Shown here piece after piece: positions 1-64,000 of a DNA stretch of 64,000 nucleotides (its first letter is position 1; each line of letters opens with the position of its first letter). The stretch lies in contig CANJLL010000001.1 in the NCBI GenBank assembly GCA_947475545.1, forward strand, positions 686,277-750,276, given 5' to 3'. The notes beneath the pieces were generated by a model. That model did not search any database. It worked only from the letters and a program-made list of their open reading frames with translations, and was not told the DNA's origin. The DNA is from Chloroflexota bacterium (lineage in GTDB: Bacteria; Chloroflexota; Limnocylindria; Limnocylindrales; CSP1-4). The position numbers and the translations under genes are program-made.

Positions 1-59
1 GGTCTGCGTCGCCGTCGGGGGCCACGATCACGGCATCGACGCCGGGCCTTGGCGCGCTC

Positions 60-1718
60 GTGCCGCTGGCCGGCCAGGCCACAGACACGGGGCAGCTGGC
101 CAGCACCACACTGGGGCTGGGCGAGCGACTGTACGACGCCACCATCGGGCAGAGCCCCGATGGCTTCGTCGCCACCCTGCGCGACATCACGGACCGTCTC
201 CGGCGGGAGCGCGAGCTGATCGCGTCGGAGGAGCGCTATCGATCGCTGGTCGCCGAGCTGGATGCCGTCGTCACCGTTCAGGATGTCGCAAACGACAGCG
301 GGTTCGTCTCGGGGCAGACCGAGTTGCTCTTCGGCTACAGCGCGGAACAGCTGGCCAGCCCGGGCTTCTGGCGCAGCCTGGTTGTGCCGGAGGACCGGGC
401 GCCGGTCATTGCCACCTGGGACAGGGCGCAGGAGCGCCGCATCCTCGAACCGGAGCTCCTGCGCTACGAGCTGGAGTACCGGATCCTCCGGTCGGACGAC
501 GAGATCGTCTGGCTGAATGAGCGGATGCGCGCCGTCGTCGGTGACGACGGCCTGGCCGTGCGCTGGTACGGCGTCGCGACCGACGTGACCGGACGGCGGC
601 GGCATGAGGGCGACGCCGCAGCCTCCCGTGAAGCGTTTCGGGCCCTCTTCGAGAACGCGCCGCTGTACAGCATGGTCGTGCGGCAGGAGCGCGATGAGGC
701 AGGGCAGGTCGTGGACTGGGAGTTCCAGGCACTCAATCAGTCGGCGATCGAGCTGCTTGGGACGTCGGCCAATCAGATCGTCGGCAGGAGGGTGAGCGAG
801 CTGTACGGCGCGGCCGTGGAGATTGCCCTTGCCGCATCACTGGACATGGCCGGCGGCGGCAGACCCGTCACGCGAGATATCGTGCTCCCGGCCAACGGAC
901 GGACGTACCAGGTCACCAGCTTTGGGTTTGGGGAGGACCTGTGTGGCCTCCTCGCCCTGGACGTGACTGAATCCCTGCGAGCCCGCGCGACGAACGAGCA
1001 GCTGGCCCGGATGGCCGCCCTCGGCCAGCTTGCGGCCCGAGTCGCCCACGACTTCAAGAACCTGCTGTTCGGTATCGAGCTCCATCTTGGCCTGATGGGT
1101 CCTGACGAACCCCGGGATGAGTTGGTCTCGGACATCGACTCTGTCCGCAAGGCGGTCGCCATGGGGACCGCCCTCTCCCGACAGTTGCTCGACTTCGCCC
1201 GGCCGCGACCCCCGACCTCCGTCACCGACGTCGGTCAGTCCATCCGGGAACTCAGGCCGGTCCTGGAGCGCCTTGCCGGTCATCAGATCAGCCTCGACCT
1301 TCGACTGCCCGCCGGAACACTTCCAGCCCAGATCGATGATGTGCATCTCCAGCAGGTCTTCCTCGATCTCGTCCTCAACGCGCGTGATGCCACGCCCGGG
1401 GCCGGACGGATCGTCATCGAGGCCATCGCCCAGACGCTGCGCGCCAGCGACGCGACCAGGATCGGCCTGGCGACAGGACACTACGTCGTAATCCGCGTTG
1501 CCGATCACGGCAGCGGGATCCCGCCCGAGAACCTGGAGCGGATCTTCGAGCCCTACTTCACGACCAAGCCGGGGGGTAGCGGGACGGGACTGGGCCTCGC
1601 GACCGCATTTGCCACCCTGCAGGCGGCCGGCGGCGCCATCCACGCGGCCAACCAACCCGGCGGAGGTGCGATCATGACGATCTACCTTCGCGCTCCCGAC
1701 CGGAGGGCGCGCCGGTGA
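60..1718 (+). CDS. PAS-domain sensor histidine kinase (may be 5' truncated by the window edge)
   Basis: 552-aa ORF with PAS-like segments, H-box AHDFKNLL, N-box LVLNARDA and G-boxes DHGSGI / GGSGTGLGLA. The frame stays open upstream to nt 3. Confidence 0.85.
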   Translation: MPLAGQATDTGQLASTTLGLGERLYDATIGQSPDGFVATLRDITDRLRRERELIASEERYRSLVAELDAVVTVQDVANDSGFVSGQTELLFGYSAEQLASPGFWRSLVVPEDRAPVIATWDRAQERRILEPELLRYELEYRILRSDDEIVWLNERMRAVVGDDGLAVRWYGVATDVTGRRRHEGDAAASREAFRALFENAPLYSMVVRQERDEAGQVVDWEFQALNQSAIELLGTSANQIVGRRVSELYGAAVEIALAASLDMAGGGRPVTRDIVLPANGRTYQVTSFGFGEDLCGLLALDVTESLRARATNEQLARMAALGQLAARVAHDFKNLLFGIELHLGLMGPDEPRDELVSDIDSVRKAVAMGTALSRQLLDFARPRPPTSVTDVGQSIRELRPVLERLAGHQISLDLRLPAGTLPAQIDDVHLQQVFLDLVLNARDATPGAGRIVIEAIAQTLRASDATRIGLATGHYVVIRVADHGSGIPPENLERIFEPYFTTKPGGSGTGLGLATAFATLQAAGGAIHAANQPGGGAIMTIYLRAPDRRARR

Positions 1719-1806
1719 GTTCCGTCAGGACGGGAGTGCAGACCGTGGTTGCCGTGGCCGTAGTCGCGCAGACGGGCAGTGGGCGACCCGCCGTGGCGCC
1801 GCCGCC

Positions 1807-2541
1807 GTGGCACCCAGGTCCCGCGCGCCTCGGCGGACGCTCTGTGGCGGGGCCCCGGTGACCACCGAGCGCCAGACGCCGTCGTCCCCGGGCGTCCTCC
1901 GCGCCGTGATCGCCGATGACCACGTGGTGGTCCGGACCGGCCTGACGCGGGTCCTCGAGTCGAGTCGAGTCGCGACTGTGGTCGCGACTGTCGGCAGTGG
2001 CGACGACCTGGTCCAGTCGGTGCTGGATCCCGATCTCCGTGCCGACTTCGTCATCATGGATCTCGGGATGCCCGGCGGCGGGATCCCGCTCATCGAATCG
2101 CTCCGCGCGCTCCGCCCCACACTGCGAATCCTGGTGTACTCGATGAACGATGGGCATGACTGGGCCGTGCGCTGCCTGAGCGCGGGGGCCAACGGCTACG
2201 TCTCGAAGTCCGCCGACGTCGCCGACCTCATGAACGCGCTGACGCAGCTGGCGAGTGGCCGGCGCTACGTCAGCCAGCACGTCTCCGAGCAGTTGCTGGA
2301 CCTGATGATCTCCGGCGGCCAGGAGGCCATCGCGCGACCACACACTCTGCTGTCGAACCGCGAGATGGACGTGTTCACCCGCCTGGCCCGTGGTGAGTCG
2401 ACGGGGGCGATCGCCGAAACGCTCGGGCTGTCACCAAAGACGATCAGCACCTATCGTGGGCGAGTCCTCGAGAAGCTCGGGCTGGAGACCAACGCCGACC
2501 TGACGCTGTACGCCATCCGCCGCGGCCTGATCGCGTCCTGA
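1807..2541 (+). CDS. NarL/LuxR-family two-component response regulator
   Basis: REC domain (VIADDHVVVRTGL, FVIMDLGMPGGG) plus LuxR HTH (LSNREMDVFTRLARGESTGAIAETLGLSPKTISTYR). The true start is more likely GTG 1858. Confidence 0.9.
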   Translation: MAPRSRAPRRTLCGGAPVTTERQTPSSPGVLRAVIADDHVVVRTGLTRVLESSRVATVVATVGSGDDLVQSVLDPDLRADFVIMDLGMPGGGIPLIESLRALRPTLRILVYSMNDGHDWAVRCLSAGANGYVSKSADVADLMNALTQLASGRRYVSQHVSEQLLDLMISGGQEAIARPHTLLSNREMDVFTRLARGESTGAIAETLGLSPKTISTYRGRVLEKLGLETNADLTLYAIRRGLIAS

Positions 2542-2557
2542 TCGCGTCCCCCGGGGG
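2526..2557. repeat. 11-bp direct duplication (cctgatcgcgt x2) containing the regulator stop codon, followed by the palindrome cccccggggg
   Basis: Read directly: 2526-2536 equals 2537-2547. The TGA stop at 2539-2541 lies in copy 2. The palindrome is at 2548-2557, between convergent genes. Confidence 0.7.
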
Positions 2558-2592
2558 CAGCCGCAGGCTCGTGAGGCATGACGGCGCGGCCG

Positions 2593-3495
2593 CTACCCGG
2601 GCACGGACGACGGGCCGGGCAGCGTCGGGGCAACGATGATGTACCGGCCGTCGCGCTCCGGGTAGGGACCCTCCGGTCGCGCCCACGGGAGGAAGTTGCG
2701 GACCATCTCCGCCGAATCCTGGAAGACGCCGGGGCCGTCGGAGCGGCCCCAGATCATGGAGACCCGTGGGTACCAAGGATCCATGATGTACACGCCGCCC
2801 ACGGTGGCATCGGCGAAGACCGTGGGATCGGCGTCGGCCCGGTAGCCGTTCATGACCCAGGCGTGGGCCCCGCGCCAGACCAGCAGGATCACCGGCGATC
2901 CCGTCCGCGATAGTGCCGCCGCGGCGCCGCGGAGGGCGCCGGCCCGGGTCTGGTAGACGGTGACGGTGTAGCCCCCTACCCCGTACGCCGTGATCGCCGA
3001 CGCGATCGCCGTGGGCCCCCAGCCGCCATTGCGGCTGTCGGCCACGGTGGACCACTCGCCGACCCGCCCTGCGACCGCTGTCTGGAACGCGACCGACGTG
3101 TCGGCGCGCTGGCGCATCGCGAGGACCATCTGCACCGTGGCGGGTGAGCACCAGTCCTTCTGGGCCTCCGAGGCGAAGCTGGCGACCGGGTCCGCGACGA
3201 GGCGCACGTCGACCGCGACCCGCACCGGCAACGGCGTCGGGGTTGGTATCGCCGGCGAAGCGGTCGCGGGCGGGCGCGGCGCGCTGGGCGCCAGCGTCGG
3301 CGGAACTGTTGGGGGCAATGTGGGGGGCGATGTCGGGGATTGGCCCGCGGGCGACATGGGGGCGATCGCCACCAGGGTGGCCGCGGGACCGGGGCCGGCG
3401 CTGGCTCTGGGCAGCCCCACGCCGGCCGTCACCACGCCGGCGATCGCCGCGACCAACGCCAGTGCCGAGACGAGGGCGCCGCGTTCCGGCTTCAT
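2593..3495 (-). CDS. Secreted protein, possibly a papain-like/C39-like peptidase fold
   Basis: 300 aa with an N-terminal signal/TM segment (ALALVAAIAGVVTAGV) and a Pro/Thr/Ala-rich linker. The C-terminal domain has Cys (DWCSPATVQMVL) and His (GAHAWVMNGY) in papain-like order. The fold assignment is from memory only. Confidence 0.6.
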   Translation of the reverse strand: MKPERGALVSALALVAAIAGVVTAGVGLPRASAGPGPAATLVAIAPMSPAGQSPTSPPTLPPTVPPTLAPSAPRPPATASPAIPTPTPLPVRVAVDVRLVADPVASFASEAQKDWCSPATVQMVLAMRQRADTSVAFQTAVAGRVGEWSTVADSRNGGWGPTAIASAITAYGVGGYTVTVYQTRAGALRGAAAALSRTGSPVILLVWRGAHAWVMNGYRADADPTVFADATVGGVYIMDPWYPRVSMIWGRSDGPGVFQDSAEMVRNFLPWARPEGPYPERDGRYIIVAPTLPGPSSVPG

Positions 3496-3905
3496 GGCTC
3501 GAGATCCAGCGCACGCACGTGGCGGGGCCGGAACACGGCGATCGGGCGACGGTCGAACGTGGCCACCCGCCGCACCCCGAGGCGCTCCGCAAGGGCCACC
3601 AGCACGGCGTCCGCCAACCGCGGCCGATGCTCCGCGGCCTCCCCCAACAGCCCGGCCGCACGAGACAGGTCAGCCGTCGTGGGCGCCACCAGCCGGATCT
3701 CGCCGCCAACCAGCGAATCCACCACGGCCAGTGAGGCGCGCTGACCCAGCTCGCGCTGCAGCAGCACGTCCAGCTCGCCGAGGGTCAGGGCGGACAGGAG
3801 GAGCGGCTCGTCTGCGCGGCGAAACCAGGCCACGGCGGCATCATGGTTGAGATCCGCCCGATCGGCCGCCGCGAGGACCGCGCTGGTGTCGAGCAGGATG
3901 GCCAT
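3492..3905 (-). CDS. vapC: PIN-domain ribonuclease toxin VapC
   Basis: 137 aa. The N-terminus MAILLDTSAVLAA is typical of PIN domains and acidic residues are spaced as in VapC. It sits directly downstream of an RHH antitoxin. Confidence 0.85.
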   Translation of the reverse strand: MAILLDTSAVLAAADRADLNHDAAVAWFRRADEPLLLSALTLGELDVLLQRELGQRASLAVVDSLVGGEIRLVAPTTADLSRAAGLLGEAAEHRPRLADAVLVALAERLGVRRVATFDRRPIAVFRPRHVRALDLEP

Positions 3906-3907
3906 GG

Positions 3908-4156
3908 TCAGACCCGCCGGGCCGATCGGCCGGCCTCGCGCCGCGCGATGACACGGCCATCCAGCGATAGCCGCCCATGACTGCTTCGGCCGACGCCGAT
4001 GAAGGCCAGGTCCGGCGCCGCTTCGTTCGCGGCCAGCCAGGTCTCGAGCGCCTCTCCGATGATGGCGGTCTTGGTGGTGCGCTGGAGATGCGCCACTCGA
4101 TCCAGTCGTTCCAGCAGGTCACCCTCGAGGAGAACCGTCGTCCGCTTGGTTGTCAT
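3908..4156 (-). CDS. vapB: Ribbon-helix-helix (CopG-type) antitoxin VapB
   Basis: 82-aa internal start (MTTKRTTVLLEGDLLERLDRVAHLQRTTKTAIIGEALETWL) within ORF 3908..4645. A 2-nt gap separates it from vapC. The start was confirmed by both residue count and sequence. Confidence 0.8.
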   Translation of the reverse strand: MTTKRTTVLLEGDLLERLDRVAHLQRTTKTAIIGEALETWLAANEAAPDLAFIGVGRSSHGRLSLDGRVIARREAGRSARRV

Positions 4157-4172
4157 ATGACCGCATATATGC
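4153..4172. promoter_or_regulatory. AT-rich palindromes at the vapB start (tcatatga, gcatatatgc): candidate autoregulatory operator / leaderless promoter
   Basis: Perfect palindromes at 4153-4160 and 4163-4172 in an otherwise GC-rich region, abutting the vapB ATG. Confidence 0.4.
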
Positions 4173-4304
4173 GCTACTGGCGCGATCCTGTCAAGCCGTG
4201 GCACGATCCCGCCGTCACGTCGAACCGTTCGCGGTGCCCCGCCCGTACCGCCGCCCGATCCGCGTCCGCCATCGCCCGCACCCAACCCCGCCAGGAGGCC
4301 GCCA

Positions 4305-5483
4305 GTGACCCGCTTCGAGCCCAACCTCCGGATCCCTGGCCCGGTGGGCCTGCCGCCCTCCGTCCGCGCTGCGGGCGGGCGCCAGATGATCAACCACCGC
4401 AGCCCGGAGTTCGCGGCGATGCTCGTCCGCGTCCTCGACCGGATGCGGCCGTTCTTCGGGACCGACAACGACATCGCCATCCTGTCGTGCTCAGGCTCGG
4501 GCGGGATGGAGGCGGTCGTGGTCAACACGATCTCCCCGGGCGACCGCGTCCTCGTGCTCAGCATCGGCTCCTTCGGCGATCGATTTGCGGAGGTGGCGAC
4601 GGCCTTCGGGGCGAACGTCACGAAGCTCGATTTCGAGTGGGGCACCGCCGCTGATCCGGCGGTCGTGCGCGCGCACCTGGCCGCTAACCCCGGCTACCGT
4701 GCCGTCCTGATCACGCACAACGAGACCTCGACCGGGGTCATCAACCCGCTCGCCGAGCTGGCCGCCGTCTGCCGTGAGGTGCAGCCGGAGGCCCTGATCC
4801 TGGTCGACGGGATCTCGAGCATCGGCGCGGTCCCGTTCGAGATGGACGCGTGGGGCGTTGACGTGGCCGTGACCGCGTCCCAGAAGGCGTGGATGTCGGC
4901 CCCGGGGCTGGCCATGGTTGCTGCCTCGCGGCGGGCCTGGCACGCCATGGAGACCACGACGGGCCCGCGCTTCTACTTCGACCTTCGGGCGCATCGCAAG
5001 GCGCATGCCACGGGCGAGACGCCCTGGACGCCGGCGGTCGCCGCATTCTTCCAGGTCGACGAGGGGCTGCGCCTCCTGGAGCAGGAGACCACCGCCGGCG
5101 TGTTCGCCCGGCACCTGGCCTGCGCGGCCGCCACCCGGGCGGCCATCGCCGAGCTGGGCTTCCCGATGCTGGCCGCTCCCGCCCATGCGTCGAAGACCGT
5201 CACGGCAGTGCTGATCCCGGATGGCCTCGACTGGAAGGCGTTCAACGCCGCCGTCACGCGTCGCGGCATTGTCCTGGCCGGCGGCCAGGGCAAGTTGACC
5301 GGGAAGATCTTCCGGGTGGGCCACCTGGGCTCGGCCACGGTCGAGGAGATCCTCGGCGTCGCCGCCGCCTTCGAAGGCGCACTGATCGAGCTGGGCCGGC
5401 CGGTGACCCCGGGCGCGGCCGTCGCAGCGGCGCAGCGCGCCGCCCTGGCAAGTGCAGCGGCCCCGGTCGCGGAGGAGAAGTGA
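4305..5483 (+). CDS. Class V aminotransferase (serine-pyruvate / phosphoserine aminotransferase-like)
   Basis: 392 aa with class-V features (NHRSPEF, THNETSTGV, SQKAW with the PLP lysine). AGGAGG lies about 9 nt upstream of GTG 4305. Confidence 0.9.
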   Translation: MTRFEPNLRIPGPVGLPPSVRAAGGRQMINHRSPEFAAMLVRVLDRMRPFFGTDNDIAILSCSGSGGMEAVVVNTISPGDRVLVLSIGSFGDRFAEVATAFGANVTKLDFEWGTAADPAVVRAHLAANPGYRAVLITHNETSTGVINPLAELAAVCREVQPEALILVDGISSIGAVPFEMDAWGVDVAVTASQKAWMSAPGLAMVAASRRAWHAMETTTGPRFYFDLRAHRKAHATGETPWTPAVAAFFQVDEGLRLLEQETTAGVFARHLACAAATRAAIAELGFPMLAAPAHASKTVTAVLIPDGLDWKAFNAAVTRRGIVLAGGQGKLTGKIFRVGHLGSATVEEILGVAAAFEGALIELGRPVTPGAAVAAAQRAALASAAAPVAEEK

Positions 5484-7066
5484 TGCGGATCCTGGTCGCC
5501 GAGCCCATCGCGGAGGAGGGCATCGCCCAGCTCCGTGAGCAGCATGACGTCGACGTCCGGATCGGGCTCAATCCCGACCAGCTCGCCGAGATCATGGGCG
5601 AGTACGACGCGCTGGTCGTCCGCAGCCAGGTGGACGTCGACGCGAAGCTGATCGCCGCGGGCAAGCGCCTGACGGTCATCGGCCGGGCCGGCGTCGGCGT
5701 GGACAACGTGGACCTGGACTCGGCCACCCGGGCCGGAATCACCGTGGTCAACGCACCCACCGGCAACACCATCGCGGCGACCGAGCAGACCCTGGCGCTG
5801 ATGCTGGCCGTCGCGCGCAAGGTCGCGGCCGCGGACGCATCGCTCCGGCGCGGCGAGTGGAAGCGGGCGCAGTTCACCGGACTCGAGCTCCGCGGGCGGA
5901 CCCTCGGGATCATCGGCCTCGGCAAGATCGGCCAGGCCATCGCCCAGCGGGCGCGCGCCTTCGAGATGACGGTCGTGGGCGTTGACCCGTACGTCAGCAC
6001 CGAGCAGGCCGCCCTCCACGGCATCGAACTGGTGGACCTGGATGCGCTCCTGGCCCGGTCGGACGTCGTCACGATCCACGTGCCGCTCACCCGCTCGACC
6101 AAGGGGATGATCAACACGGCCGCCATCGCCAAGATGAAGAAGACGGCGATCCTGCTCAACGTCGCCCGCGGCGGCGTGATCGACGAGCGTGACGTCGCCG
6201 ATGCGCTCAAGGCGGGCCGGCTGGGCGGCGCCGGGATCGACGTCTTCGATCACGAGCCACCAAAGGATTCACCGCTCCTCGAGGCGCCCAACACCGTCCT
6301 CACGCCCCACCTGGGCGCCTCGACGGCCGAGGCGCAGATCCTGGTCGCCGAGGAGGTCGCGGAGCAGATCCTCGATGTCCTGGCCGGTCGCAGTGCCCGC
6401 TACGCGGTCAATGCCCCGCTGCTGACCCCGGAGACCGCCAAGGCGATCGCCCCGTACCTCCCGCTGGCCGAGATGCTTGGCCGCTTCTTCGCGCAGTTCT
6501 GCCGGACCGGCGTCACCACGCTGACGCTGGAGATCGCCGGCGAGCCCGCCGCTCACGACGCCTCGCCGCTGACCGCAGCGGTCCTGCGCGGCCTCCTGGA
6601 GACCACCACGACCGAGCGGGTCAACCTCATCAACGCGGGCGCCCTGGCCAAGGCCCGCGGTATCACCGTCGTCGAGAAGAAGGTCCCCAGCGCCGGCACG
6701 TACGCCGCGCAGCTGACGCTCTCGGGCGAGGCCAATGGCGTCGTCACCAGGGTTGCCGGCACCATCGCCAACGGCGAGCCACGCCTCACCCGGCTCGACG
6801 ACTACGGGATCGACATGGCCGCCACTGACGTCATGCTCATCACGCGGCACCTCGACCGCCCGGGCACCATGGGACGGATCGGCCTGATGCTCGGCGAGGC
6901 CGATGTGAATATCAGCGCCATGCACCTTGCCCGCTCCGAGCCGCGCCAGGACGCCTTGATGATCCTCGCGCTCGACGACGACCTCCCGGCCGACGTCGCC
7001 GGCGCGATCCGCGGTCACGACGCGGTCCTGGACCTGTGGACGGTCCGGCTGGTCGCCGAGCGGTGA
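5483..7066 (+). CDS. serA: D-3-phosphoglycerate dehydrogenase
   Basis: Internal start MRILVAEPIAEEG in ORF 4889..7066, with an ATGA overlap onto the upstream stop. It has the Rossmann motif GIIGLGKIGQ, catalytic region and C-terminal ACT domain. Confidence 0.93.
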   Translation: MRILVAEPIAEEGIAQLREQHDVDVRIGLNPDQLAEIMGEYDALVVRSQVDVDAKLIAAGKRLTVIGRAGVGVDNVDLDSATRAGITVVNAPTGNTIAATEQTLALMLAVARKVAAADASLRRGEWKRAQFTGLELRGRTLGIIGLGKIGQAIAQRARAFEMTVVGVDPYVSTEQAALHGIELVDLDALLARSDVVTIHVPLTRSTKGMINTAAIAKMKKTAILLNVARGGVIDERDVADALKAGRLGGAGIDVFDHEPPKDSPLLEAPNTVLTPHLGASTAEAQILVAEEVAEQILDVLAGRSARYAVNAPLLTPETAKAIAPYLPLAEMLGRFFAQFCRTGVTTLTLEIAGEPAAHDASPLTAAVLRGLLETTTTERVNLINAGALAKARGITVVEKKVPSAGTYAAQLTLSGEANGVVTRVAGTIANGEPRLTRLDDYGIDMAATDVMLITRHLDRPGTMGRIGLMLGEADVNISAMHLARSEPRQDALMILALDDDLPADVAGAIRGHDAVLDLWTVRLVAER

Positions 7067-7869
7067 CGGGAGCGGCGCCCTCCCGGGCGCCGCTCCACGC
7101 GTCCGGGCGGCGCGGCGCGCTCGTCCTGGTCCGCCACGGCCAGTCGACGTGGGTTGCGGAGGGTCGCTTCCAGGGTCGCCTCGACCCGCCGCTCTCCCGG
7201 CTCGGGCTGGCGCAGGCGCGCCGCACCGGTGCGTGGCTGGCTGCCCCAGGCGGCCCGCCCGGCCTGGGCCTCCCCACCCCGCCGCACGAGATCGTACATT
7301 CCCCGCTGCTGCGCGCAGCCCGGACCGCGGAGATCATCGCGGCTGCCGTCCGCACGTCCACCGGACGACCTTCGATCCCGCTCCGGCGGGCCGACGCGGG
7401 GCTGGCAGAGGTGGGCATGGGCGCCTGGGAGGGGCTCACGATCGCCGAAGTCGACGCCCGCTGGCCGGCCGAGCACGCGGCCTGGAGAGCCGATGCCCAG
7501 GGCACCACGCCGCCAGGTGGCGAGCCACTCAGGGCGGCCAACGACCGGGTCCGCGCCGCCCTTCCGGGCCTCCTCGGCCGCCTCGAGGCACGAGCCGAAG
7601 GGCCAGGTGGCCGTCCCTGGTCGATAGTTGTTGCCCACGGCGGCATCCTGCGACTGGTGTCCTTCGCCCTCCTGGACCTGCCGCTCGACCGCTTCTGGGT
7701 CCTCCCGTTCGCCCTGGCCGCCGTGACCGTGATCGACCTCGACGATGGACGAGCCAGCCTGCGGGCCCACAATCTCGTGGAACACCTCATGGGCGCCGGC
7801 CGTGACGCGATGCCGGCGGACGCGGGGGACGACCCGGCGGAAGCCGAGGCCGGGCTCCGGGCCCTCTAG
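7063..7869 (+). CDS. Histidine phosphatase family protein (dPGM-like); candidate phosphoserine phosphatase
   Basis: RHG motif (LVLVRHGQSTW) and a second His (VVAHGGI). The GTG 7063 start overlaps the serA stop (GTGA). The ORF track gives 7036 as the earliest start. Confidence 0.8.
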   Translation: MTGAAPSRAPLHASGRRGALVLVRHGQSTWVAEGRFQGRLDPPLSRLGLAQARRTGAWLAAPGGPPGLGLPTPPHEIVHSPLLRAARTAEIIAAAVRTSTGRPSIPLRRADAGLAEVGMGAWEGLTIAEVDARWPAEHAAWRADAQGTTPPGGEPLRAANDRVRAALPGLLGRLEARAEGPGGRPWSIVVAHGGILRLVSFALLDLPLDRFWVLPFALAAVTVIDLDDGRASLRAHNLVEHLMGAGRDAMPADAGDDPAEAEAGLRAL

Positions 7870-10217
7870 TCGGAGCGGCGCCGCAGCCTGGGGTCCAGGC
7901 CGGCGCTTCGGGGGCGCCGGAGACGGCCGCGCACGGCCAGCCGGAGCAGCTGCATTCGAAGTCGGACGGAGGCATCGCGCATGGCGCGGAGCCGCTCGTC
8001 CCCCAGCGCGCGGCGCCCGTAGGTCACCTCGACCTTGGCGTTGGCCACCGTGGCGAGCTCGGGCCGTACCGTGGGCATCGCTTCGCCCAGCATCCCGGCG
8101 TATTCGTACACCGTCTGGGCGGGACGGGGTCCGAGACCGAACCGGCGCGCCAGGCCCACGAGCCCGACCCAGGCCTGATCGGGGCCAATCTGTCCGCGCG
8201 GGCCCCGGATCGTGACGCGGATGGCGACAACCATCACCCCAAGGGCCAGGAGCAGCCCCACGAGGATGAAGGAGATGGTCGAGTCCCCGCCGAAGGCGCC
8301 AGGGTCGAACGTGTCGTTCCCGGCGCCATCCAGGCCGGTCTCGTCACCCGGGTTGTCCACCGGTACCACGCTGGCGTCTGGGTCGAACGTCGCCTGCGCC
8401 ACTGGCTGGCCCGACGGCAGCGCGACATCACGGGAGACGCCTCCCCCGGTGGGATCGAACTCCACCCAGCCGAAGCCCGGGAAGTAGACCTCGACCCAGG
8501 CGTGTGCGGAGGCATAGGCGATGGTCTCGATGCCACCCGACCGAGTGCCGGGGAGGAATCCCTCGACGTAGCGCGCCGCGATGCCCATCTCGCGGAGCAA
8601 GATCGTCATCGTGGAGGCGTAGTACTGGCAGAACCCGCGGCGAACCTTGGCGAAGCACTCGACCGTGCTCAGGCCGTCGCAGGCCGCCTCACGCAGGTCG
8701 GTGTCGTACGTGAAGTTCGACGGGTTACGGAAGTAGTTGACCATCCCGGCCGCCGTGTCGAACGGGGTGGTGGTCCCGACCTGCGACCGGATGCGGCCCA
8801 GGAGGGCGTCGGCCTGCGGGCCGATGGCGCCGGCCGGGACGTCGAGGTAGAGCGCCCGGATCTCCGTGGGGTAGTCCGTGCCGGCGGCCCTGAGCCGGTT
8901 CTGCGTCAGGGCGCCCGGCTGGTCGTCGCCGAGCGTGGGCACGAGGGCGGTCACGACGTAGGGGCCGGTCCCGGAGCTGTTCGCGCTCGTGAAATAGCCG
9001 GCGGAACCGGTCACGTTGATCGATGCCGCACGGTCGATGTTGAGGATGGTCTGGGGCGCCATGACGACGTCGCCGCGGTAGGCCTCCGGCCGGATCGTGA
9101 TGGTCACGGCCCGCCGGCCCTGCAACTGCTGTGGATCGTCTGCGAGGCCCTTGAGCAGTGGCGCCCCGGCGACTCGGCTGGTCGCATGGGTGCTCCCGAA
9201 GGTCCACGAGTTCAGGTCGAACTTGGCGTAGGTGACCGCCCGCCAGTAGAGCCGCTGCGTCTCGCCGGCCGGGAGGACCGCCGTGAAGGCCGTCCCGTCC
9301 TGGCTCCCCCACCGGTTTGCGATGGGGAGCTTGGCCCCAAAGGCGAGTGCGCTGACCGTTCGGTTGGAGCCGCCGGTGGGCAAGAAGCGCTGGAGCGACT
9401 GGCTGATCTCCACCAGCCGCTGCGGCAGGTCGGCCAGGGCCGACTGAAGCGGCGCCGAACGGGCGGTCGCCGTCAGGACGACCGCCCCCGCAACCGCGAG
9501 TGTCACGAAGATGGCACCGCCGCGCTGGTAGGCGCCGCGGACCGCCGCGGGATCGCCGATCCGGCTGCGCAGCCACTTGGTCCGCTCGTCCAGCGCATGC
9601 GAACGGTTCATCAGCAGCAGCGCCGCCACCGTGAAGGCGACCAGCAGGAACAGCTGGTCATGCTCGTTCAGCGCCATCGACAGCAGCAGGGTGAGGCCAA
9701 GGACGAGGGCCGCATCGAACGGGCGCCGGTGGCCGAAGACGGCGTAACCCGCGTACTGGCCGGTCCCCCAGGCCAGGACCCCGAAGAAGAGCATGTAGTG
9801 CCCGAACTCGCGGGTGGTGGTCCGGTGCTGGACCACAAAATCGACCCAGACCGTCCCGACGACCTGCGCCATGAGGCGGAAGAGCGAGACCGGATCGGTC
9901 TGGGTGGGCTTGAGCAGCCAGGCGCCAATCAGCGGCAGCACGACGGCCGCGAGCAGTGCGCCGGCGACGTGCGTACGCCAGCGCGACCAGCGCAGCTTCC
10001 CGCCCGCAAACCCGACCAGCACGCCGGCGATGGTGACGGGGACCATGAAGTCGGTGAGGTTGCCGCGCCCCAGGATCCAGGCGCCATCGTCGATCGACCA
10101 GCACACCGCGGCGGCCATCAGCGCGACCAGGATCACCGTGAGCCAGCCCTCGGCCGGGGCGAGCGGCAGCGGCCGGGCGGCGCGATCGAGTGGACGGACG
10201 GACGCGGCGGCTGTCAC
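7866..10217 (-). CDS. Transglutaminase-like membrane protein (DUF3488/TgpA-like)
   Basis: 783 aa with multiple N-terminal TM helices. Transglutaminase core: GFCQYYASTM ... HAWVEVYFPGFGWVEFDPT. One C-terminal TM helix. Confidence 0.85.
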   Translation of the reverse strand: MTAAASVRPLDRAARPLPLAPAEGWLTVILVALMAAAVCWSIDDGAWILGRGNLTDFMVPVTIAGVLVGFAGGKLRWSRWRTHVAGALLAAVVLPLIGAWLLKPTQTDPVSLFRLMAQVVGTVWVDFVVQHRTTTREFGHYMLFFGVLAWGTGQYAGYAVFGHRRPFDAALVLGLTLLLSMALNEHDQLFLLVAFTVAALLLMNRSHALDERTKWLRSRIGDPAAVRGAYQRGGAIFVTLAVAGAVVLTATARSAPLQSALADLPQRLVEISQSLQRFLPTGGSNRTVSALAFGAKLPIANRWGSQDGTAFTAVLPAGETQRLYWRAVTYAKFDLNSWTFGSTHATSRVAGAPLLKGLADDPQQLQGRRAVTITIRPEAYRGDVVMAPQTILNIDRAASINVTGSAGYFTSANSSGTGPYVVTALVPTLGDDQPGALTQNRLRAAGTDYPTEIRALYLDVPAGAIGPQADALLGRIRSQVGTTTPFDTAAGMVNYFRNPSNFTYDTDLREAACDGLSTVECFAKVRRGFCQYYASTMTILLREMGIAARYVEGFLPGTRSGGIETIAYASAHAWVEVYFPGFGWVEFDPTGGGVSRDVALPSGQPVAQATFDPDASVVPVDNPGDETGLDGAGNDTFDPGAFGGDSTISFILVGLLLALGVMVVAIRVTIRGPRGQIGPDQAWVGLVGLARRFGLGPRPAQTVYEYAGMLGEAMPTVRPELATVANAKVEVTYGRRALGDERLRAMRDASVRLRMQLLRLAVRGRLRRPRSAGLDPRLRRRSD

Positions 10218-11548
10218 GAGACCAGCTGCTCCCCGAGGTCGCGACCTGGCACCACCGTGTACGACGCGATCCGGAACTCCGAGAGCCTGTGCTTGAAGGC
10301 ACGCGACCGCTGGGCGAGCGTCGCCGCCAGCTCGGGCGTCGCCGGCAGGGCGGGCGCAAGGCTGCGATGGACGCCTGTGGCGTCGGCGGCCTGGCGAAAG
10401 GCCAGCTGATCGAGCGTGACGACGACCGCGTTGATGCCCTTGCGACGGAGGGTGGCCAGGGGGCGCACCCAGACCGGGTCCTGCGAGCCCGTGATCACCA
10501 CCGTCGTCATCCCGTGGCGGATGCGGGGAGCGGTCCGGATCAGCGCCTCCACCAGCGGTGCCGCCCCGTCCCCGGAGACGGCCGCCAGGAGTTGCATGAT
10601 CTTGAGCCGTTGCCGCGCTCCGCGGTCAGCCGGCACCTGGCCCAGCTGGCGGGCGTTCACGGTGATGCCCACGGCCCGGTTCTCGCGCAGGGCGCGGTCG
10701 GCGATGGAGGCCGCGGCGCGGACGGCCACTTCCACCGACGACTGGTCGCCGCGGCCTACCTGGCAGTCGCGATCCAGGTCCAGGACGATCCACAGGTCCG
10801 CGGTCTGCTCCAGCTCGAACTCCTTGACCTGGATCTCGCCCTGGCGAGCCGTTGACGGCCAGTGGATCCGGTTCATCGCGTCACCGGGTGCATACGGGCG
10901 AACCGTGGTCACCAGGGGCGTCGCGTGGAAGGAACGCTCGGGAGCAGAGCGCGCACCCTCGACGGTCGCCGCCGGGAGGCGCCAGAGCGGCAGCGCCTCG
11001 ACGCGGGGGTAGACCACAACCGTCACGCCGTTGCCGACGGCGGCCGACGATTCGAACAGCCCGAACGGGTCCCCGGTGCGGATCACCAGCGGTTCGATCC
11101 GGAAGTGTCCCCGGCGATCGAGTGGCGTCCGGACCAGCCAGCTGCGCTCGGTTCGGCCGCCGACGGCGATCGCCCGCCCGGGCAATCCGCCGGGGAGCGA
11201 GGACGGGTTGTGGACCTCGAGCCACGGCTTGGGAATCCGGCTGGTATTCCGGACCGTGTAGGTGACCGTCAGTTTGTCGCCGACGTGGCCGCTGAGCGCC
11301 CCCACCGCATACCCGGCCTCCAGGTCGGCGAGTCCCAGGCGAGTCACGATGTAGGACCCGCCGACGACGAGCAAGCTCAGGTAGACCAGGTAGAAGAGGA
11401 ACGCCTCGCCGGTCCCGAACGCGGTCCCCAGCAGGACCAGCCCGAGGATCGTGAGCTGCAGACGCCGGAGCACGACGCGCTGGCCCGCTGGATCCGCGGC
11501 CCGCTCAGCGCCCGCGCGCTGGCTGGCCCAGCTCCGGAGGCCGGACAC
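10214..11548 (-). CDS. DUF58 (VWA-like) domain protein
   Basis: 444 aa with two N-terminal TM helices and the DUF58 signature region ([27 protein letters not shown]). It has a 4-nt overlap with the transglutaminase gene. Confidence 0.85.
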
Positions 11549-12500
11549 CGGCGGCTGCCCGACCGCCAGCTTCGACCGGCGTCTGATCGAGCAGCTCGCC
11601 GACGACCTGGACCGGACCCACGTCGTGGATGGACGAGCTGGTCTTGATGATCAGCCGATGAGCCAGGGCCGGCTCCACGAGCGCCTTGATGTCGTCCGGG
11701 ATGACGTAGTCGCGGCCCAGCAGGCCGGCCAGCGCCTGCCCGGCCCGGTAGAGGGCGATGGACCCGCGCGGCGAGGCGCCCAGGTACACATCCGGGTGCT
11801 GCCGCGACGCGCCTACCAGCCGGACGATGTACTCCGAGATGGCCGGATCCACGTAGACCTCGCGGACGGCCGCCTGCATGGCACGGAGCTCCTCGGTGGA
11901 GCACACGACGGCGATCTCATCGACCGGGTGGCGCCGCTTCTGCTCATCCAGGATGAGGATCTCCTCGACGGGCTGCGGGTAGCCCAGCCTGATGCGAAGC
12001 ATGAACCGGTCGAGCTGTGCCTCCGGGAGCGCGAAGGTCCCTTCGTACTCGATCGGGTTCTGGGTGGCGATGACGAGGAAGGGGTCCGGCATCATGTAGG
12101 TGACGCCATCCACGGTGGCCTGGCGCTCCTCCATGCACTCGAGGAGCGCGGACTGCGTCTTGGGCGTTGCCCGGTTGATCTCGTCCGCGAGGACCACCTG
12201 GCTCATGATCGGCCCGGCCCGGAACTCGAACTCCTGGGACTTCTGGTTGTAGATCGAGAGGCCGGTCACGTCGGACGGGAGGAGGTCCGGGGTGAACTGG
12301 ATGCGCCGGAAGGTGCAGCCGAGGCTCTTGGCAATGGCCTTGGCCAGCACCGTCTTGCCGGTCCCCGGGACATCCTCGATGAGCAGGTGCCCGCGGCACA
12401 GGAGCGCGACCAACGCGAGTCGCACCTCGTGGTGCTTGCCCACGATCACACGCTCGACATTCGCGAGAACCTTGTCGCCGGTCTCCTGGATCTTGCTCAT
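11505..12500 (-). CDS. moxR: MoxR-family AAA+ ATPase
   Basis: 331 aa with Walker A GTGKT, Walker [11 protein letters not shown] and typical MoxR sequence throughout. Confidence 0.93.
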
Positions 12501-12703
12501 GGCGCCCCCTGGGACTACGGGGTGAACAGGGCCGGGCGGCCCGGACGTGTTGCGGGGGATGGTACGACGAGGACGAAGGAAGGGCTGTTGGCGTGATGCG
12601 CGCCGACTCGCCGGCTTTGCCCCACGTGGGTCAGTACGACGGAATCCATGGGACGGATCATCCCCGGACCGGTTGGACCAGACGACGACAGGGGAGCACC
12701 ATC

Positions 12704-12904
12704 TCAGCCGCGGATGAGGGTGTTGACACCCGCCCAGGCGGTCATCAGGCAGCCGACGATGCCCATCAGCGCGAGGAACGGCTCACCGCCCAGCCACGCG
12801 GCGACCCCAACGCCCCCGAACATGACCGCCAGGATCAGCGCGATGGCGGCGAGGCCGAGGCGCTCGATGACGGGACGGCCGGCGGGTTCGGGTGGAATGG
12901 ACAC
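12704..12904 (-). CDS. Small hypothetical membrane protein
   Basis: 66 aa with two hydrophobic helices. No family recognised. Confidence 0.45.
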
Positions 12905-13047
12905 TGCTCGAGAGTCTAGCAGCCGTCCCGGGGTGGCCCGATGGTCATGGCCTGATCAGGGAGGTTGGATGACGAGGTTGGTGGGCCTATCCTCGGGTGG
13001 GTGGCGCCTTGTGCGGACGCCACCGGATTTCGCCAGCCGGGAACCGA

Positions 13048-14523
13048 ATGACACAGGCCCTCTCGGAATCGTTCTGCGAACGCTGCGGCACCAGGTACCA
13101 GCTCGAGAGCCATCGGGCGAAGTCGGGGGCCCTGGCAGGCGTACGCGTGCTCGGCAAGGGGCTGCGAAAGCTGGCCCTGACGCGGGCATCCAGCCTGGAC
13201 GAGGCGCTCGAGACCGCCCGTCACGACGACGAGCGAGCGGCCAACAGCCGGGCACTGGAGGAGTTTCACGGCACCTTCCACTTCTGCCTGTCCTGCCGGC
13301 AGTACACCTGCGTCACCTGCTGGAACCCGGCCGCCGGCGTGTGCCTGGCGTGCGCACCAGCGACTGAGTCCGATACCGCGGAGGACATCGAGGCACCCCG
13401 CACCGCGATGACCTCCGAACAGGCCCGCCCGGAACAAGAGGCGGCGAGTCGCCCCGCCCACGACCAGATTGCGATCCCGCGGCAGGTTGACGAGTGGGGC
13501 CGGCCGATCTCGGGAGCGGTAGCGGCAGCACCGTCGGCACCGGAGGCCGTCGCAGCACCAAACCCGGCCGCCGCGGAGGCGGCATCGATCGGGCCCATCG
13601 AGATGGCGGCACGGCCGGCCGAGCCGCTCACCAAGCTCGCGACAGGGCGAGCCACAGATGCTCCCCCGGCCCAGTTCGACGACGACGCACCCATCGCATC
13701 ACACATGGCGCCCCGGGCGAAGGTCGAAGGACGACCGATCGTTGTCCAGCCCGCCGTGGACGAGCCGATGGTGGCTGGGCCCCTGGTCACCGCCGCAGCA
13801 GGACCCGGCGTGCACGTGCCAGCGAGTGCGGCCGACTGGCTCCATCCGGGGACCAGCCTGGATGCCGCGATCGCCGCGTACGAGGCGGCGCTCCGCAGTG
13901 AGGCGCAACTGGTGATCACGCCGGTGGTCGCGGCGGCCGAGCCGGAGCCCATGGTGGAGCCGGAGCCCGAGTTGGAGCCCGAAGTCGCGGCGGCCGAGCC
14001 GGATCCCATGGTGGAGCCGGTACCGGAGCCCGAAGTCGCGGCGGCCGAGCCGGAGCCCATGGTGGAGCCGGAGCCCGAGTTGGAGCCCGAAGTCGCGGCG
14101 GCCGAGCCGGAGCCCATGGTGGCCACGCCCCCGAGACACCCGTCGACTGCGGATCTGCTTCCGTTCGTGACGGCGCCTTCGCCTCGGCCTCAACCACCCG
14201 TGGAGCCACTCCGAGCGGCAGCGCACCTGCAGGCGGACGCCGACGTGCGCCGATCGGAAGCGTCCGGCTTCGCGGAGGATCCGCGCTTCGCTGCCTGGAG
14301 CATCCACGCCCCCGAGGCTCCTCGACCGGTCGCCGGCCCCACGCCCGCCGAGGCCGTTCGGTCGGCCGCGAAGGCGGTGGGCGTTTCCACGCCGGCCAGC
14401 GGACCCGTCGCCACGGCGCCGCGCGTTGCCACGACGGCCGGCGGCCAGGCCTGCGTCAACTGCGGGCTGTCCCTCTCGACCACTGCCCGCTTCTGCCGCC
14501 GGTGCGGAACCAGCCAGGGCTGA
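13048..14523 (+). CDS. Double zinc-ribbon protein with an acidic Pro/Glu tandem-repeat linker
   Basis: N-terminal Cys clusters (CERCG ... CLSCRQYTCVTCWNPAAGVCLACAP) and a C-terminal ribbon (CVNCG...CRRCG). ATG 13048 is preferred over GTG 12997. Confidence 0.7.
   Translation: MTQALSESFCERCGTRYQLESHRAKSGALAGVRVLGKGLRKLALTRASSLDEALETARHDDERAANSRALEEFHGTFHFCLSCRQYTCVTCWNPAAGVCLACAPATESDTAEDIEAPRTAMTSEQARPEQEAASRPAHDQIAIPRQVDEWGRPISGAVAAAPSAPEAVAAPNPAAAEAASIGPIEMAARPAEPLTKLATGRATDAPPAQFDDDAPIASHMAPRAKVEGRPIVVQPAVDEPMVAGPLVTAAAGPGVHVPASAADWLHPGTSLDAAIAAYEAALRSEAQLVITPVVAAAEPEPMVEPEPELEPEVAAAEPDPMVEPVPEPEVAAAEPEPMVEPEPELEPEVAAAEPEPMVATPPRHPSTADLLPFVTAPSPRPQPPVEPLRAAAHLQADADVRRSEASGFAEDPRFAAWSIHAPEAPRPVAGPTPAEAVRSAAKAVGVSTPASGPVATAPRVATTAGGQACVNCGLSLSTTARFCRRCGTSQG
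13927..14122 (+). repeat. About 3.4 copies of a 51-57-bp in-frame tandem repeat (AAEPEPMVEPEPELEPEV)
   Basis: Near-identical DNA units read directly. One unit is 6 bp shorter. Confidence 0.85.
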
Positions 14524-14559
14524 CCACTCGGCGGGCGCAACCCTTGACGCCGGCCGCCG

Positions 14560-15081
14560 CTAGCGAACCCGGAGCGGCGTCCAGCGTGTCGCGTCCCGGC
14601 GTCGGAGCCGTCGCCAGAGCGTGCTCAGCAACGCCGTCAACGCCAGCGCCGCGGCCACGGCCGGCAGGAGGGACGCCCAGCGCCGGCCGTCTGCAGGGCC
14701 AAGCTGGCCATACGTGGTCGTCGCGATCACCAGGGGCGCCGCCAGGATCATGGCCAGCGTAGGACGCGGGAGCGATCGGGTGTCCATCCACGGCTCATGA
14801 ACGCGTGTGGCAAGGCGCACACCCGCGGCGACCGAGATCCATGTCGGCGTGAAGAGTGCGAGGCCGACGATCGTGGCGCCGAGCAGCGCCTCATCCGTGG
14901 CTGCGAGGCACCAGTCCAGCACGTAGGCAGCGGCCACGAGGCCGGCAAGGCAGGCAGCAACGGCCGCGATCGCAGCCAGCCGCCGTTCGGTCGGGGTGAG
15001 CGCAAGTGGTACCACGGCGCGGGCCTCCCGGGAGGCCTGACGAGCAGGCCAATGACCGCGGGACGCGGGCCCGGATGCCAA
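14560..15081 (-). CDS. Hypothetical integral membrane protein
   Basis: 173 aa with about 4 hydrophobic segments, co-directional with the upstream yihY-like gene. The start is uncertain. Confidence 0.5.
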   Translation of the reverse strand: MASGPASRGHWPARQASREARAVVPLALTPTERRLAAIAAVAACLAGLVAAAYVLDWCLAATDEALLGATIVGLALFTPTWISVAAGVRLATRVHEPWMDTRSLPRPTLAMILAAPLVIATTTYGQLGPADGRRWASLLPAVAAALALTALLSTLWRRLRRRDATRWTPLRVR

Positions 15082-15184
15082 CCGGACCGTTCAGTAGAGG
15101 ATCGCGGCGGTCCGCCTGACCGACCAGTGCCGGGCGGCCCCATCGGGCTGCGGCCGCCCCAGTCGCCCGGCAGTACCCGAGTTG

Positions 15185-16081
15185 CTAGGTTGCTGCTGTC
15201 CGGGCCTCGCCGGCCGCGCGATCCCGAACATCGATCCACGCCGCGCCCAGCAGCACGGCCTGGAACGTGATGCTCAGCCATGCGAGTGCCGCAAACGCTG
15301 TCGCGACCGTGCCAAGGACGGCGGCGGCGCCGATGAGGCGCGGCGCCACGAAGACGAAGAGCCGGGCGACAACGACAAGCACCGCCGTCACGACGATCGC
15401 GGGCGTCACGATGGCGCGCCACCCGGCGCGCCTGGGCGGGACCAGCCGATAGACGGTGCTGAGCGCTGCAGCGGTCGCGATAGGGCCGGTCAGGTCGAAC
15501 AGCAGCGCCACCAGGACAGAGAGCGGCCGGCCGCCTGTCGCCTCGGCCGCGGTGACGAAGGCACGGACGCCCGCCACGACGGTGACCATCATGAAGACCA
15601 GGCCAAGCACGCCGACGGACATGACCCCCAGGATGGTGCGCCGAACGATCCCCCGTCGCGAGAGACCGCCAAACACTCGGCTCAGGGCGTCCTCGAACGC
15701 CGTGTAGAACTGGCTGGCTCCCCAGGCCAGACCGAGAAGGCCCAGGAGGGTGACGGAGCCCGCCAGGGCGGTCAGCTCATCGACCGCTGGCTTCAGCAGG
15801 TCCCGAAGTGGCGGGATCACGCCAACCACGACGTCGACGAACCGGTCGTGCAGCCGGCTGTCGCCGAGCACCGTGCCGGAGATGCCCAGGATGAGCAGGA
15901 TCCCAGGCACCAGTGCGAACAGCGCCCGGTAGGCGAGGCCAGACGCCAGGAGGCTACCGCCCGCTGCTCCATAGCCCTCGACGATGGCGCGCAGGGCGCG
16001 CACGCCGCGGATGCCCAGGGCACCGGCGACCACTCGCTCCAGGACGCGGGGTGGACGAGCCGCGTTGCCCTCCCCGATCAC
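15185..16081 (-). CDS. YihY/BrkB-family membrane protein
   Basis: 298 aa, polytopic, with YihY-like motifs (LASGLAYRALFALVPG). Confidence 0.85.
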   Translation of the reverse strand: MIGEGNAARPPRVLERVVAGALGIRGVRALRAIVEGYGAAGGSLLASGLAYRALFALVPGILLILGISGTVLGDSRLHDRFVDVVVGVIPPLRDLLKPAVDELTALAGSVTLLGLLGLAWGASQFYTAFEDALSRVFGGLSRRGIVRRTILGVMSVGVLGLVFMMVTVVAGVRAFVTAAEATGGRPLSVLVALLFDLTGPIATAAALSTVYRLVPPRRAGWRAIVTPAIVVTAVLVVVARLFVFVAPRLIGAAAVLGTVATAFAALAWLSITFQAVLLGAAWIDVRDRAAGEARTAAT

Positions 16082-16320
16082 CCCTTCAGGTCGTCGAAGA
16101 GGACCGGTTGGTTGTCGTTGGAGCGTCCCCGGCGCGGCGGGGCCACGAGGGCACGGACCTCGCCGCGGCGGACGAACCTGCGGCCACCAAGCTTGATGCT
16201 CTGGAGCGTGCCGTTGCGAGCCCAGCGCCCGATGGTCGACCGTAGGAACCGCACATTCGCGGCCGCCAGGAGATCGGCGGCCTCGGCCAGCGTGATCCAG
16301 TCCCCAGCCGCGCCCGCCAT
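16078..16320 (-). CDS. Excisionase/MerR-like helix-turn-helix DNA-binding protein
   Basis: 80-aa internal start MAGAAGDWITLAEAADLL...IGRWARNGTLQSIKLGGRRFVRRGEV. It has a 4-nt overlap with the yihY-like gene. Confidence 0.7.
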   Translation of the reverse strand: MAGAAGDWITLAEAADLLAAANVRFLRSTIGRWARNGTLQSIKLGGRRFVRRGEVRALVAPPRRGRSNDNQPVLFDDLKG

Positions 16321-16321
16321 G

Positions 16322-16819
16322 TCAGTCCTCCCCGGCCCCCGATCGGCCCGATGTCGATCCGCCCGATGGCGATCCGGCCGATGGCGATCCGGCCGATGGC
16401 GATCCGCCCGATGGCGATCCGGCCGATGGCGATCGGCCCGATGGCGATCCGCCCGATGGCGATCCGGCCGAACCCGATCCGCTCGAACCCGATCCGCTCG
16501 ACGCGGCCACGGGTGCACCGTCGCCGCTTGAGCTGGACGCCGGCGCCGCCTCCGGCGTTGAGCCGCCACTCCCCTCCCCGGCCGAATCGCCACCGTTCGA
16601 TGACTCGTTCGGTCGAGAGGCTGCCTTGGTCCCGCTCGACGAGGCGCGCTCCTTCTTTGCCCAGCCCGTCCCCTTGAAGTGAACGGCCGGCGCTGTGAGG
16701 GCCTTCTTCATCGGCCCGCCGCTGCAGCTGGGGCAGGTCTCCGGCCCCGAAGCGTGCACGCCGTGCATCACCTCGGTCCGAACCCCGCAGTCGCCGCAGA
16801 CATAGTCGTAGAGTGGCAC
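16322..16819 (-). CDS. FmdB-family zinc-ribbon protein with a Ser/Gly/Pro repeat tail
   Basis: N-terminus MPLYDYVCGDCG...CPSC is the FmdB/CxxC_CxxC_SSSS signature. The C-terminal half is low complexity (SAGSPSGGSP repeats). Confidence 0.8.
   Translation of the reverse strand: MPLYDYVCGDCGVRTEVMHGVHASGPETCPSCSGGPMKKALTAPAVHFKGTGWAKKERASSSGTKAASRPNESSNGGDSAGEGSGGSTPEAAPASSSSGDGAPVAASSGSGSSGSGSAGSPSGGSPSGRSPSAGSPSGGSPSAGSPSAGSPSGGSTSGRSGAGED
16350..16499. repeat. About 10 copies of a 15-bp tandem repeat (gatggcgatccgscc)
   Basis: Read directly. It encodes the 5-aa GSPS[AG] periodicity of the FmdB tail and generates spurious ORFs in other frames. Confidence 0.9.
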
Positions 16820-16834
16820 CCTTCCTCCTGATCC

Positions 16835-17632
16835 TCAGCCGCGCAGCATGCGCATGCCGCACTTGGGGCAGTAGAACGCTCGATCGTGGCCTGACGAGAA
16901 GCCGCAGTGGGCACACACGAGACCGCCCCTGCCGGCTGCTGGCACCGGTCGCTCCACCTGGGTGGTTCCCAGGGAGTAGCGGCTGGCCAGGATCGTGCGG
17001 AGCAGCTCGGTCACCAGCCGGGTGCCGACGCGGTCGCTGTCGCCCCGCGCGCCCCGGCCACCCCAGCCAACCACGGCCCGGACGATGATGTCACCCGTAG
17101 CCTCGTCCCAGTGCGAGGCTAACCCCCCGACGATCGCACCGTAGTCGGGATAGCCGGCGGTGTCGGTCTCGCCCTCCAGCAGGCTGCACACAAACGTGTC
17201 GAATGCCAGGTCGATGGCATCGACCGACTCCAGCACCATGAGCGCGTGGCGCGCCACCGGCGACCGATCGTGATGGGCCTCCAGCCAGTGGGCCGCCTCG
17301 ACCGGCCGGATGATGGTTGGCGCGGCCGACGTCAGCTCGACCTCCAGGGGCTCGATGACCTCGATCTCGCTCTTGGCCATCCCGGCAAGGAGCGACGGGA
17401 GGTCGGCCAGGACCTTGGGGCCCTGCTTCATTCGCACGCCCTCGCTGGTCTTGGCCGCAAACGACAGCTTGAGGACGAACTCCTGGGCCACCGCCTCCTC
17501 GGGCATGCCGGAGGGCGGAGGTGGGGCTGCGACAACCGGGGGCGGGGTGCCCTGGTCGCTGCCCCGGCGCTTCAGAAAGTCAAGCGGCACGCGTGTCTCC
17601 GCGTCAGAAGGGTTGCGAGATCGACCGGACAC
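16835..17632 (-). CDS. Hypothetical protein with a C-terminal zinc ribbon
   Basis: 265 aa ending in CAHCG...CPKCG. It is the first gene of the co-directional run 17632 to 14560. Confidence 0.65.
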   Translation of the reverse strand: MSGRSRNPSDAETRVPLDFLKRRGSDQGTPPPVVAAPPPPSGMPEEAVAQEFVLKLSFAAKTSEGVRMKQGPKVLADLPSLLAGMAKSEIEVIEPLEVELTSAAPTIIRPVEAAHWLEAHHDRSPVARHALMVLESVDAIDLAFDTFVCSLLEGETDTAGYPDYGAIVGGLASHWDEATGDIIVRAVVGWGGRGARGDSDRVGTRLVTELLRTILASRYSLGTTQVERPVPAAGRGGLVCAHCGFSSGHDRAFYCPKCGMRMLRG

Positions 17633-17770
17633 TATCGTAGCAGCGTGCCAGCGCAGCCCCCGGAGGTGCAGTCGTCGTTCGGCGGCCCAGCCGAGCTGGC
17701 AACACGGTCGGGTGCGCGGCTGCGCCTGACCCGCAACCCTGCACTGGCTGCGCCCCGCACCGTGCGGACG

Positions 17771-20545
17771 CTATCGTCCCAGCCTCTGGCGAAGGCGCGC
17801 GACCGTGGCGGCCAGGTCGGCCTCGCTGGCCCGGACACCCTCGACAACGACGGCTGGCGCCTTCGTGATGAAGGCCCCGTTGGCAAGCCTGCCGCGCGCC
17901 GCGGCGAGGAGCCGGTCCGCGTCCGCGAGCTCCTTCTCGAGGCGGGCGCGATCGGCATCGTCGGATCCGGCCCCGGCGCCGGCGATGCCCGCACTCGCGC
18001 CCGAACCGGCCGCGAATGCCTTCGCCCCGATGATCGCCTCGGCATCGCCGGCGATCACCGCGAGTGTCCCCTCCCCCGCGTGCGCGGCAAGGCCATCGCG
18101 TCCATCGACGCGGAACATCGGCCGCGCGCGCGCCAGCCGCTCGAGGGCCGGCCGGAGCTCGTCGAAATCCGAGGCCAGCTCCGACCCCACCGCGACGTGG
18201 ACGGACAGCCAGGTTGCCGGCTCGACACGGGCCTCGCTCCGCGCGTTGCGGATCCCACGCACCAGGGCGAAGAGCGCCTCCACGCGGCTCTCCAGGGCCT
18301 CGTCACGCTCGCCCGGCACCGGCCAGTCCGCGACGATCAGGAGGCCCGGATCCTCCGCGGCACGGGGCAACGCAGCCCACAGCTCCTCGGTGAGGAACGG
18401 CATCACCGGGTGGAGCAGGCGAAGGTAGGTATCGAGCGCCGTCACCAGCGTCCACCAGGTCGCCTCGCGCTGGGCCGCGGGGAGTGACGGGTCGCCAAGG
18501 CGCACCTTGGCCAGCTCCAGTCCCCAGTCGCACAGCTCGTTCCAGATGCCGTCGTACAGGAGGCGTGTCACCTCGCCAAGGTTGAGGTCGGCCAGCGCAC
18601 GGTCCACGCCGGCCACCGTGGCCGCGGCGCGCGACAGGATCCAGCGCTCGGCCGGACCCAGGTTGGCGAAATCCGGCTCCTGGCGGCCAGCGTCCGGCGC
18701 GATGCCATCCGGACGTGCCCCCAGCACGAAGCGCGCGGCGTTCCACAGCTTGTTGGCGAAGTTCCGCGCATTGTCCAGCTTGGCCTGGCCAAACCGCTGG
18801 TCCAGGCCGGGCGTCGCGCCGTGGATGAGGGCGAAGCGCAGGGCGTCGGCGCCGGTCTCGTTGATCACGCCCAGCGGGTCGACGACGTTGCCCTTCGTCT
18901 TCGACATCTTCTGGCCCTCCGGGTCGCGGATCAGGCCGGAGAGGTAGACGGTGTGGAACGGCGCGTCGCCGGCCAGCTCGATGCCCAGCATCATCATCCG
19001 GGCGACCCAGAAGAAGATGATGTCGTACCCGGTCTCCATGACCGAACCCGGGTAGAACGTTTGGAGGTCGCCCGTGGCCTCGGGCCAGCCCAGGGTCGAG
19101 AAGGGCCACAGGCCCGAGCTGAACCAGGTGTCGAAGATGTCCGGATCCTGGCGCAGCTCCGCCGCGGGGCGGGCGCACGTCTCGCATGCCGCCGGGCCGG
19201 CGATCTCGTCCGAGACAGTCACGTGTCCGTCAGGGCAGTACCACGCCGGAATCCGATGACCCCACCACAGCTGGCGGCTGACGTTCCAGTCGCGGATGTT
19301 GGTCAGCCAGTGCTCCCACGTCTTCTCGAAGCGCTCGGGGAGGATCCGGGTCCGGCCGGAGCGGGTGGCCGCCAGGGCCTGTTCCGCGAGCGGCGTCGTC
19401 TTGACGAACCACTGGGTCTTGAGAAGCGGCTCCAGGATGTCGTTGGAGCGCTGGCAGCGACCCAGGGCCATCTCGTGCGGAGCGATCCCTTCCAGGTCAC
19501 CGCGGGCGTCGAGATCGGCGACGATCCGGGCCCGAGCATCAAAGCGGTCCAGGCCCTGGTACGGGGCACCGGCCGGGGTCACCTTCGCCGTGTCGTCCAG
19601 GATCGCGATGGCGGCCAGGCCGTGGCGGAGGCCTGTCTGGTGATCGTCGTGGTCGTGGGCGGGCGTGATCTTGACCGCGCCAGTGCCAAACGCCCGATCC
19701 ACCACCGAGTCGGCGATGATCGGGACATCGCGCTCCACGAAGGGGATGCGGACGCTCCGGCCCACCAGGGCCCGGTAGCGCGGGTCGTCGGGATGGACGG
19801 CCACGGCGGTGTCGCCCAGGATGGTCTCGGGGCGCGTGGTGGCCACCGTGATGGTCTGGTCCGGGAGCGGCTGGCCCGTCGCCTCATCCAGCAGGTGGTA
19901 GCGGATCCGCCAGAGGCGGCCAGTCTCGGGGGTAGCGACCACTTCCAGGTCCGACACGCTGGTTCGGCAGCCCGGGCACCAGTTCACGAGGGCCTGGGTA
20001 CGGTAGGCCAGCCCCTTGCGGTAGAGCTGGGTGAAGGCGGTCCGAACCGCCGCCGCGCTCATCTCGTCCATGGTGAAGCGGATGCGCGACCAGTCAGCCG
20101 AGGCACCCACGCGCCGCTGCTGGCCAAGGATCGTGGCCCGCGTCTCCTCGACGAAGACCCGCATCCGCTCCAGGTAGCGGTCGCGGCCCAGGCTCTCGCG
20201 GCTCTCACCCTCCGCGGCGATGATCCGGTCGAGCACGAACTGGGCGGCGATACTGGCGTGGTCCAGGCCGGGCAGGAACAGCGTGGGCCGGCGCTGCATC
20301 CGGGCGTGACGAACCAACAGGTCCTCCACCGCGGTGCGCTGGGCGTGGCCGAGATGGAGCGAGCCGGTCACATTGGGCGGCGGCTGGATGATCGTGAACG
20401 GCTCCTTGGTGGCGTCCGCCCGGGAGCCGGCGCCGTCTGGGGCAAAGACGTCGGCGGCCAGCCAGCGCTCGTAGGTTCGGCCCTCGAAGTCGGCCGGCCG
20501 ATAGGCCTTGGCCAATTCCTGTCCGCCCGTCGCCGCGTCCGTCAT
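17771..20545 (-). CDS. valS: Valine--tRNA ligase
   Basis: 924 aa with HIGH-like SLHLGHA, KMSKS (KMSKTKGN), a CP1 editing domain and a C-terminal coiled coil. Confidence 0.97.
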   Translation of the reverse strand: MTDAATGGQELAKAYRPADFEGRTYERWLAADVFAPDGAGSRADATKEPFTIIQPPPNVTGSLHLGHAQRTAVEDLLVRHARMQRRPTLFLPGLDHASIAAQFVLDRIIAAEGESRESLGRDRYLERMRVFVEETRATILGQQRRVGASADWSRIRFTMDEMSAAAVRTAFTQLYRKGLAYRTQALVNWCPGCRTSVSDLEVVATPETGRLWRIRYHLLDEATGQPLPDQTITVATTRPETILGDTAVAVHPDDPRYRALVGRSVRIPFVERDVPIIADSVVDRAFGTGAVKITPAHDHDDHQTGLRHGLAAIAILDDTAKVTPAGAPYQGLDRFDARARIVADLDARGDLEGIAPHEMALGRCQRSNDILEPLLKTQWFVKTTPLAEQALAATRSGRTRILPERFEKTWEHWLTNIRDWNVSRQLWWGHRIPAWYCPDGHVTVSDEIAGPAACETCARPAAELRQDPDIFDTWFSSGLWPFSTLGWPEATGDLQTFYPGSVMETGYDIIFFWVARMMMLGIELAGDAPFHTVYLSGLIRDPEGQKMSKTKGNVVDPLGVINETGADALRFALIHGATPGLDQRFGQAKLDNARNFANKLWNAARFVLGARPDGIAPDAGRQEPDFANLGPAERWILSRAAATVAGVDRALADLNLGEVTRLLYDGIWNELCDWGLELAKVRLGDPSLPAAQREATWWTLVTALDTYLRLLHPVMPFLTEELWAALPRAAEDPGLLIVADWPVPGERDEALESRVEALFALVRGIRNARSEARVEPATWLSVHVAVGSELASDFDELRPALERLARARPMFRVDGRDGLAAHAGEGTLAVIAGDAEAIIGAKAFAAGSGASAGIAGAGAGSDDADRARLEKELADADRLLAAARGRLANGAFITKAPAVVVEGVRASEADLAATVARLRQRLGR

Positions 20546-20815
20546 GCCGCTCCCCTCTTCACAAACGAAAACCCCGCTCGTCCAGCGGACGAACAGGGTC
20601 GTGGTGCCACCTGCTGGTTTGAACGCCGGCCGGCTGGCCGCTCATCACGGACCGATCCGATGCTCCTCGCGGCGCGCTATCGGGCGCCAGGCGCACGGCT
20701 CGCGAGCGACCTTCGGACGGGGCGTTCCCGCGCGGCTCCCACCATCCCGCGCTCGCTTGCGGCCGTCCCCGGCCTACTCTTCCCGGTCTCCGCCGTGAGG
20801 GCCGGAGTGTAGCAC
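20546..20815 (-). promoter_or_regulatory. T-box leader (tRNA-sensing riboswitch) of valS with a terminator hairpin
   Basis: Minus strand elements, in order. Stem I element AAGAGUA at 20775-20781. Distal UGGUGGGAGC. Specifier context GAAG-GUC-G, with GUC at 20708-20710. T-box core GGUGGCACCACG at 20600-20611. A 12-bp hairpin at 20572-20598 followed by UUUUCGUUUG, just before the valS ATG. Confidence 0.65.
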
Positions 20816-20895
20816 GGGCTCCGGGCGCCTCCGCCACGTGGCCGGGTCGGCCGGACCCGTCGCGGGAGGGGCGGGTCCCGCGATCGGCGCCAAAC

Positions 20896-22209
<1,314 letters not shown>

Positions 22210-22350
22210 TCCGGAGCCGCCCTCCCGCCGCATACGGCGATCGCCCGGTGAACACCGGGCGTTTGGTCAATGGATGCCGGCATCCTTGCCGAACCGGTTG
22301 CCGTCACCGTCGAGGCCACGAAGCCGCCCCACGCGGGGCCGCCACGGTGT

Positions 22351-23019
<669 letters not shown>

Positions 23020-23060
23020 GTGGATCTCCCTGTACGGGTGCGCTGCGAGATTCTGGTGAG

Positions 23061-24509
23061 CTAGTCCGCGACCTGGGCGACCGCCTCGGCCACCTCGTCA
23101 TCGGAGTCCATGAGGGACCCCGGGTCCGTGGCGCCAAGGGATGCGCTGGCCTGGGCGGTCCCACCGGCCACCGAGGCGCCGGCACCGGTCTCCTCGAGGT
23201 GCGGCAGCGGGCCGAACTCGGGGTGTGCGGCGAGCCACTCGTCGATCATCCCCTCGACCAGCCGCGTCCGACGGAGCGAGTTCTTGATGTAGCTGCGGCC
23301 GCGGTCGGACTCGAAGTAGGCGATGAGCTTCTTGTCCGCACCGTAGCGCCGGTGGGCGCTGTCGATCTCCGCCGCGATGTCCTCCTCGGGGACCACGATC
23401 CCCTCGGCCTCGGCGATCTTGGAGAGCACCAGGAGGACCTTGACACGCTTCTCGGCGCCAGGCCGGAAGTCGGCATGCAGGTCGTCGTGGTTCTTGCCCG
23501 TGATCTGCATGTACGCGTCCTCGGGGATCCCCTGGCGAGCCAGGGTGCCGCGGAGCTCGTCGTGCATCACCTCGACCTCCTGGTCGATCAGGATGTCCGG
23601 AAGCTCAAGCTCGGCGTTGTCAGCCGCGTACTCGATGATCTTGTCGGCAAAGCCATGCCGAGCACCGTCCAGTGCGTTGCCCTGGAGGCGGATGCGGACG
23701 TTGTCGCGGAGCGCGGCCAGGTCGGCGTAGCTGCCCATGCTCTGGGCGAAGTCATCGTCGATCGGCGGGCGGACCTTCTCGCGCAGCTCCTTGATGGTGG
23801 AGCTGAAATGGGCCACGTTGCCGGCCAGACTGGCCTCCACGTAGTCCTCGGGGAAGGTGATGTCGAACTCCGTGGTCTCGCCCACCTTGAGCCCAACGAG
23901 GTGTTCCTCGAAGCCCGGGATGAGCCGGTCCTCGCCGATGACCACGGCCATCCGATCCGATGTGCCGCCCTCGAATGCCTCGCCGTCGCGCGTGCCGGCG
24001 AACTTGATGACCGCGTAGTCACCCTTCTGGGCGCCGCGATCCTCCACCGGGGAGAGCGTCGCGTTCTGGTCGACCAGCTCCGCGATGACCTTGTCAACCT
24101 TCTCGTCGTCGACGGGAGCAACCTCCGGGCCGAAGGAGAAGTTCCTGTAGTCGCCGAGCTTGACCTCGGGTCGGACCTGGACGGTCGCCTTGAAGATGAG
24201 GGGCTTGCCCTCCTCCGCCTGGACCATCTCGACGTCCGCGTTGGACAGCGGACGGATATCGCCCTCGATCAGGGCCGCCCGATAGCCGGTCTCGACCAGC
24301 TTCTCGATCGCCTCGTCCAGGACCGCGCTGGGGCCCAGGAAGCGCTCAAGGATGGACCGCGGCGCCTTCCCCGGCCGGAAGCCCGGCACTCGGTTGCGGC
24401 GCGAGAGGGCGCGCACGGCCTCGTCGATGGCCCGGCTGAGGCGCTCGGCCGGCAGCTCGATCTCGAGGAGGATGGACGACTTGGGAGCGGGGCTGGTGGT
24501 CACATTCAT
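23061..24509 (-). CDS. tig: Trigger factor
   Basis: 482-aa internal start [20 protein letters not shown], with ribosome-binding motif GFRPGKAP and a PPIase middle domain. The ORF-track N-terminal extension runs through repeats and a tRNA and is rejected. Confidence 0.93.
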
Positions 24510-24609
24510 CGCCCGCGGAGTATAGGGGAGGCCGCCGACGGCCGTTCTCGGGCCTGACAGGCCCATCGCGGTCACCGTGGCCCGATCAGGCCGCCGCGGC
24601 CGACACGCA

Positions 24610-24689
24610 GCCAATCCAGGCCGAAACCCGGCCAATCCAGGCCGAAACCCGGCCAATCCAGGCCGAAACCCGGCCAATCCAGGCCGGGT
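24610..24689. repeat. About 3.8 copies of a 21-bp tandem repeat (gccaatccaggccgaaacccg)
   Basis: Read directly. It lies between the 3' end of tRNA-Leu and the tig 5' region. Confidence 0.9.
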
Positions 24690-24691
24690 CG

Positions 24692-24779
24692 TGGTAGGCG
24701 AGGTCGGGGTCGAACCGACACGCCCCTCACGGGGCACCGGCTCCTAAGGCCGGCGCGTCTGCCATTTCGCCACTCGCCC
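24692..24779 (-). tRNA. tRNA-Leu (anticodon UAG), type II with a long variable arm and encoded CCA
   Basis: Hand-folded: acceptor GGGCGAG/CUCGCCU, anticodon stem CCGGC/GCCGG with loop CUUAGGA, variable arm UGCCCCGUGAGGGGCG, T-arm GUCGG-UUCGACC-CCGAC, then ACCA. Confidence 0.9.
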
Positions 24780-24839
24780 GGGGCAGGCGCTGAGTGTAGC
24801 CGGGTGAGGACCGCCCGCCGGGCCGACGAACGGCGGGCG

Positions 24840-25415
24840 TCAGCCCGCGGGCTTCTCGCCCCCGTCAGGCTTGGCCATGCGTGCCCGCGCCTTGCGCAGG
24901 CCGGCCTGGAACGTGGCCGAATCCGGATTGAAGAGCTGCTCGGCGAGCCGCTTCCCGACCTGCATCGAGGCCGGCCGCAGGAGGTTGCCGGCCAGCGACG
25001 CGAAGGTGCCCGCGACGTCGCGCTCGCGCCGGACGGCGGCCTTCTCATCGAGGTAGCTGGCGAATTCCCGTTCCAGAATGGCGCGCACCCGCTTGCCGTC
25101 GCCGCCCAGCTTGCGGAGCTCCTTCTCCACCTCGTCGGGGAGCATCGACTTGGGCAGGTCGGCCCCTGGGCCCATCACGACTCGGCGCGCGCCACGGAGC
25201 AGCCGACCCGGACCGCCCAGGAGCAGGAACGCGGCTCCTGCGGCGGCGCCGGCCGTCTTCGCGGGGGCGCGCCGGATCTTGGCGGGGATGTCGACCGCGG
25301 CGCGCGCGGACCCCTCGAGGCGGGTGACCTGCTCAGCGAGATCGGAGCGGGCCGCCAGGACCTCGGCGCGGGCCGCTACGACGTCGGGCCGAGCGGTGTC
25401 TGGGCTCGAACCCAC
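24840..25415 (-). CDS. Hypothetical protein (coiled-coil N-terminus, one hydrophobic segment)
   Basis: The C-terminal 191 aa of ORF 24840..25958 look protein-like. The proposed GTG 25415 start overlaps the upstream gene end and is uncertain. Confidence 0.55.
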   Translation of the reverse strand: MGSSPDTARPDVVAARAEVLAARSDLAEQVTRLEGSARAAVDIPAKIRRAPAKTAGAAAGAAFLLLGGPGRLLRGARRVVMGPGADLPKSMLPDEVEKELRKLGGDGKRVRAILEREFASYLDEKAAVRRERDVAGTFASLAGNLLRPASMQVGKRLAEQLFNPDSATFQAGLRKARARMAKPDGGEKPAG

Positions 25416-26338
25416 TCGATGGTCTCCTTGGTGGTGTCGATGGTGACCTGCGGCCAGAACGTCGCCTTGAGGGCTTCGAGATCGATCCGGTCCTTCGCGA
25501 CGGCCGTGCCGGCCAGGACCGGCCACCCAGCCAGGGTGACGAGCACCCCGAAGGCCGCGCCGGGCTGCACGCCGAACGAGATGGCGCTGAACGCCCCGAG
25601 CAGGGCCCCGAGGAGGACGCCGCCGATCAGGCCGGCCAGGGCCGACCCGCCGGCGCCTCCCAGCACCAGGCCGACGACGCCGAACACGATCGCGAGGAGC
25701 GTCATGCCCACGACGAGCGGTCGGACGGCGGGGTCCACGCCCAGGCCAAGGGTGTCTCCCAGCGAGGCCCAGGCCTGGTTGGGGAGCTGGAATGCCAGCA
25801 GGATCCCGATGACGACGCCCAGCCCCAGGGCCAGGACCAGGCTTCGGGCGAGCGTGGCGCCCGGTGTGCCGAGGGCGGCGAGCACCGCGGCAACCGCGAT
25901 GGCGATGAGCAGCAGCGACCCCAGGAGAACGCCCCAGCCGATGGAGCCGAACAACCACTCCCCCAGGAAGAGGGTCAGCCCCACCGGGAGGAGGACACCG
26001 ACAAACAGGAGGGCGCCGAGCGCGATCCCACCCAGCGCGGCGGCGCGTGCGACCTGACCGGCGATCTGCTCCAGCTCCGCCCTGGCGAGGTCGCGATGTG
26101 CGCGCAGGAGCCGGACGGCGGCATCGCGAGTTGCGCGCAGCTGGGCCCGGAGGCCCGGCGGCTCCTCGGCAGCAGCCTTGGCACCCGACTCTGGCGGCTG
26201 GCTGGCAGCCGCGGGTGCGGAAGCCGTGGGGTCGGGAGCCGCGGTTCGATTGGCCTGCGGATCGTCCGTGATGGGCTCCAGTAGAGGGGTTGCCGAGCGC
26301 GATTGGAGGGGTTGCCGGGCGAGATCGACCTCGATCAT
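25376..26338 (-). CDS. Holin-X-like (actinobacterial holin superfamily III-like) polytopic membrane protein
   Basis: 320-aa internal start MIEVDLARQ. It has a charged helix (RAHRDLARAELEQIAGQVAR) followed by about 6 Gly/Ala/Leu-rich TM segments. Confidence 0.65.
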   Translation of the reverse strand: MIEVDLARQPLQSRSATPLLEPITDDPQANRTAAPDPTASAPAAASQPPESGAKAAAEEPPGLRAQLRATRDAAVRLLRAHRDLARAELEQIAGQVARAAALGGIALGALLFVGVLLPVGLTLFLGEWLFGSIGWGVLLGSLLLIAIAVAAVLAALGTPGATLARSLVLALGLGVVIGILLAFQLPNQAWASLGDTLGLGVDPAVRPLVVGMTLLAIVFGVVGLVLGGAGGSALAGLIGGVLLGALLGAFSAISFGVQPGAAFGVLVTLAGWPVLAGTAVAKDRIDLEALKATFWPQVTIDTTKETIEWVRAQTPLGPTS

Positions 26339-26441
26339 ACCAGCGGGTCGGGAGCTGACCGCGCTGCGGGTCGGCGGCGCGGGCAAGCCCGGCAGCGTCG
26401 GGGGCTGCCCTGCGCGTCGTCGTGCGCTACGCTGCGCAACC

Positions 26442-27788
26442 ATGACCACGTCCCCAGCCCGGACCCTGCGGATCGCCGAGCTCCTCGCCGTTGGTTCCGA
26501 GCTGACCGTCGGCGAGACCCGCGACACCAACTCCGGCGATCTCGCACGCGAGCTGACCCAGTACGGTGTGACCGTCGCGCGGATCAGCGCGCTCCCCGAT
26601 CTCCTCGCCGCGGTCCGCGACGCGTTTACGACGGCCCTGGCGCGCGCCGACCTGGTGATCTCGACCGGCGGCCTTGGGCCCACACCGGACGACCTGACGC
26701 GCGAGGCCATCGCCGCGGCCATGGGCGAGGACGTCGCGGTCGATGCGGAGCAGGAAGTCTGGCTGCGCGACCTGTGGGCGCGCCGGAACATGCCCTTTGC
26801 CGCGATCAACCTCAAGCAGGCCTGGCTCATCCCCTCCGCCACCCCCATCCCCAACCCCAACGGGACGGCTCCGGGATGGTGGGTCGACGCCAAGGGCGGG
26901 CGGGTGATCGTGGCGCTCCCGGGGCCGCCGCGCGAGATGCGGCCGATGTGGGACGACTGGATCCTGCCCCGCCTGCGCGAGCGCGGCATCGGCGCCGGGA
27001 TGGAGGTCCGCACGCTCCGGACGACCGGGATCGGCGAGTCTCAGCTGGCCGAGCTGCTGGGCGAGCCGCTCCTGCGCGCTACCAACCCCATCGTGGCCAC
27101 CTATGCCCGCCAGGAGGCGGTGGACATTCGAATCTCCGCCACCGGCTCCATTCCGGATAACGGGCCCGCCCGGACCGCCGCCCAGATCGCGGACTCGGTC
27201 GAATCGCTCGTGCTTGACCTCGTTGACAAGCACGTCTGGGCACGCGGCGAGACCACCTGGGCACAGGCCCTCGACGAGCGCCTGGCCGCGCTGGGCTGGA
27301 CCCTGGCGACCGCCGAGGTCGGTACCCGCGGCGCGCTCGGTTCGCTGCTGGCGGAGATGGACCGGCTGCTCATCACGGAGTCGCACGTGGCCCCGGACGA
27401 GCCGGGGGCACCCACCGAGGCCATCCAGTACGACCCCGCGGTGTCCGCGTCCACCCCCGGCGCCCCCATCGATGACGCCCTGCCGCTCCTCGCCACCTCG
27501 GTCCGTGACCGCGCCGCCTCCACCGTCGCCGTGGCGGTGCGGATGCGGGCCAAGGGCCAGGACTCGACCGTCGAGGTGGCCATCGTCACGCCGAAGGGCA
27601 TCCGGCACGAACACAAGCTGGCATTCCTGCGCGGCACCACCGGCCGGCACCGCGCCGCCATCACGGCAGCCTCGCTGCTCTTCGCCACCCTGCCACGGAC
27701 ACCCAAGCCGCCGGCTGCGGCGAGGACGGGTGCGGTGAATGCGGGTGCGGCGACTCCGGGTGGGGCAGCGCCTGCGTCGGGCGCGTGA
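26442..27788 (+). CDS. cinA: CinA-family protein (MoCF-biosynthesis-like domain plus C-terminal PncC-like domain)
   Basis: Internal start MTTSPARTLRIAELLAVGSELTVGETRDTNS ... STGGLGPTPDDLT. 448 aa. Confidence 0.88.
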   Translation: MTTSPARTLRIAELLAVGSELTVGETRDTNSGDLARELTQYGVTVARISALPDLLAAVRDAFTTALARADLVISTGGLGPTPDDLTREAIAAAMGEDVAVDAEQEVWLRDLWARRNMPFAAINLKQAWLIPSATPIPNPNGTAPGWWVDAKGGRVIVALPGPPREMRPMWDDWILPRLRERGIGAGMEVRTLRTTGIGESQLAELLGEPLLRATNPIVATYARQEAVDIRISATGSIPDNGPARTAAQIADSVESLVLDLVDKHVWARGETTWAQALDERLAALGWTLATAEVGTRGALGSLLAEMDRLLITESHVAPDEPGAPTEAIQYDPAVSASTPGAPIDDALPLLATSVRDRAASTVAVAVRMRAKGQDSTVEVAIVTPKGIRHEHKLAFLRGTTGRHRAAITAASLLFATLPRTPKPPAAARTGAVNAGAATPGGAAPASGA

Positions 27789-27795
27789 CGATTCC

Positions 27796-28572
27796 ATGAG
27801 CGATCGCCCCATCTTCCGCCTCACGGCCCTCGGCACCGGGACGGCCGCCCCCGAGCCCGACACCGCGGCATCGGGGCTCCTGCTGCAAGCCGGCGATACC
27901 GCGATCCTGTTCGACTGCGGTGCCGGCGTGGCGCCCCGCCTCCAGCAGGCCCTGGGTGCCGAGCGGCTGAGCGCGGTCGTGATTGGCCACCAGCACGCGG
28001 ACCACTGGATCGACCTGGCCCCCATGCGCTACCGCTTCGCGTGGGGCGAGCGCGCCACCCCCCGGCTCCCCGTCTATCTGCCGCCCGGCGGCTCGGAGCG
28101 GCTGACGCCACTGGCGTTCGCCATCTCGGAGCGGCCGTCGTTCTTCGTCGATACCTACGACGTCCGCGAGTACGTCTCGGAAGAGGCGTTTTCGGTGGGT
28201 CCCATCACGGTTCGGCCGGTGCCCGTCCAGCACTATGTGCCCGCCTGGACCATGGACATCACCGGCCCCGGGGGCGAGCGGATCGTGTACGGCGGCGACA
28301 TGGGCCCCACGGAGGCCACCGTGGAGCTGGCGCGCGGCGCCGACCTGTTGATCCTGGAGGCCACGCTGGAGACGTCCGTGGGCGACGACCCGCGGCGAGG
28401 CCACCTGACCACCGAGGAGGCCATCGACATGGCCCGCCGGTCGGGCGCGAAGAAGACGCTCCTGGTCCACTACCGGACCGCTCGCCGCGAGATCATCACG
28501 CGGCTCTGCGCGGAGAGCGGGCTGGATATCACGCCCGCGCTGCCGTTCATGGCGATCGAGCTGGGTCGCTAG
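27796..28572 (+). CDS. MBL-fold metallo-hydrolase
   Basis: HxHxDH motif (IGHQHADHW) and an RNase Z/PhnP-like N-terminus (LTALGTGTAAP). Confidence 0.85.
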   Translation: MSDRPIFRLTALGTGTAAPEPDTAASGLLLQAGDTAILFDCGAGVAPRLQQALGAERLSAVVIGHQHADHWIDLAPMRYRFAWGERATPRLPVYLPPGGSERLTPLAFAISERPSFFVDTYDVREYVSEEAFSVGPITVRPVPVQHYVPAWTMDITGPGGERIVYGGDMGPTEATVELARGADLLILEATLETSVGDDPRRGHLTTEEAIDMARRSGAKKTLLVHYRTARREIITRLCAESGLDITPALPFMAIELGR

Positions 28573-28774
28573 CCTGCCCGGCTCGCCTGCGCCGGGGGCC
28601 GGCGTCTCCGCGGACGAGCTCGCCGCGCTGGGCGCGACGATCCAGGCCTCCCTGCCCGTCCTGCTGGCGGACCTCGAACGACTCGTCAACATCGACTGCG
28701 GCACGTACACGCCCCATGGCGTCAACGAGGTCGCCGACTGGGTAGCCGGCGCGTTCGCGGCCCTGGGCGCCACC

Positions 28775-29824
28775 GTGGAACGACGGCCGGATCCACCGGG
28801 CCGGCTGGGCGATGTGGTGGTCGCGACGATCCAGGGTCGGCCCGGCGCGGGCCCGCGCCTGCTGCTGATCGGCCACATGGACACGGTCTTCGAGGCGGGC
28901 ACGGCGGCCCAGCGGCCGTTCCTGGTGCAGAACGGGGTGGCGTACGGGCCGGGCGTGACCGACATGAAGGCCGGGCTGCTGGCCGGGCTCCACGCCCTTG
29001 CGGCGCTCCGAGCCCTGGCGGGCGACGCCGGCTGGGCGGGCCTGCCGTTCGAACGCGTGATCTTCATTGCCAACCCCGACGAGGAGATCGGCTCGCCGTT
29101 CTCGGTCGCCACCATCGAGGAGATCGCGGCGGACTCCGACGCCTGCTTCGTCCTGGAGTGCGCCCGGGCCAACGGCGACGTCGTGGACAGCCGCAACGGG
29201 ATGCTGGACCTGCGGCTGACCGTCCGGGGCCGAGCAGCGCACGCGGGGGTGGAGCCGGAGAAGGGCCGGAACGCCATCGTGGCGGCGGCTGACCTGGTGA
29301 CCCGGATCCAGGCGCTCAACGGCCGCTGGCCGGGGGTGACGGCCAACGTCGGGGTGATGCATGGCGGCACCCGCCCGAACATCGTCCCCGACATCGCCGC
29401 GCTGGAGGTGGACGTCCGGGCTGTCACGCCCGAAACGCTGGCGGCTGCCCGGGCGGCCATCGAGGAGATCGCGGCCACGCCGGCGGTCCCGGACGTGACG
29501 GTTGATATGGAGGTCATGGCGAGCAAAGCGTCGATGGAACGGCTGGAGCGATCCGGCCGCCTGATCGACCACACGATCGCGCTGGCGGGCCGGCTGGGGT
29601 TCGCCACCGCCGCAGCGACCACGGGCGGCGCCTCCGATGCAAACACCACGGCGGGCCTTGGCGTGCCCACGATCGACGGGCTGGGCCCGGTGGGCGGCCA
29701 CGATCACGCGCCGGACGAGTACCTGCTGGTGGACTCGATCGTGCCGCGGACCACGCTTCTCGCGGCCCTGCTGCTGGCCACGGGCCGCGACCCGGTCGTC
29801 GGGGGGTGGCGCTCGGGCGGCTGA
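28775..29824 (+). CDS. M20-family metallopeptidase (glutamate carboxypeptidase-like); start unresolved
   Basis: LLLIGHMDTVF, NPDEEIGSP and a dimerisation domain. Homology-like sequence continues upstream to about 28610 with no ATG/GTG/TTG in frame (see findings). Confidence 0.85.
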   Translation: MERRPDPPGRLGDVVVATIQGRPGAGPRLLLIGHMDTVFEAGTAAQRPFLVQNGVAYGPGVTDMKAGLLAGLHALAALRALAGDAGWAGLPFERVIFIANPDEEIGSPFSVATIEEIAADSDACFVLECARANGDVVDSRNGMLDLRLTVRGRAAHAGVEPEKGRNAIVAAADLVTRIQALNGRWPGVTANVGVMHGGTRPNIVPDIAALEVDVRAVTPETLAAARAAIEEIAATPAVPDVTVDMEVMASKASMERLERSGRLIDHTIALAGRLGFATAAATTGGASDANTTAGLGVPTIDGLGPVGGHDHAPDEYLLVDSIVPRTTLLAALLLATGRDPVVGGWRSGG

Positions 29825-29856
29825 TCAGCCGGGCTGATCAGCCCGGCTGATCAGCC
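29819..29856. repeat. Three tandem copies of the perfect 12-bp palindrome ggctgatcagcc at 13-bp spacing
   Basis: Copies at 29819-29830, 29832-29843 and 29845-29856. The first copy contains the M20 stop codon. The array lies between convergent genes. Confidence 0.9.
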
Positions 29857-29881
29857 CGGCCCGGCTCAGCGCAGGCCTGGT

Positions 29882-31204
29882 TCAGCCCAGGGTGAGCGCG
29901 CCCGGGTGGCGGCGGTCGATCCCGGCGGCTTCGGCCGGCGCGTGCGCGCCAAGCTGGCCCAGCGAGGCGCGCGTCTCGTCCGTCAGCAGGTCGATCACGT
30001 GCCGCGGACCGTCCTCGCCGATGGCACCGAGGCCCCACAGGAACGCCTTGCCCGCGAAGGCGGCCCTGGCGCCCAGCGCCAGGGCCCGGACCACGTCGGT
30101 GCCGCTCCGCACGCCCGAATCCATCAGGACCGTCGTCCGTTCGGCCCCGCCGGCCGCCTGGACCGCCCCGACGACCCCCGGCAGCGCGTCGATCGCGGCG
30201 GGGAGCCCCTCCAGCTGCCGGCCGCCGTGGTTGCTGACCCAGATCCCGTCGACGCCCAACTGGACGGCGCGCGCGGCATCCCCCGGGTGGAGGATCCCCT
30301 TGAGCACCAGCGGGCCGCGGTACGCGTCGCGGAACCGCGCCACCTCGTCCCAGGTGTAGGCGCCGCCAATCTCGCGCCGCGCGAACTTCACCAGGTCCAT
30401 CCCCGCGCCGTCCTTCTCGTGGTACGGCTTGAGGTTCCCGAAGCGCGGCTGGCCGTTCTGCATGAGCGCCCGAAGCCAACCCGGCGAGGTGAGGACCTGC
30501 GCGATGGCCTGGGGGCGGCGCATGAACCCCGGGCTGCCGAGACCGACGGCCACCTCGCGTGGGCGGACCGTCCGGACGGGGACGTCCATCGTCAGGACCA
30601 GCGCGTGGGCGCCGGCCTCGGCCGCCCGGCGGGCCAGGTCCAGGCCGATGGCATGGTCGTTGTGCGGCAGGCGGTACAGCTGCTGCCAGTAGACATCGGG
30701 GGCCAGGCGTCCAGCCTCCTCGATGGTCACGCCGCCGGTGGTGGACAGGACCCATGGGACGCGGGCGGCCTGGCAGGCCTGCGCCATCATCCGGTCGGCG
30801 CCGGGCCAGACGATCCCGGGGCCGCCCATGGGGCTGACGCCGAACGGGCCCTTGTAGCTTCGGCCGAAGAGCTCCACGTCGATCGGCGGGAGTGACGGCA
30901 TCACGCCGTAGCGCGGGACCAGGTCGATGGCGTCCAGGGCGGCCCAGTTGTGCTCGATGTTCAGGTCGGCCCCGGCGCCGCCGTCGGCGTATTCGAAGGC
31001 GAACCCGGGGAGGCGTCGGCGCGCGCCGCGACGGAGGTAGCGGATCGTGGGGAACCGCTGGCGGAGCGCGGTGCCGCCGCGGTAGTTGGCCTGGGTGGCC
31101 GCGGCGACGGTGGCCTTGCCGGGTTCCGGGGCGGCGGCGAATGTTGCGTTCGCCGGCTCAGACGCGCCCTGCGCTGGCTTCAGTTCGTTCGGCGTCCCGC
31201 TCAC
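29882..31204 (-). CDS. FMN-dependent alpha-hydroxy-acid oxidase/dehydrogenase (lactate/glycolate/mandelate oxidase family)
   Basis: 440 aa with VSNHGGRQLEG and DSGVRSGTDVVRALALGA motifs. The N-terminal extension makes the start uncertain. Confidence 0.88.
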   Translation of the reverse strand: MSGTPNELKPAQGASEPANATFAAAPEPGKATVAAATQANYRGGTALRQRFPTIRYLRRGARRRLPGFAFEYADGGAGADLNIEHNWAALDAIDLVPRYGVMPSLPPIDVELFGRSYKGPFGVSPMGGPGIVWPGADRMMAQACQAARVPWVLSTTGGVTIEEAGRLAPDVYWQQLYRLPHNDHAIGLDLARRAAEAGAHALVLTMDVPVRTVRPREVAVGLGSPGFMRRPQAIAQVLTSPGWLRALMQNGQPRFGNLKPYHEKDGAGMDLVKFARREIGGAYTWDEVARFRDAYRGPLVLKGILHPGDAARAVQLGVDGIWVSNHGGRQLEGLPAAIDALPGVVGAVQAAGGAERTTVLMDSGVRSGTDVVRALALGARAAFAGKAFLWGLGAIGEDGPRHVIDLLTDETRASLGQLGAHAPAEAAGIDRRHPGALTLG

Positions 31205-31698
31205 GTCCGGCCCTCCCTCGCCCGTTTGGTGCCCGCGCCGCTCGCGCGCCGCGCCACGCCGGGACTGGGGCCATTATCGGGCGCGGCCCGGCGGGCGAAT
31301 CACCGAATTCTCACCCCCATGGCGTTGGCCGAGGATGCGCGACCGCCGAAGCCGGATTGGTCGCCAGATGACCACCAGGTGGTCACGTAGCAAGGAATCG
31401 GCCGCCCCGACGACAGGTGCTGCCTGGTCGACCCTCGTCCGTTCACGCAACGCCATCCTGGTGGGACTCTGGGGGCGCGCTGGGCCTCCCGTCCCACGGG
31501 AGAGAACGATGCAGAAGGCCGTCCGGGAGACCAACTCGGTCGATCGCTCCCGCCGCACGGGAGACACCGACACGAGTCGACGCCCTAAGCGGTCCCATGG
31601 CCCCACGGGAAGGACAACCGCGCGGTTCTGTCCCGCGACGCAGGAACCGGGGCAAGGCGAACGATGACCGGTCGCGCGGCTCCGCCCGACCCGAACCC
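31205..31698 (-). other. 494-bp non-coding, highly structured spacer (candidate ncRNA or long 5' leader)
   Basis: No convincing ORF in any frame. It has multiple hairpins, a 17-nt palindrome, a long-range inverted repeat and UUCG-capped stems on the minus strand (see findings). Confidence 0.35.
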
Positions 31699-32778
31699 CT
31701 AGCTGATCGTCAGCACCGGCTGGCTGTCGCCGGCCGCCGCGCGGATCGACATCCGGGCCGCCACCTGGCTGGCGATCGCCGTGAGCGCCTTCGCCGCGGG
31801 ACCGGGCTCGCGCTGGGCAACCGCGGGGACACCCGCATCGCCGCCCTGGCGGACCCGCACGTCGAGCGGGACCCCGCCCAGGAAGTCGATCTTGTGCTGT
31901 GCCGCAAACTTCTCCCCGCCGCCTCGGCCGAAGATCTCCGTGACCTCGCCGCAGTGCCCGCACACGAAGCCGTTCATGTTCTCGACGATGCCCACGATCG
32001 GCACGTTGAGCCGCTTGAACATCTCCAGCGCCTTGCCGACATCCGCGAGCGCGACCTCCTGGGGCGTCGTGACCAGCACGGCGCCGGAGACCGGCACGGC
32101 CTGCGCCAGCGTCAGCTGCGCGTCCGACGTGCCGGGCGGCATGTCGATGACGAGGTAGTCCAGGTCGCCCCAGTCCACGTCGCGCAGGAACTGCTGGATG
32201 GCGCCACCGATGAGCGGGCCGCGCCAGATGATCGGCTGGCCCTCGGGGACGAAGAACTGGATGGAGATCACCTTCACGCCCCAGCGCGTGAGCGGGTTGA
32301 TCTTGTTGTTGGCGGAGGCCGTGGGCTGGCCTTCGACGCCCATCATCATCGGGATGTTGGGGCCGGTGATGTCGGCGTCCAGAAGGCCGACCGACGCCCC
32401 GGACTGCGCGAGCGCCACGGCCAGGTTCACGGAGACGGAGCTCTTCCCCACCCCGCCCTTGCCGGAGGCCACGGCGATGATGTTCTTGACGCCGGGCACC
32501 AGTTGCTGCGGCTGCGACGGCGCCGCGCGGCGGACCATCGACGACCAGGCGATGTTGACGGCCTCGACGCCGATCGTGGCCAGCTCCGCCTTGGCGTTGG
32601 CCTCCAGCTGGTCCTTGAGGGGACAGGCCGGGGTGGTCAGCTCGATCGTGAAGCCAACCTTGGCCCCGTCGATCGTGATCTCCTTGATCATGTTGCGCGA
32701 GACGAGGTTGCCGCCCAGCTCCGGCTCGGGGACGCGGCTGAGGGCCTCGAGGATCGCGGCTTCGGTGATCGTGGTCAT
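31699..32778 (-). CDS. apbC: Mrp/NBP35-family iron-sulfur cluster carrier ATPase
   Basis: N-terminal DUF59-like domain, deviant Walker A SGKGGVGKS and a CxxC (CGHCG) motif. Confidence 0.92.
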   Translation of the reverse strand: MTTITEAAILEALSRVPEPELGGNLVSRNMIKEITIDGAKVGFTIELTTPACPLKDQLEANAKAELATIGVEAVNIAWSSMVRRAAPSQPQQLVPGVKNIIAVASGKGGVGKSSVSVNLAVALAQSGASVGLLDADITGPNIPMMMGVEGQPTASANNKINPLTRWGVKVISIQFFVPEGQPIIWRGPLIGGAIQQFLRDVDWGDLDYLVIDMPPGTSDAQLTLAQAVPVSGAVLVTTPQEVALADVGKALEMFKRLNVPIVGIVENMNGFVCGHCGEVTEIFGRGGGEKFAAQHKIDFLGGVPLDVRVRQGGDAGVPAVAQREPGPAAKALTAIASQVAARMSIRAAAGDSQPVLTIS

Positions 32779-32888
32779 TGGGCGGGGCCAGTCCCTTCGC
32801 TGAAATCTGTCAGAAGGTGCGTCGATATCCTAGCCGGGGGGTCGGGAATGCGCTTGCCTGCGGCCACGTCGAGCGGTAACCTTTACTC

Positions 32889-33140
32889 ATGAAGCCGCAA
32901 GTAAAGGCTGTGCGTCGTCGCGGGTACACGCGCGTCAGCGCCAAGCACCAGGTGACACTGCCGGTGGACGCCCTCCGACAGGCCGGCATCCAGACAGGTG
33001 ACCGGTTGCGGACGGAAGTTCGCGGCCCAGGCGAGGTCATCCTCATCCGCGATGTGGATCCGGTCGAACAGTTCAGCGGTGCGCTGCCCGACGTCTACCC
33101 GGCTGGCGAGTTCGACGAGCTCCGACGCGAGTGGGACTGA
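32889..33140 (+). CDS. vapB: AbrB/MazE/SpoVT-type antitoxin
   Basis: 83 aa with a swapped-hairpin-like motif (SAKHQVTLPVDALRQAGIQTGDRL). It overlaps the downstream PIN gene by 10 nt. Confidence 0.8.
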   Translation: MKPQVKAVRRRGYTRVSAKHQVTLPVDALRQAGIQTGDRLRTEVRGPGEVILIRDVDPVEQFSGALPDVYPAGEFDELRREWD

Positions 33141-33544
33141 CCGTCCTCGACGCGGGGGTCATCATCGCGATCCTCGACCCCTCGGACGCCCATCGCGACG
33201 CGGCCGCCCACGCGGTTGCCGCCGCCCGACAACGCGGCGACCTGCTGGTCCTCCCCGCCTCCGCCTATGCCGAGTGCCTCGTGTCGCCGTACCGCCGCGG
33301 GCCCGAAGCGGTCGCGGTCGTCGACGCGTTCGTTGATGCCCTGCCTGCACGAATCGAGCCGGCGTCCCGTGCCATCGCCAGCACGGCCGCCGAGCTGCGC
33401 GCCCGCCACGCGGGCCGGCTCCGCCTGCCGGATGCCCTGGTCGTGGCGACGGCCGTGACGCTGCGCGCGGACCTCGTGATCACGACGGATGCAGGCTGGC
33501 CGGAGCTTCGGCTAACGGTCGAGGTTCTCGCCCTGGCTCCGTAG
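33131..33544 (+). CDS. vapC: PIN-domain toxin VapC
   Basis: 137 aa with N-terminal LTVLDAGVIIAILD and the conserved acidic residues. Confidence 0.85.
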   Translation: MGLTVLDAGVIIAILDPSDAHRDAAAHAVAAARQRGDLLVLPASAYAECLVSPYRRGPEAVAVVDAFVDALPARIEPASRAIASTAAELRARHAGRLRLPDALVVATAVTLRADLVITTDAGWPELRLTVEVLALAP

Positions 33545-33610
33545 TTCGCCAGCGATGACAGGTGGAGCCGACGGGCAACCCAGCCCGCGGGTGCGCCGGC
33601 GAGGGCTGCC

Positions 33611-34492
33611 CTACCCCTGCGTGGGCGGCGTCAGCAGCGAGGTGCGGAGCTCCTCGTGGAGCAGGCCGTTGGACGCCACGTAGTTCTTCGTGGTGAGGGA
33701 GCGCGTGCCGGCCAGGTCCGTGACGCGGCCGCCCGCCTCTTCAACCAGCAGCAGGGGCGCCGCGATGTCCCAGGCAGAGAGGCCTTCCTCGATCATCGCC
33801 TCCGCGGCGCCTTCGGCGACAAGCGTGTAGCCCCAGAAGTCGCCGAAGCCGCGCGTCCGCCACGCCGTGGCCAGCAGGTCCCGGAACCCCGGCGCCACGC
33901 CGGACGCCTCGATCGCCGGCCCGTCGCCGTACAGCAGCTGCGCGTCCGGGATGGCCGCCACCTGCGACACGTGGAGCGGCCGCGGCCGGCGCGATCCCAT
34001 CCCCAGCGCCCACGCTCCCCCACCCCGCAGCCCGAACCAGCGGCCGCCCAGTGCCGGCGCCGAGATCACCGCCGCCTGGAGCTCGCCCTCGCGCTCCACC
34101 GCGACCAGCGTCGCGAAGACGGGGACGCCGCGCAGGAAGTTGTGGGTGCCGTCGATGGGATCCAGGTACCAGCGCACGTCGGCGGCGCCGGCCTCCTCGC
34201 CGTACTCCTCGCCCACCAGCCCGTGGCCGGGGAACGCGGCCAGGATCCGGTCGCGCAGCAGCCGCTCGATCTCCTTGTCGACCTCCGTCACGAACGAGCG
34301 GTCGGGCTTGCGCGTGACCACCATGTCCTGGCGGAAGCCGCGCAACGCGACCGCGTCGGCCACGTCGCAGGCCGCCATCGCCAAATCGACCCACGAGCGC
34401 AGCTCGGCCTCGGACCCCTTCCGGAGCGAGGCCGACCAGTCGGGCCCGAACGGGGCCGAAGCCGCCTTCGACCCCGGCTCGCCGTCTGTCAC
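33611..34492 (-). CDS. Inositol monophosphatase family protein (possibly histidinol-phosphatase HisN)
   Basis: Motifs GEEYG, WYLDPIDGT and FGDFWGY. Confidence 0.85.
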   Translation of the reverse strand: MTDGEPGSKAASAPFGPDWSASLRKGSEAELRSWVDLAMAACDVADAVALRGFRQDMVVTRKPDRSFVTEVDKEIERLLRDRILAAFPGHGLVGEEYGEEAGAADVRWYLDPIDGTHNFLRGVPVFATLVAVEREGELQAAVISAPALGGRWFGLRGGGAWALGMGSRRPRPLHVSQVAAIPDAQLLYGDGPAIEASGVAPGFRDLLATAWRTRGFGDFWGYTLVAEGAAEAMIEEGLSAWDIAAPLLLVEEAGGRVTDLAGTRSLTTKNYVASNGLLHEELRTSLLTPPTQG

Positions 34493-34525
34493 CTGGGGGC
34501 CGCGATCACGCGCGATCGCCCCGGC

Positions 34526-35929
34526 TCACTTCGCGGCCTGCGCCACGACCGCCGGGACCGCCCGGTGCAGCTCGACGGGCTTCACGTACTGCTTCACCAT
34601 CGCGCGGCTGCCGACGACCTTGAGGGCGTCCAGCAGGTACGCGATCTTGGCCTTCTGGGCCGCCAGTATCTCGTCCCTCGTGGCTAGGTCCCAGAGCTGC
34701 CGCTTGAACGGGCCGATGGCCTTCTTGCGCGACGTGTACACGAACTGCTCGTCGGTCTGGTCCTTGCCGCGCTCGTCGGCGCAGTTGGCGAAGCACCAGG
34801 CCCAGACCTCCTTGCCCAGTTCGGCCGGGAAGGACGGGTGGTCGTAGAGGGCGTTCTGGAAGCCCGTGGCCAGGTGGATCTCCGCGGTCTCCACGCCCGT
34901 GAAGTGGCCGAATAGCTCGTCGGGCAGCGTGGAGGCGCCGTGCTGGACCGCGCCGGCGATCCCGTATTCGGCCCGGCCAACCTCGCCCAGGCGGCGGAGC
35001 ACCTCGAAGTCCAGCTTGACCTTGGCCACGCCGCCGTCCGGCAGCGGGATGCCGCCGTGGGACGTGCCGGTCTGGACGCTCACCTTGCTGACGCCCAGCG
35101 CACCTGGGGCCAGCTTGTCCAGCTCGCGCCGGTAGCCGTCCAGGTAGGCCCGCAGCTCCGCCTCGTTGGAGTTCTCCTTGCCCACCTCGCCGATCTCGCC
35201 GCCCACGCTGATCGTGACGCCATCGGTCTCCAGGCCCCGGATCAGCGCGGTGAGCTCCGCCGCACGCAGGTAGTTGTGGTGCTGCTGCTCGTCGACCGTC
35301 GCAAAGGAGAGGTCGACCAGCGTGGACGAATCGATGTCGATGTTCCGGTAGCCCGCGTCGATCGCCGTCCGGCACGCCTTGCGGATCTCCTCGGTCATGC
35401 CCTCGGGGTCCGTGGCGTACTTCTTGGCGTTGAACTGGTAGTGGTCGCCCTGGATGAAGACGGGGCCGCGCCACCCGGCCGCGATGGCCCCCGCCAGCAC
35501 CGACGTCGCGTAGTCCATGGGGCGCTGGTAGGTGTAGGTCTGCTCGGAGCGGGCCAGCTCCAGGATCACGGCCGCGCAGTCCGCCTCGTTGGCGGCCTCA
35601 AAGATGATCCGGGCCATGTCGAACGTCTGGGCGCGGATGTTGATCGCCGGGACCGTGAAGCCCGACACCTCGCCGCGGGAGCGGGCGACGTACAGGTCCT
35701 GGATGCTGGCCGATTGGGAGCCCAGTAGCTGGCTGGCCTCCCAGACGATCCAGCGGGCGGCCTCGGCCGCGCCGTCATCCTTGGTGAAGGCCGCCGTCCA
35801 GGCGAGGTCCCGGATGCCGTCGCTACGCAGCCGTGCCTCGTCCTCGATGACCAGACCACCCGCCGCCACGCGGATGATGCCGCGCAGCTGGGCCAGGAGA
35901 TCGGCGGCGGATTCGGCGACGTGCGGCAT
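34526..35929 (-). CDS. Class II fructose/ketose-bisphosphate aldolase family protein (long form)
   Basis: 467-aa internal start MPHVAESA with GAAGGAG upstream. It has the F_bP_aldolase-like core (FIQGDHYQF, HGASTLP). Confidence 0.8.
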   Translation of the reverse strand: MPHVAESAADLLAQLRGIIRVAAGGLVIEDEARLRSDGIRDLAWTAAFTKDDGAAEAARWIVWEASQLLGSQSASIQDLYVARSRGEVSGFTVPAINIRAQTFDMARIIFEAANEADCAAVILELARSEQTYTYQRPMDYATSVLAGAIAAGWRGPVFIQGDHYQFNAKKYATDPEGMTEEIRKACRTAIDAGYRNIDIDSSTLVDLSFATVDEQQHHNYLRAAELTALIRGLETDGVTISVGGEIGEVGKENSNEAELRAYLDGYRRELDKLAPGALGVSKVSVQTGTSHGGIPLPDGGVAKVKLDFEVLRRLGEVGRAEYGIAGAVQHGASTLPDELFGHFTGVETAEIHLATGFQNALYDHPSFPAELGKEVWAWCFANCADERGKDQTDEQFVYTSRKKAIGPFKRQLWDLATRDEILAAQKAKIAYLLDALKVVGSRAMVKQYVKPVELHRAVPAVVAQAAK

Positions 35930-36103
35930 GGCGGGCTCCTTCGGCGGCGTGGTCTCACGGTTTTGCGGCCGCTCGCGACGACCCGCGGCGGTTCCTGCCC
36001 AGATGGTACCGAAGGCGGGGCCGCCGGCGACAGCCGAACGGCCCGGATCCCGGCGGGAATCGGTGGGCCGGGCTCGCAACGCCCGCGGGCAGGCGCGCGG
36101 CCC

Positions 36104-36120
36104 GGCCCGTTGAGCGGGCC
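36104..36120 (-). terminator. Hairpin downstream of the DUF2269 gene (GGCCCG-CUCAA-CGGGCC)
   Basis: 6-bp GC stem about 10 nt after the stop codon. There is no U-tract. Confidence 0.3.
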
Positions 36121-36130
36121 GATGAGCGAC

Positions 36131-36616
36131 CTAGAAGGTGGGCTTGAGCACCATCAGGGCGATGATCAGCGTGATCAGCACGGTGATCAGCATGCCACCC
36201 CGCCGGATCGACTTGATGAGCTCGGCGGCGCCGGGCGGCGGGCCTGGGGGCGCGTCCGCGGGGCGCGGCTTGGACGTCAGCTCGATGATCGCGTGGACCT
36301 TCTTGCGCTGGATGGCCGTGGCGTAGCCGAACGTGATCACGTACAGGATGATCCCGCTGATGAGCCAGCGGCCACGGGGCTCGGTGAGATTCCACGGCGC
36401 CAGGGCGATCAGGAGCACGCCCGTCACCGCCTGGAGCACGGCGAGAGGGATCGTGAACCGGTCGCTGATCGCCGCGCTGACGCGCGTGCCGAAGTTGGCG
36501 TGCATCGGCTCCTTGGCGCCCATCGCACCAATGAGCGGGTAGACGTACACGGGCCCGAAGGCGACGACGGCTCCCAGGACGTGGATCAGCAGGAGCCAGG
36601 GAACCAGGTTCGGCAT
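36131..36616 (-). CDS. DUF2269-like membrane protein
   Basis: 161 aa with 4 TM helices. The family assignment is from memory. Confidence 0.6.
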   Translation of the reverse strand: MPNLVPWLLLIHVLGAVVAFGPVYVYPLIGAMGAKEPMHANFGTRVSAAISDRFTIPLAVLQAVTGVLLIALAPWNLTEPRGRWLISGIILYVITFGYATAIQRKKVHAIIELTSKPRPADAPPGPPPGAAELIKSIRRGGMLITVLITLIIALMVLKPTF

Positions 36617-36744
36617 ACGGATCCTCCATCGCGCTCAAGGCACGCCCGGACGCAGGGGTACGGCTGAGCCGGGCTCAGGATAGCGAAGCCGGCCGGCCGG
36701 GGGAATGCGTCGGCTACGTGGCCCGACCGGCGGCGCGCATCGGG

Positions 36745-38979
36745 TCAGCCCGCCTTCTTCGTCGTCCGCCGCTTCACGAAGTCCACCAGCACGTATTCGC
36801 CCAGGCGGTCCGGGGAGGAGTAGAAGGCGCGGCCCCGGTTCAGCCGCGTCATCAGCGCGACGAACTCGCCCAGGGCCCGGCTCTGCTCCAGCATGAAGGT
36901 GTTGATCGTGATCCCCTCCTTCGTGCAGCGGCCCACCTCGCGGAGCGTCTCCTGGATGGTCCGCCGCGTGGGCGGGTAGCTGAACTCCACGCGTCCGTCC
37001 TCGAAGTGTGCTGTGGGCTCGCCGTCGGTGATGACCAGGATCTCCTTGTTGGCCGCATGGCGGCGGGCCAGCATCCGGCGGGCCAGCAGCAGGCCGTGCT
37101 GCAGGTTGGTGCCGTACTCGTAGCCCTGCCACGTCAGCTCTGGCAGGATCTCGGGCCTGATCTCGCGGGCGTAGTAGGCGAAGCCCACGACGCCGAGATA
37201 GTCACGCGGGAACTGCGTCCGGATCAAAGTCTCCAGGGCGATCGCCACCTTCTTGGCGGCGAGGAAGCATCCGCGCAGGAGCATGGAGCGGCTCATGTCC
37301 AGCAGCAGGACGGTCGCGCTGTTGGTCATCTGCTCCTGGCGGTAAACCTCGAAGTCGCCGGGGGTCAGGCGCACCCCGCCGCCGGCTCGCGCCGACTCCA
37401 CGTTGCCGGGTCGGCCCAGGGCGTTGAACAGCGTCTCCCGGAGGTCCAGGGCGAACGGGTCACCGAACTCGTACGGCTTGGTGGCCTCGTCGCGGTCCCC
37501 ACCGCGCCCGGAGCGCTGCAGGCGATGCCCGCCGAACGCATCGCGCCGCAGCCCCGCGAAGAGGTCCTCCAGCACCTTCTGGCCGATCCGCCGGCTGCCG
37601 CGTGGCGTCAGCTCGAGGCGGTCACCGCGACGCTGCAGGTAGCCCGCCTCCTCCAGTCGCTGCGCGAGCCCCCCCAGCGCATCAAGCTGCCGCGCGGACT
37701 CCTCGCCGAGAAGGTCGCGCACCTGGGCGCGGTCGATGGCGGCAAGGCCTGCAGCGCCCTCGGCATCGACCAGTGCCCCCTCAAGCGCATCCATCGCCTG
37801 GAGCCGGGCAATCTGCTCGATCGCGCCGTCGATTCCCAGGGCCTCATCCCCGCCGAACGAGAAGCGCTCCCCGAGGCCCCCTGGGAGCAGCTGGTCCAGC
37901 TTGGCGCCCAGCTGGGCGAGGTCCCAGCGCAGTCGGTCGTCACGCAGGAGCTCGTCCATCGTCGACTGGAGCTCACGGCGCTGCCCGGGCGACATGGATC
38001 GGAGCAGCGATTGCATCGCGGACATCCGCTCGGCCAGCTGCGCGATGATGTCGTCGAGGGTCCGGGCGCCGGGGAAGAACCGGCCGTGCCGGGCCAGGAA
38101 CTCGGAGACCTCCGGGTCACGGCCGTTGAGGCGCCCCTCCAGGAGCGCGTTCAGGTCGCGGACCATGTCACGGTTGGCCGCGAGGTCCTCCGGGGTGACG
38201 CCCTTGATCGCGTCCGAGAGGCCCTGCACGTACTGGTCCAGCACCTGTCGCTGGAGCCTCTCGACCAGCCCGTCGAAGCGGCGGCGGGCCTCCGGCTCCA
38301 GGAAGTCGTACTCGCGAAGCCCCCGGATCTGCCCGCCCACATCGGTCGGCAGGGCATCGAGCTGCTCGCGTCGCCGCGCGGCAAGATCGCGGGCCATCTT
38401 CGCGAGGGCTGGGTCCGGCGCCGAAGGGGAGCCCGGCCGGTCGTTCGACGCCTCCGGCGAGGCATCGCCAGGGGATCCTTCCGCCGGTGCGACGTCCTCC
38501 GGCGACGGGTCACTCCGCGACGGGTCAGTCGGTGATGGGTCACCCGGTGACGCATCCGAGCCTTTCGCCCACGAGGCCTCGGCCAGGCGGCGTTCGACCC
38601 CTGCTCGTTCGGCGTCGATGATCCCCGCCAGCTCCGCGCGGGTGTCGGACAGCACGTCGCCCAGCTTGTACCGGGCGAGCAGCTCCTCCCGGCGCTTCGC
38701 GAGCCGGTCCAGAAGGTCGCGGAGACCGGCCATGTCAGGACGCGTTGGGTCGTCGTGCTGGATCCCGCGCTCCATCAGCCGACGGAGCGCGTCGCCAAGG
38801 TCACCCTCCTCGAGCAGATCCTCGGACAAGGCGTCCAGCAGCTCGTCGGCGGCCACGTCCGGGACCGCCTGGCGGCCGTCCCAGCGCGAGTAGCGGGCAG
38901 CCCGTGCCAGGGCCGCGGTCACGGCATCGGTCGGCCGGGAGCCGCCCTCCAGGTCGCCCGGATCCGGCGTCCATGCCAC
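36745..38979 (-). CDS. Large VWA-domain protein (partner of the upstream AAA+ ATPase)
   Basis: 744 aa. A long helical/acidic N-terminal region is followed by a C-terminal VWA domain with MIDAS (LLLDMSRSM ... ITDGEPT). Confidence 0.85.
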   Translation of the reverse strand: MAWTPDPGDLEGGSRPTDAVTAALARAARYSRWDGRQAVPDVAADELLDALSEDLLEEGDLGDALRRLMERGIQHDDPTRPDMAGLRDLLDRLAKRREELLARYKLGDVLSDTRAELAGIIDAERAGVERRLAEASWAKGSDASPGDPSPTDPSRSDPSPEDVAPAEGSPGDASPEASNDRPGSPSAPDPALAKMARDLAARRREQLDALPTDVGGQIRGLREYDFLEPEARRRFDGLVERLQRQVLDQYVQGLSDAIKGVTPEDLAANRDMVRDLNALLEGRLNGRDPEVSEFLARHGRFFPGARTLDDIIAQLAERMSAMQSLLRSMSPGQRRELQSTMDELLRDDRLRWDLAQLGAKLDQLLPGGLGERFSFGGDEALGIDGAIEQIARLQAMDALEGALVDAEGAAGLAAIDRAQVRDLLGEESARQLDALGGLAQRLEEAGYLQRRGDRLELTPRGSRRIGQKVLEDLFAGLRRDAFGGHRLQRSGRGGDRDEATKPYEFGDPFALDLRETLFNALGRPGNVESARAGGGVRLTPGDFEVYRQEQMTNSATVLLLDMSRSMLLRGCFLAAKKVAIALETLIRTQFPRDYLGVVGFAYYAREIRPEILPELTWQGYEYGTNLQHGLLLARRMLARRHAANKEILVITDGEPTAHFEDGRVEFSYPPTRRTIQETLREVGRCTKEGITINTFMLEQSRALGEFVALMTRLNRGRAFYSSPDRLGEYVLVDFVKRRTTKKAG

Positions 38980-39000
38980 GTCAGCGCCCGACCCGCCGGC

Positions 39001-40437
39001 TCATCGCCGGTACGTGGTCCCGTCGGCAGCGCGGTCCTTGTTGATCCGCCGCGAGAGGTGCAGGCCTTCCAGCACCAGCTCGATGGCCGAGGCGATCACC
39101 GCGTCGTCCGCCTTCCCGGTCACGCCCAGACGCCGGATGGCTACGGCCATGCCGGGGAGCTCTGGCAGGCGCCGCACGTAGTCCACCGACGGCACGCGAT
39201 CGCCGGTCTCCATGACCAGCCCGTCCTCGAACGCGGTCACGAGATCGGCCAGCACATCCACGCCCACGTGACGCCCAAACGTGGCGAACGTGGCCTTGGT
39301 GATCAGCCGCTCGACGATCCGCTCCTCGGGGACGTCGTCGCCGGCCGTCTCCAGCTCGATCTTGCCGACCGTCGACGCCATCACGGCGCCCAGGTCGGAG
39401 ATGCGCGGCGCGGCGGTCCGCTCCCCCAGCCGGACGGCCCGCTTGAGGGCGGCGGCCTCCAGGACCTCGACGTTGGCCACGGAGACTCGGACGCTGACAC
39501 CGGAGCGCTGGCTGATCTCCGGGGAGCGGCGCGCGAGATGCGACAGCTCGGCGACCAGCTCCTCCATGAACGGAGGGATCACGACCGTGGGCACGCCCTC
39601 GGAGGGCGGGAAGCGGAGCTGCTCCTGCCGGACGATCGCCACTTCCTGCGCCAGCGTCTTGGGGTAATGGGTCCGGATCTGGGAGCCCAGGCGGTCCTTG
39701 AGCGGGGTGATGATCCGGCCGCGCGAGGTGTAGTCCTCGGGGTTGGCCGAGGCGACCACGAGGAGGTCCAGCGGCAGGCGAACCTGGAACCCGCGGATCT
39801 GGACGTCGCGCTCCTCGAGGATGTTGAGCAGGCCCACCTGGATCCGCTCGGCCAGGTCCGGCAGCTCGTTGATCGCGAAGATCCCGCGATTGGCGCGCGG
39901 CACCAGGCCGTAGTGGAGGGTCAGCTCGTCGGACAGGTAGCGGCCCTCGGCCACCCGAATGGGGTCCACCTCGCCGATCAGGTCGGCGATGGTGATGTCG
40001 GGGGTGGCCAGCTTCTCGGCATAGCGGCGGTCGGCGGGGATCCACTCGATGGGGGTCTCGTCGCCCGCCTCGGCGATGAGTGCACGGGCGGCCGCGCTGA
40101 TGGGGGCGTACGGGTCGTCGTTCAGCTCCCCGCCCCTGATCGCCGGCAGCCACGGGTCCAGCAGGCCGATGAGCGCCCGCGCCATCCGTGTCTTGGCCTG
40201 GCCGCGCTCGCCAAGGAAGACAAGGTCCTGGCCGGCGAGGAGCGCGTTCTCGAGCGCGGGCAGCACGGTGTCGTCGTAGCCGACGATGCCCGGCAGGAGG
40301 GCGGCGCCCGATGCCAGCCTGGCGAGCAGGTTCGAGCGGATCTCCTCCTTGACCGTCCGGCTCTGCCAGCCGGAGGCACGCAGCTCGCCGACCGTTCGCG
40401 CGGCGGGCTGCACGGGAGCCCTGGGAGATTCGACCAC
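39001..40437 (-). CDS. ChlI/MoxR-like AAA+ ATPase (family often annotated as sigma-54-interacting or Mg-chelatase-like)
   Basis: 478 aa with a deviant Walker A FLGERGQAKT, Walker B GIFAINELPD and arginine-finger region. The stop lies 22 nt from the VWA gene start. Confidence 0.88.
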   Translation of the reverse strand: MVESPRAPVQPAARTVGELRASGWQSRTVKEEIRSNLLARLASGAALLPGIVGYDDTVLPALENALLAGQDLVFLGERGQAKTRMARALIGLLDPWLPAIRGGELNDDPYAPISAAARALIAEAGDETPIEWIPADRRYAEKLATPDITIADLIGEVDPIRVAEGRYLSDELTLHYGLVPRANRGIFAINELPDLAERIQVGLLNILEERDVQIRGFQVRLPLDLLVVASANPEDYTSRGRIITPLKDRLGSQIRTHYPKTLAQEVAIVRQEQLRFPPSEGVPTVVIPPFMEELVAELSHLARRSPEISQRSGVSVRVSVANVEVLEAAALKRAVRLGERTAAPRISDLGAVMASTVGKIELETAGDDVPEERIVERLITKATFATFGRHVGVDVLADLVTAFEDGLVMETGDRVPSVDYVRRLPELPGMAVAIRRLGVTGKADDAVIASAIELVLEGLHLSRRINKDRAADGTTYRR

Positions 40438-40523
40438 GGCAGCCTCCGGGGGACGACTGACTGATGCTGGTGGTGGCTCGGAGCCGCGAGCCTACGCCCG
40501 GGCTCCGGGACCGTCAAACGGCC

Positions 40524-41396
40524 TCAGTGCGTGCCCGGGGCGCCGGACGCGCGCGCGCTGGGCTGCCCGAGCCGAAAGCCATCCAGCGCGGTCCGGACCT
40601 CGGGCACGCTCCGGACACCGCCGGCGACGAGGCCGGCAAGGTAGGCCGCGCGGCGCTCCACCTCATGATCCAGGTCGCCCGGGCGGATCCCGATGCGCCC
40701 GGCCAGCTCCGCGGCGATCCCCCACGAGTAGTCCTCGAAGGTGTCGGTCGCCTCGTCCCACGTTGCAAGGACCGCAGGACCCATCCGCTGGACGTGCCCG
40801 CCGGGGTCGCGGGCGAGGGGCCGGACGTAGTGCGCGGCCACGACGCGGGTGACGGGCGAGCCGGGCGGGCCGGGCGGGCCGGGCGAGCCGGGCGGGCCGG
40901 CCACGGCGACCCGCCGCACCACCAGGACCAGGCCGATGAAGGTGAGCTCGTCGTCGGACAGCCGGATGTCGAGCCGGCGGAGGCGCGCGTAGACGTCCTC
41001 AAGCGTGCTGGCCTCCATGGAGGCGACGAGGCCTGCGCCGCGCGACAGCGCCTTGAACGGGACCTGCAGGGCCGGGGCGGGGGCGGCGGCCAGGTCGGGG
41101 CCCACCAGCAGGGTCGCGGCCGTGTCGGCCGCAGTGAGGCCCTCCAGGCCGCGCCCCTGGGCGTCGATCCGGACGCGGCGCAGGCCGGGGGCAGCGAGGT
41201 CTGTGAGGGCCTCGCGAACCGCCACGCGCTGGTCATGGTCGGCGGCGGCGGACACGACGATGACGGGCACGCGGGCCTCGGCAAGGAGCCAGGCGAGGGC
41301 CGCGAGCGGGCCGTCCAGCACGCGCAGGGCAAGGAGCCCGGTGACAGAAGGGTCGCCCGGATCAGCCTGAGGGGAGTCGCCTCGTGGGTTGGTCAT
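40524..41396 (-). CDS. Hypothetical protein, possibly a degenerate VirB11/CpaF-like ATPase fold lacking a P-loop
   Basis: 290-aa internal start MTNPRGD. The pattern VPVIVVSAAADHDQR sits where Walker A would be. GLVASMEASTLEDVYARLRRL resembles the His-box region. It contains an in-frame Pro/Gly repeat. Confidence 0.55.
   Translation of the reverse strand: MTNPRGDSPQADPGDPSVTGLLALRVLDGPLAALAWLLAEARVPVIVVSAAADHDQRVAVREALTDLAAPGLRRVRIDAQGRGLEGLTAADTAATLLVGPDLAAAPAPALQVPFKALSRGAGLVASMEASTLEDVYARLRRLDIRLSDDELTFIGLVLVVRRVAVAGPPGSPGPPGPPGSPVTRVVAAHYVRPLARDPGGHVQRMGPAVLATWDEATDTFEDYSWGIAAELAGRIGIRPGDLDHEVERRAAYLAGLVAGGVRSVPEVRTALDGFRLGQPSARASGAPGTH
40854..40900. repeat. Five copies of a 9-bp in-frame repeat (gggcgrgcc) encoding GPPGSPGPPGPPGSP
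   Basis: Read directly inside CDS 40524..41396. Confidence 0.85.
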
Positions 41397-41520
41397 GGCC
41401 TCGCATCCTAGCCGGTCGGCGAGAATCGACGGCGCCCGCAGGGTCGTGGCGGCGTTGAGCCGGAGGCCGCGTTGCCAGATTCCCATCGGGATGGCATTCG
41501 GTGAACCCGGGACGGCCCGG

Positions 41521-41577
41521 CCCGCCGCGCCCCCGCCCGCCGCGCCCCCGCCCGCCGCGCCCCCGCCCGCCGCGCCC
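41521..41577. repeat. About 3.7 copies of a 15-bp tandem repeat (cccgccgcgcccccg), intergenic
   Basis: Read directly. Confidence 0.9.
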
Positions 41578-41815
41578 TGAACACCACCAGACGACCACTC
41601 CGTGGGCATTTGGCGAAGAATCGACGCTGACGTCCGTCGCCCGAAGCCCGCGGCGACACCCGGCCGCCGACTCCGTCGCCCAACGCCATCGGCGTGGGAC
41701 TCTGGCAACGTTCGGGTGGCTCGGGTGGTTCAGACCTACGGCGCTGGACGCGCGTGGCGCGCGATTGGTCTTGGCGCGGGGCGCTTGCGGCGAGGGGCTC
41801 GGGCCAGCCGGGCCG

Positions 41816-42544
41816 TCAGCCCGTTCGGCCGCCCCCGCCCCCACCGATGCCACCGGGCCGCGTCGCATACGGTGGCATCGCGAGACCGGGCGGCAGGTGC
41901 GGGTCGGGTTCCGGTGCGCCAACAGCCGTCGACAGCGGGATCACGCCCGCCCAGACCGGCCACGACTCGTCGCCCGGCTCGTCCTGCGAGGGCCCGGTGC
42001 GGACCTTGGCGGATGCCTCGTCGAGCGGCGTCCAGAGCACGGAGGTCTGGCGGATCTCCTTACTGGTTGCCGGACGCAGCTGGGCCCAGCGCCCGGGGAA
42101 CAGCCGCTCCATGAACGCCTCCATGGCCGCCAGCGTCTCCGCTTCGTCCTCGACGAGCACGGCGCCGCCCAGGACCATGACGGACCGGTAGTTCATCGAG
42201 TGGTTGGTCCCCGAGCGGGCCAACACCAACCCGTCGAGCAGCGTGGCCGTGATGCAGACCCGTGCGCCCCGCTTCGTCTCTCGAACCATCCGGCTGCCGG
42301 CCGAGCCGTGCCATTAGAGCCGGTCGCCCTGCCGCCAGATCGACGTCGGCGTCACGAAGGGCTGTCCGTCAAGCACCCACCCGACATGGCCGACGATCGT
42401 CGCGTCGAGGATGGCGTCGATGGTGGCCCGGTCGTAGTGGCCGCGCTCCGCCAGGCGACGGAGCCGGACGCGATCCGTCGGCGGCTTCGCCGGCACGCGG
42501 CCCGGGGGCACCTTTGGTCCGGGATCCCGTTGGTCGGTCGACAT
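41816..42544 (-). pseudogene. Pyridoxamine 5'-phosphate oxidase-family (Pyridox_ox_2-like) gene interrupted by one in-frame TAA
   Basis: ORFs 42314..42544 and 41816..42289 are in the same frame. The junction reads WRQGDRL-TAA-WHGSAGSRMVRETKRGARVCITAT, which is contiguous in intact family members as recalled. Confidence 0.7.
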
Positions 42545-42545
42545 C

Positions 42546-43184
42546 TCAGAAGAGGAGCCGGCCCTGGCGCTGGACCAGCTCAAGCCAGGCTCGCTCGCGC
42601 CCGATCGTGGTTCCAGGGCCGTGGCCCGGGAAGACGGCCAGCGAGTCTTCGAAGCCGGCCAGCCGGCCCAGGGATTCGACCATCTGCTCGGCATTGCCGC
42701 CCGGCAGGTCCACGCGGCCCCAACCGCCGGCGAAGAGCGTGTCGCCGCTGAACAGGAGGCCCTCGTCGGCCGCCCACAGCGAGACGGAGCCCTCGGTGTG
42801 ACCGGGGGTATGCAGCGTCCGGAGCCGGATCTCGCCGAAGCGGATCTCGCCCCCTTCGGCCAGATCAACCGCAGCGACGCTGGGCGGGATGGCAAATGGC
42901 GCGACCCTGGAGCTGGGGGCCTCCAGGCGGTAGCGATCCAGCGGGTGGATGGCGATGGGCGCGCCGGTGTGCTCCGCAACGGCCGCGTTGTCGCCCATGT
43001 GATCCCAGTGGCCATGGGTGTTGATGATCAGCTTCAGCGTCCACTGGCGGGCCGCCAGCTCGTCGCGGATCCAGGCGAGGGACGGAATCGCCGTGTCGAT
43101 GGCGATGGCCTCGCGCGAGCGCGGGTCAGCGAGGATGTGGACGTTGGTGGAGAGGGGGCCGACCACCCGGGAGATCCGTTCCAT
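42546..43184 (-). CDS. MBL-fold hydrolase (glyoxalase II-like)
   Basis: 212-aa internal start MERISRV, with THGHWDHMG and TPGHTEGS motifs. Confidence 0.85.
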   Translation of the reverse strand: MERISRVVGPLSTNVHILADPRSREAIAIDTAIPSLAWIRDELAARQWTLKLIINTHGHWDHMGDNAAVAEHTGAPIAIHPLDRYRLEAPSSRVAPFAIPPSVAAVDLAEGGEIRFGEIRLRTLHTPGHTEGSVSLWAADEGLLFSGDTLFAGGWGRVDLPGGNAEQMVESLGRLAGFEDSLAVFPGHGPGTTIGRERAWLELVQRQGRLLF

Positions 43185-43593
43185 CGGCCGATTGTGGCAG
43201 GTCGGCCGCGGGCGCTGGCCGAACGTCCAATCGGGTCGGCTCGCAGCCGGGAGGGTCGGGAGGCGTGCGGTCGCCGGACGCACCGCCGGGCATGGCCGCG
43301 CCGTGGTCGCGCCGCCACGGCCCATGGGGCCCGTGGTCCTCCACCATGGCGCCGGCCGTCCGGCAAGACCCTCCCGATTGTCACCCGGGGTGGCATCCGG
43401 TGGGCCATCCCAGCCGACTGTCGGCGCCGCTGGCAATCGGGATGACCCTCGGTCGATGGTGAGCACGATGGCCCGAGGGCCGGTAGCTCCGGGTCCGTCA
43501 TTGGTCATGGTGGCTGACGTCCGGGAGGATCCGCCTGCGTCCGGCCGGGTGCCACCCCCGTCCTGGGCCGCGTCCGGCACAGCGCTGCTGGGC

Positions 43594-43665
43594 GGGGCTG
43601 AGGCGCCGCTTGGGGCCGGGGCTGAGGCGCCGCTGCGGACTGGGGCTGCGGCGCCGCCCATCGCC
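43594..43665. repeat. Three copies of a 24-bp tandem repeat (ggggctgaggcgccgcttggggcc), degenerating 3'
   Basis: Read directly within the 520-bp spacer 43185-43704. Confidence 0.85.
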
Positions 43666-43704
43666 TGGGGCCGCGCCCCAACTTGCTCGCCCGCCCCGTG
43701 GTGG

Positions 43705-44367
43705 TCAGCGCGACGCAGGCTGGCGCCCCACGCGCCGCACCGCCGCCACCGACACCAGCAGCTCCCAGGCCGACGGCACGGCCACGTACACCCGCTCCAG
43801 GAGGCCCAGCCAGGGCAGGAGCGGCCCGTACAGCGTCACGGGGACCAGCACCATGCCCACGACGACCAGCCAGCCCGTCGCGCGCGTGGGCCCGGCCCAC
43901 CCCTGCCACCGGGGATCGCGGCCCATGACCCGCGCTACCACCAGGAGCGTCACCGGCAGGCTGATCGAGTAGGCGGCGAAATTGACCAAGTGGAGCACGC
44001 CAATCAGCGAGGTCCCACGAGCCCCCGCGTCCGTGGGAAACACGGCAAAGAGAATCGTCACCACGCCCTGGAATGCCAGGAGCCGCCAGACCAGCCGCCG
44101 GTCGCGCGCGGTGGCCCCGACCACCCGCCCCATCCCAGCCGCCCAGGCCAGCCCCAGCCCGCCGCTGATCAGGAAGGCCAGCGCCTGGAGCCACCCGTTG
44201 GGGGCGTTGGCGAGCAGGCTGATGGATTGCCGGATGGGGTCGTACCCGGGCCACGTGAGCATCACGGGCACCGTCAGGCCCCACGCCAGGACCGGCGCGA
44301 GGACGCCGGCGAGGAGCAGCAGGAGAAGGGGCCGTTTGGCCCCCACGAATCCGGCGTTTTCGGCCAT
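43705..44367 (-). CDS. DUF998-like polytopic membrane protein
   Basis: 220 aa with about 6 TM helices and the motif YDPIRQSIS. Confidence 0.7.
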   Translation of the reverse strand: MAENAGFVGAKRPLLLLLLAGVLAPVLAWGLTVPVMLTWPGYDPIRQSISLLANAPNGWLQALAFLISGGLGLAWAAGMGRVVGATARDRRLVWRLLAFQGVVTILFAVFPTDAGARGTSLIGVLHLVNFAAYSISLPVTLLVVARVMGRDPRWQGWAGPTRATGWLVVVGMVLVPVTLYGPLLPWLGLLERVYVAVPSAWELLVSVAAVRRVGRQPASR

Positions 44368-44421
44368 GCGCTGATCGTCTCACGAAGGCCCAACCGGCCG
44401 CCGACCGAACGGCCCGCGTGA

Positions 44422-44450
44422 TTGGGGCCGGACGGCCCTATGTGTATACA
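44422..44450 (+). promoter_or_regulatory. Candidate promoter/operator of the nfn-kor operon (TTGGGG-17 nt-TATACA, containing the palindrome TGTATACA)
   Basis: This is the only AT-rich patch in the divergent spacer. The palindrome is at 44443-44450, about 27 nt upstream of ATG 44477. Confidence 0.3.
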
Positions 44451-44476
44451 AGCGTCGACGGCGACCCTTCTCCTCG

Positions 44477-45376
44477 ATGGTTGCTGAAGTCGTCCCCAAC
44501 GCCGTCCCATACGAGATCGTCACGAGAACCGATTTCTCGGACGTCACGTACCTGCTGGAAGTCCTCGAGCCCGACATGGCGAAGGCCGCCCATCCAGGCC
44601 AGTTCGTCATGGTCATGTCCCACGCCGAAGGTGAGCGGATCCCGCTGACCATCGCGGACTTCGACCGGGAGAGGGGCACCATCACCCTGGTGGTGCAGGC
44701 CATCGGCAAGACCACCCGCGAGATGCAGCGCGACCTGATCCAGGGCGCGCACCTTTACGCGATGGTGGGCCCCATGGGCATCCCCTCCCACATCGAGGGC
44801 GTGAAGAAGGTCATCTGCGTGGGCGGCGGCCTGGGCGTGGCCCCGGTCTACCCGCAGGCCCGCGCGTTCAAGGAGGCCGGCGCCTACGTGATCGGCGTCA
44901 TCGGCTTCCGGAACAAGGACCTTGTCTTCTGGGAGGACAAGTTCGAGTCCGTCTGCGACGAGTTCATCATCTGCTCGGACGACGGCTCCGTGGGCATCAA
45001 GGGCCTCGTCACCGAGGGCATCAAGATCGCCCTCGAGAAGCACGACGACGTGGACGAGGTCATCGCCATCGGCCCGCCGATCATGATGCGGGCCTGCTCG
45101 CAGTTCACGCAGCCGTACGGCGTCCACACCGTCGTCAGCCTCAACCCGATCATGGTCGATGGGACCGGGATGTGCGGCGGCTGCCGGGTCAAGGTGGACG
45201 GCCGGACCAGGTTCGCGTGCGTGGACGGCCCCGACTTCGACGCCCACAAGGTGGACTTCGACGACCTCATGGCTCGCCTCAAGCGGTTCCGCGAGCAGGA
45301 GAAGCAGGTTCTGGATCGCTGGGAGCAGGGTTGCCGGATCCCGGAAGCCCCCACCATGTCGACGCCCGGCGCATAG
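44477..45376 (+). CDS. NfnA/SudB-like FAD/NAD(P)-binding [2Fe-2S] oxidoreductase subunit
   Basis: 299 aa with a ferredoxin-NADP reductase-like fold (ERIPLTIAD, GGGLGVAP) and a C-terminal Cys cluster CGGCRV...C. Confidence 0.88.
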   Translation: MVAEVVPNAVPYEIVTRTDFSDVTYLLEVLEPDMAKAAHPGQFVMVMSHAEGERIPLTIADFDRERGTITLVVQAIGKTTREMQRDLIQGAHLYAMVGPMGIPSHIEGVKKVICVGGGLGVAPVYPQARAFKEAGAYVIGVIGFRNKDLVFWEDKFESVCDEFIICSDDGSVGIKGLVTEGIKIALEKHDDVDEVIAIGPPIMMRACSQFTQPYGVHTVVSLNPIMVDGTGMCGGCRVKVDGRTRFACVDGPDFDAHKVDFDDLMARLKRFREQEKQVLDRWEQGCRIPEAPTMSTPGA

Positions 45377-45385
45377 GGTCCCGCG

Positions 45386-46885
45386 ATGGCGAAGAAGAAG
45401 ACGATCCGGACCATCCCCCAGGACCGGACGCCGATGCAGGAGCAGGTGCCGGAGATCCGCGCCCGCAACTTCGCGGAGGTGTCCCTCGGCTACGAGCTGG
45501 CCGCGGCCGTTCGCGAGTCCGAGCGTTGCCTCATGTGCCCCGACGAGCCGTGCATCCGCGGCTGCCCGGTCGGCATCAACATCCCCGGCTTCATCGCCAA
45601 GATCGGCGAGAAGGACTTCCACGGCGCGTACGACGTCCTGACGGACACCACGCTCCTCCCGGCCATCTGCGGCCGCGTCTGCCCGCAGGAGACGCAATGC
45701 GAGGGCGTGTGCACCGTCGGCGAGAGCCTGGAGTCGGTGGCCATCGGCCGCCTCGAGCGCTTCGTGGGCGACATGGCGATCGCCGAGGGCTGGTCCGCCG
45801 TCCCGTACATCGAGCCCAACGAGCTCCGGGTCGGCATCATCGGCTCCGGGCCGTCGGGCATGGCGTGCGCCGCAGACATGGCCAAGGCCGGCTGCAAGGT
45901 GACCGTCTTCGAGGCCTTCCAGCAGCCCGGCGGCGTGCTCCGCTACGGGATCCCGGAGTTCCGCCTCCCCAACGAGGTGGTGGACGCCGAGATCGCCAAG
46001 GTCGCCCGACTGGGCGTCACGTTCCGGATGAACGCCCTGGTCGGCCGCCTGTTCACGATCGAGCAGATGCTCACCGACATGGGCTTCGACGCCGTCTTCG
46101 TGGGCACGGGCGCCGGCACCCCCGTCTTCATGGACATCGCCGGCGAGTCGCTCAGCGGCGTGGTCTCGGCCAACGAGCTGCTGACCCGCATCAACCTGAT
46201 GCAGGCGCGCGACTTCCCCGCCCACGACACGCCCCTGGGGCTCGGCAAGAAGGTCGCGGTCATCGGTGCCGGCAACACGGCGATGGACGCGCTGCGCGTC
46301 TCGCTCCGCCTGGGCGCCGACAAGGTGATGTGCGTCTACCGGCGCGGCCACGAGGAGGCCCCTGCCCGCGCGGAGGAGCTCCACCACGCCGAGCAGGAGG
46401 GCATCGAGTTCCACTGGCTGACCAACCCGCTCGCCATCCTCGATGACGGCAACGGCAACGTCCGGGGCATGCTCTGCCAGCGGATGGAGCTGGGCGAGCC
46501 CGACAAGTCGGGGCGGCGCCGGCCGGTCCCCGTGGAGGGCAGCGACTTCGAGCTTGAGTGCGACACGGTCGTCTACGCGATCGGCACCAACGCCAACCCG
46601 ATCCTGGGCCAGACCTCCAGCCTGGCGCTCACGGACCGCGGCTACATCGTGGCCAACGACTCCCTCGCGACCTCGATCGACGGCGTCTTCGCCGGCGGCG
46701 ACATCGTGACCGGGGCGGCCACCGTCATCGAGGCCATGGGTGCCGGCCGCACGGCCGCCGCTGCCATGAAGCGCTACCTGGGGCTCCGCGACAGCACGCT
46801 GCCGTATGCCCCCGCCGAGCGCGCGTCCAGCCTGTTCGGGCTCGCGCCCGAGCAGCGCAACTTCGTCCGGGTGCAGGTGGCATGA
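45386..46885 (+). CDS. NfnB / GltD-like NADPH-dependent oxidoreductase subunit (glutamate synthase small-chain family)
   Basis: 499 aa. It has N-terminal 2x[4Fe-4S] Cys motifs (CLMCPDEPCIRGCP, CGRVCPQETQCEGVC) and two Rossmann motifs (GIIGSGPSG, VIGAGNTAMD). Confidence 0.9.
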   Translation: MAKKKTIRTIPQDRTPMQEQVPEIRARNFAEVSLGYELAAAVRESERCLMCPDEPCIRGCPVGINIPGFIAKIGEKDFHGAYDVLTDTTLLPAICGRVCPQETQCEGVCTVGESLESVAIGRLERFVGDMAIAEGWSAVPYIEPNELRVGIIGSGPSGMACAADMAKAGCKVTVFEAFQQPGGVLRYGIPEFRLPNEVVDAEIAKVARLGVTFRMNALVGRLFTIEQMLTDMGFDAVFVGTGAGTPVFMDIAGESLSGVVSANELLTRINLMQARDFPAHDTPLGLGKKVAVIGAGNTAMDALRVSLRLGADKVMCVYRRGHEEAPARAEELHHAEQEGIEFHWLTNPLAILDDGNGNVRGMLCQRMELGEPDKSGRRRPVPVEGSDFELECDTVVYAIGTNANPILGQTSSLALTDRGYIVANDSLATSIDGVFAGGDIVTGAATVIEAMGAGRTAAAAMKRYLGLRDSTLPYAPAERASSLFGLAPEQRNFVRVQVA

Positions 46886-48816
46886 GCGAGCTGTTGGTCA
46901 ACGGGACGGCCGGGGCGGCCGTCGACGGCGGGCTGGACCTGGAGCCCCTGACGGGCGACCGGGCGAGCAAGCGCGTCACCATCGTCGACGAGCAGATCAT
47001 CGAGATCGTCAGCGACTCGGGCGAGGGCGCCCAGCGCTGCGGCCAGGCCCTGGCGGCCCTCGCGGCGCGGTCCGGCCGCGGCATCTGGACCGTGGAGATC
47101 ATCCCGGCCGAGATCCAGCCCCCGGCCCGCAGCATCGCGGGCGGCTCGGGCAATCGGGTCCGGATGGGCTCTCACCCGATCAGCAATGGCGGCGACGAGG
47201 CCGACCTGGCCGTGGCCTTCAACGAGCAGGTCCTGCTGGGAAGGGAGCGCGAGGGCGAGCTGAAGCCGGGCTGCCGGATTCTCCTCGAGAGCATGTGGCG
47301 GACCGACCGGAACCCGATCACCGCCCGGGAGTACCTGCTGACCTACGACGAGCTGGTGGCCAAGGGCTACAACGTCATCGAGGTCCCGATGGAGGCCGAG
47401 TGCCGCAAGCTGGTCTCCGACCCGCGGCGCGGCAAGAACATGTTCGTCCTCGGGATCCTGTGCAACGTCTACACGCTGGACCTGGCGCTGGCCCGCGAGC
47501 AGGTCGCCCTGACGTTCGGCAAGAAGGATCAGAAGGTCATCGACACGAACGTCCTCCTGCTGGAGGCCGGCTGGTCGTGGGCGGAGGCCAACCTGGACTT
47601 CCAGTTCGAGATCCCCACCATGCGCCTCACCGAACCGCAGGTGGTCTTCAACGGCAACATCGCGATCGCCCTGGGCGTGCTGGCCTCCGGGATGGAGATC
47701 TGCGCGATGTACCCCATCACGCCAGCCACCTCGGCCAGCCATTACCTGTCCGAGATCTTCGAGAAGACGGGTGGCATCGTCCACCAGGCCGAGGACGAGA
47801 TCGCGGCGGCCACGTTCGCCATCGGCGCCTCGTACGCCGGCAAGTGCGCGGTCACCATCACCTCGGGGCCCGGCTACTCGCTCAAGCAGGAGGCCCTGGG
47901 CCTCGCGGTCATGGCCGAGATCCCGCTGGTCGTGGTGAACGTCCAGCGCGGCGGTCCCAGCACCGGCCAGCCCACCAAGCCCGAGCAGGGCGACCTGATG
48001 ACCTCGATCTTCGGCTCACACGGCGACGCGCCCAAGGTCGTGATGGCGGCCAGCACCATCGAGGACTGCTTCTACTCCATCATCACCGCACGGAAGATCG
48101 CCGAGACCTTCAACTGCGTGGTGGTCGTGCTCACCGACGGCAGCCTGGCGACCGCCCAGCAGCCGTTCCCGCGGCCCAGCTTCAGCGAGGACTGGCTGGC
48201 CCCGCCCATCGACCAGAGCCCGGTGCCGGTCGGCGCCAAGGCGTACGACTGGGACGGCACCACCGGCCTGATGAAGCGGTTCATCCCCGGCCAGCCCGGC
48301 GGCATGCACACGCTCACCGGCCTGGCCCACGACCGGGCCAGCAAGGTGGCCTACGACCCGGCCAGCAACGAGGCCGGCCTGCGCAACCGCAGCCTGAAGC
48401 TGGCCGCGCTCCAGAAGACCCTCCGCTGCCCCGACGTCCACGGCGACCCGGACGGCGATCTGCTGGTCGTCGGCTGGGGCTCCACCCGGGGCGCCATCGA
48501 GGAGGCGGTCGACGGCCTGCGCGCCGACGGCAAGCGGATCTCGTCGCTCCATCTCCGCTTCCTGAACCCCATGCCGTCGGGCATCGGCGACATCATGAAG
48601 CGGTTCAAGAAGGTCATGACCGTGGAGTCGAACTGGTCCGACTCCCTGGACGAGGATCTGATCGACGAGGAGAACCGGCGCTACAGCGCGCTGGCCATGC
48701 TCCTCCGCGCCAAGTACCTCGTGGATGTCGACTGCTGGACGGAGGTCCGCAGCCGGCCCATCAAGCCAGGCGTCGTCCGTGCGGCCCTGTCCGCTGCCCT
48801 GGAGAAGGTGTCGTGA
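46882..48816 (+). CDS. korA: 2-oxoacid:ferredoxin oxidoreductase subunit alpha
   Basis: 644-aa internal start MSELLVNG with an ATGA overlap onto the upstream stop. KorA-like sequence (YPITPATS, VVNVQRGGPSTGQPTK). Confidence 0.92.
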   Translation: MSELLVNGTAGAAVDGGLDLEPLTGDRASKRVTIVDEQIIEIVSDSGEGAQRCGQALAALAARSGRGIWTVEIIPAEIQPPARSIAGGSGNRVRMGSHPISNGGDEADLAVAFNEQVLLGREREGELKPGCRILLESMWRTDRNPITAREYLLTYDELVAKGYNVIEVPMEAECRKLVSDPRRGKNMFVLGILCNVYTLDLALAREQVALTFGKKDQKVIDTNVLLLEAGWSWAEANLDFQFEIPTMRLTEPQVVFNGNIAIALGVLASGMEICAMYPITPATSASHYLSEIFEKTGGIVHQAEDEIAAATFAIGASYAGKCAVTITSGPGYSLKQEALGLAVMAEIPLVVVNVQRGGPSTGQPTKPEQGDLMTSIFGSHGDAPKVVMAASTIEDCFYSIITARKIAETFNCVVVVLTDGSLATAQQPFPRPSFSEDWLAPPIDQSPVPVGAKAYDWDGTTGLMKRFIPGQPGGMHTLTGLAHDRASKVAYDPASNEAGLRNRSLKLAALQKTLRCPDVHGDPDGDLLVVGWGSTRGAIEEAVDGLRADGKRISSLHLRFLNPMPSGIGDIMKRFKKVMTVESNWSDSLDEDLIDEENRRYSALAMLLRAKYLVDVDCWTEVRSRPIKPGVVRAALSAALEKVS

Positions 48817-49817
48817 CCATCTCGTTCGATCCCACGCCATCCTTCGCCCAGTGCCTCCTGGGCCCCACCGATGAGCACCACGAGCTGGACGAATACCAGA
48901 CGGGCATCCCGCGCTGGTGCAACGGCTGCGGCGACAACGGCATCCTGGCCGCCATGCAGCGGCTCTGCCGCGACTACGACCTCTCGCCGGAGCGGACGGT
49001 CTTCGTGTCCGGCATCGGCTGCTCCAGCCGGTTGCCCCACTACATGAAGACGTACGGCTTCCATGGGCTGCACGGCCGGGCGCTGCCCATCGCCGAGGGC
49101 ATCAAGATGTCCCGGCCGGACCTCCCGGTCTTCGTGTCCACCGGCGACGGCGACTGCCTGTCGATTGGCGCGGGTCACTGGATGCACGCCATTCGCTACA
49201 ACATGGACATGACGGTCCTGCTCCACGACAACGCGATCTACGGGTTGACCAAGAAGCAGGCCTCCCCCACCTCGCCGATGGGAACCAAGAGCAACACGAC
49301 GCCCAAGGGGTCGTACCTGGAGGCGTTCAACCCGCTCCAGGCGGCGCTGGGCATCGAGGGCGTGTCGTTCATCGCCCAGATGGTGGACTGGGTCCCCGAG
49401 ATGCTCTATGACATCCTCCAGGCGGCCTACCGCCACCGCGGCTTCAGCTTCGTCCGGATCATCCAGCGCTGTCCCGAGTTCATGCCCGGCTTCTTCGACC
49501 CGTACATGAACGATCCGGAGCGCGTCCAGATCCTGACCCATCCCAACGCGCTGACGCCCAGCGCCAACATGAACAAGGTCTACCGCAACCAGCTGGTCCA
49601 CGACCCGTCGAACCTGGACCGGGCGCGCGAGATCGCGAGCAGCTCCGATCCCATCCCGGTGGGGATCCTGTACCAGAACCCGGACGTCCCACGCCTGGAG
49701 GTCATCCGGGGCGCGGGCCGGGTCCGGACGGCCGAGACCGTGCAGAAGGGCCTCGACAGCGAGCTCGACAAGTTCACGATCTGGCCCGACGCCGAGCCGG
49801 CGCTGGTGGAGGCCTGA
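48813..49817 (+). CDS. korB: 2-oxoacid:ferredoxin oxidoreductase subunit beta (TPP-binding)
   Basis: 334 aa with a GTG start overlapping the korA stop (GTGA). It has WCNGCGDNG and the TPP motif GDGDCLSIGAGH. Confidence 0.92.
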   Translation: MTISFDPTPSFAQCLLGPTDEHHELDEYQTGIPRWCNGCGDNGILAAMQRLCRDYDLSPERTVFVSGIGCSSRLPHYMKTYGFHGLHGRALPIAEGIKMSRPDLPVFVSTGDGDCLSIGAGHWMHAIRYNMDMTVLLHDNAIYGLTKKQASPTSPMGTKSNTTPKGSYLEAFNPLQAALGIEGVSFIAQMVDWVPEMLYDILQAAYRHRGFSFVRIIQRCPEFMPGFFDPYMNDPERVQILTHPNALTPSANMNKVYRNQLVHDPSNLDRAREIASSSDPIPVGILYQNPDVPRLEVIRGAGRVRTAETVQKGLDSELDKFTIWPDAEPALVEA

Positions 49818-49820
49818 GCC

Positions 49821-52013
49821 GTGACGCTCGACGAGGAGCGCTTCTTCTACCGAACCGGCCGGCGCACCAGCACCGCCCTTCGCCCGGTGGCGGAGGCGGC
49901 CCTGCGGCCGGCGCTCTTTGCCCAGCTGAGCGACCTGACGGCGCTCCGCTACGACTTCCCGGTCGTGCTGGCCAGCCGTCACGGCGACCCCAGCTGGGTC
50001 GAGCCGCTGTCATCGATCCTGGACGTCACGCTGGCCGAGGTCGCCCCGTCCGGGCCGGCCGGCGAGCGGTTCCGCCGCACCGTACTCCGGATGGAGCGCG
50101 AGATCCGGCTCCTGATGCGCGATGACTCGAGCCGTCGGGCAGCCGCGGGCGAGGCCCTGGCGGGCGCCCCACTGCCCACGCTCGATGACCTCTGGAGCCG
50201 CGCGCACGAGCGCCTGACCATCGCCGGCGGCGAGCCGGCCGCGGTCGAGCTGGCGCGCGCCAAGCAGGCGCTCCAGACGCGCAACATGTTCGACGGACAC
50301 GTCGCCGACTGCGACGCCGGCCTCCCGGCCCACGTCGTGGCCCATGCCTGGTCGTGGGTCGAGGCCCGCAAGGCCGACGCGATGCGCCAGAAGATCTCCA
50401 CGCTCCTGATCACGCTCAAGAACCTGGTTACCGCCGACTTCATGCGGTCCGAGGCGGGACGCGGCGCAAGCACGCTGTCCGCCGGGGTCGGCGGCGCCGA
50501 CCGCGCCATGTTCGACTTCGGCGTGATGGCAAAGCTGCTGGCCGCCCCGTCGGGCGCCAGCGCCCTGCCGCCGGCGCGGCGCGCCCGGATTGACGAGACC
50601 ATCCAGGTCCTGCGTGGGCAGCACTTCTTCGGCCCCGGTTCCTACCCATTCCGGTTCGACCGGGTGGACCTGGCCCTGGCGGCCTGGCGCGAGCGACAGC
50701 CCGAGCTGGCGCGACTGGTCCGCGCGATCGCGATCGCGGAGCTGGAGGTGGGCGGCCGGTACAGCGAGGCCCGCCACGACGAGTACTTTGCCGGCTTTGA
50801 CGGCACGTCCGTCGGCGACGAGGAGAAGGTCCTCTTCCCGGACTACCTCGTGACGCTGGGTGCGGGCTCCACCGATCCGGCGGGCCGGGCGCAGGTGCTG
50901 GAGGCGCTGGCCGGTGATGCACCGGTCAAGATCCTGCTGGAGACCTCCGATCCGTTCGGGCTCGGCGGGCAGCTGGCGACCACCGCCATGGGCCTGGGCG
51001 GCGTCTACGTGCTGCAGGCCCCCAGCGCCCACCTGTATGTCGTCCGAGACGAGATCCGGGCCGCCTTCGAGTTCGGCGGGCCCAGCCTGATCTCCGTCTT
51101 CAACGGCGCGTTCGGCGGCGGGCCGGCCCTCTCGCCGTACCTGGTCTCGTCGGTGGCGCTGGAGTCGCGGGTCTTTCCCGCGTTTGTCTACGACCCGTCT
51201 GCGGGCACCGACTGGGCCCAGCGCTTCGACCTCCTCGAGAACCCGCAGCCGGACGTGACCTGGCCGGTCCACCAGCTCTCCTATGCCGATGCCAAGCTGG
51301 GGCGCGTCGACGAGGCGGTCGCTGTCACGCCCCTTGACCTGGCGCTGTGCGATCCACGGCGTGCCCAGCACTTCGCGCGGACGCCGATCGCGCATTGGAC
51401 GGGCCTCGTCCCGGCCGACGCGTGGCTGGATGAGCAGAAGGCGGACGGCGCCGCGCCGTTCGTGCCCGCGGTGGACGCAAACGCCCGGCTGATGCGCCTG
51501 GCCGTGGACGACACGCTGGTGCGCGAGGCACACCGCGTCGCGGAGGCCTGGAACCGGCTGCGCCAGCTCGACGACATGAAGCACGAGAAGATCCGGTTCG
51601 TCGAGGTGCCGCCGGCGTCGGCGCCGTCGGCGCCGTCGATGACCGCGGGTGCCGAGGCTTCGCCTGGAGCGGCCCCCGCCGCCGCTGCGGCGGCTGCGCC
51701 GGTTGCGGCCGCGCCCGCCGTCGAGGGAGTTGCCGCCACGCCCGCTGCCGAGCCCGAGCGGAATCCGGACGAGCCGTACATCGAGACCTGGCGGTGCACC
51801 ACCTGCAACGAGTGCACTGGCGTGAATGCCCGGATGTTCGCCTACAACGAGAACCGGCAGGCCTACATCAAGGACATCACGGCGGGCACCTACCGGGACC
51901 TGGTGAACGCCGCGGAGAGCTGCCAGGTGGCGATCATCCACCCCGGGAAGCCGCGCGATCCCAGGGAAGCCGGGCTCGACGAGCTGATGGAGCGGGCCCA
52001 GTCGTTCCTGTAG
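49821..52013 (+). CDS. 730-aa uncharacterised protein with a C-terminal single-cluster ferredoxin-like domain
   Basis: It starts 3 nt after the korB stop. The C-terminus has CxxCxxC...C (CTTCNEC ... SCQVAIIHPG). An Ala/Pro-rich linker covers residues about 596-650. The middle region is reminiscent of the C-terminal part of PFOR domain VI. Confidence 0.8.
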   Translation: MTLDEERFFYRTGRRTSTALRPVAEAALRPALFAQLSDLTALRYDFPVVLASRHGDPSWVEPLSSILDVTLAEVAPSGPAGERFRRTVLRMEREIRLLMRDDSSRRAAAGEALAGAPLPTLDDLWSRAHERLTIAGGEPAAVELARAKQALQTRNMFDGHVADCDAGLPAHVVAHAWSWVEARKADAMRQKISTLLITLKNLVTADFMRSEAGRGASTLSAGVGGADRAMFDFGVMAKLLAAPSGASALPPARRARIDETIQVLRGQHFFGPGSYPFRFDRVDLALAAWRERQPELARLVRAIAIAELEVGGRYSEARHDEYFAGFDGTSVGDEEKVLFPDYLVTLGAGSTDPAGRAQVLEALAGDAPVKILLETSDPFGLGGQLATTAMGLGGVYVLQAPSAHLYVVRDEIRAAFEFGGPSLISVFNGAFGGGPALSPYLVSSVALESRVFPAFVYDPSAGTDWAQRFDLLENPQPDVTWPVHQLSYADAKLGRVDEAVAVTPLDLALCDPRRAQHFARTPIAHWTGLVPADAWLDEQKADGAAPFVPAVDANARLMRLAVDDTLVREAHRVAEAWNRLRQLDDMKHEKIRFVEVPPASAPSAPSMTAGAEASPGAAPAAAAAAAPVAAAPAVEGVAATPAAEPERNPDEPYIETWRCTTCNECTGVNARMFAYNENRQAYIKDITAGTYRDLVNAAESCQVAIIHPGKPRDPREAGLDELMERAQSFL

Positions 52014-52087
52014 CCGCGGCCAGCGCCAACGCGCCGCCCGCCACCACCCACGCCTTTTCCGAAGGCCGCGGCCCCGGGGGCTTCTTC

Positions 52088-54442
52088 CTATCCGGCGGGC
52101 GTCGCCGATGCCCTGGCCCCGCGGGCCGCGGCCCCGCCGGGCTCGGCCCCGCGGGGCACAGCGTCGCGCTCGCGGACCAGGCGCAGGATCCGCTCCGGCG
52201 TCATCGGCAGCTCCATGACTCGCGCGCCGATCGCCCGGCTGACCGCGTTCGCGACCGCCGGCGCGATGGCGGGGAGCGGCGTCTCCCCGATCCCATGGAT
52301 ATCGATGGTGCCAGGCGTCTCCAGCACGGTCTGGCCGAACCGCTGGGGAAGGTCCAGGAAGGAGGGGATCATGTAGTCGGACAGGTTGGGGTTGGTGAGC
52401 GTCCCCGCCTCGTCCCAGCGGAGCTCCTCGAACAGGGCCTGACCCACCCCGAACAGCGATGCGCCGAAGACCTGGAGCTCGCAGCCCGTGGGGTTGACCA
52501 TGCGCCCCACGTACAGGCCAACGTGGAGCTGGAGGATCTGGACCCGGCCGGTCTCCTCGTCGACCTCCACCTCGGCCGCGCAGACCGCCGGGTGCCACTG
52601 GGGCGAGGCGATGCCCTGCCCGGTCTGCGGGTCCAGCCCGATCGAGGGGCGGTACCAGCCCTCGCCCGACAGGCTGCCCACCTTGGCGGCGGCCACGACC
52701 GAAGCGATGGAGCGCGAGGTCGCCGGCGCCCCCGCGACGACGATCCGGCCATCCTCCACCGAGAGGTCGGCCGGCGCGGCCTCCAGCTGGTCTGCGGCCA
52801 GGGCCAGGAGCTTCGCCCGGACATCGCCCACGGCGGCGCGGATGGCCCGGCCCATGAAGCTGGTGGCACGACTGGCCGCGGTCATCGCGTCGAACGGCGT
52901 GACCTCGGTGTCGGGCGTCGAGACCCGGACATCCGCCAGCGGCACCCCCAGCTCATGCGCCGCGATCTGCGCCAGCACCGTCAGCGCGCCCTGGCCCATC
53001 TCGACCGAGCTGGTCAGCACGTTGAGGGTCCCGTCGGCATTGAGCTTCACGGCGGCGGTCGCCGAGAAGGCGCCCATCCCCTTGATGATCGCGGCGAGGC
53101 CCTTCGCCCGGACCCGCGAGCCCGCGCGCTCCGGCTCGATGGGCCACGCCCAGCCGATCCGCGCCGCCGCGTCGCGGAGCAGCTCCGGGTAGTGCGGGTC
53201 CTCCAGGAGCGTCTCGCCCGTGGAGAACGCGTCGCCGGGGAGGAGGATGTTGTGGAGCCGCAGCGCCAGCGGGTCCATCCCCAGGGCGTCCGCCACGCGG
53301 TCCATCTGCGTCTCGTGCGCCCAGGCCATCTGCGGCATCCCGAACCCCCGGAAGGCGCAGGCCGGCGTCACGTTGGTGTACACCCCGGCCGAATCCACCC
53401 GGATGTCGGGCACGCGGTACGGACCCATGCTGGCGTAGCCACGGGTGATCTTCTCGGGGGTGTCGGTGGCGTACGCGCCGCCGTTGTAGAGGCAGTGGGC
53501 CTCGTGGGCCACCAGCGTGCCGTCGAGGCGGACGCCGGTCCGCAGCCGCACGACCGACGGGTGCTTCATCCCCGTCACGAACTCCTCGGCCCGACTCAGC
53601 GAGAGGCGCACCGGCCGGCGCGCCTTCCGGGCGAGGAGCGTGACCAGCGGCTCGATGCTGGGGTCGATCTTGGAGCCGTAGCCGCCGCCCAGCGTGGGAA
53701 CGATCACCCGAACGCGGGCGACCGGCAGCCCGATCACGCCTGCCAGGGTCTCCGCGAGCGTGGACGGCGCCTGGGAGGAGGACCAGACCGTCAGCCCGCC
53801 CGCACGGAACCACGCGACGCAGACGTGGGTCTCGAACGCCACGTGGGCGACGGCCGGCGTCCGGTACTCGCCCTCCACGATGAGGTCGGCGCCGGCGAAG
53901 CCGGCCTCCGCATCCCCCCGGCGGAGCCGGAATCGGTGGATGGCGTTGGTGCCGGTCAGGCCGGGCTGGTGCGCCACCAGGTCCCGGCGGTTGAAGGCCA
54001 GGCGTCGCGGTCCCGGGTGGAGGACGGGCGCGCCGGGCGCGAGCGCCGCGTCCACGTCCAGGACGGCGGGGAGTGGCTCGTAGTCCACCTCGATCATTGC
54101 CAGGGCGGCCTCCGCCTCCGCCTCGGTCTCGGCCGCCACCGCGACCACCGGCTCCCCGGCGTAGCGAGCCACGTCCCGCGCCAGCGGCGGCTGGTCGCGC
54201 AGGAACAGGCCGAACGCCGGGTCGAGCGCCGGGTCGTCGAGGTCGGCGCCAGTCAGTACCGCCATGACTCCCGCGGCCGCCGCGGCCCGGGACGCGTCCA
54301 CGCCCAAGATCCGTGCGTGGGCGTGCGGCGACCGAAGCACCCGAGCGTGCAGCATCCCGGGCAGAACCAGGTTCTGCACGAATTCGATCGTGCCGGTGAC
54401 GCGCTCACGGGCATCCACCATGGGCACCCGGAAGCCGAACAT
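52088..54442 (-). CDS. Molybdopterin-binding large subunit of a xanthine dehydrogenase / aldehyde oxidase-family hydroxylase
   Basis: ATG start MFGFRVPMVDARERVTG; the ORF track allows TTG at 54538. Active-site loop CAFRGFGMPQ. The C-terminal domains are typical. Confidence 0.9.
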   Translation of the reverse strand: MFGFRVPMVDARERVTGTIEFVQNLVLPGMLHARVLRSPHAHARILGVDASRAAAAAGVMAVLTGADLDDPALDPAFGLFLRDQPPLARDVARYAGEPVVAVAAETEAEAEAALAMIEVDYEPLPAVLDVDAALAPGAPVLHPGPRRLAFNRRDLVAHQPGLTGTNAIHRFRLRRGDAEAGFAGADLIVEGEYRTPAVAHVAFETHVCVAWFRAGGLTVWSSSQAPSTLAETLAGVIGLPVARVRVIVPTLGGGYGSKIDPSIEPLVTLLARKARRPVRLSLSRAEEFVTGMKHPSVVRLRTGVRLDGTLVAHEAHCLYNGGAYATDTPEKITRGYASMGPYRVPDIRVDSAGVYTNVTPACAFRGFGMPQMAWAHETQMDRVADALGMDPLALRLHNILLPGDAFSTGETLLEDPHYPELLRDAAARIGWAWPIEPERAGSRVRAKGLAAIIKGMGAFSATAAVKLNADGTLNVLTSSVEMGQGALTVLAQIAAHELGVPLADVRVSTPDTEVTPFDAMTAASRATSFMGRAIRAAVGDVRAKLLALAADQLEAAPADLSVEDGRIVVAGAPATSRSIASVVAAAKVGSLSGEGWYRPSIGLDPQTGQGIASPQWHPAVCAAEVEVDEETGRVQILQLHVGLYVGRMVNPTGCELQVFGASLFGVGQALFEELRWDEAGTLTNPNLSDYMIPSFLDLPQRFGQTVLETPGTIDIHGIGETPLPAIAPAVANAVSRAIGARVMELPMTPERILRLVRERDAVPRGAEPGGAAARGARASATPAG

Positions 54443-54527
54443 GGATGTCGTGACGGGCGCTGCCGGTCCCGACGGCGCAGCCGACCCAGCCCGGTTCGCT
54501 GGCCGGGCCAGCTTTGCTGGCCCGGCG

Positions 54528-54968
54528 TCAGGCCTCAAGCTTGGCGCGGATGCAGTCGAAGGACTGGCCGATCAGCTTGTTGGCGGTGCCCTCGATCAGG
54601 CGTGCGCCCACGGTCGCCAGGGTGCCCGAGATCTGCACCGAGGCCGACCAGTCCATCACGGTCGGGCCCTCCGGCGGCCCCGACAGGAGCATCTGGCCCG
54701 ACCCGTCAACCGCGCTTCCCGGCGCCTGGCCGCGGGCCTTGATCACCGCCTTGTCCGGAGCAATCTGCTCGGCCATCTCCAGGTCCACCGCGAACTTCGA
54801 TGTGATGAAGCCCACGCCGACCTTGGCCCGCGCCCGGAAGTGGGTGGCGTCGATCACCTCGATCGACTCCACGCCCGGCCCGCACGAGCCCACCTGGTTG
54901 GGGTCCGTGACAAAGGCCCAGACGGCGGCGCGCGGCGCGCGGATCACGACGTTGCCCGAGAACTCCAT
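54528..54968 (-). CDS. CoxG-like SRPBCC-family protein
   Basis: 146 aa with an N-terminus typical of CoxG (MEFSGNVVIRAPRAAVWAFVTDP). Confidence 0.8.
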   Translation of the reverse strand: MEFSGNVVIRAPRAAVWAFVTDPNQVGSCGPGVESIEVIDATHFRARAKVGVGFITSKFAVDLEMAEQIAPDKAVIKARGQAPGSAVDGSGQMLLSGPPEGPTVMDWSASVQISGTLATVGARLIEGTANKLIGQSFDCIRAKLEA

Positions 54969-55125
54969 GGTTCCTCCTGCGCGCCGGCGGCGTGGCCGGC
55001 CGGCGTGGCGTGGCCGGCCTGGTTGGCCGCCCGGCGGTCAATCGGCGGTCGGCATCGTTGATGATATCGACGCGGCGACGAAGCTCGACGGATCCCGCAC
55101 GAAGCATCGCGCTGGGCCGTGGGGA

Positions 55126-56538
55126 TCACGCCGGGCGAGGTGCCCAGTTGATCAGCGCGACCCGGCCGGCCGCGTCGGCGCGGATGTACCAGCGGCCGTC
55201 CCGCTCCACGGCCAGCTCGTCGATCGCGGCGTCCAGGCGCCGGTCCTTGGCGCCGCCCGGCTCCACCCACAGCTGATGGCGGAGGAAGCGCACCAGCTCG
55301 TCCCGGCCCGCGTAGCCGCGCGGCGGACGCTCCAGCCAGTGAACCTGCGGGGAGCGGCCGCGCGCGCTGAGGAACTCGAGGAGCAGATCCGCCGCGGGGA
55401 GCGCCGCGCGAGCCTCCCGGTGGACGGCCGGCCAGAACGGGTCGGCGAGCGACGCCGGCGCAGGCTGGGCCAGGAGCGCCGCGCACAGGCGCCCGGTGGC
55501 ACCTTCCATCGCGGCGACGAACGGGCCGATGGGCTCTGCGTCATAGCCGACATGGGCGATGAACGAGACGTCCGCCACCGGAGCACCATCCGGGGCCAGT
55601 CCCGCCAGCGCGGCCGGCCAGCGCCCCGCCACGGCGCGGATGTTCGCGATCCCGTGGGCCGCCGCGTCCTCGTGGAGCGCACCCAGCATGGATTCGGACG
55701 GATCCACGCCGATCACCTGGCCGGCGACACGCGCCAGCGGCAGCGCGAAGCGGCCCGCCCCGCACCCGATGTCCAGGACGGTCTCGCCCGGGCGTACCAG
55801 CGCGCGCAGTGCGTCCAGGTGCGGGTCATCCGTCCGGTCGGGGTCCACCCGGAACAGCGCGCTGACCGGGCCGTAGAAGTCGGGGCCGTCGGGCCGTTCG
55901 CGGAAGCGATCCACCTGCGCGCGGTTGTCGATCACCCGCCGGGTCCACGCCGCCTCGATGAGCATGGCCAGGTCCGCCGGCGTATCCACGTCGGGGTTCA
56001 CGCCGTCCACGGGCAGCTCCCCCACCAGGTCCGGCCGCCGCGCCAGGAGCGGCGCCAGGCCCCGGTCCCCGCTCGCCTCGCCGACCAACCCGAACGCAGC
56101 CCGACGGATCAGCACCGGATGCGGCCCACCCCCGCCCGCGTAGCGAGGCATGACGATCGGCCGCGCCGGGTCCTCGGGGAGCGCCAGGAGCGCCGCGACG
56201 ACATTCCGCCGCGTGAGTGGCTGGTCACCCAGCATGAGGATCAGCGCCTCCACGGGCGGCTCCAGCGCGGCCACCGCCTCCAGCCCCAGCCGGAGCGATG
56301 ACGCCAGCCCGCGGCCGGGGTCCGGGTTGCGGACACGCACCTCGCCGGCCCACGGCACGGCCGCCTCGGTCGCCTCCGCGGCCTCGCCCACCACCACGAC
56401 GATGGGCCCCAGGCCCGCGGACCGAGCCGTGAGCAGGACGTGCTCCAGCAGGGGCCGCCCCTCGAGTCGAGCGAGGACCTTGGGCGACCCGAACCGGGTG
56501 GCGGAGCCCGCAGCCAGGACGAGGCCGGCGATGGTCAT
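55126..56538 (-). CDS. Fusion: MocA/MobA-like molybdenum-cofactor nucleotidyltransferase plus class I SAM-dependent methyltransferase
   Basis: N-terminal LVLAAGSATRFG..PK motif and DVDTPADL. The C-terminal half has SAM motif I VLDIGCGAGR. It is a single uninterrupted ORF of 470 aa from ATG 56538. Confidence 0.8.
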   Translation of the reverse strand: MTIAGLVLAAGSATRFGSPKVLARLEGRPLLEHVLLTARSAGLGPIVVVVGEAAEATEAAVPWAGEVRVRNPDPGRGLASSLRLGLEAVAALEPPVEALILMLGDQPLTRRNVVAALLALPEDPARPIVMPRYAGGGGPHPVLIRRAAFGLVGEASGDRGLAPLLARRPDLVGELPVDGVNPDVDTPADLAMLIEAAWTRRVIDNRAQVDRFRERPDGPDFYGPVSALFRVDPDRTDDPHLDALRALVRPGETVLDIGCGAGRFALPLARVAGQVIGVDPSESMLGALHEDAAAHGIANIRAVAGRWPAALAGLAPDGAPVADVSFIAHVGYDAEPIGPFVAAMEGATGRLCAALLAQPAPASLADPFWPAVHREARAALPAADLLLEFLSARGRSPQVHWLERPPRGYAGRDELVRFLRHQLWVEPGGAKDRRLDAAIDELAVERDGRWYIRADAAGRVALINWAPRPA

Positions 56539-56584
56539 GGCGGATCTGGCCTGGTGATCCTGGACAGGGGGCCGGATCCAGCCG

Positions 56585-57724
56585 TCAGCCGCCGACGACC
56601 GGCGACGACTCGCGCATGACCTGGATCCCCGGGGCACGCTGGATCATGGGCACGCCGCTCCCGCCGTACCGCGCGGCGACGATCTCGGCCATGATCGAGA
56701 GGGCGGTCTCCGCCGGGGCCCGGCCGCCGAGATCCAGTCCGATGGGCCCATGCAGGCGCGCCAGCTGCGCATCGGTGAGGCCCGCCTCGCGTAGCCGGTC
56801 GCGCCGATCCACCTGCGTCTTGCGGGAGCCCACGGCACCCACGTACCGGCAGCCGCGGCGGAGCGCCTCGACGATGGCCGGCTCGTCAAACTTCACATCG
56901 TGGCTCAGCACCGCGACGGCGTCGTTGGGGCCCAGCCCGATGTCGTCCGCCACCTCGTCGGGCCAGCCGATCACCAGCTGGTCCACGTCGGGGAACCGCT
57001 CCGGCGTCGCGAAGGCCGTCCGACCATCGACCACCACCGTCGTATAGCCCAGCTCCTTCGCGAGCCGCGTCAGCGAGCGGGCAACCTCCACGGCGCCCAC
57101 CATGACCAGCCGCGGCTTGACCGGGTAGACCTCGATGAAGTAGGACCGGCCGCCCAGCTCCGCGGCGGTCGATGCGCCGCGCCGAAGCGCCTCCAGCGCG
57201 CCGGCCTTCAGCTCCTGGTCCAGCGCTCGGGCGCCCAGCGTCCCCTCCATGGTCCCGTCGTCGTGGACCAGGACGTGCGGCGTCGGCAGCTCGCCGGGGC
57301 CCGGCTCGTGGCGGGCGAACTGCGGGGGCGGGGCATCGGCCGGGAGGAGCGTGACCACGGCCGTGCCGCGGCCAGACGGGCCCTCGGAGCCCTTGACCGC
57401 GGCCAGGACGTCGGCCGGCAAGTCCGGCTGGATCATCACGTCGATGGTGCCGCCGCAGGCCAGGCCCACGTCCCAGGCCTCCTCGTCGCTGATCCCGTAG
57501 CGGATCACGCGGATGTGGCCGTCAATCCGTGCCTTGGCGATCTCCTCCGCGGCCGCGCCCTCCACGCAGCCACCGCTCACCGACCCGGCGATCCGCCCGT
57601 CGTCGGTCACCAGCAGCACGGCGCCCTCCGGGCGCGGCGCGGACCCAAACGTCCGAACGACCACGGCCCGACCCAGCGGCGCGTCCTCGCCCCAGCCGGC
57701 GAGGGTCTTGAGCAGCTCCTTCAT
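56585..57724 (-). CDS. XdhC/CoxI-family molybdoenzyme maturation factor
   Basis: 379 aa with XdhC_CoxI N-terminal and Rossmann-like C-terminal domains (LVMVGAVEVA). Confidence 0.88.
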   Translation of the reverse strand: MKELLKTLAGWGEDAPLGRAVVVRTFGSAPRPEGAVLLVTDDGRIAGSVSGGCVEGAAAEEIAKARIDGHIRVIRYGISDEEAWDVGLACGGTIDVMIQPDLPADVLAAVKGSEGPSGRGTAVVTLLPADAPPPQFARHEPGPGELPTPHVLVHDDGTMEGTLGARALDQELKAGALEALRRGASTAAELGGRSYFIEVYPVKPRLVMVGAVEVARSLTRLAKELGYTTVVVDGRTAFATPERFPDVDQLVIGWPDEVADDIGLGPNDAVAVLSHDVKFDEPAIVEALRRGCRYVGAVGSRKTQVDRRDRLREAGLTDAQLARLHGPIGLDLGGRAPAETALSIMAEIVAARYGGSGVPMIQRAPGIQVMRESSPVVGG

Positions 57725-57757
57725 GGCAGATCCTCCAGGGCGGGAGCGTACAACCGA

Positions 57758-59140
57758 TCAGCGACCGACGAGGGGGCGGGCCCTTGTGACATCGCCGCCG
57801 GTCCGCAGGCCGACTGGCGCGGGCGGCGCCCCGACGGCCGGCCGTGGCGCGTGGGCAGCGGCCTCGCTGCGACTGACCGTGTCGCGCCCCCGGACGCCGG
57901 CGAGAATCTCGCCGAGGCGCTCCAGGCTGGCCACGGTGCCGGCGGGCAGGAAGTCGTCGATGTACGGGTACGCGGCGCGCATCCCGGCCGCCAGCGGCTG
58001 GTAGCCCGGCGTGCCAGCCAACGGGTTGAGCCAGACCAGGCGGTGGCAGTTGCGCCGCAGCCGCGCTGTCTCGGTCGCGACGATGGCCGGATCCCCCCGG
58101 TCCCAGCCGTCCGAGACCACGACCACCACGCCACTGGACCGGAGAGAGCGGCGCGCCCACTTCTGGTTGAACTCCCGGAAGGACTCCCCGATCCGAGTGC
58201 CGCCGGCCCAGTCGTTGACGCTCTCCGCCACGCGCGAGAGGGCGCGGTCGCGGTCCTTGTCCCGCATGAGGCGCGTGACGCGGGTGAGGCGGGTACCAAA
58301 GACGTACGACTCGGTCTTGACCGAGCTGGCCGCCGAGAGGGCCTGGATAAATCGGAGCAGGAGCCGCGAGTGGCGCTCCATGGAGCCGGAGATGTCGCAC
58401 AGCACCACGAGCGGGCGCGGCCGCCGGGTGGGGCGTCGCCAGACCCACTCCAGCAGCTCGCCGCCGGACCCCAGGTTGGCGCGCATGATCGCGCGCGGCG
58501 CCAGCAGGCGGCCGTGGCGATGCAGCTCGTAGCGACGCGTTCGGCGTTGCTCCAGGCGCGGGACGAGCAGGTCGACCAGGCGCTCCGCCTCGCGCAGCTC
58601 CTGGGGCGTCATCCGGTCGAAGTCCTTGTGCCGGATGATCTCGGACGCCGACCAGGCCTCGGGCGAGATGGTCAGCCCTTCGGCCTCCTCCTCGCCATCG
58701 CCCTCGTCGGCGGGCACGGTCTGGCCGATCGACTCGGACGCGATGCCCGGCTCGTCGGTGCCGTTCTCGCCCTCCGTCTCCTCCTCACCCTGATCGGGGC
58801 CGTCGTCTGGGTTCTCCTCCTCGGACACGGAGGTGACCACGTTCTCGTCGGGGCGGGCGGCGATCCGGCGCCTCCAGTAGCGGTCGAAGACGACGTTGTA
58901 GACCTCAATGTCGTCGCGGTTGCGGACGAAGATCGCGGCGCCGGCGGCCCGGAACTCCTCGCGGTCGCCCATGTGGATCAGTGCGAGCGCGCGCGGGTAG
59001 TCCAGCTGCGACCCGATGTCGATCGACAGGCCGGCCCGTCGCAGCGCGCGGCCGAAGCCGGTGGCCGAGCGCAGCAGACGGCGGCCGTCGACCAGGACGT
59101 CAGGCAGCGCCTCGGTCGTGAGCTCAGGCTGGTCGTACAC
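57758..59140 (-). CDS. CoxE-like VWA-domain protein
   Basis: 460 aa with a C-terminal VWA/MIDAS (VVLCDISGSM ... VVVVSDGWD). Confidence 0.85.
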   Translation of the reverse strand: MYDQPELTTEALPDVLVDGRRLLRSATGFGRALRRAGLSIDIGSQLDYPRALALIHMGDREEFRAAGAAIFVRNRDDIEVYNVVFDRYWRRRIAARPDENVVTSVSEEENPDDGPDQGEEETEGENGTDEPGIASESIGQTVPADEGDGEEEAEGLTISPEAWSASEIIRHKDFDRMTPQELREAERLVDLLVPRLEQRRTRRYELHRHGRLLAPRAIMRANLGSGGELLEWVWRRPTRRPRPLVVLCDISGSMERHSRLLLRFIQALSAASSVKTESYVFGTRLTRVTRLMRDKDRDRALSRVAESVNDWAGGTRIGESFREFNQKWARRSLRSSGVVVVVSDGWDRGDPAIVATETARLRRNCHRLVWLNPLAGTPGYQPLAAGMRAAYPYIDDFLPAGTVASLERLGEILAGVRGRDTVSRSEAAAHAPRPAVGAPPAPVGLRTGGDVTRARPLVGR

Positions 59141-59161
59141 GGGACGTCGGCGCCCGGGGCG

Positions 59162-60055
59162 CTAGGCGCGCGGGGTGGTATCGGCCAGGTACTGGCGGGT
59201 GATAGCGCCCTTCACGTGTCGGACGTCCTCCTCGTACTTGAGGACGACGCCCAGCGTCTCGTCGACCACCTCGGCCGTCAGCTCCTTCGCGCCGAGCGAC
59301 AGGAGAGCGGCGGCCCAGTCGAGTGTCTCGGCCACGCCGGGGACCTTGGTGAGGTCGGCCTGGCGGAGGCGCTGGACAAAGGCCACCACCTGGCGGGCGA
59401 GCGGCTCCGACGCGCTGGGCACACGCGCCAGCACGATCTCGAACTCCCGCTGCGGGGTGGGATAGTCGATCCAGTGGTAGAGGCAGCGGCGCTTCAGGGC
59501 GTCGTGGACCTCGCGGGTCCGGTTGGAGGTGAGCACGACGCGCGGCGGATGCTCTGCCTTGATGGTCCCAAGCTCTGGCACGGTGATCTGGAAGTCCGAC
59601 AGGATCTCCAGCAGGTACGCCTCAAACTCTTCGTCCGCGCGGTCGATCTCGTCGATCAGGAGGACAGGCGGGATCCCATTGGGGCTGGGCTCCAGGGCCT
59701 CCAGGAGCGGACGGCGGACCAGGAACTCGGGACCAAAGATGTCGTGGGCCTGCATCTTGTCCGCGACGCCGCGCGCCTCCTGGAGGCGGATGTTGAGCAT
59801 CTGCGCGGGGTAGTTCCACTCGTAGACGGCCGTGTTGACATCCAGGCCCTCGTAGCACTGGAGCCGGATCAGCCGGGCACCCAGCGAGGACGCGAGGGCC
59901 TTTGCCAACTCGGTCTTGCCGACGCCGGCCTCGCCCTCCAGCAGCAGCGGCCGGCCCAGCCGGAGCGCAAGGAAGACGACCGTTGCCAGCGACCGGTCGC
60001 ACAGGTAGTTCTGGCTGGCGAGGGAGGCCTGAACCTCTTCGATCGTGTCAAGCAT
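59162..60055 (-). CDS. CoxD-like MoxR-family AAA+ ATPase
   Basis: 297 aa with Walker A GEAGVGKT and Walker B VLLIDEIDRA. Confidence 0.92.
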   Translation of the reverse strand: MLDTIEEVQASLASQNYLCDRSLATVVFLALRLGRPLLLEGEAGVGKTELAKALASSLGARLIRLQCYEGLDVNTAVYEWNYPAQMLNIRLQEARGVADKMQAHDIFGPEFLVRRPLLEALEPSPNGIPPVLLIDEIDRADEEFEAYLLEILSDFQITVPELGTIKAEHPPRVVLTSNRTREVHDALKRRCLYHWIDYPTPQREFEIVLARVPSASEPLARQVVAFVQRLRQADLTKVPGVAETLDWAAALLSLGAKELTAEVVDETLGVVLKYEEDVRHVKGAITRQYLADTTPRA

Positions 60056-60111
60056 GTGGGGAAGATACCCGCTAGCGGAAAGTGGTGTCCGTCAATGACC
60101 TGGAGGCTGCC

Positions 60112-60639
60112 TCACCCGTCCGGCGCACGCTCCGCGTGGGCCCGCTGGGTCGCGCTGGCGATCGCCCGGACGATGTTGGCATAGCCGGTGCACCGGCACA
60201 GGTTGCCGCTGATCTGCGTCCGGATCTGGGCGTCGGTGGGGGGCTCGTCGAGATCGAGCAGCGGCAGCGCGGCCATCACCATGCCGGGCGTGCAGTAGCC
60301 ACACTGGAGGCCGTGCTCATCCCAGAAGGCCTGCTGCAGCGGGTGGAGCGTCCCATCCGGGTCCGCCAGTCCCTCGATGGTGGTGATCTCGCGGCCGTCG
60401 GCCTGGACGGCGAACATGGTGCAGGACTTGATCGGCCGAGCGTCCACGGTCACCGTGCACGCCCCGCAGCTCGTGGTATCGCAACCCACGTGGGTCCCCG
60501 TGAGGCCCAGCTGCTCTCGAAGCAGGTGGACGAGGAGCAGGCGGGATTCGACGACCGCCTCGTGGGCCTGGCCGTTGACGGTGACGGTGATCCGGTGCTC
60601 CCGGGCGGGCGTCGCGGTCATCGCCGGCGTCGCGGTCAT
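60112..60639 (-). CDS. [2Fe-2S]-binding small subunit of the molybdenum hydroxylase
   Basis: 175 aa with [11 protein letters not shown] and CGYCTPG ... CRCTGY motifs. It overlaps the upstream gene stop (ATGA). Confidence 0.92.
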
Positions 60640-61544
60640 CGCCGGCCTCCCGGTGCGGCGCCGGCCACGGCGCCATAGGCCAGGGCCCGTTGCACCGCGC
60701 ACTGGACCGCGCGACCCGCCAGCCCGCGCGCCAGGTCCACCTTGTAGGCACTCCCGCCACGGAGGTCGGCCCAGGGCTGGATCCCGTCGCCCGCCAGGGC
60801 CGCGGCCTCGTCGAGCGCGGCCCCGTCGTCCACGCGGACCCCGACCAGCGCGGCTTCGGCCGCCTCGGCGCGCAGCGGGACGGGGCCCGCGTTGGTCAGG
60901 GCCAGCCGGGCGGAGCGGATTCGGCTGTCCGCGACGACGACCACCGCCGCCACCGCAGCCACGGCGAAGTCGCCCACCTGGCGCTCGTACTTCACGTAGG
61001 CAGAGCCCGTTCCCGGCCCCGGCGCCGCGATCCGGATCTCGGTGAGGACCTCGTCCTCGCCAAGCGCCGTTCCGAACAGGTCCTGGAAGAAGTCGGCCGC
61101 GGCCACCTCCCGGGTGCCGGCCGCGCCGCTGAGCACGAAGCGCGCGCCCAGGGCCAGCATGGTGGCCGGGTGGTCGTTGGCGGGATCCGCGTGCGCGATG
61201 TTGCCGCCGATGGTGCCCATGTTGCGGACCAGCGGATCGGCGATCACCGCGCTGGTGTCGACCAGGATGGGCCAGCTGGCCGCAAGCAGCGCCGAGGCCT
61301 CCACGTCCGCCTCGCGGGCCAGCGCCCCGATCCGGATCTCGCCCGCCTGCGCGATGATGCCGGCCGCGCCCGGGACGCGGTTCAGGTCGATCAGCAGGCG
61401 CGGCTCGGCCAGGCGCAGCTTCATGAGCGGAATCAGGCTGCACCCGCCGGACAGCAGCTTGCCCTCGCCGGCGGCGCGCGCCAGCTGCTCGCTGGCCTCC
61501 GCGAAGGAGCCAACCGCGACGTACTCGAAGGCCGCTGGGTACAT
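60636..61544 (-). CDS. FAD-binding medium subunit of the molybdenum hydroxylase
   Basis: 302-aa internal start MYPAAFEY, with [12 protein letters not shown] and [11 protein letters not shown] motifs. Confidence 0.9.
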
Positions 61545-61671
61545 GCTCCTCCCGTCGGCCCCGCTCGAACGGGGACGGTGGAATACTACAAACACCATCA
61601 GCCCCGCGTGGCAACGCGCCGCGTGGGAACGCGGGGCGCCCCGACGCCATTCACCTGAGGAAACCGCCCCG

Positions 61672-62160
61672 ATGTCCAAGTCCCTCGGCAACCAGCTCCC
61701 GGCAGATGCCATGGCCATGCTCGACGGCACGAACCTGCCGGCCGGCCTGGGCGCCACATTCACGCTGGTCGTCCAGGGCGACGACGGCTTCCCCACCGTC
61801 GCCCTCCTGAGCGTGGGCGAGGTGCTGGCAACAGACGCCTCAACGGTCCGCCTCGCGCTCTGGCCCGGCTCGGGCACCACTGCCGCCCTCACGGCCGCCG
61901 GCAAGGCCACCATGATGCTGGTGGGCGGCGACTCGGTCTGGTACGTCCGCCTGGCGGCCCGGCGTGGGCCGGACATCGGAGAGGAGGGCCTCAAGCGCGC
62001 CTACTTCGAGTGCGCCATCGACGACGTCCTCGTCGACAAGGTCACCTACGCCAAGATCACCAGCGGCATCAGCTTCGAGCTCCCGGAGCCCGACAAGGTG
62101 CTGGACCGCTGGCAGCGAACCATCGACTTGGTCCGGGCGCAGCCCGCCGTGGCCGGCTGA
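61672..62160 (+). CDS. Hypothetical protein (possibly a split-barrel flavin-binding fold)
   Basis: 162-aa internal ATG with GAGGAA upstream. It is divergent from the hydroxylase cluster. No family was confidently recognised. Confidence 0.6.
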   Translation: MSKSLGNQLPADAMAMLDGTNLPAGLGATFTLVVQGDDGFPTVALLSVGEVLATDASTVRLALWPGSGTTAALTAAGKATMMLVGGDSVWYVRLAARRGPDIGEEGLKRAYFECAIDDVLVDKVTYAKITSGISFELPEPDKVLDRWQRTIDLVRAQPAVAG

Positions 62161-62177
62161 CCGCCCGAAAGGATCCA

Positions 62178-63251
62178 GTGCCCGACCAGACCGACGCCGC
62201 ACCGCCCACCCAGATTGGCCGCCGCAAGGACGACCACCTGACCGTGGCCGCGCGCGATGACATCGAGCATGTCCACCGGGGCGGCTTCGAGCGCTACCGG
62301 CTGCGCCATCGCGCGCTACCCGGGCGCGACCTGGCGGAGGTGGACCTGTCGGTGGAGGTCCTGGGCAAGCGGCTGGCCGCGCCGCTGCTGATTGCCTCGA
62401 TGACCGGTGGCACCGAGCGCGCCCGCGAGGTGAATGCCAAGCTGGCCATCGCGGCCGAGGCCGCGGGCCTGGCGATGGGCCTGGGCTCCGGCCGCGCCGC
62501 GCTGGAGCACCCGGAGCTGACGCCCACCTTCCTGCTGCCGGTCCGGCCCCCGCTCCTGTTCGCCAACCTGGGCGCGGTGCAGCTGCGCCGGGGGCTGGGG
62601 CCCGCCGACGCGGAGCGCCTGGTGGACCTCATGCAGGCCGACGCACTCTTCCTCCACCTCAACCCCATCCAGGAGGCCGTCCAGCCCGAGGGCGACACGG
62701 AGTTCGGCGGCCTCACGGAGCTGATTGCCGCGGTGGTGAAGCGGCTCCGGCCGCGGCCCGTGGTGGTCAAGGAGGTTGGCTTTGGGCTCTCGCCTGAGGA
62801 CGTGGCCGAGCTGTTGTCGGCGGGCGTGGCCGCGATCGACGTCTCCGGCGCCGGGGGCACCAACTGGGCACTGATCGAGGGGCAGCGGGACCCCGCGGCC
62901 GGCGAGGTGGCGCGCGCCTTCGCCGACTGGGGCTGGCCCACGGTCACGTCGCTGCGCGAGGCGGTCCGGCTGGCCGACCCGGCGGGCGTCCCCATCTTCG
63001 CCAGTGGCGGGATCCGGGACGGCGTGGACGCCGCCATCGCGCTGGCGCTGGGCGCGCGCCTGGCGGGCTTCGCGCGGCCGATGCTCCTCGCCGCGTTCGA
63101 GGATCGCGCCACGGAAACCGCGCAACTCCTGGTCCGCCAGCTCCGGATCGCCACTTGGGCGGTCGGCGCGGCGCGCGTCTCCGACCTGTCCGCCGCGCAC
63201 CTGCTTCACGACGGCGCGCCGATCGACGGCACGCCCGTGAGCGCACGATGA
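62178..63251 (+). CDS. fni: Type 2 isopentenyl-diphosphate delta-isomerase (FMN-dependent)
   Basis: GTG start with GAAAGGA upstream. Motifs: RKDDHL, SMTGG, VKEVGFG, SGAGGTNW, ASGGIRDG. Confidence 0.88.
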   Translation: MPDQTDAAPPTQIGRRKDDHLTVAARDDIEHVHRGGFERYRLRHRALPGRDLAEVDLSVEVLGKRLAAPLLIASMTGGTERAREVNAKLAIAAEAAGLAMGLGSGRAALEHPELTPTFLLPVRPPLLFANLGAVQLRRGLGPADAERLVDLMQADALFLHLNPIQEAVQPEGDTEFGGLTELIAAVVKRLRPRPVVVKEVGFGLSPEDVAELLSAGVAAIDVSGAGGTNWALIEGQRDPAAGEVARAFADWGWPTVTSLREAVRLADPAGVPIFASGGIRDGVDAAIALALGARLAGFARPMLLAAFEDRATETAQLLVRQLRIATWAVGAARVSDLSAAHLLHDGAPIDGTPVSAR

Positions 63252-63261
63252 GGCCACGCCG

Positions 63262-64000
63262 ATGACCCTCGGGCCCGTCCCCGGCCCTTCGGACCCGGCG
63301 CCCGCCGGCGCTCCCCCCAGCGCTCCCGCCATCTCCGTCCAGGGCCTGGTCAAGCGCTACCGGAAGGCCACGCGCAACGCCGTCGACGGCATCTCGTTCG
63401 AGGTGGGCACCGGCGCCTTCTTCGTCCTCCTGGGCCCCAACGGCGCGGGCAAGACCACCACCATCTCGATCCTCACCACCACCCTCTCCCCCACCGGCGG
63501 CCGGGCGCTGATCGGCGGCCGCGACATCGTGGCGGAGGCCAGCGCGGTCCGGCGCGAGGTGGGGATCATCTTCCAGAAGCCCAGCCTGGACCAGAACCTG
63601 ACCGGCGAGGAGAACGTCCGTTTCCACGCGGTCCTGTACGGGCTCTACCCGTGGGCGCCGTCGTGGCGGCTGATGCCGGCCGCCTACCGGACCCAGGTCG
63701 AGGAGCTCGCGGGCCTCCTGGGCGTGGGCGAGGAGATCTTCGCCCCCGTCCGAACCTACTCGGGCGGGATGCGCCGCAAGCTGGAGATCGTCCGCAGCCT
63801 GCTCCATCGACCGCGGGTCCTCTTCCTGGACGAGCCCACCGCGGGCCTGGACGCGCCGACCCGACGCACGCTCTGGGACTACCTGGCACGGGTCCGGCGC
63901 GAGAGCGGCACCACGGTCTTCCTGACGACGCACTACCTGGAGGAGGCGGAGGGCGCCGACCACGTGTGCGTCATCGACCACGGGCGCGTGGTGGCCGCTG
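63262..64000 (+). CDS. ABC transporter ATP-binding protein (3' truncated by the window end)
   Basis: My own translation. It is absent from the ORF track because no stop falls in the window. Walker A GPNGAGKTT, signature YSGGMRRKLE, Walker B LFLDEPTAGLD. Confidence 0.88.
   Translation, partial: MTLGPVPGPSDPAPAGAPPSAPAISVQGLVKRYRKATRNAVDGISFEVGTGAFFVLLGPNGAGKTTTISILTTTLSPTGGRALIGGRDIVAEASAVRREVGIIFQKPSLDQNLTGEENVRFHAVLYGLYPWAPSWRLMPAAYRTQVEELAGLLGVGEEIFAPVRTYSGGMRRKLEIVRSLLHRPRVLFLDEPTAGLDAPTRRTLWDYLARVRRESGTTVFLTTHYLEEAEGADHVCVIDHGRVVAA

Follow-up and report, generated by a model that had tools for sequence, protein, structure and literature searches.

Five co-directional genes at positions 44477-52013 (+ strand) of the window, the 64,000-nucleotide stretch of Chloroflexota DNA analysed here, are read as one operon for a self-contained electron relay linking a 2-oxoacid to pyridine nucleotides, with a swinging-arm ferredoxin as the carrier, at a probability of about 0.55. 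The genes encode NfnA, NfnB, KorA, KorB, and a fifth protein, a relic of pyruvate:ferredoxin oxidoreductase (PFOR) that corresponds to its C-terminal half and has lost the cofactors. The gene identities, the cofactor motifs, the dead-PFOR/linker/ferredoxin anatomy of the fifth protein, and the strict conservation of the gene set are directly supported by the observations described below.

Gene organization and transcription

The reading frames are intact and are located at 44477-45376 (299 aa), 45386-46885 (499 aa), 46882-48816 (644 aa), 48813-49817 (334 aa), and 49821-52013 (730 aa), all on the plus strand, with a third-position GC of 0.90-0.97. Start/stop overlaps and short gaps had been claimed for the block, and direct reading of the sequence confirms them. 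The first junction consists of TAG, a 9-nt gap, and ATG; the second and third are ATGA (46882-46885) and GTGA (48813-48816) overlaps; and the fourth consists of TGA, a 3-nt gap, and GTG. Both flanking genes, a DUF998 gene upstream (43705-44367) and a CoxL-like gene downstream (52088-54538), lie on the minus strand. A signal scan of the block found no promoter-like sites and two terminator-like sites, both inside the fifth gene and equal in number to chance expectation. No promoter or terminator signal falls between nfnB and korA, in keeping with the coupled unit proposed earlier, and the locus has no match in Rfam. Since the stops and starts nearly abut or overlap, the flanks are on the opposite strand, and no internal signal exceeds chance, the five genes likely form a single transcription unit.

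The divergent intergenic region 5' of the first gene (44368-44476) is the presumed promoter region, and it contains no match to the sigma-70 consensus. An AT-rich palindrome, TGTATACA, occurs there at 44443-44450. Among the related loci compared, only the near-identical locus L001 has the same palindrome, and no function is demonstrable from this sharing alone. Of 31 related loci, 11 have an upstream TTGA-N6-TCAA box of the CRP/FNR type where about 0.2 would be expected, which is consistent with an oxygen- or redox-regulated unit; the box is absent from 44368-44476 at the window's own locus.

NfnAB and KorAB subunits

The sequence-only reading identified the genes correctly, and its term "NfnAB-like" can be strengthened, as the first two proteins are close orthologues of solved NfnAB. 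The first is assigned as NfnA, the PyrK-like small subunit of NADH-dependent ferredoxin:NADP+ oxidoreductase, predicted to carry FAD and a [2Fe-2S] cluster. It matches the small subunit of Pyrococcus furiosus NfnI (5jca_S, E 8.9e-96), Thermotoga maritima NfnA (4ylf_A, E 7.1e-74), and the domain models NF004862 (2.9e-115) and DHODB_Fe-S_bind, and in the alignments its cluster motif VDGTGMCGxCRV...FACVDGP, whose ligands are one Asp and three Cys, agrees exactly with that of solved NfnA. The second is assigned as the GltD-like large subunit NfnB, with two predicted [4Fe-4S] clusters, FAD, and an NADPH site. Its matches include T. maritima NfnB (4ylf_B, E 2.2e-165), the P. furiosus NfnI large subunit (5jca_L, E 5.2e-141), TIGR01316 (4.5e-174), Fer4_20, and Pyr_redox_2. 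The motifs CLxCPxxPCxxGCPV and CGRVCPQExQCExxC are retained in the alignments, along with a YRR segment in the second Rossmann fold that is taken here to be the NADPH site. Together these features mark the pair as genuine NfnA/NfnB orthologues.

The cassette NfnB has a specific C-terminal tail of residues 466-499 (46781-46882, + strand). The alignments to NfnB of T. maritima (468 aa) and P. furiosus (474 aa) end at residues 465-466, and beyond this point the motif FG[IL]x3E[RH]N[FY]xR[VI]R[VI]A is kept across 41 cassette loci. The tail is a candidate docking element, and its cassette-specific conservation is counted in favor of the relay.

The pair could also be a simple, non-bifurcating NAD(P)H:ferredoxin oxidoreductase, in which case the whole system would merely couple 2-oxoacid oxidation to the reduction of NADP+ (or NAD+), like the three-subunit KGOR of Azoarcus evansii. 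A review of Nfn warns against reading the functions of Nfn homologues from sequence alone (PMC6405883), and in A. evansii KGOR, an enzyme cited in PMC10134865, an OFOR with a GltD/NfnB-family subunit is reported to reduce NADP+ directly. However, the two subunits of bifurcating NfnAB are both present in the cassette with every cofactor ligand kept, at roughly 55-65% identity judged by eye, and the KGOR flavoprotein belongs to an NsoC/KGOR clade and not to the NfnB clade (PMC10134865), which leaves a non-bifurcating pair improbable.

The third protein has the Pfam domains POR (47-230), POR_N (266-424), and PFOR_II (526-594), matches TIGR03710 (1.4e-147), and contains a YPITP motif. Its best solved relative is the OGOR alpha subunit of Magnetococcus marinus (6n2n_A, E 1.5e-82), and it is assigned as KorA, an alpha subunit with an N-terminally fused gamma (CoA-side) domain. 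The fourth protein contains TPP_enzyme_C and PFO_beta_C domains and matches the OFOR beta subunit of Sulfolobus tokodaii (5b48_B, E 4.4e-53). The aligned WCxGCG, GIGCS, and CP cysteines and the GDGD...HDN TPP motif identify it as KorB, the beta subunit, with TPP and a single [4Fe-4S] cluster predicted. Domain searches of the five genes found no ferredoxin-like dicluster delta subunit. The two proteins are thus a 2-oxoacid:ferredoxin oxidoreductase of the two-subunit KorAB type, with a single [4Fe-4S] cluster. The cues to specificity diverge, with KorA nearest to OGOR and KorB nearest to the broad-specificity Sulfolobus OFOR; 2-oxoglutarate would be the most likely substrate.

The fifth protein

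The fifth protein had been regarded as an orphan, but its conserved family is large, with 1352 or more clusters at 50% identity, and the protein consists of a dead PFOR half with a ferredoxin on a flexible arm. Its AF2 model has a pLDDT of 90.6 and a pTM of 0.81, with a disordered linker. Residues 1-270 (49821-50630, + strand) are mainly helical with a pLDDT mostly above 90, and profile positions 9-125 match residues 744-875 of Persicobacter PFOR (i-E 1.8e-6). The family has a gap opposite the PFOR stretch CTACGKCYTACP, with the CxxCxxCxxxCP cluster motif deleted, and C164 is the single conserved Cys of this region. Judging from these alignments, the region derives from two parts of PFOR, its domain III/IV boundary and its domain IV-V region.

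Residues 271-583 (50631-51569, + strand) comprise a pseudo TPP-binding fold, similar to PFOR domain VI, and a C-terminal PFOR-type extension. Profile positions 271-736 match residues 1157-1633 of Persicobacter PFOR (i-E 1.4e-94), and Foldseek matches the body to Moorella PFOR (6cio/6cin, E about 3e-5), Desulfovibrio africanus PFOR, and OOR beta. No cofactor motifs were found in residues 271-583, and the GDG...YSNTGGQ motif, present in PFORs and KorB, is absent from the family. Domains I-III of PFOR are missing from the fifth protein, as are the TPP-binding motif and every PFOR cluster cysteine, and therefore the protein cannot be a PFOR enzyme.

Residues 584-649 (51570-51767, + strand) form a flexible Ala/Pro/Glu-rich linker, the proposed swinging arm, with a pLDDT below 50 at residues 607-642. 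In 120 homologues the linker has 38-78 residues (median 64) and contains 30% Ala, 12% Pro, and 10% Glu. The remaining residues 650-730 and the stop codon (51768-52013, + strand) encode a domain predicted to be a single-cluster [4Fe-4S] ferredoxin; a ferredoxin domain had been proposed earlier for the C-terminus. The only domain match of the whole protein, Fer4_13, scores 20.8 bits, under the cut-off of 24.5, whereas homologues score 28-35 bits. The ferredoxin call is nevertheless backed by four cysteines (C659, C662, C665, and C701) that are invariant in 120 sequences and by structural matches. The family profile matches D. africanus ferredoxin I (1dax, E 1.6e-4), and Foldseek superimposes the domain on 1fxr with a TM of 0.84 and an rmsd of 1.2.

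The intact PFORs of Persicobacter and Gemmatirosa bear the same C-terminal extension, linker, and ferredoxin, which indicates that the tethered ferredoxin belongs with an OFOR; the Persicobacter PFOR gene is followed by rnfC and rnfD. The fifth protein could instead serve assembly, maturation, or regulation, with a ferredoxin-like domain that responds to redox state and carries no electrons for KorAB. Its body is a pseudoenzyme, pseudoenzymes often regulate active paralogues, and the Fer4_13 match in the window protein is weak. On the other hand, the four cluster cysteines are invariant, the fold matches that of an electron-carrier ferredoxin, and the genomic partners (Nfn, Rnf, or PFOR) are always ferredoxin-dependent enzymes, so such a role seems very improbable.

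Conservation of the gene set and alternative partners

The gene order extends beyond this genome, contrary to the restriction that would have refuted the earlier proposal, and is kept without exception in all 86 related loci centered on the fifth gene or on KorB, wherever the contig reaches far enough upstream. Upstream of homologues of the fifth gene with 37-86% identity, the same order was found for KorB in 66/66, KorA in 40/40, NfnB in 34/34, and NfnA in 31/31, each gene being counted only where the contig reaches far enough upstream. KorB-centered look-ups found the same five genes in 3/3. The five-gene order occurs in bacteria of at least five phyla, and the taxa named with the cassette are Chloroflexi, Gemmatimonadaceae, Nanopelagicales, Xanthobacteraceae, and Acidobacteria. 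No conserved sixth gene was found among the related loci, whose flanks differ.

A deeper branch with longer variants of the fifth protein occurs in Rnf-type loci without NfnAB. In L089, L090, and L091, KorA, KorB, and a long variant are followed by RnfB-like, PFOR, and RnfC genes in place of NfnAB. The Rnf-type loci show that NfnAB is not an obligatory partner, and hence the earlier grouping of NfnAB, KorAB, and the fifth protein stands for the cassette loci but not as the sole pairing. The conserved core, as the gene neighborhoods indicate, is KorAB with the fifth protein, and NfnAB and Rnf are its two alternative partners. Both locus types indicate that this core has repeatedly been joined to a ferredoxin:NAD(P)+ oxidoreductase.

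The fifth protein diverges fastest, with a median identity of 42% versus 68-72% for the other four, which fits a scaffold and equally fits a loosely constrained accessory. The genes may be co-regulated and functionally linked with no stable complex between their products, in which case the fifth protein would be a large diffusing ferredoxin, reduced by KorAB and reoxidized by NfnAB (or Rnf), and its dead-PFOR body would serve, for example, stability, regulation, or oxygen protection of the cluster. Conserved synteny proves functional linkage only and not contact, the fifth protein is much less conserved than its neighbors, and one family serving both Nfn and Rnf is easier to accommodate if diffusible. 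This account is nonetheless rather unlikely. The conserved 650-residue body and Ala/Pro arm are hard to explain by it, the same ferredoxin is covalently tethered in intact PFORs, and the KorB gene directly adjoins or overlaps the fifth gene throughout the loci examined, the one exception being L092, in which mobile genes lie between the two.

Proposed relay

In the preferred reading, the swinging-arm relay, KorAB would oxidatively decarboxylate the 2-oxoacid to acyl-CoA and CO2 and hand over two low-potential electrons singly, with the fifth protein's [4Fe-4S] ferredoxin domain as the acceptor. The domain would move on its disordered Ala/Pro/Glu-rich arm of 38-78 residues, and the catalytically dead PFOR-derived body probably anchors the arm beside KorAB. 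The reduced domain would then deliver the electrons to NfnAB, where, together with NADH, two NADP+ would be reduced. The net reaction would be 2-oxoacid + CoA + NADH + 2 NADP+ -> acyl-CoA + CO2 + NAD+ + 2 NADPH, and it would be reversible in principle. We infer this electron path from gene content; the physical association of the proteins, the substrate, and the direction are likewise inferred. Canonical NfnAB and KorAB work with free ferredoxin, so the tether is not chemically required, which counts against the relay. The rapid divergence of the fifth protein, the diverging cues to 2-oxoacid specificity, the lack of an FNR-type box at the window's locus, the sub-cut-off Fer4_13 score, and the Rnf-type loci without NfnAB are also counted against it.

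The same parts and relay could run in the reductive direction. NfnAB would bifurcate NADPH electrons between NAD+ and, uphill, the tethered ferredoxin, and KorAB, driven by this ferredoxin, would work as a synthase of 2-oxoglutarate (or pyruvate). The outcome would be a CO2-fixing reductive carboxylation of acyl-CoA that needs no soluble pool of reduced ferredoxin. NfnAB is reversible, and the cassette pair is closely orthologous to bifurcating enzymes. KorA has its best solved relative in Magnetococcus OGOR (6n2n), an enzyme from a reverse-TCA organism that was reportedly characterized in the CO2-fixing direction. Moreover, the FNR-type boxes suggest low-oxygen expression, and a bifurcation-driven OGOR with other modules was proposed for Ca. 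Endoriftia (PMC13147460). In contrast, the cassette has no further reverse-TCA genes linked to it, and its flanks vary. By our own estimate from standard potentials, the oxidative, confurcating way is strongly downhill, whereas the reverse needs high NADPH/NADP+ and low NADH/NAD+. No sequence feature distinguishes the two directions, and reductive operation is considered possible but doubtful.

Comparison with known systems

Solved NfnAB of T. maritima and P. furiosus share with the cassette the small-then-large gene order, the [2Fe-2S] ligands, the two [4Fe-4S] motifs, and the FAD and NADPH sites. Known NfnAB, however, stand alone, use free ferredoxin, and lack the extra conserved tail of about 34 residues, whereas the cassette pair is joined by translational coupling to KorAB and to a ferredoxin on a tether. 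KorAB-type enzymes such as M. marinus OGOR (6n2n) and S. tokodaii OFOR (5b46/5b48) likewise have a fused gamma-alpha subunit and a beta subunit with TPP and [4Fe-4S], and they too lack a ferredoxin-like delta subunit. The KorAB of Thauera aromatica and Mycobacterium tuberculosis also belong to the two-subunit class. Known members use a separately encoded soluble ferredoxin; here the next gene always encodes the dead-PFOR scaffold with its tethered ferredoxin.

The fifth protein matches the fold of the solved single-polypeptide PFORs of D. africanus and Moorella thermoacetica. The PFOR of Persicobacter psychrovividus pPP1 is homologous to residues 271-730 over its C-terminal ~480 residues, including extension, linker, and ferredoxin, and the PFOR of Gemmatirosa kalamazoonensis plasmid 1 is likewise long and ends in a tethered ferredoxin. 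We know of no description of such tethered-ferredoxin PFORs.

The three-subunit KGOR of A. evansii, a 2-oxoglutarate:NADP+ oxidoreductase, was reportedly described by Ebenau-Jehle et al. (2003, J Bacteriol 185:6119). It is not known to have an NfnA partner or a tethered-ferredoxin protein. Like the cassette, it reportedly combines a KorAB-type enzyme with a GltD/NfnB-family Fe-S flavoprotein, so that its oxidation of 2-oxoglutarate reduces NADP+ directly; the clade of the flavoprotein (PMC10134865) also sets it apart. NAD(P)-linked oxoacid oxidoreductases such as this one are precedents. The novelty suggested by the sequence-only reading thus holds for the gene combination, as no korAB-nfnAB unit, with or without the fifth gene, was found in the searchable literature, but not for the coupling of an OFOR to NAD(P) as such. 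In Ca. Endoriftia persephone, OGOR genes lie beside fumarate reductase AB and Flx-Hdr, and one complex was proposed (PMC13147460). OGOR is thus co-located with an electron-bifurcating module as in the cassette, but the module is Flx/Hdr instead of NfnAB and no tethered-ferredoxin scaffold is reported (PMC13147460).

By analogy, the fifth protein may be likened to the E2 component of 2-oxoacid dehydrogenases, in which a small carrier domain, a long Ala/Pro-rich linker, and a large scaffold stand between two catalytic partners. The lipoyl domains of E2 sit on such Ala/Pro-rich linkers. The two proteins are not homologous, and E2 carries acyl groups on lipoyl, whereas the fifth protein would carry electrons on an Fe-S ferredoxin.

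Organization of the five-gene unit

The cassette occupies positions 44477–52013 on the + strand of the window and comprises five intact frames of 299, 499, 644, 334, and 730 codons, encoding NfnA (g1), NfnB (g2), KorA (g3), KorB (g4), and a fifth protein (g5). The tight, co-directional packing described in the sequence-only reading, with two 4-nt overlaps and gaps of 3–9 nt, was borne out at every junction. The g2 start lies 9 nt downstream of the g1 stop TAG, g2 and g3 overlap by ATGA (46882–46885), g3 and g4 overlap by GTGA (48813–48816), and g5 starts with GTG 3 nt after the g4 stop TGA. The genome has a G+C content of ~71%, and spurious ORFs are therefore plentiful; the third-position G+C of 0.90–0.97 in the g1–g5 frames is the strong bias typical of real genes. 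The nearest neighbor on the g1 side is a DUF998 gene (43705–44367) and on the g5 side a CoxL-like molybdenum hydroxylase gene (52088–54538). Because both neighbors are encoded on the minus strand, the cassette is a self-contained + strand unit.

In a consensus scan, no promoter-like site was found within the cassette, and the two terminator-like sites, both inside g5, equal the number expected by chance. The scan also gave no promoter or terminator signal between nfnB and korA, where such a signal had been named as evidence against a common unit. No Rfam family, leader RNAs included, matched window positions 43000–53000 at E ≤ 0.1. No terminator was recognized 3′ of g5, the intergenic fold being no better than that of shuffled sequence (z = 0.25).

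In 11 of 31 related loci (L002, L004, L018, L019, L043, L065, L067, L071, L073, L074, and L081), the 250 nt preceding the cassette contain a perfect match to the CRP/FNR-type box TTGA-N6-TCAA, against an expectation of ~0.2 across the 31 loci at a background of 0.006 per 250 nt. The box is located 54–231 nt upstream of the NfnA-like gene in these 11 loci, and TTGC-N6-TCAA was found in several further loci. It is absent from the window's own upstream region, 44227–44476. These boxes suggest that many hosts control the cassette in response to oxygen or redox state. A palindrome, TGTATACA, is present at 44443–44450 upstream of g1 and is common only to the window and L001, a Chloroflexi MAG locus.

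Other genes in the window: A molybdenum hydroxylase cluster of the cox/xdh type, oriented convergently to the cassette, extends over 52088–62000 on the minus strand and includes the CoxL-like large subunit, CoxG, a MobA-like/methyltransferase fusion, XdhC, CoxE (VWA), an AAA ATPase, and a CoxM-like FAD subunit. The minus strand also encodes, at 36745–40491, a VWA-domain protein of 751 aa next to an AAA_5/sigma-54-interaction-like ATPase of 478 aa, and the two look like a MoxR/VWA chaperone pair.

Conservation of the gene set

Restriction of the five-gene synteny to this genome, on which the sequence-only reading would have foundered, did not hold when KorB and g5 were used as queries. The evidence was drawn from a metagenome scan with the g5-family alignment, which yielded 80 loci from at least 597 matches, and from exact-protein look-ups. 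Pooled over 86 loci, the genes upstream of g5 keep their order and strand on every contig that extends far enough, with KorB in 66 of 66, KorA in 40 of 40, NfnB in 34 of 34, and NfnA in 31 of 31. The KorB-centered look-ups (68–74% identity) returned the same five genes in all three cases, one of them from an Acidobacteria MAG, and two distant g5 homologues (43% and 39% identity) on megabase contigs also have the same five-gene order. L001, the sole locus found in a genome-contig scan with the single g5 sequence as query, has the five genes at 94–97% identity (g5, 86%) and shares the 4-nt overlaps and the 3-nt g4/g5 gap of the window.

The four enzymes have median identities of 68–72% to the window; the g5 median is only 42%. 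No conserved sixth gene was found on either side, the top downstream cluster being present in 6 of 60 loci. The source names include Chloroflexi, Gemmatimonadaceae, Nanopelagicales, Xanthobacteraceae, and Acidobacteria. Among annotated plasmids of cultured organisms searched by tblastn, the cassette was not found, and only distant tethered-ferredoxin PFORs were returned.

A few loci have additional features. In L088 (Acidobacteria MAG), two overlapping ORF calls of 339 and 301 aa (6064–7972) stand in place of a single KorA, owing either to a frameshift or an error of assembly or to true separation of the gamma and alpha portions. Just downstream of the cassette in L086, on the other strand (11063–16981), are two BcrAD_BadFG ATPase genes, HGD-D, enoyl-CoA hydratases, and dehydrogenases; in this one locus the cluster resembles a benzoyl-CoA reductase/2-hydroxyacyl-CoA dehydratase cluster, which would be a ferredoxin consumer. 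A second, distant GltD-like gene (32–33% identical to g2) is located downstream of the g5 homologue in L035 (3819–7385) and L083 (5271–6488), and a distant OFOR alpha-like gene (27% identity to g3) is present in L035 as well.

The NfnAB and KorAB subunits

NfnA and NfnB: g1 aligns end to end with the Pyrococcus furiosus NfnI small subunit (5jca_S, E 8.9e-96) and with Thermotoga maritima NfnA (4ylf_A, E 7.1e-74). Its [2Fe-2S] motif, VDGTGMCGxCRV...FACVDGP, is identical to that of solved NfnA, and g1 has the features that define this subunit, namely a PyrK-like, FAD-containing protein with a [2Fe-2S] cluster held by one Asp and three Cys. Among solved structures, g2 corresponds to T. maritima NfnB (4ylf_B, E 2.2e-165) and to the P. 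furiosus NfnI large subunit (E 5.2e-141), and its Pfam domains are Fer4_20 and Pyr_redox_2. Both [4Fe-4S] motifs, CLxCPxxPCxxGCPV and CGRVCPQExQCExxC, are retained with their Cys and Glu ligands, as is the YRR motif, whose arginines we take to be the NADPH site. The features of NfnB, a GltD-like protein with two [4Fe-4S] clusters, FAD, and an NADPH site, are all present in g2. The earlier description of the two subunits as NfnAB-like can therefore be strengthened: by their alignments and motifs, g1 and g2 are genuine NfnAB orthologues and more than GltD-like proteins, and their predicted activity is NADP+ reduction that depends on NADH and is coupled to ferredoxin, by electron bifurcation or confurcation. 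The function of Nfn homologues is not readable from sequence alone (PMC6405883).

A C-terminal tail of ~34 residues (residues 466–499; 46781–46882, + strand) is specific to the NfnB of the cassette. With the motif FG[IL]x3E[RH]N[FY]xR[VI]R[VI]A, it is conserved in all cassette loci and missing from solved NfnBs, and it may be a docking peptide. The tail and the TTGA-N6-TCAA boxes would fit a specialized, regulated complex.

KorA and KorB: g3 has the POR (gamma, fused), POR_N (PYR), and PFOR_II domains and passes TIGR03710, the 2-oxoacid:acceptor oxidoreductase alpha model, at 492.7 bits against a cut-off of 482.75. Among solved proteins, it is closest to the Magnetococcus marinus 2-oxoglutarate:ferredoxin oxidoreductase (6n2n_A, E 1.5e-82, 281 bits). 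g4 contains a TPP-binding domain together with the GDG...N motif and four Cys for the cluster, as seen in the alignment to its closest solved relative, the Sulfolobus tokodaii OFOR beta subunit (5b48_B, E 4.4e-53, 184 bits), and in a separate MAFFT alignment. Since a dicluster Fer4 (delta-like) domain was found by Pfam and NCBIfam in none of the five cassette products, g3 and g4 are assigned by their domain content to the two-subunit KorAB class with a single [4Fe-4S] cluster. The hints on substrate are split, with an OGOR closest to the alpha subunit and an OFOR of broad specificity closest to the beta subunit, and the NCBIfam models passed by KorAB are at subfamily level only. The phenylglyoxylate:NAD+ oxidoreductase PadEFGHI was ruled out, as the PadG model NF045764 scored 49.3 bits against a cut-off of 700.

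The fifth protein: a pseudo-PFOR with a tethered ferredoxin

Family: g5 was previously taken for an orphan, which is wrong. In a profile search of a representative library at 50% identity, its family comprises 1352 clusters at E ≤ 1e-30, a number that rises to 2901 at E ≤ 1e-3. There were 177 relatives among the scored candidates, and most of the 120 listed are full-length, with ~39–74% identity. These relatives are labelled merely "ferredoxin" or "hypothetical".

Body: The AlphaFold2 model of g5, built on 120 sequences, has a mean pLDDT of 90.6 and a pTM of 0.81, with residues 607–642 disordered. In Foldseek searches against the PDB, the body matches the PFORs of Moorella thermoacetica and Desulfovibrio africanus (E ~3e-5 to 8e-4, the best being 6cio/6cin at ~3e-5) and also oxalate oxidoreductase beta subunits. 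By hmmsearch, positions 9–125 of the g5 profile correspond to residues 744–875 of a Persicobacter PFOR (i-E 1.8e-6) and, collinearly, positions 271–736 to residues 1157–1633 (i-E 1.4e-94). g5 thereby has both the fold and the sequence homology of PFOR domains IV–VII. KorB and the PFORs of Persicobacter and Gemmatirosa have the TPP motif GGDG...VYSNTGGQ; every g5 homologue aligned with MAFFT has lost it by replacement or deletion, and no TPP_enzyme_C match was obtained for g5 in Pfam. Likewise, the cluster motif CxxCxxCxxxCP of PFORs is deleted from the g5 family in the profile alignment. g5 thus lacks two hallmarks of a PFOR enzyme, the TPP motif of domain VI and the cysteine motifs of the three [4Fe-4S] clusters (domains IV and VI). 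A second Fe-S site in the body was also considered and rejected; outside the ferredoxin domain only C164 is more than 90% conserved and no Cys is invariant, the other Cys columns being 62–96% conserved, two of them not Cys in the window protein.

Arm and ferredoxin: The linker between the body and the ferredoxin domain (residues 650–730) has 38–78 residues (median 64) in 120 sequences and consists of 30% Ala, 12% Pro, and 10% Glu. This Ala/Pro-rich composition recalls the swinging-arm linkers of 2-oxoacid dehydrogenase E2 subunits. The C-terminal ~60 residues match D. africanus ferredoxin I by Foldseek (1fxr, TM 0.84, rmsd 1.2 Å), and the family profile matches the same ferredoxin in sequence (1dax, E 1.6e-4). 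C659, C662, C665, and C701 are invariant in the 120 sequences. Fer4_13 scores 20.8 in g5, below the Pfam cut-off of 24.5, and above the cut-off in homologues. The C-terminus of g5 therefore has the CxxCxxC...C motif, the ~60-residue length, and the ferredoxin I fold of a single-cluster [4Fe-4S] ferredoxin. From the alignments and the model together, g5 is a widespread pseudo-PFOR bearing a ferredoxin on a proposed swinging arm.

Long form: P0396, a g5-family protein of 1436 aa, aligns collinearly with the Persicobacter PFOR throughout (747 residues at 24% identity and 531 at 27%), and no POR_N, POR, or TPP domain was matched in it. Because it is collinear with PFOR yet devoid of these matches, P0396 is a full-length pseudo-PFOR, and the 730-aa g5 of the window corresponds to the C-terminal half of this form.

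Rnf-type loci and tethered-ferredoxin PFORs

Long g5 variants (867–1460 aa, 27–31% identical) are located directly 3′ of KorA and KorB (64% and 57% identical). NfnAB is missing in three of the four long-variant loci, L089 (6106–20216), L090 (6111–15088), and L091 (6108–17657; GCA_020352495.1, CP070677.1), where the order is KorA, KorB, long g5, RnfB-like, a ~1530-aa PFOR, and RnfC as far as the contig reaches. In L092 (3985–12996), korA, korB, and the long g5 are split by inserted minus-strand genes for a PemK-type toxin with a small partner and for an HNH nuclease, an otherwise compact unit interrupted by mobile modules.

Distant g5 relatives were also found by tblastn in annotated plasmids as the C-terminal end of very long PFORs (~1630–1970 codons), in Persicobacter psychrovividus pPP1 (L084, 5533–12881) and Gemmatirosa kalamazoonensis plasmid 1 (L085, 795–10722). 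Both are apparently intact, with the full PFOR domain set followed by a g5-like extension, a linker, and a single-cluster ferredoxin. The Persicobacter PFOR has rnfC and rnfD directly downstream, and upstream of the Gemmatirosa PFOR are KorA (58% identical), KorB (50% identical), and an unknown protein of 366 aa.

Because Rnf replaces NfnAB in L089–L091, KorAB and g5 form the conserved core. The constant pair is KorAB and the tethered-ferredoxin protein, and the variable partner is Nfn or Rnf, which are interchangeable and both ferredoxin:NAD(P)+ oxidoreductases. The constancy of the pair, the change of partner, and the covalent tether in intact PFORs together make the strongest comparative argument that electrons leave, or enter, the oxoacid enzyme through the ferredoxin domain. 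The functional proposal of the sequence-only reading, a 2-oxoacid to NAD(P)H unit, thus survives its refutation tests at the genomic level, shorn of the orphan status of g5 and of NfnAB as a fixed partner.

Proposed mechanism and significance

In the proposed mechanism, the lone cluster of KorAB would pass single electrons to the arm-borne ferredoxin of g5, and the dead-PFOR body would anchor the arm. The ferredoxin would then dock on NfnB, NADH would enter at NfnA, and two NADP+ would be reduced. In a further-reaching reading, held at a probability of about 0.3, the five proteins would form one stable megacomplex, in which a dead-PFOR scaffold carries a swinging-arm ferredoxin that shuttles single electrons between the KorAB cluster and bifurcating NfnAB.

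The standard potential of the 2-oxoglutarate couple is ~−520 mV and that of both pyridine nucleotides is −320 mV. From standard potentials, the oxidative, confurcating direction is estimated to be downhill by ~39 kJ per 2-oxoacid, and the reverse direction to need high NADPH/NADP+ and low NADH/NAD+ ratios. For these reasons, oxidation is the favored direction and NADPH-driven reductive carboxylation a less probable one.

The disposal or supply of very low-potential OFOR electrons is a problem in organisms that have no obvious ferredoxin economy, including many aerobes with KorAB, and the cassette suggests a testable answer. If the megacomplex exists, soil and freshwater bacteria, most of them aerobic or facultative, would route such electrons without a soluble ferredoxin pool. 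Either 2-oxoglutarate oxidation would pay for NADH-to-NADPH transhydrogenation or NADPH bifurcation would drive reductive carboxylation, and in other lineages the same scaffold family would link KorAB to Rnf. On this view, tethered-ferredoxin pseudo-PFORs would constitute a general adaptor class for 2-oxoacid oxidoreductases that had gone unrecognized, and a new pseudoenzyme type, in which an enzyme relic is reused as the scaffold for an electron-carrying swinging arm. In addition, an unannotated, widespread adaptor family (at least 1352 clusters) gains a specific, testable role, and the contexts of bifurcating NfnAB would be extended. Engineering interest is possible, with 2-oxoacid oxidation or CO2-fixing carboxylation coupled to NAD(P)H without free ferredoxin.

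Comparison with known systems

In a non-exhaustive literature search, no paper naming korA, korB, nfnA, and nfnB together was found, and no Nfn or OGOR paper describing this neighborhood. The sequence-only reading likewise knew of no description of the combination as a unit. The three-subunit 2-oxoglutarate:NADP+ oxidoreductase (KGOR) of Azoarcus evansii, the biochemistry of which was reportedly worked out by Ebenau-Jehle et al. in 2003, is a precedent for NAD(P)-coupled 2-oxoacid oxidation. One study places the KGOR flavoprotein in an NsoC/KGOR clade of the GltD/NfnB superfamily, separate from NfnB (PMC10134865). On that placement, and as g2 is a close NfnB orthologue, membership of g2 in the KGOR clade is unlikely.

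The main review of Nfn distribution makes no mention of oxoacid oxidoreductase neighbors and flags the Nfn homologues of aerobes as unexplained (PMC6405883). AadN, a fused Nfn homologue of Rhodopseudomonas palustris, was ruled out as a matching system, as AadN and KorAB are alternatives there rather than partners (PMC9973337). A proposed cluster of OGOR, fumarate reductase, and Flx-Hdr in Ca. Endoriftia (PMC13147460) is a precedent for the general idea. Among these systems, the cassette is classed as a kind of NAD(P)-coupled 2-oxoacid oxidoreductase system.
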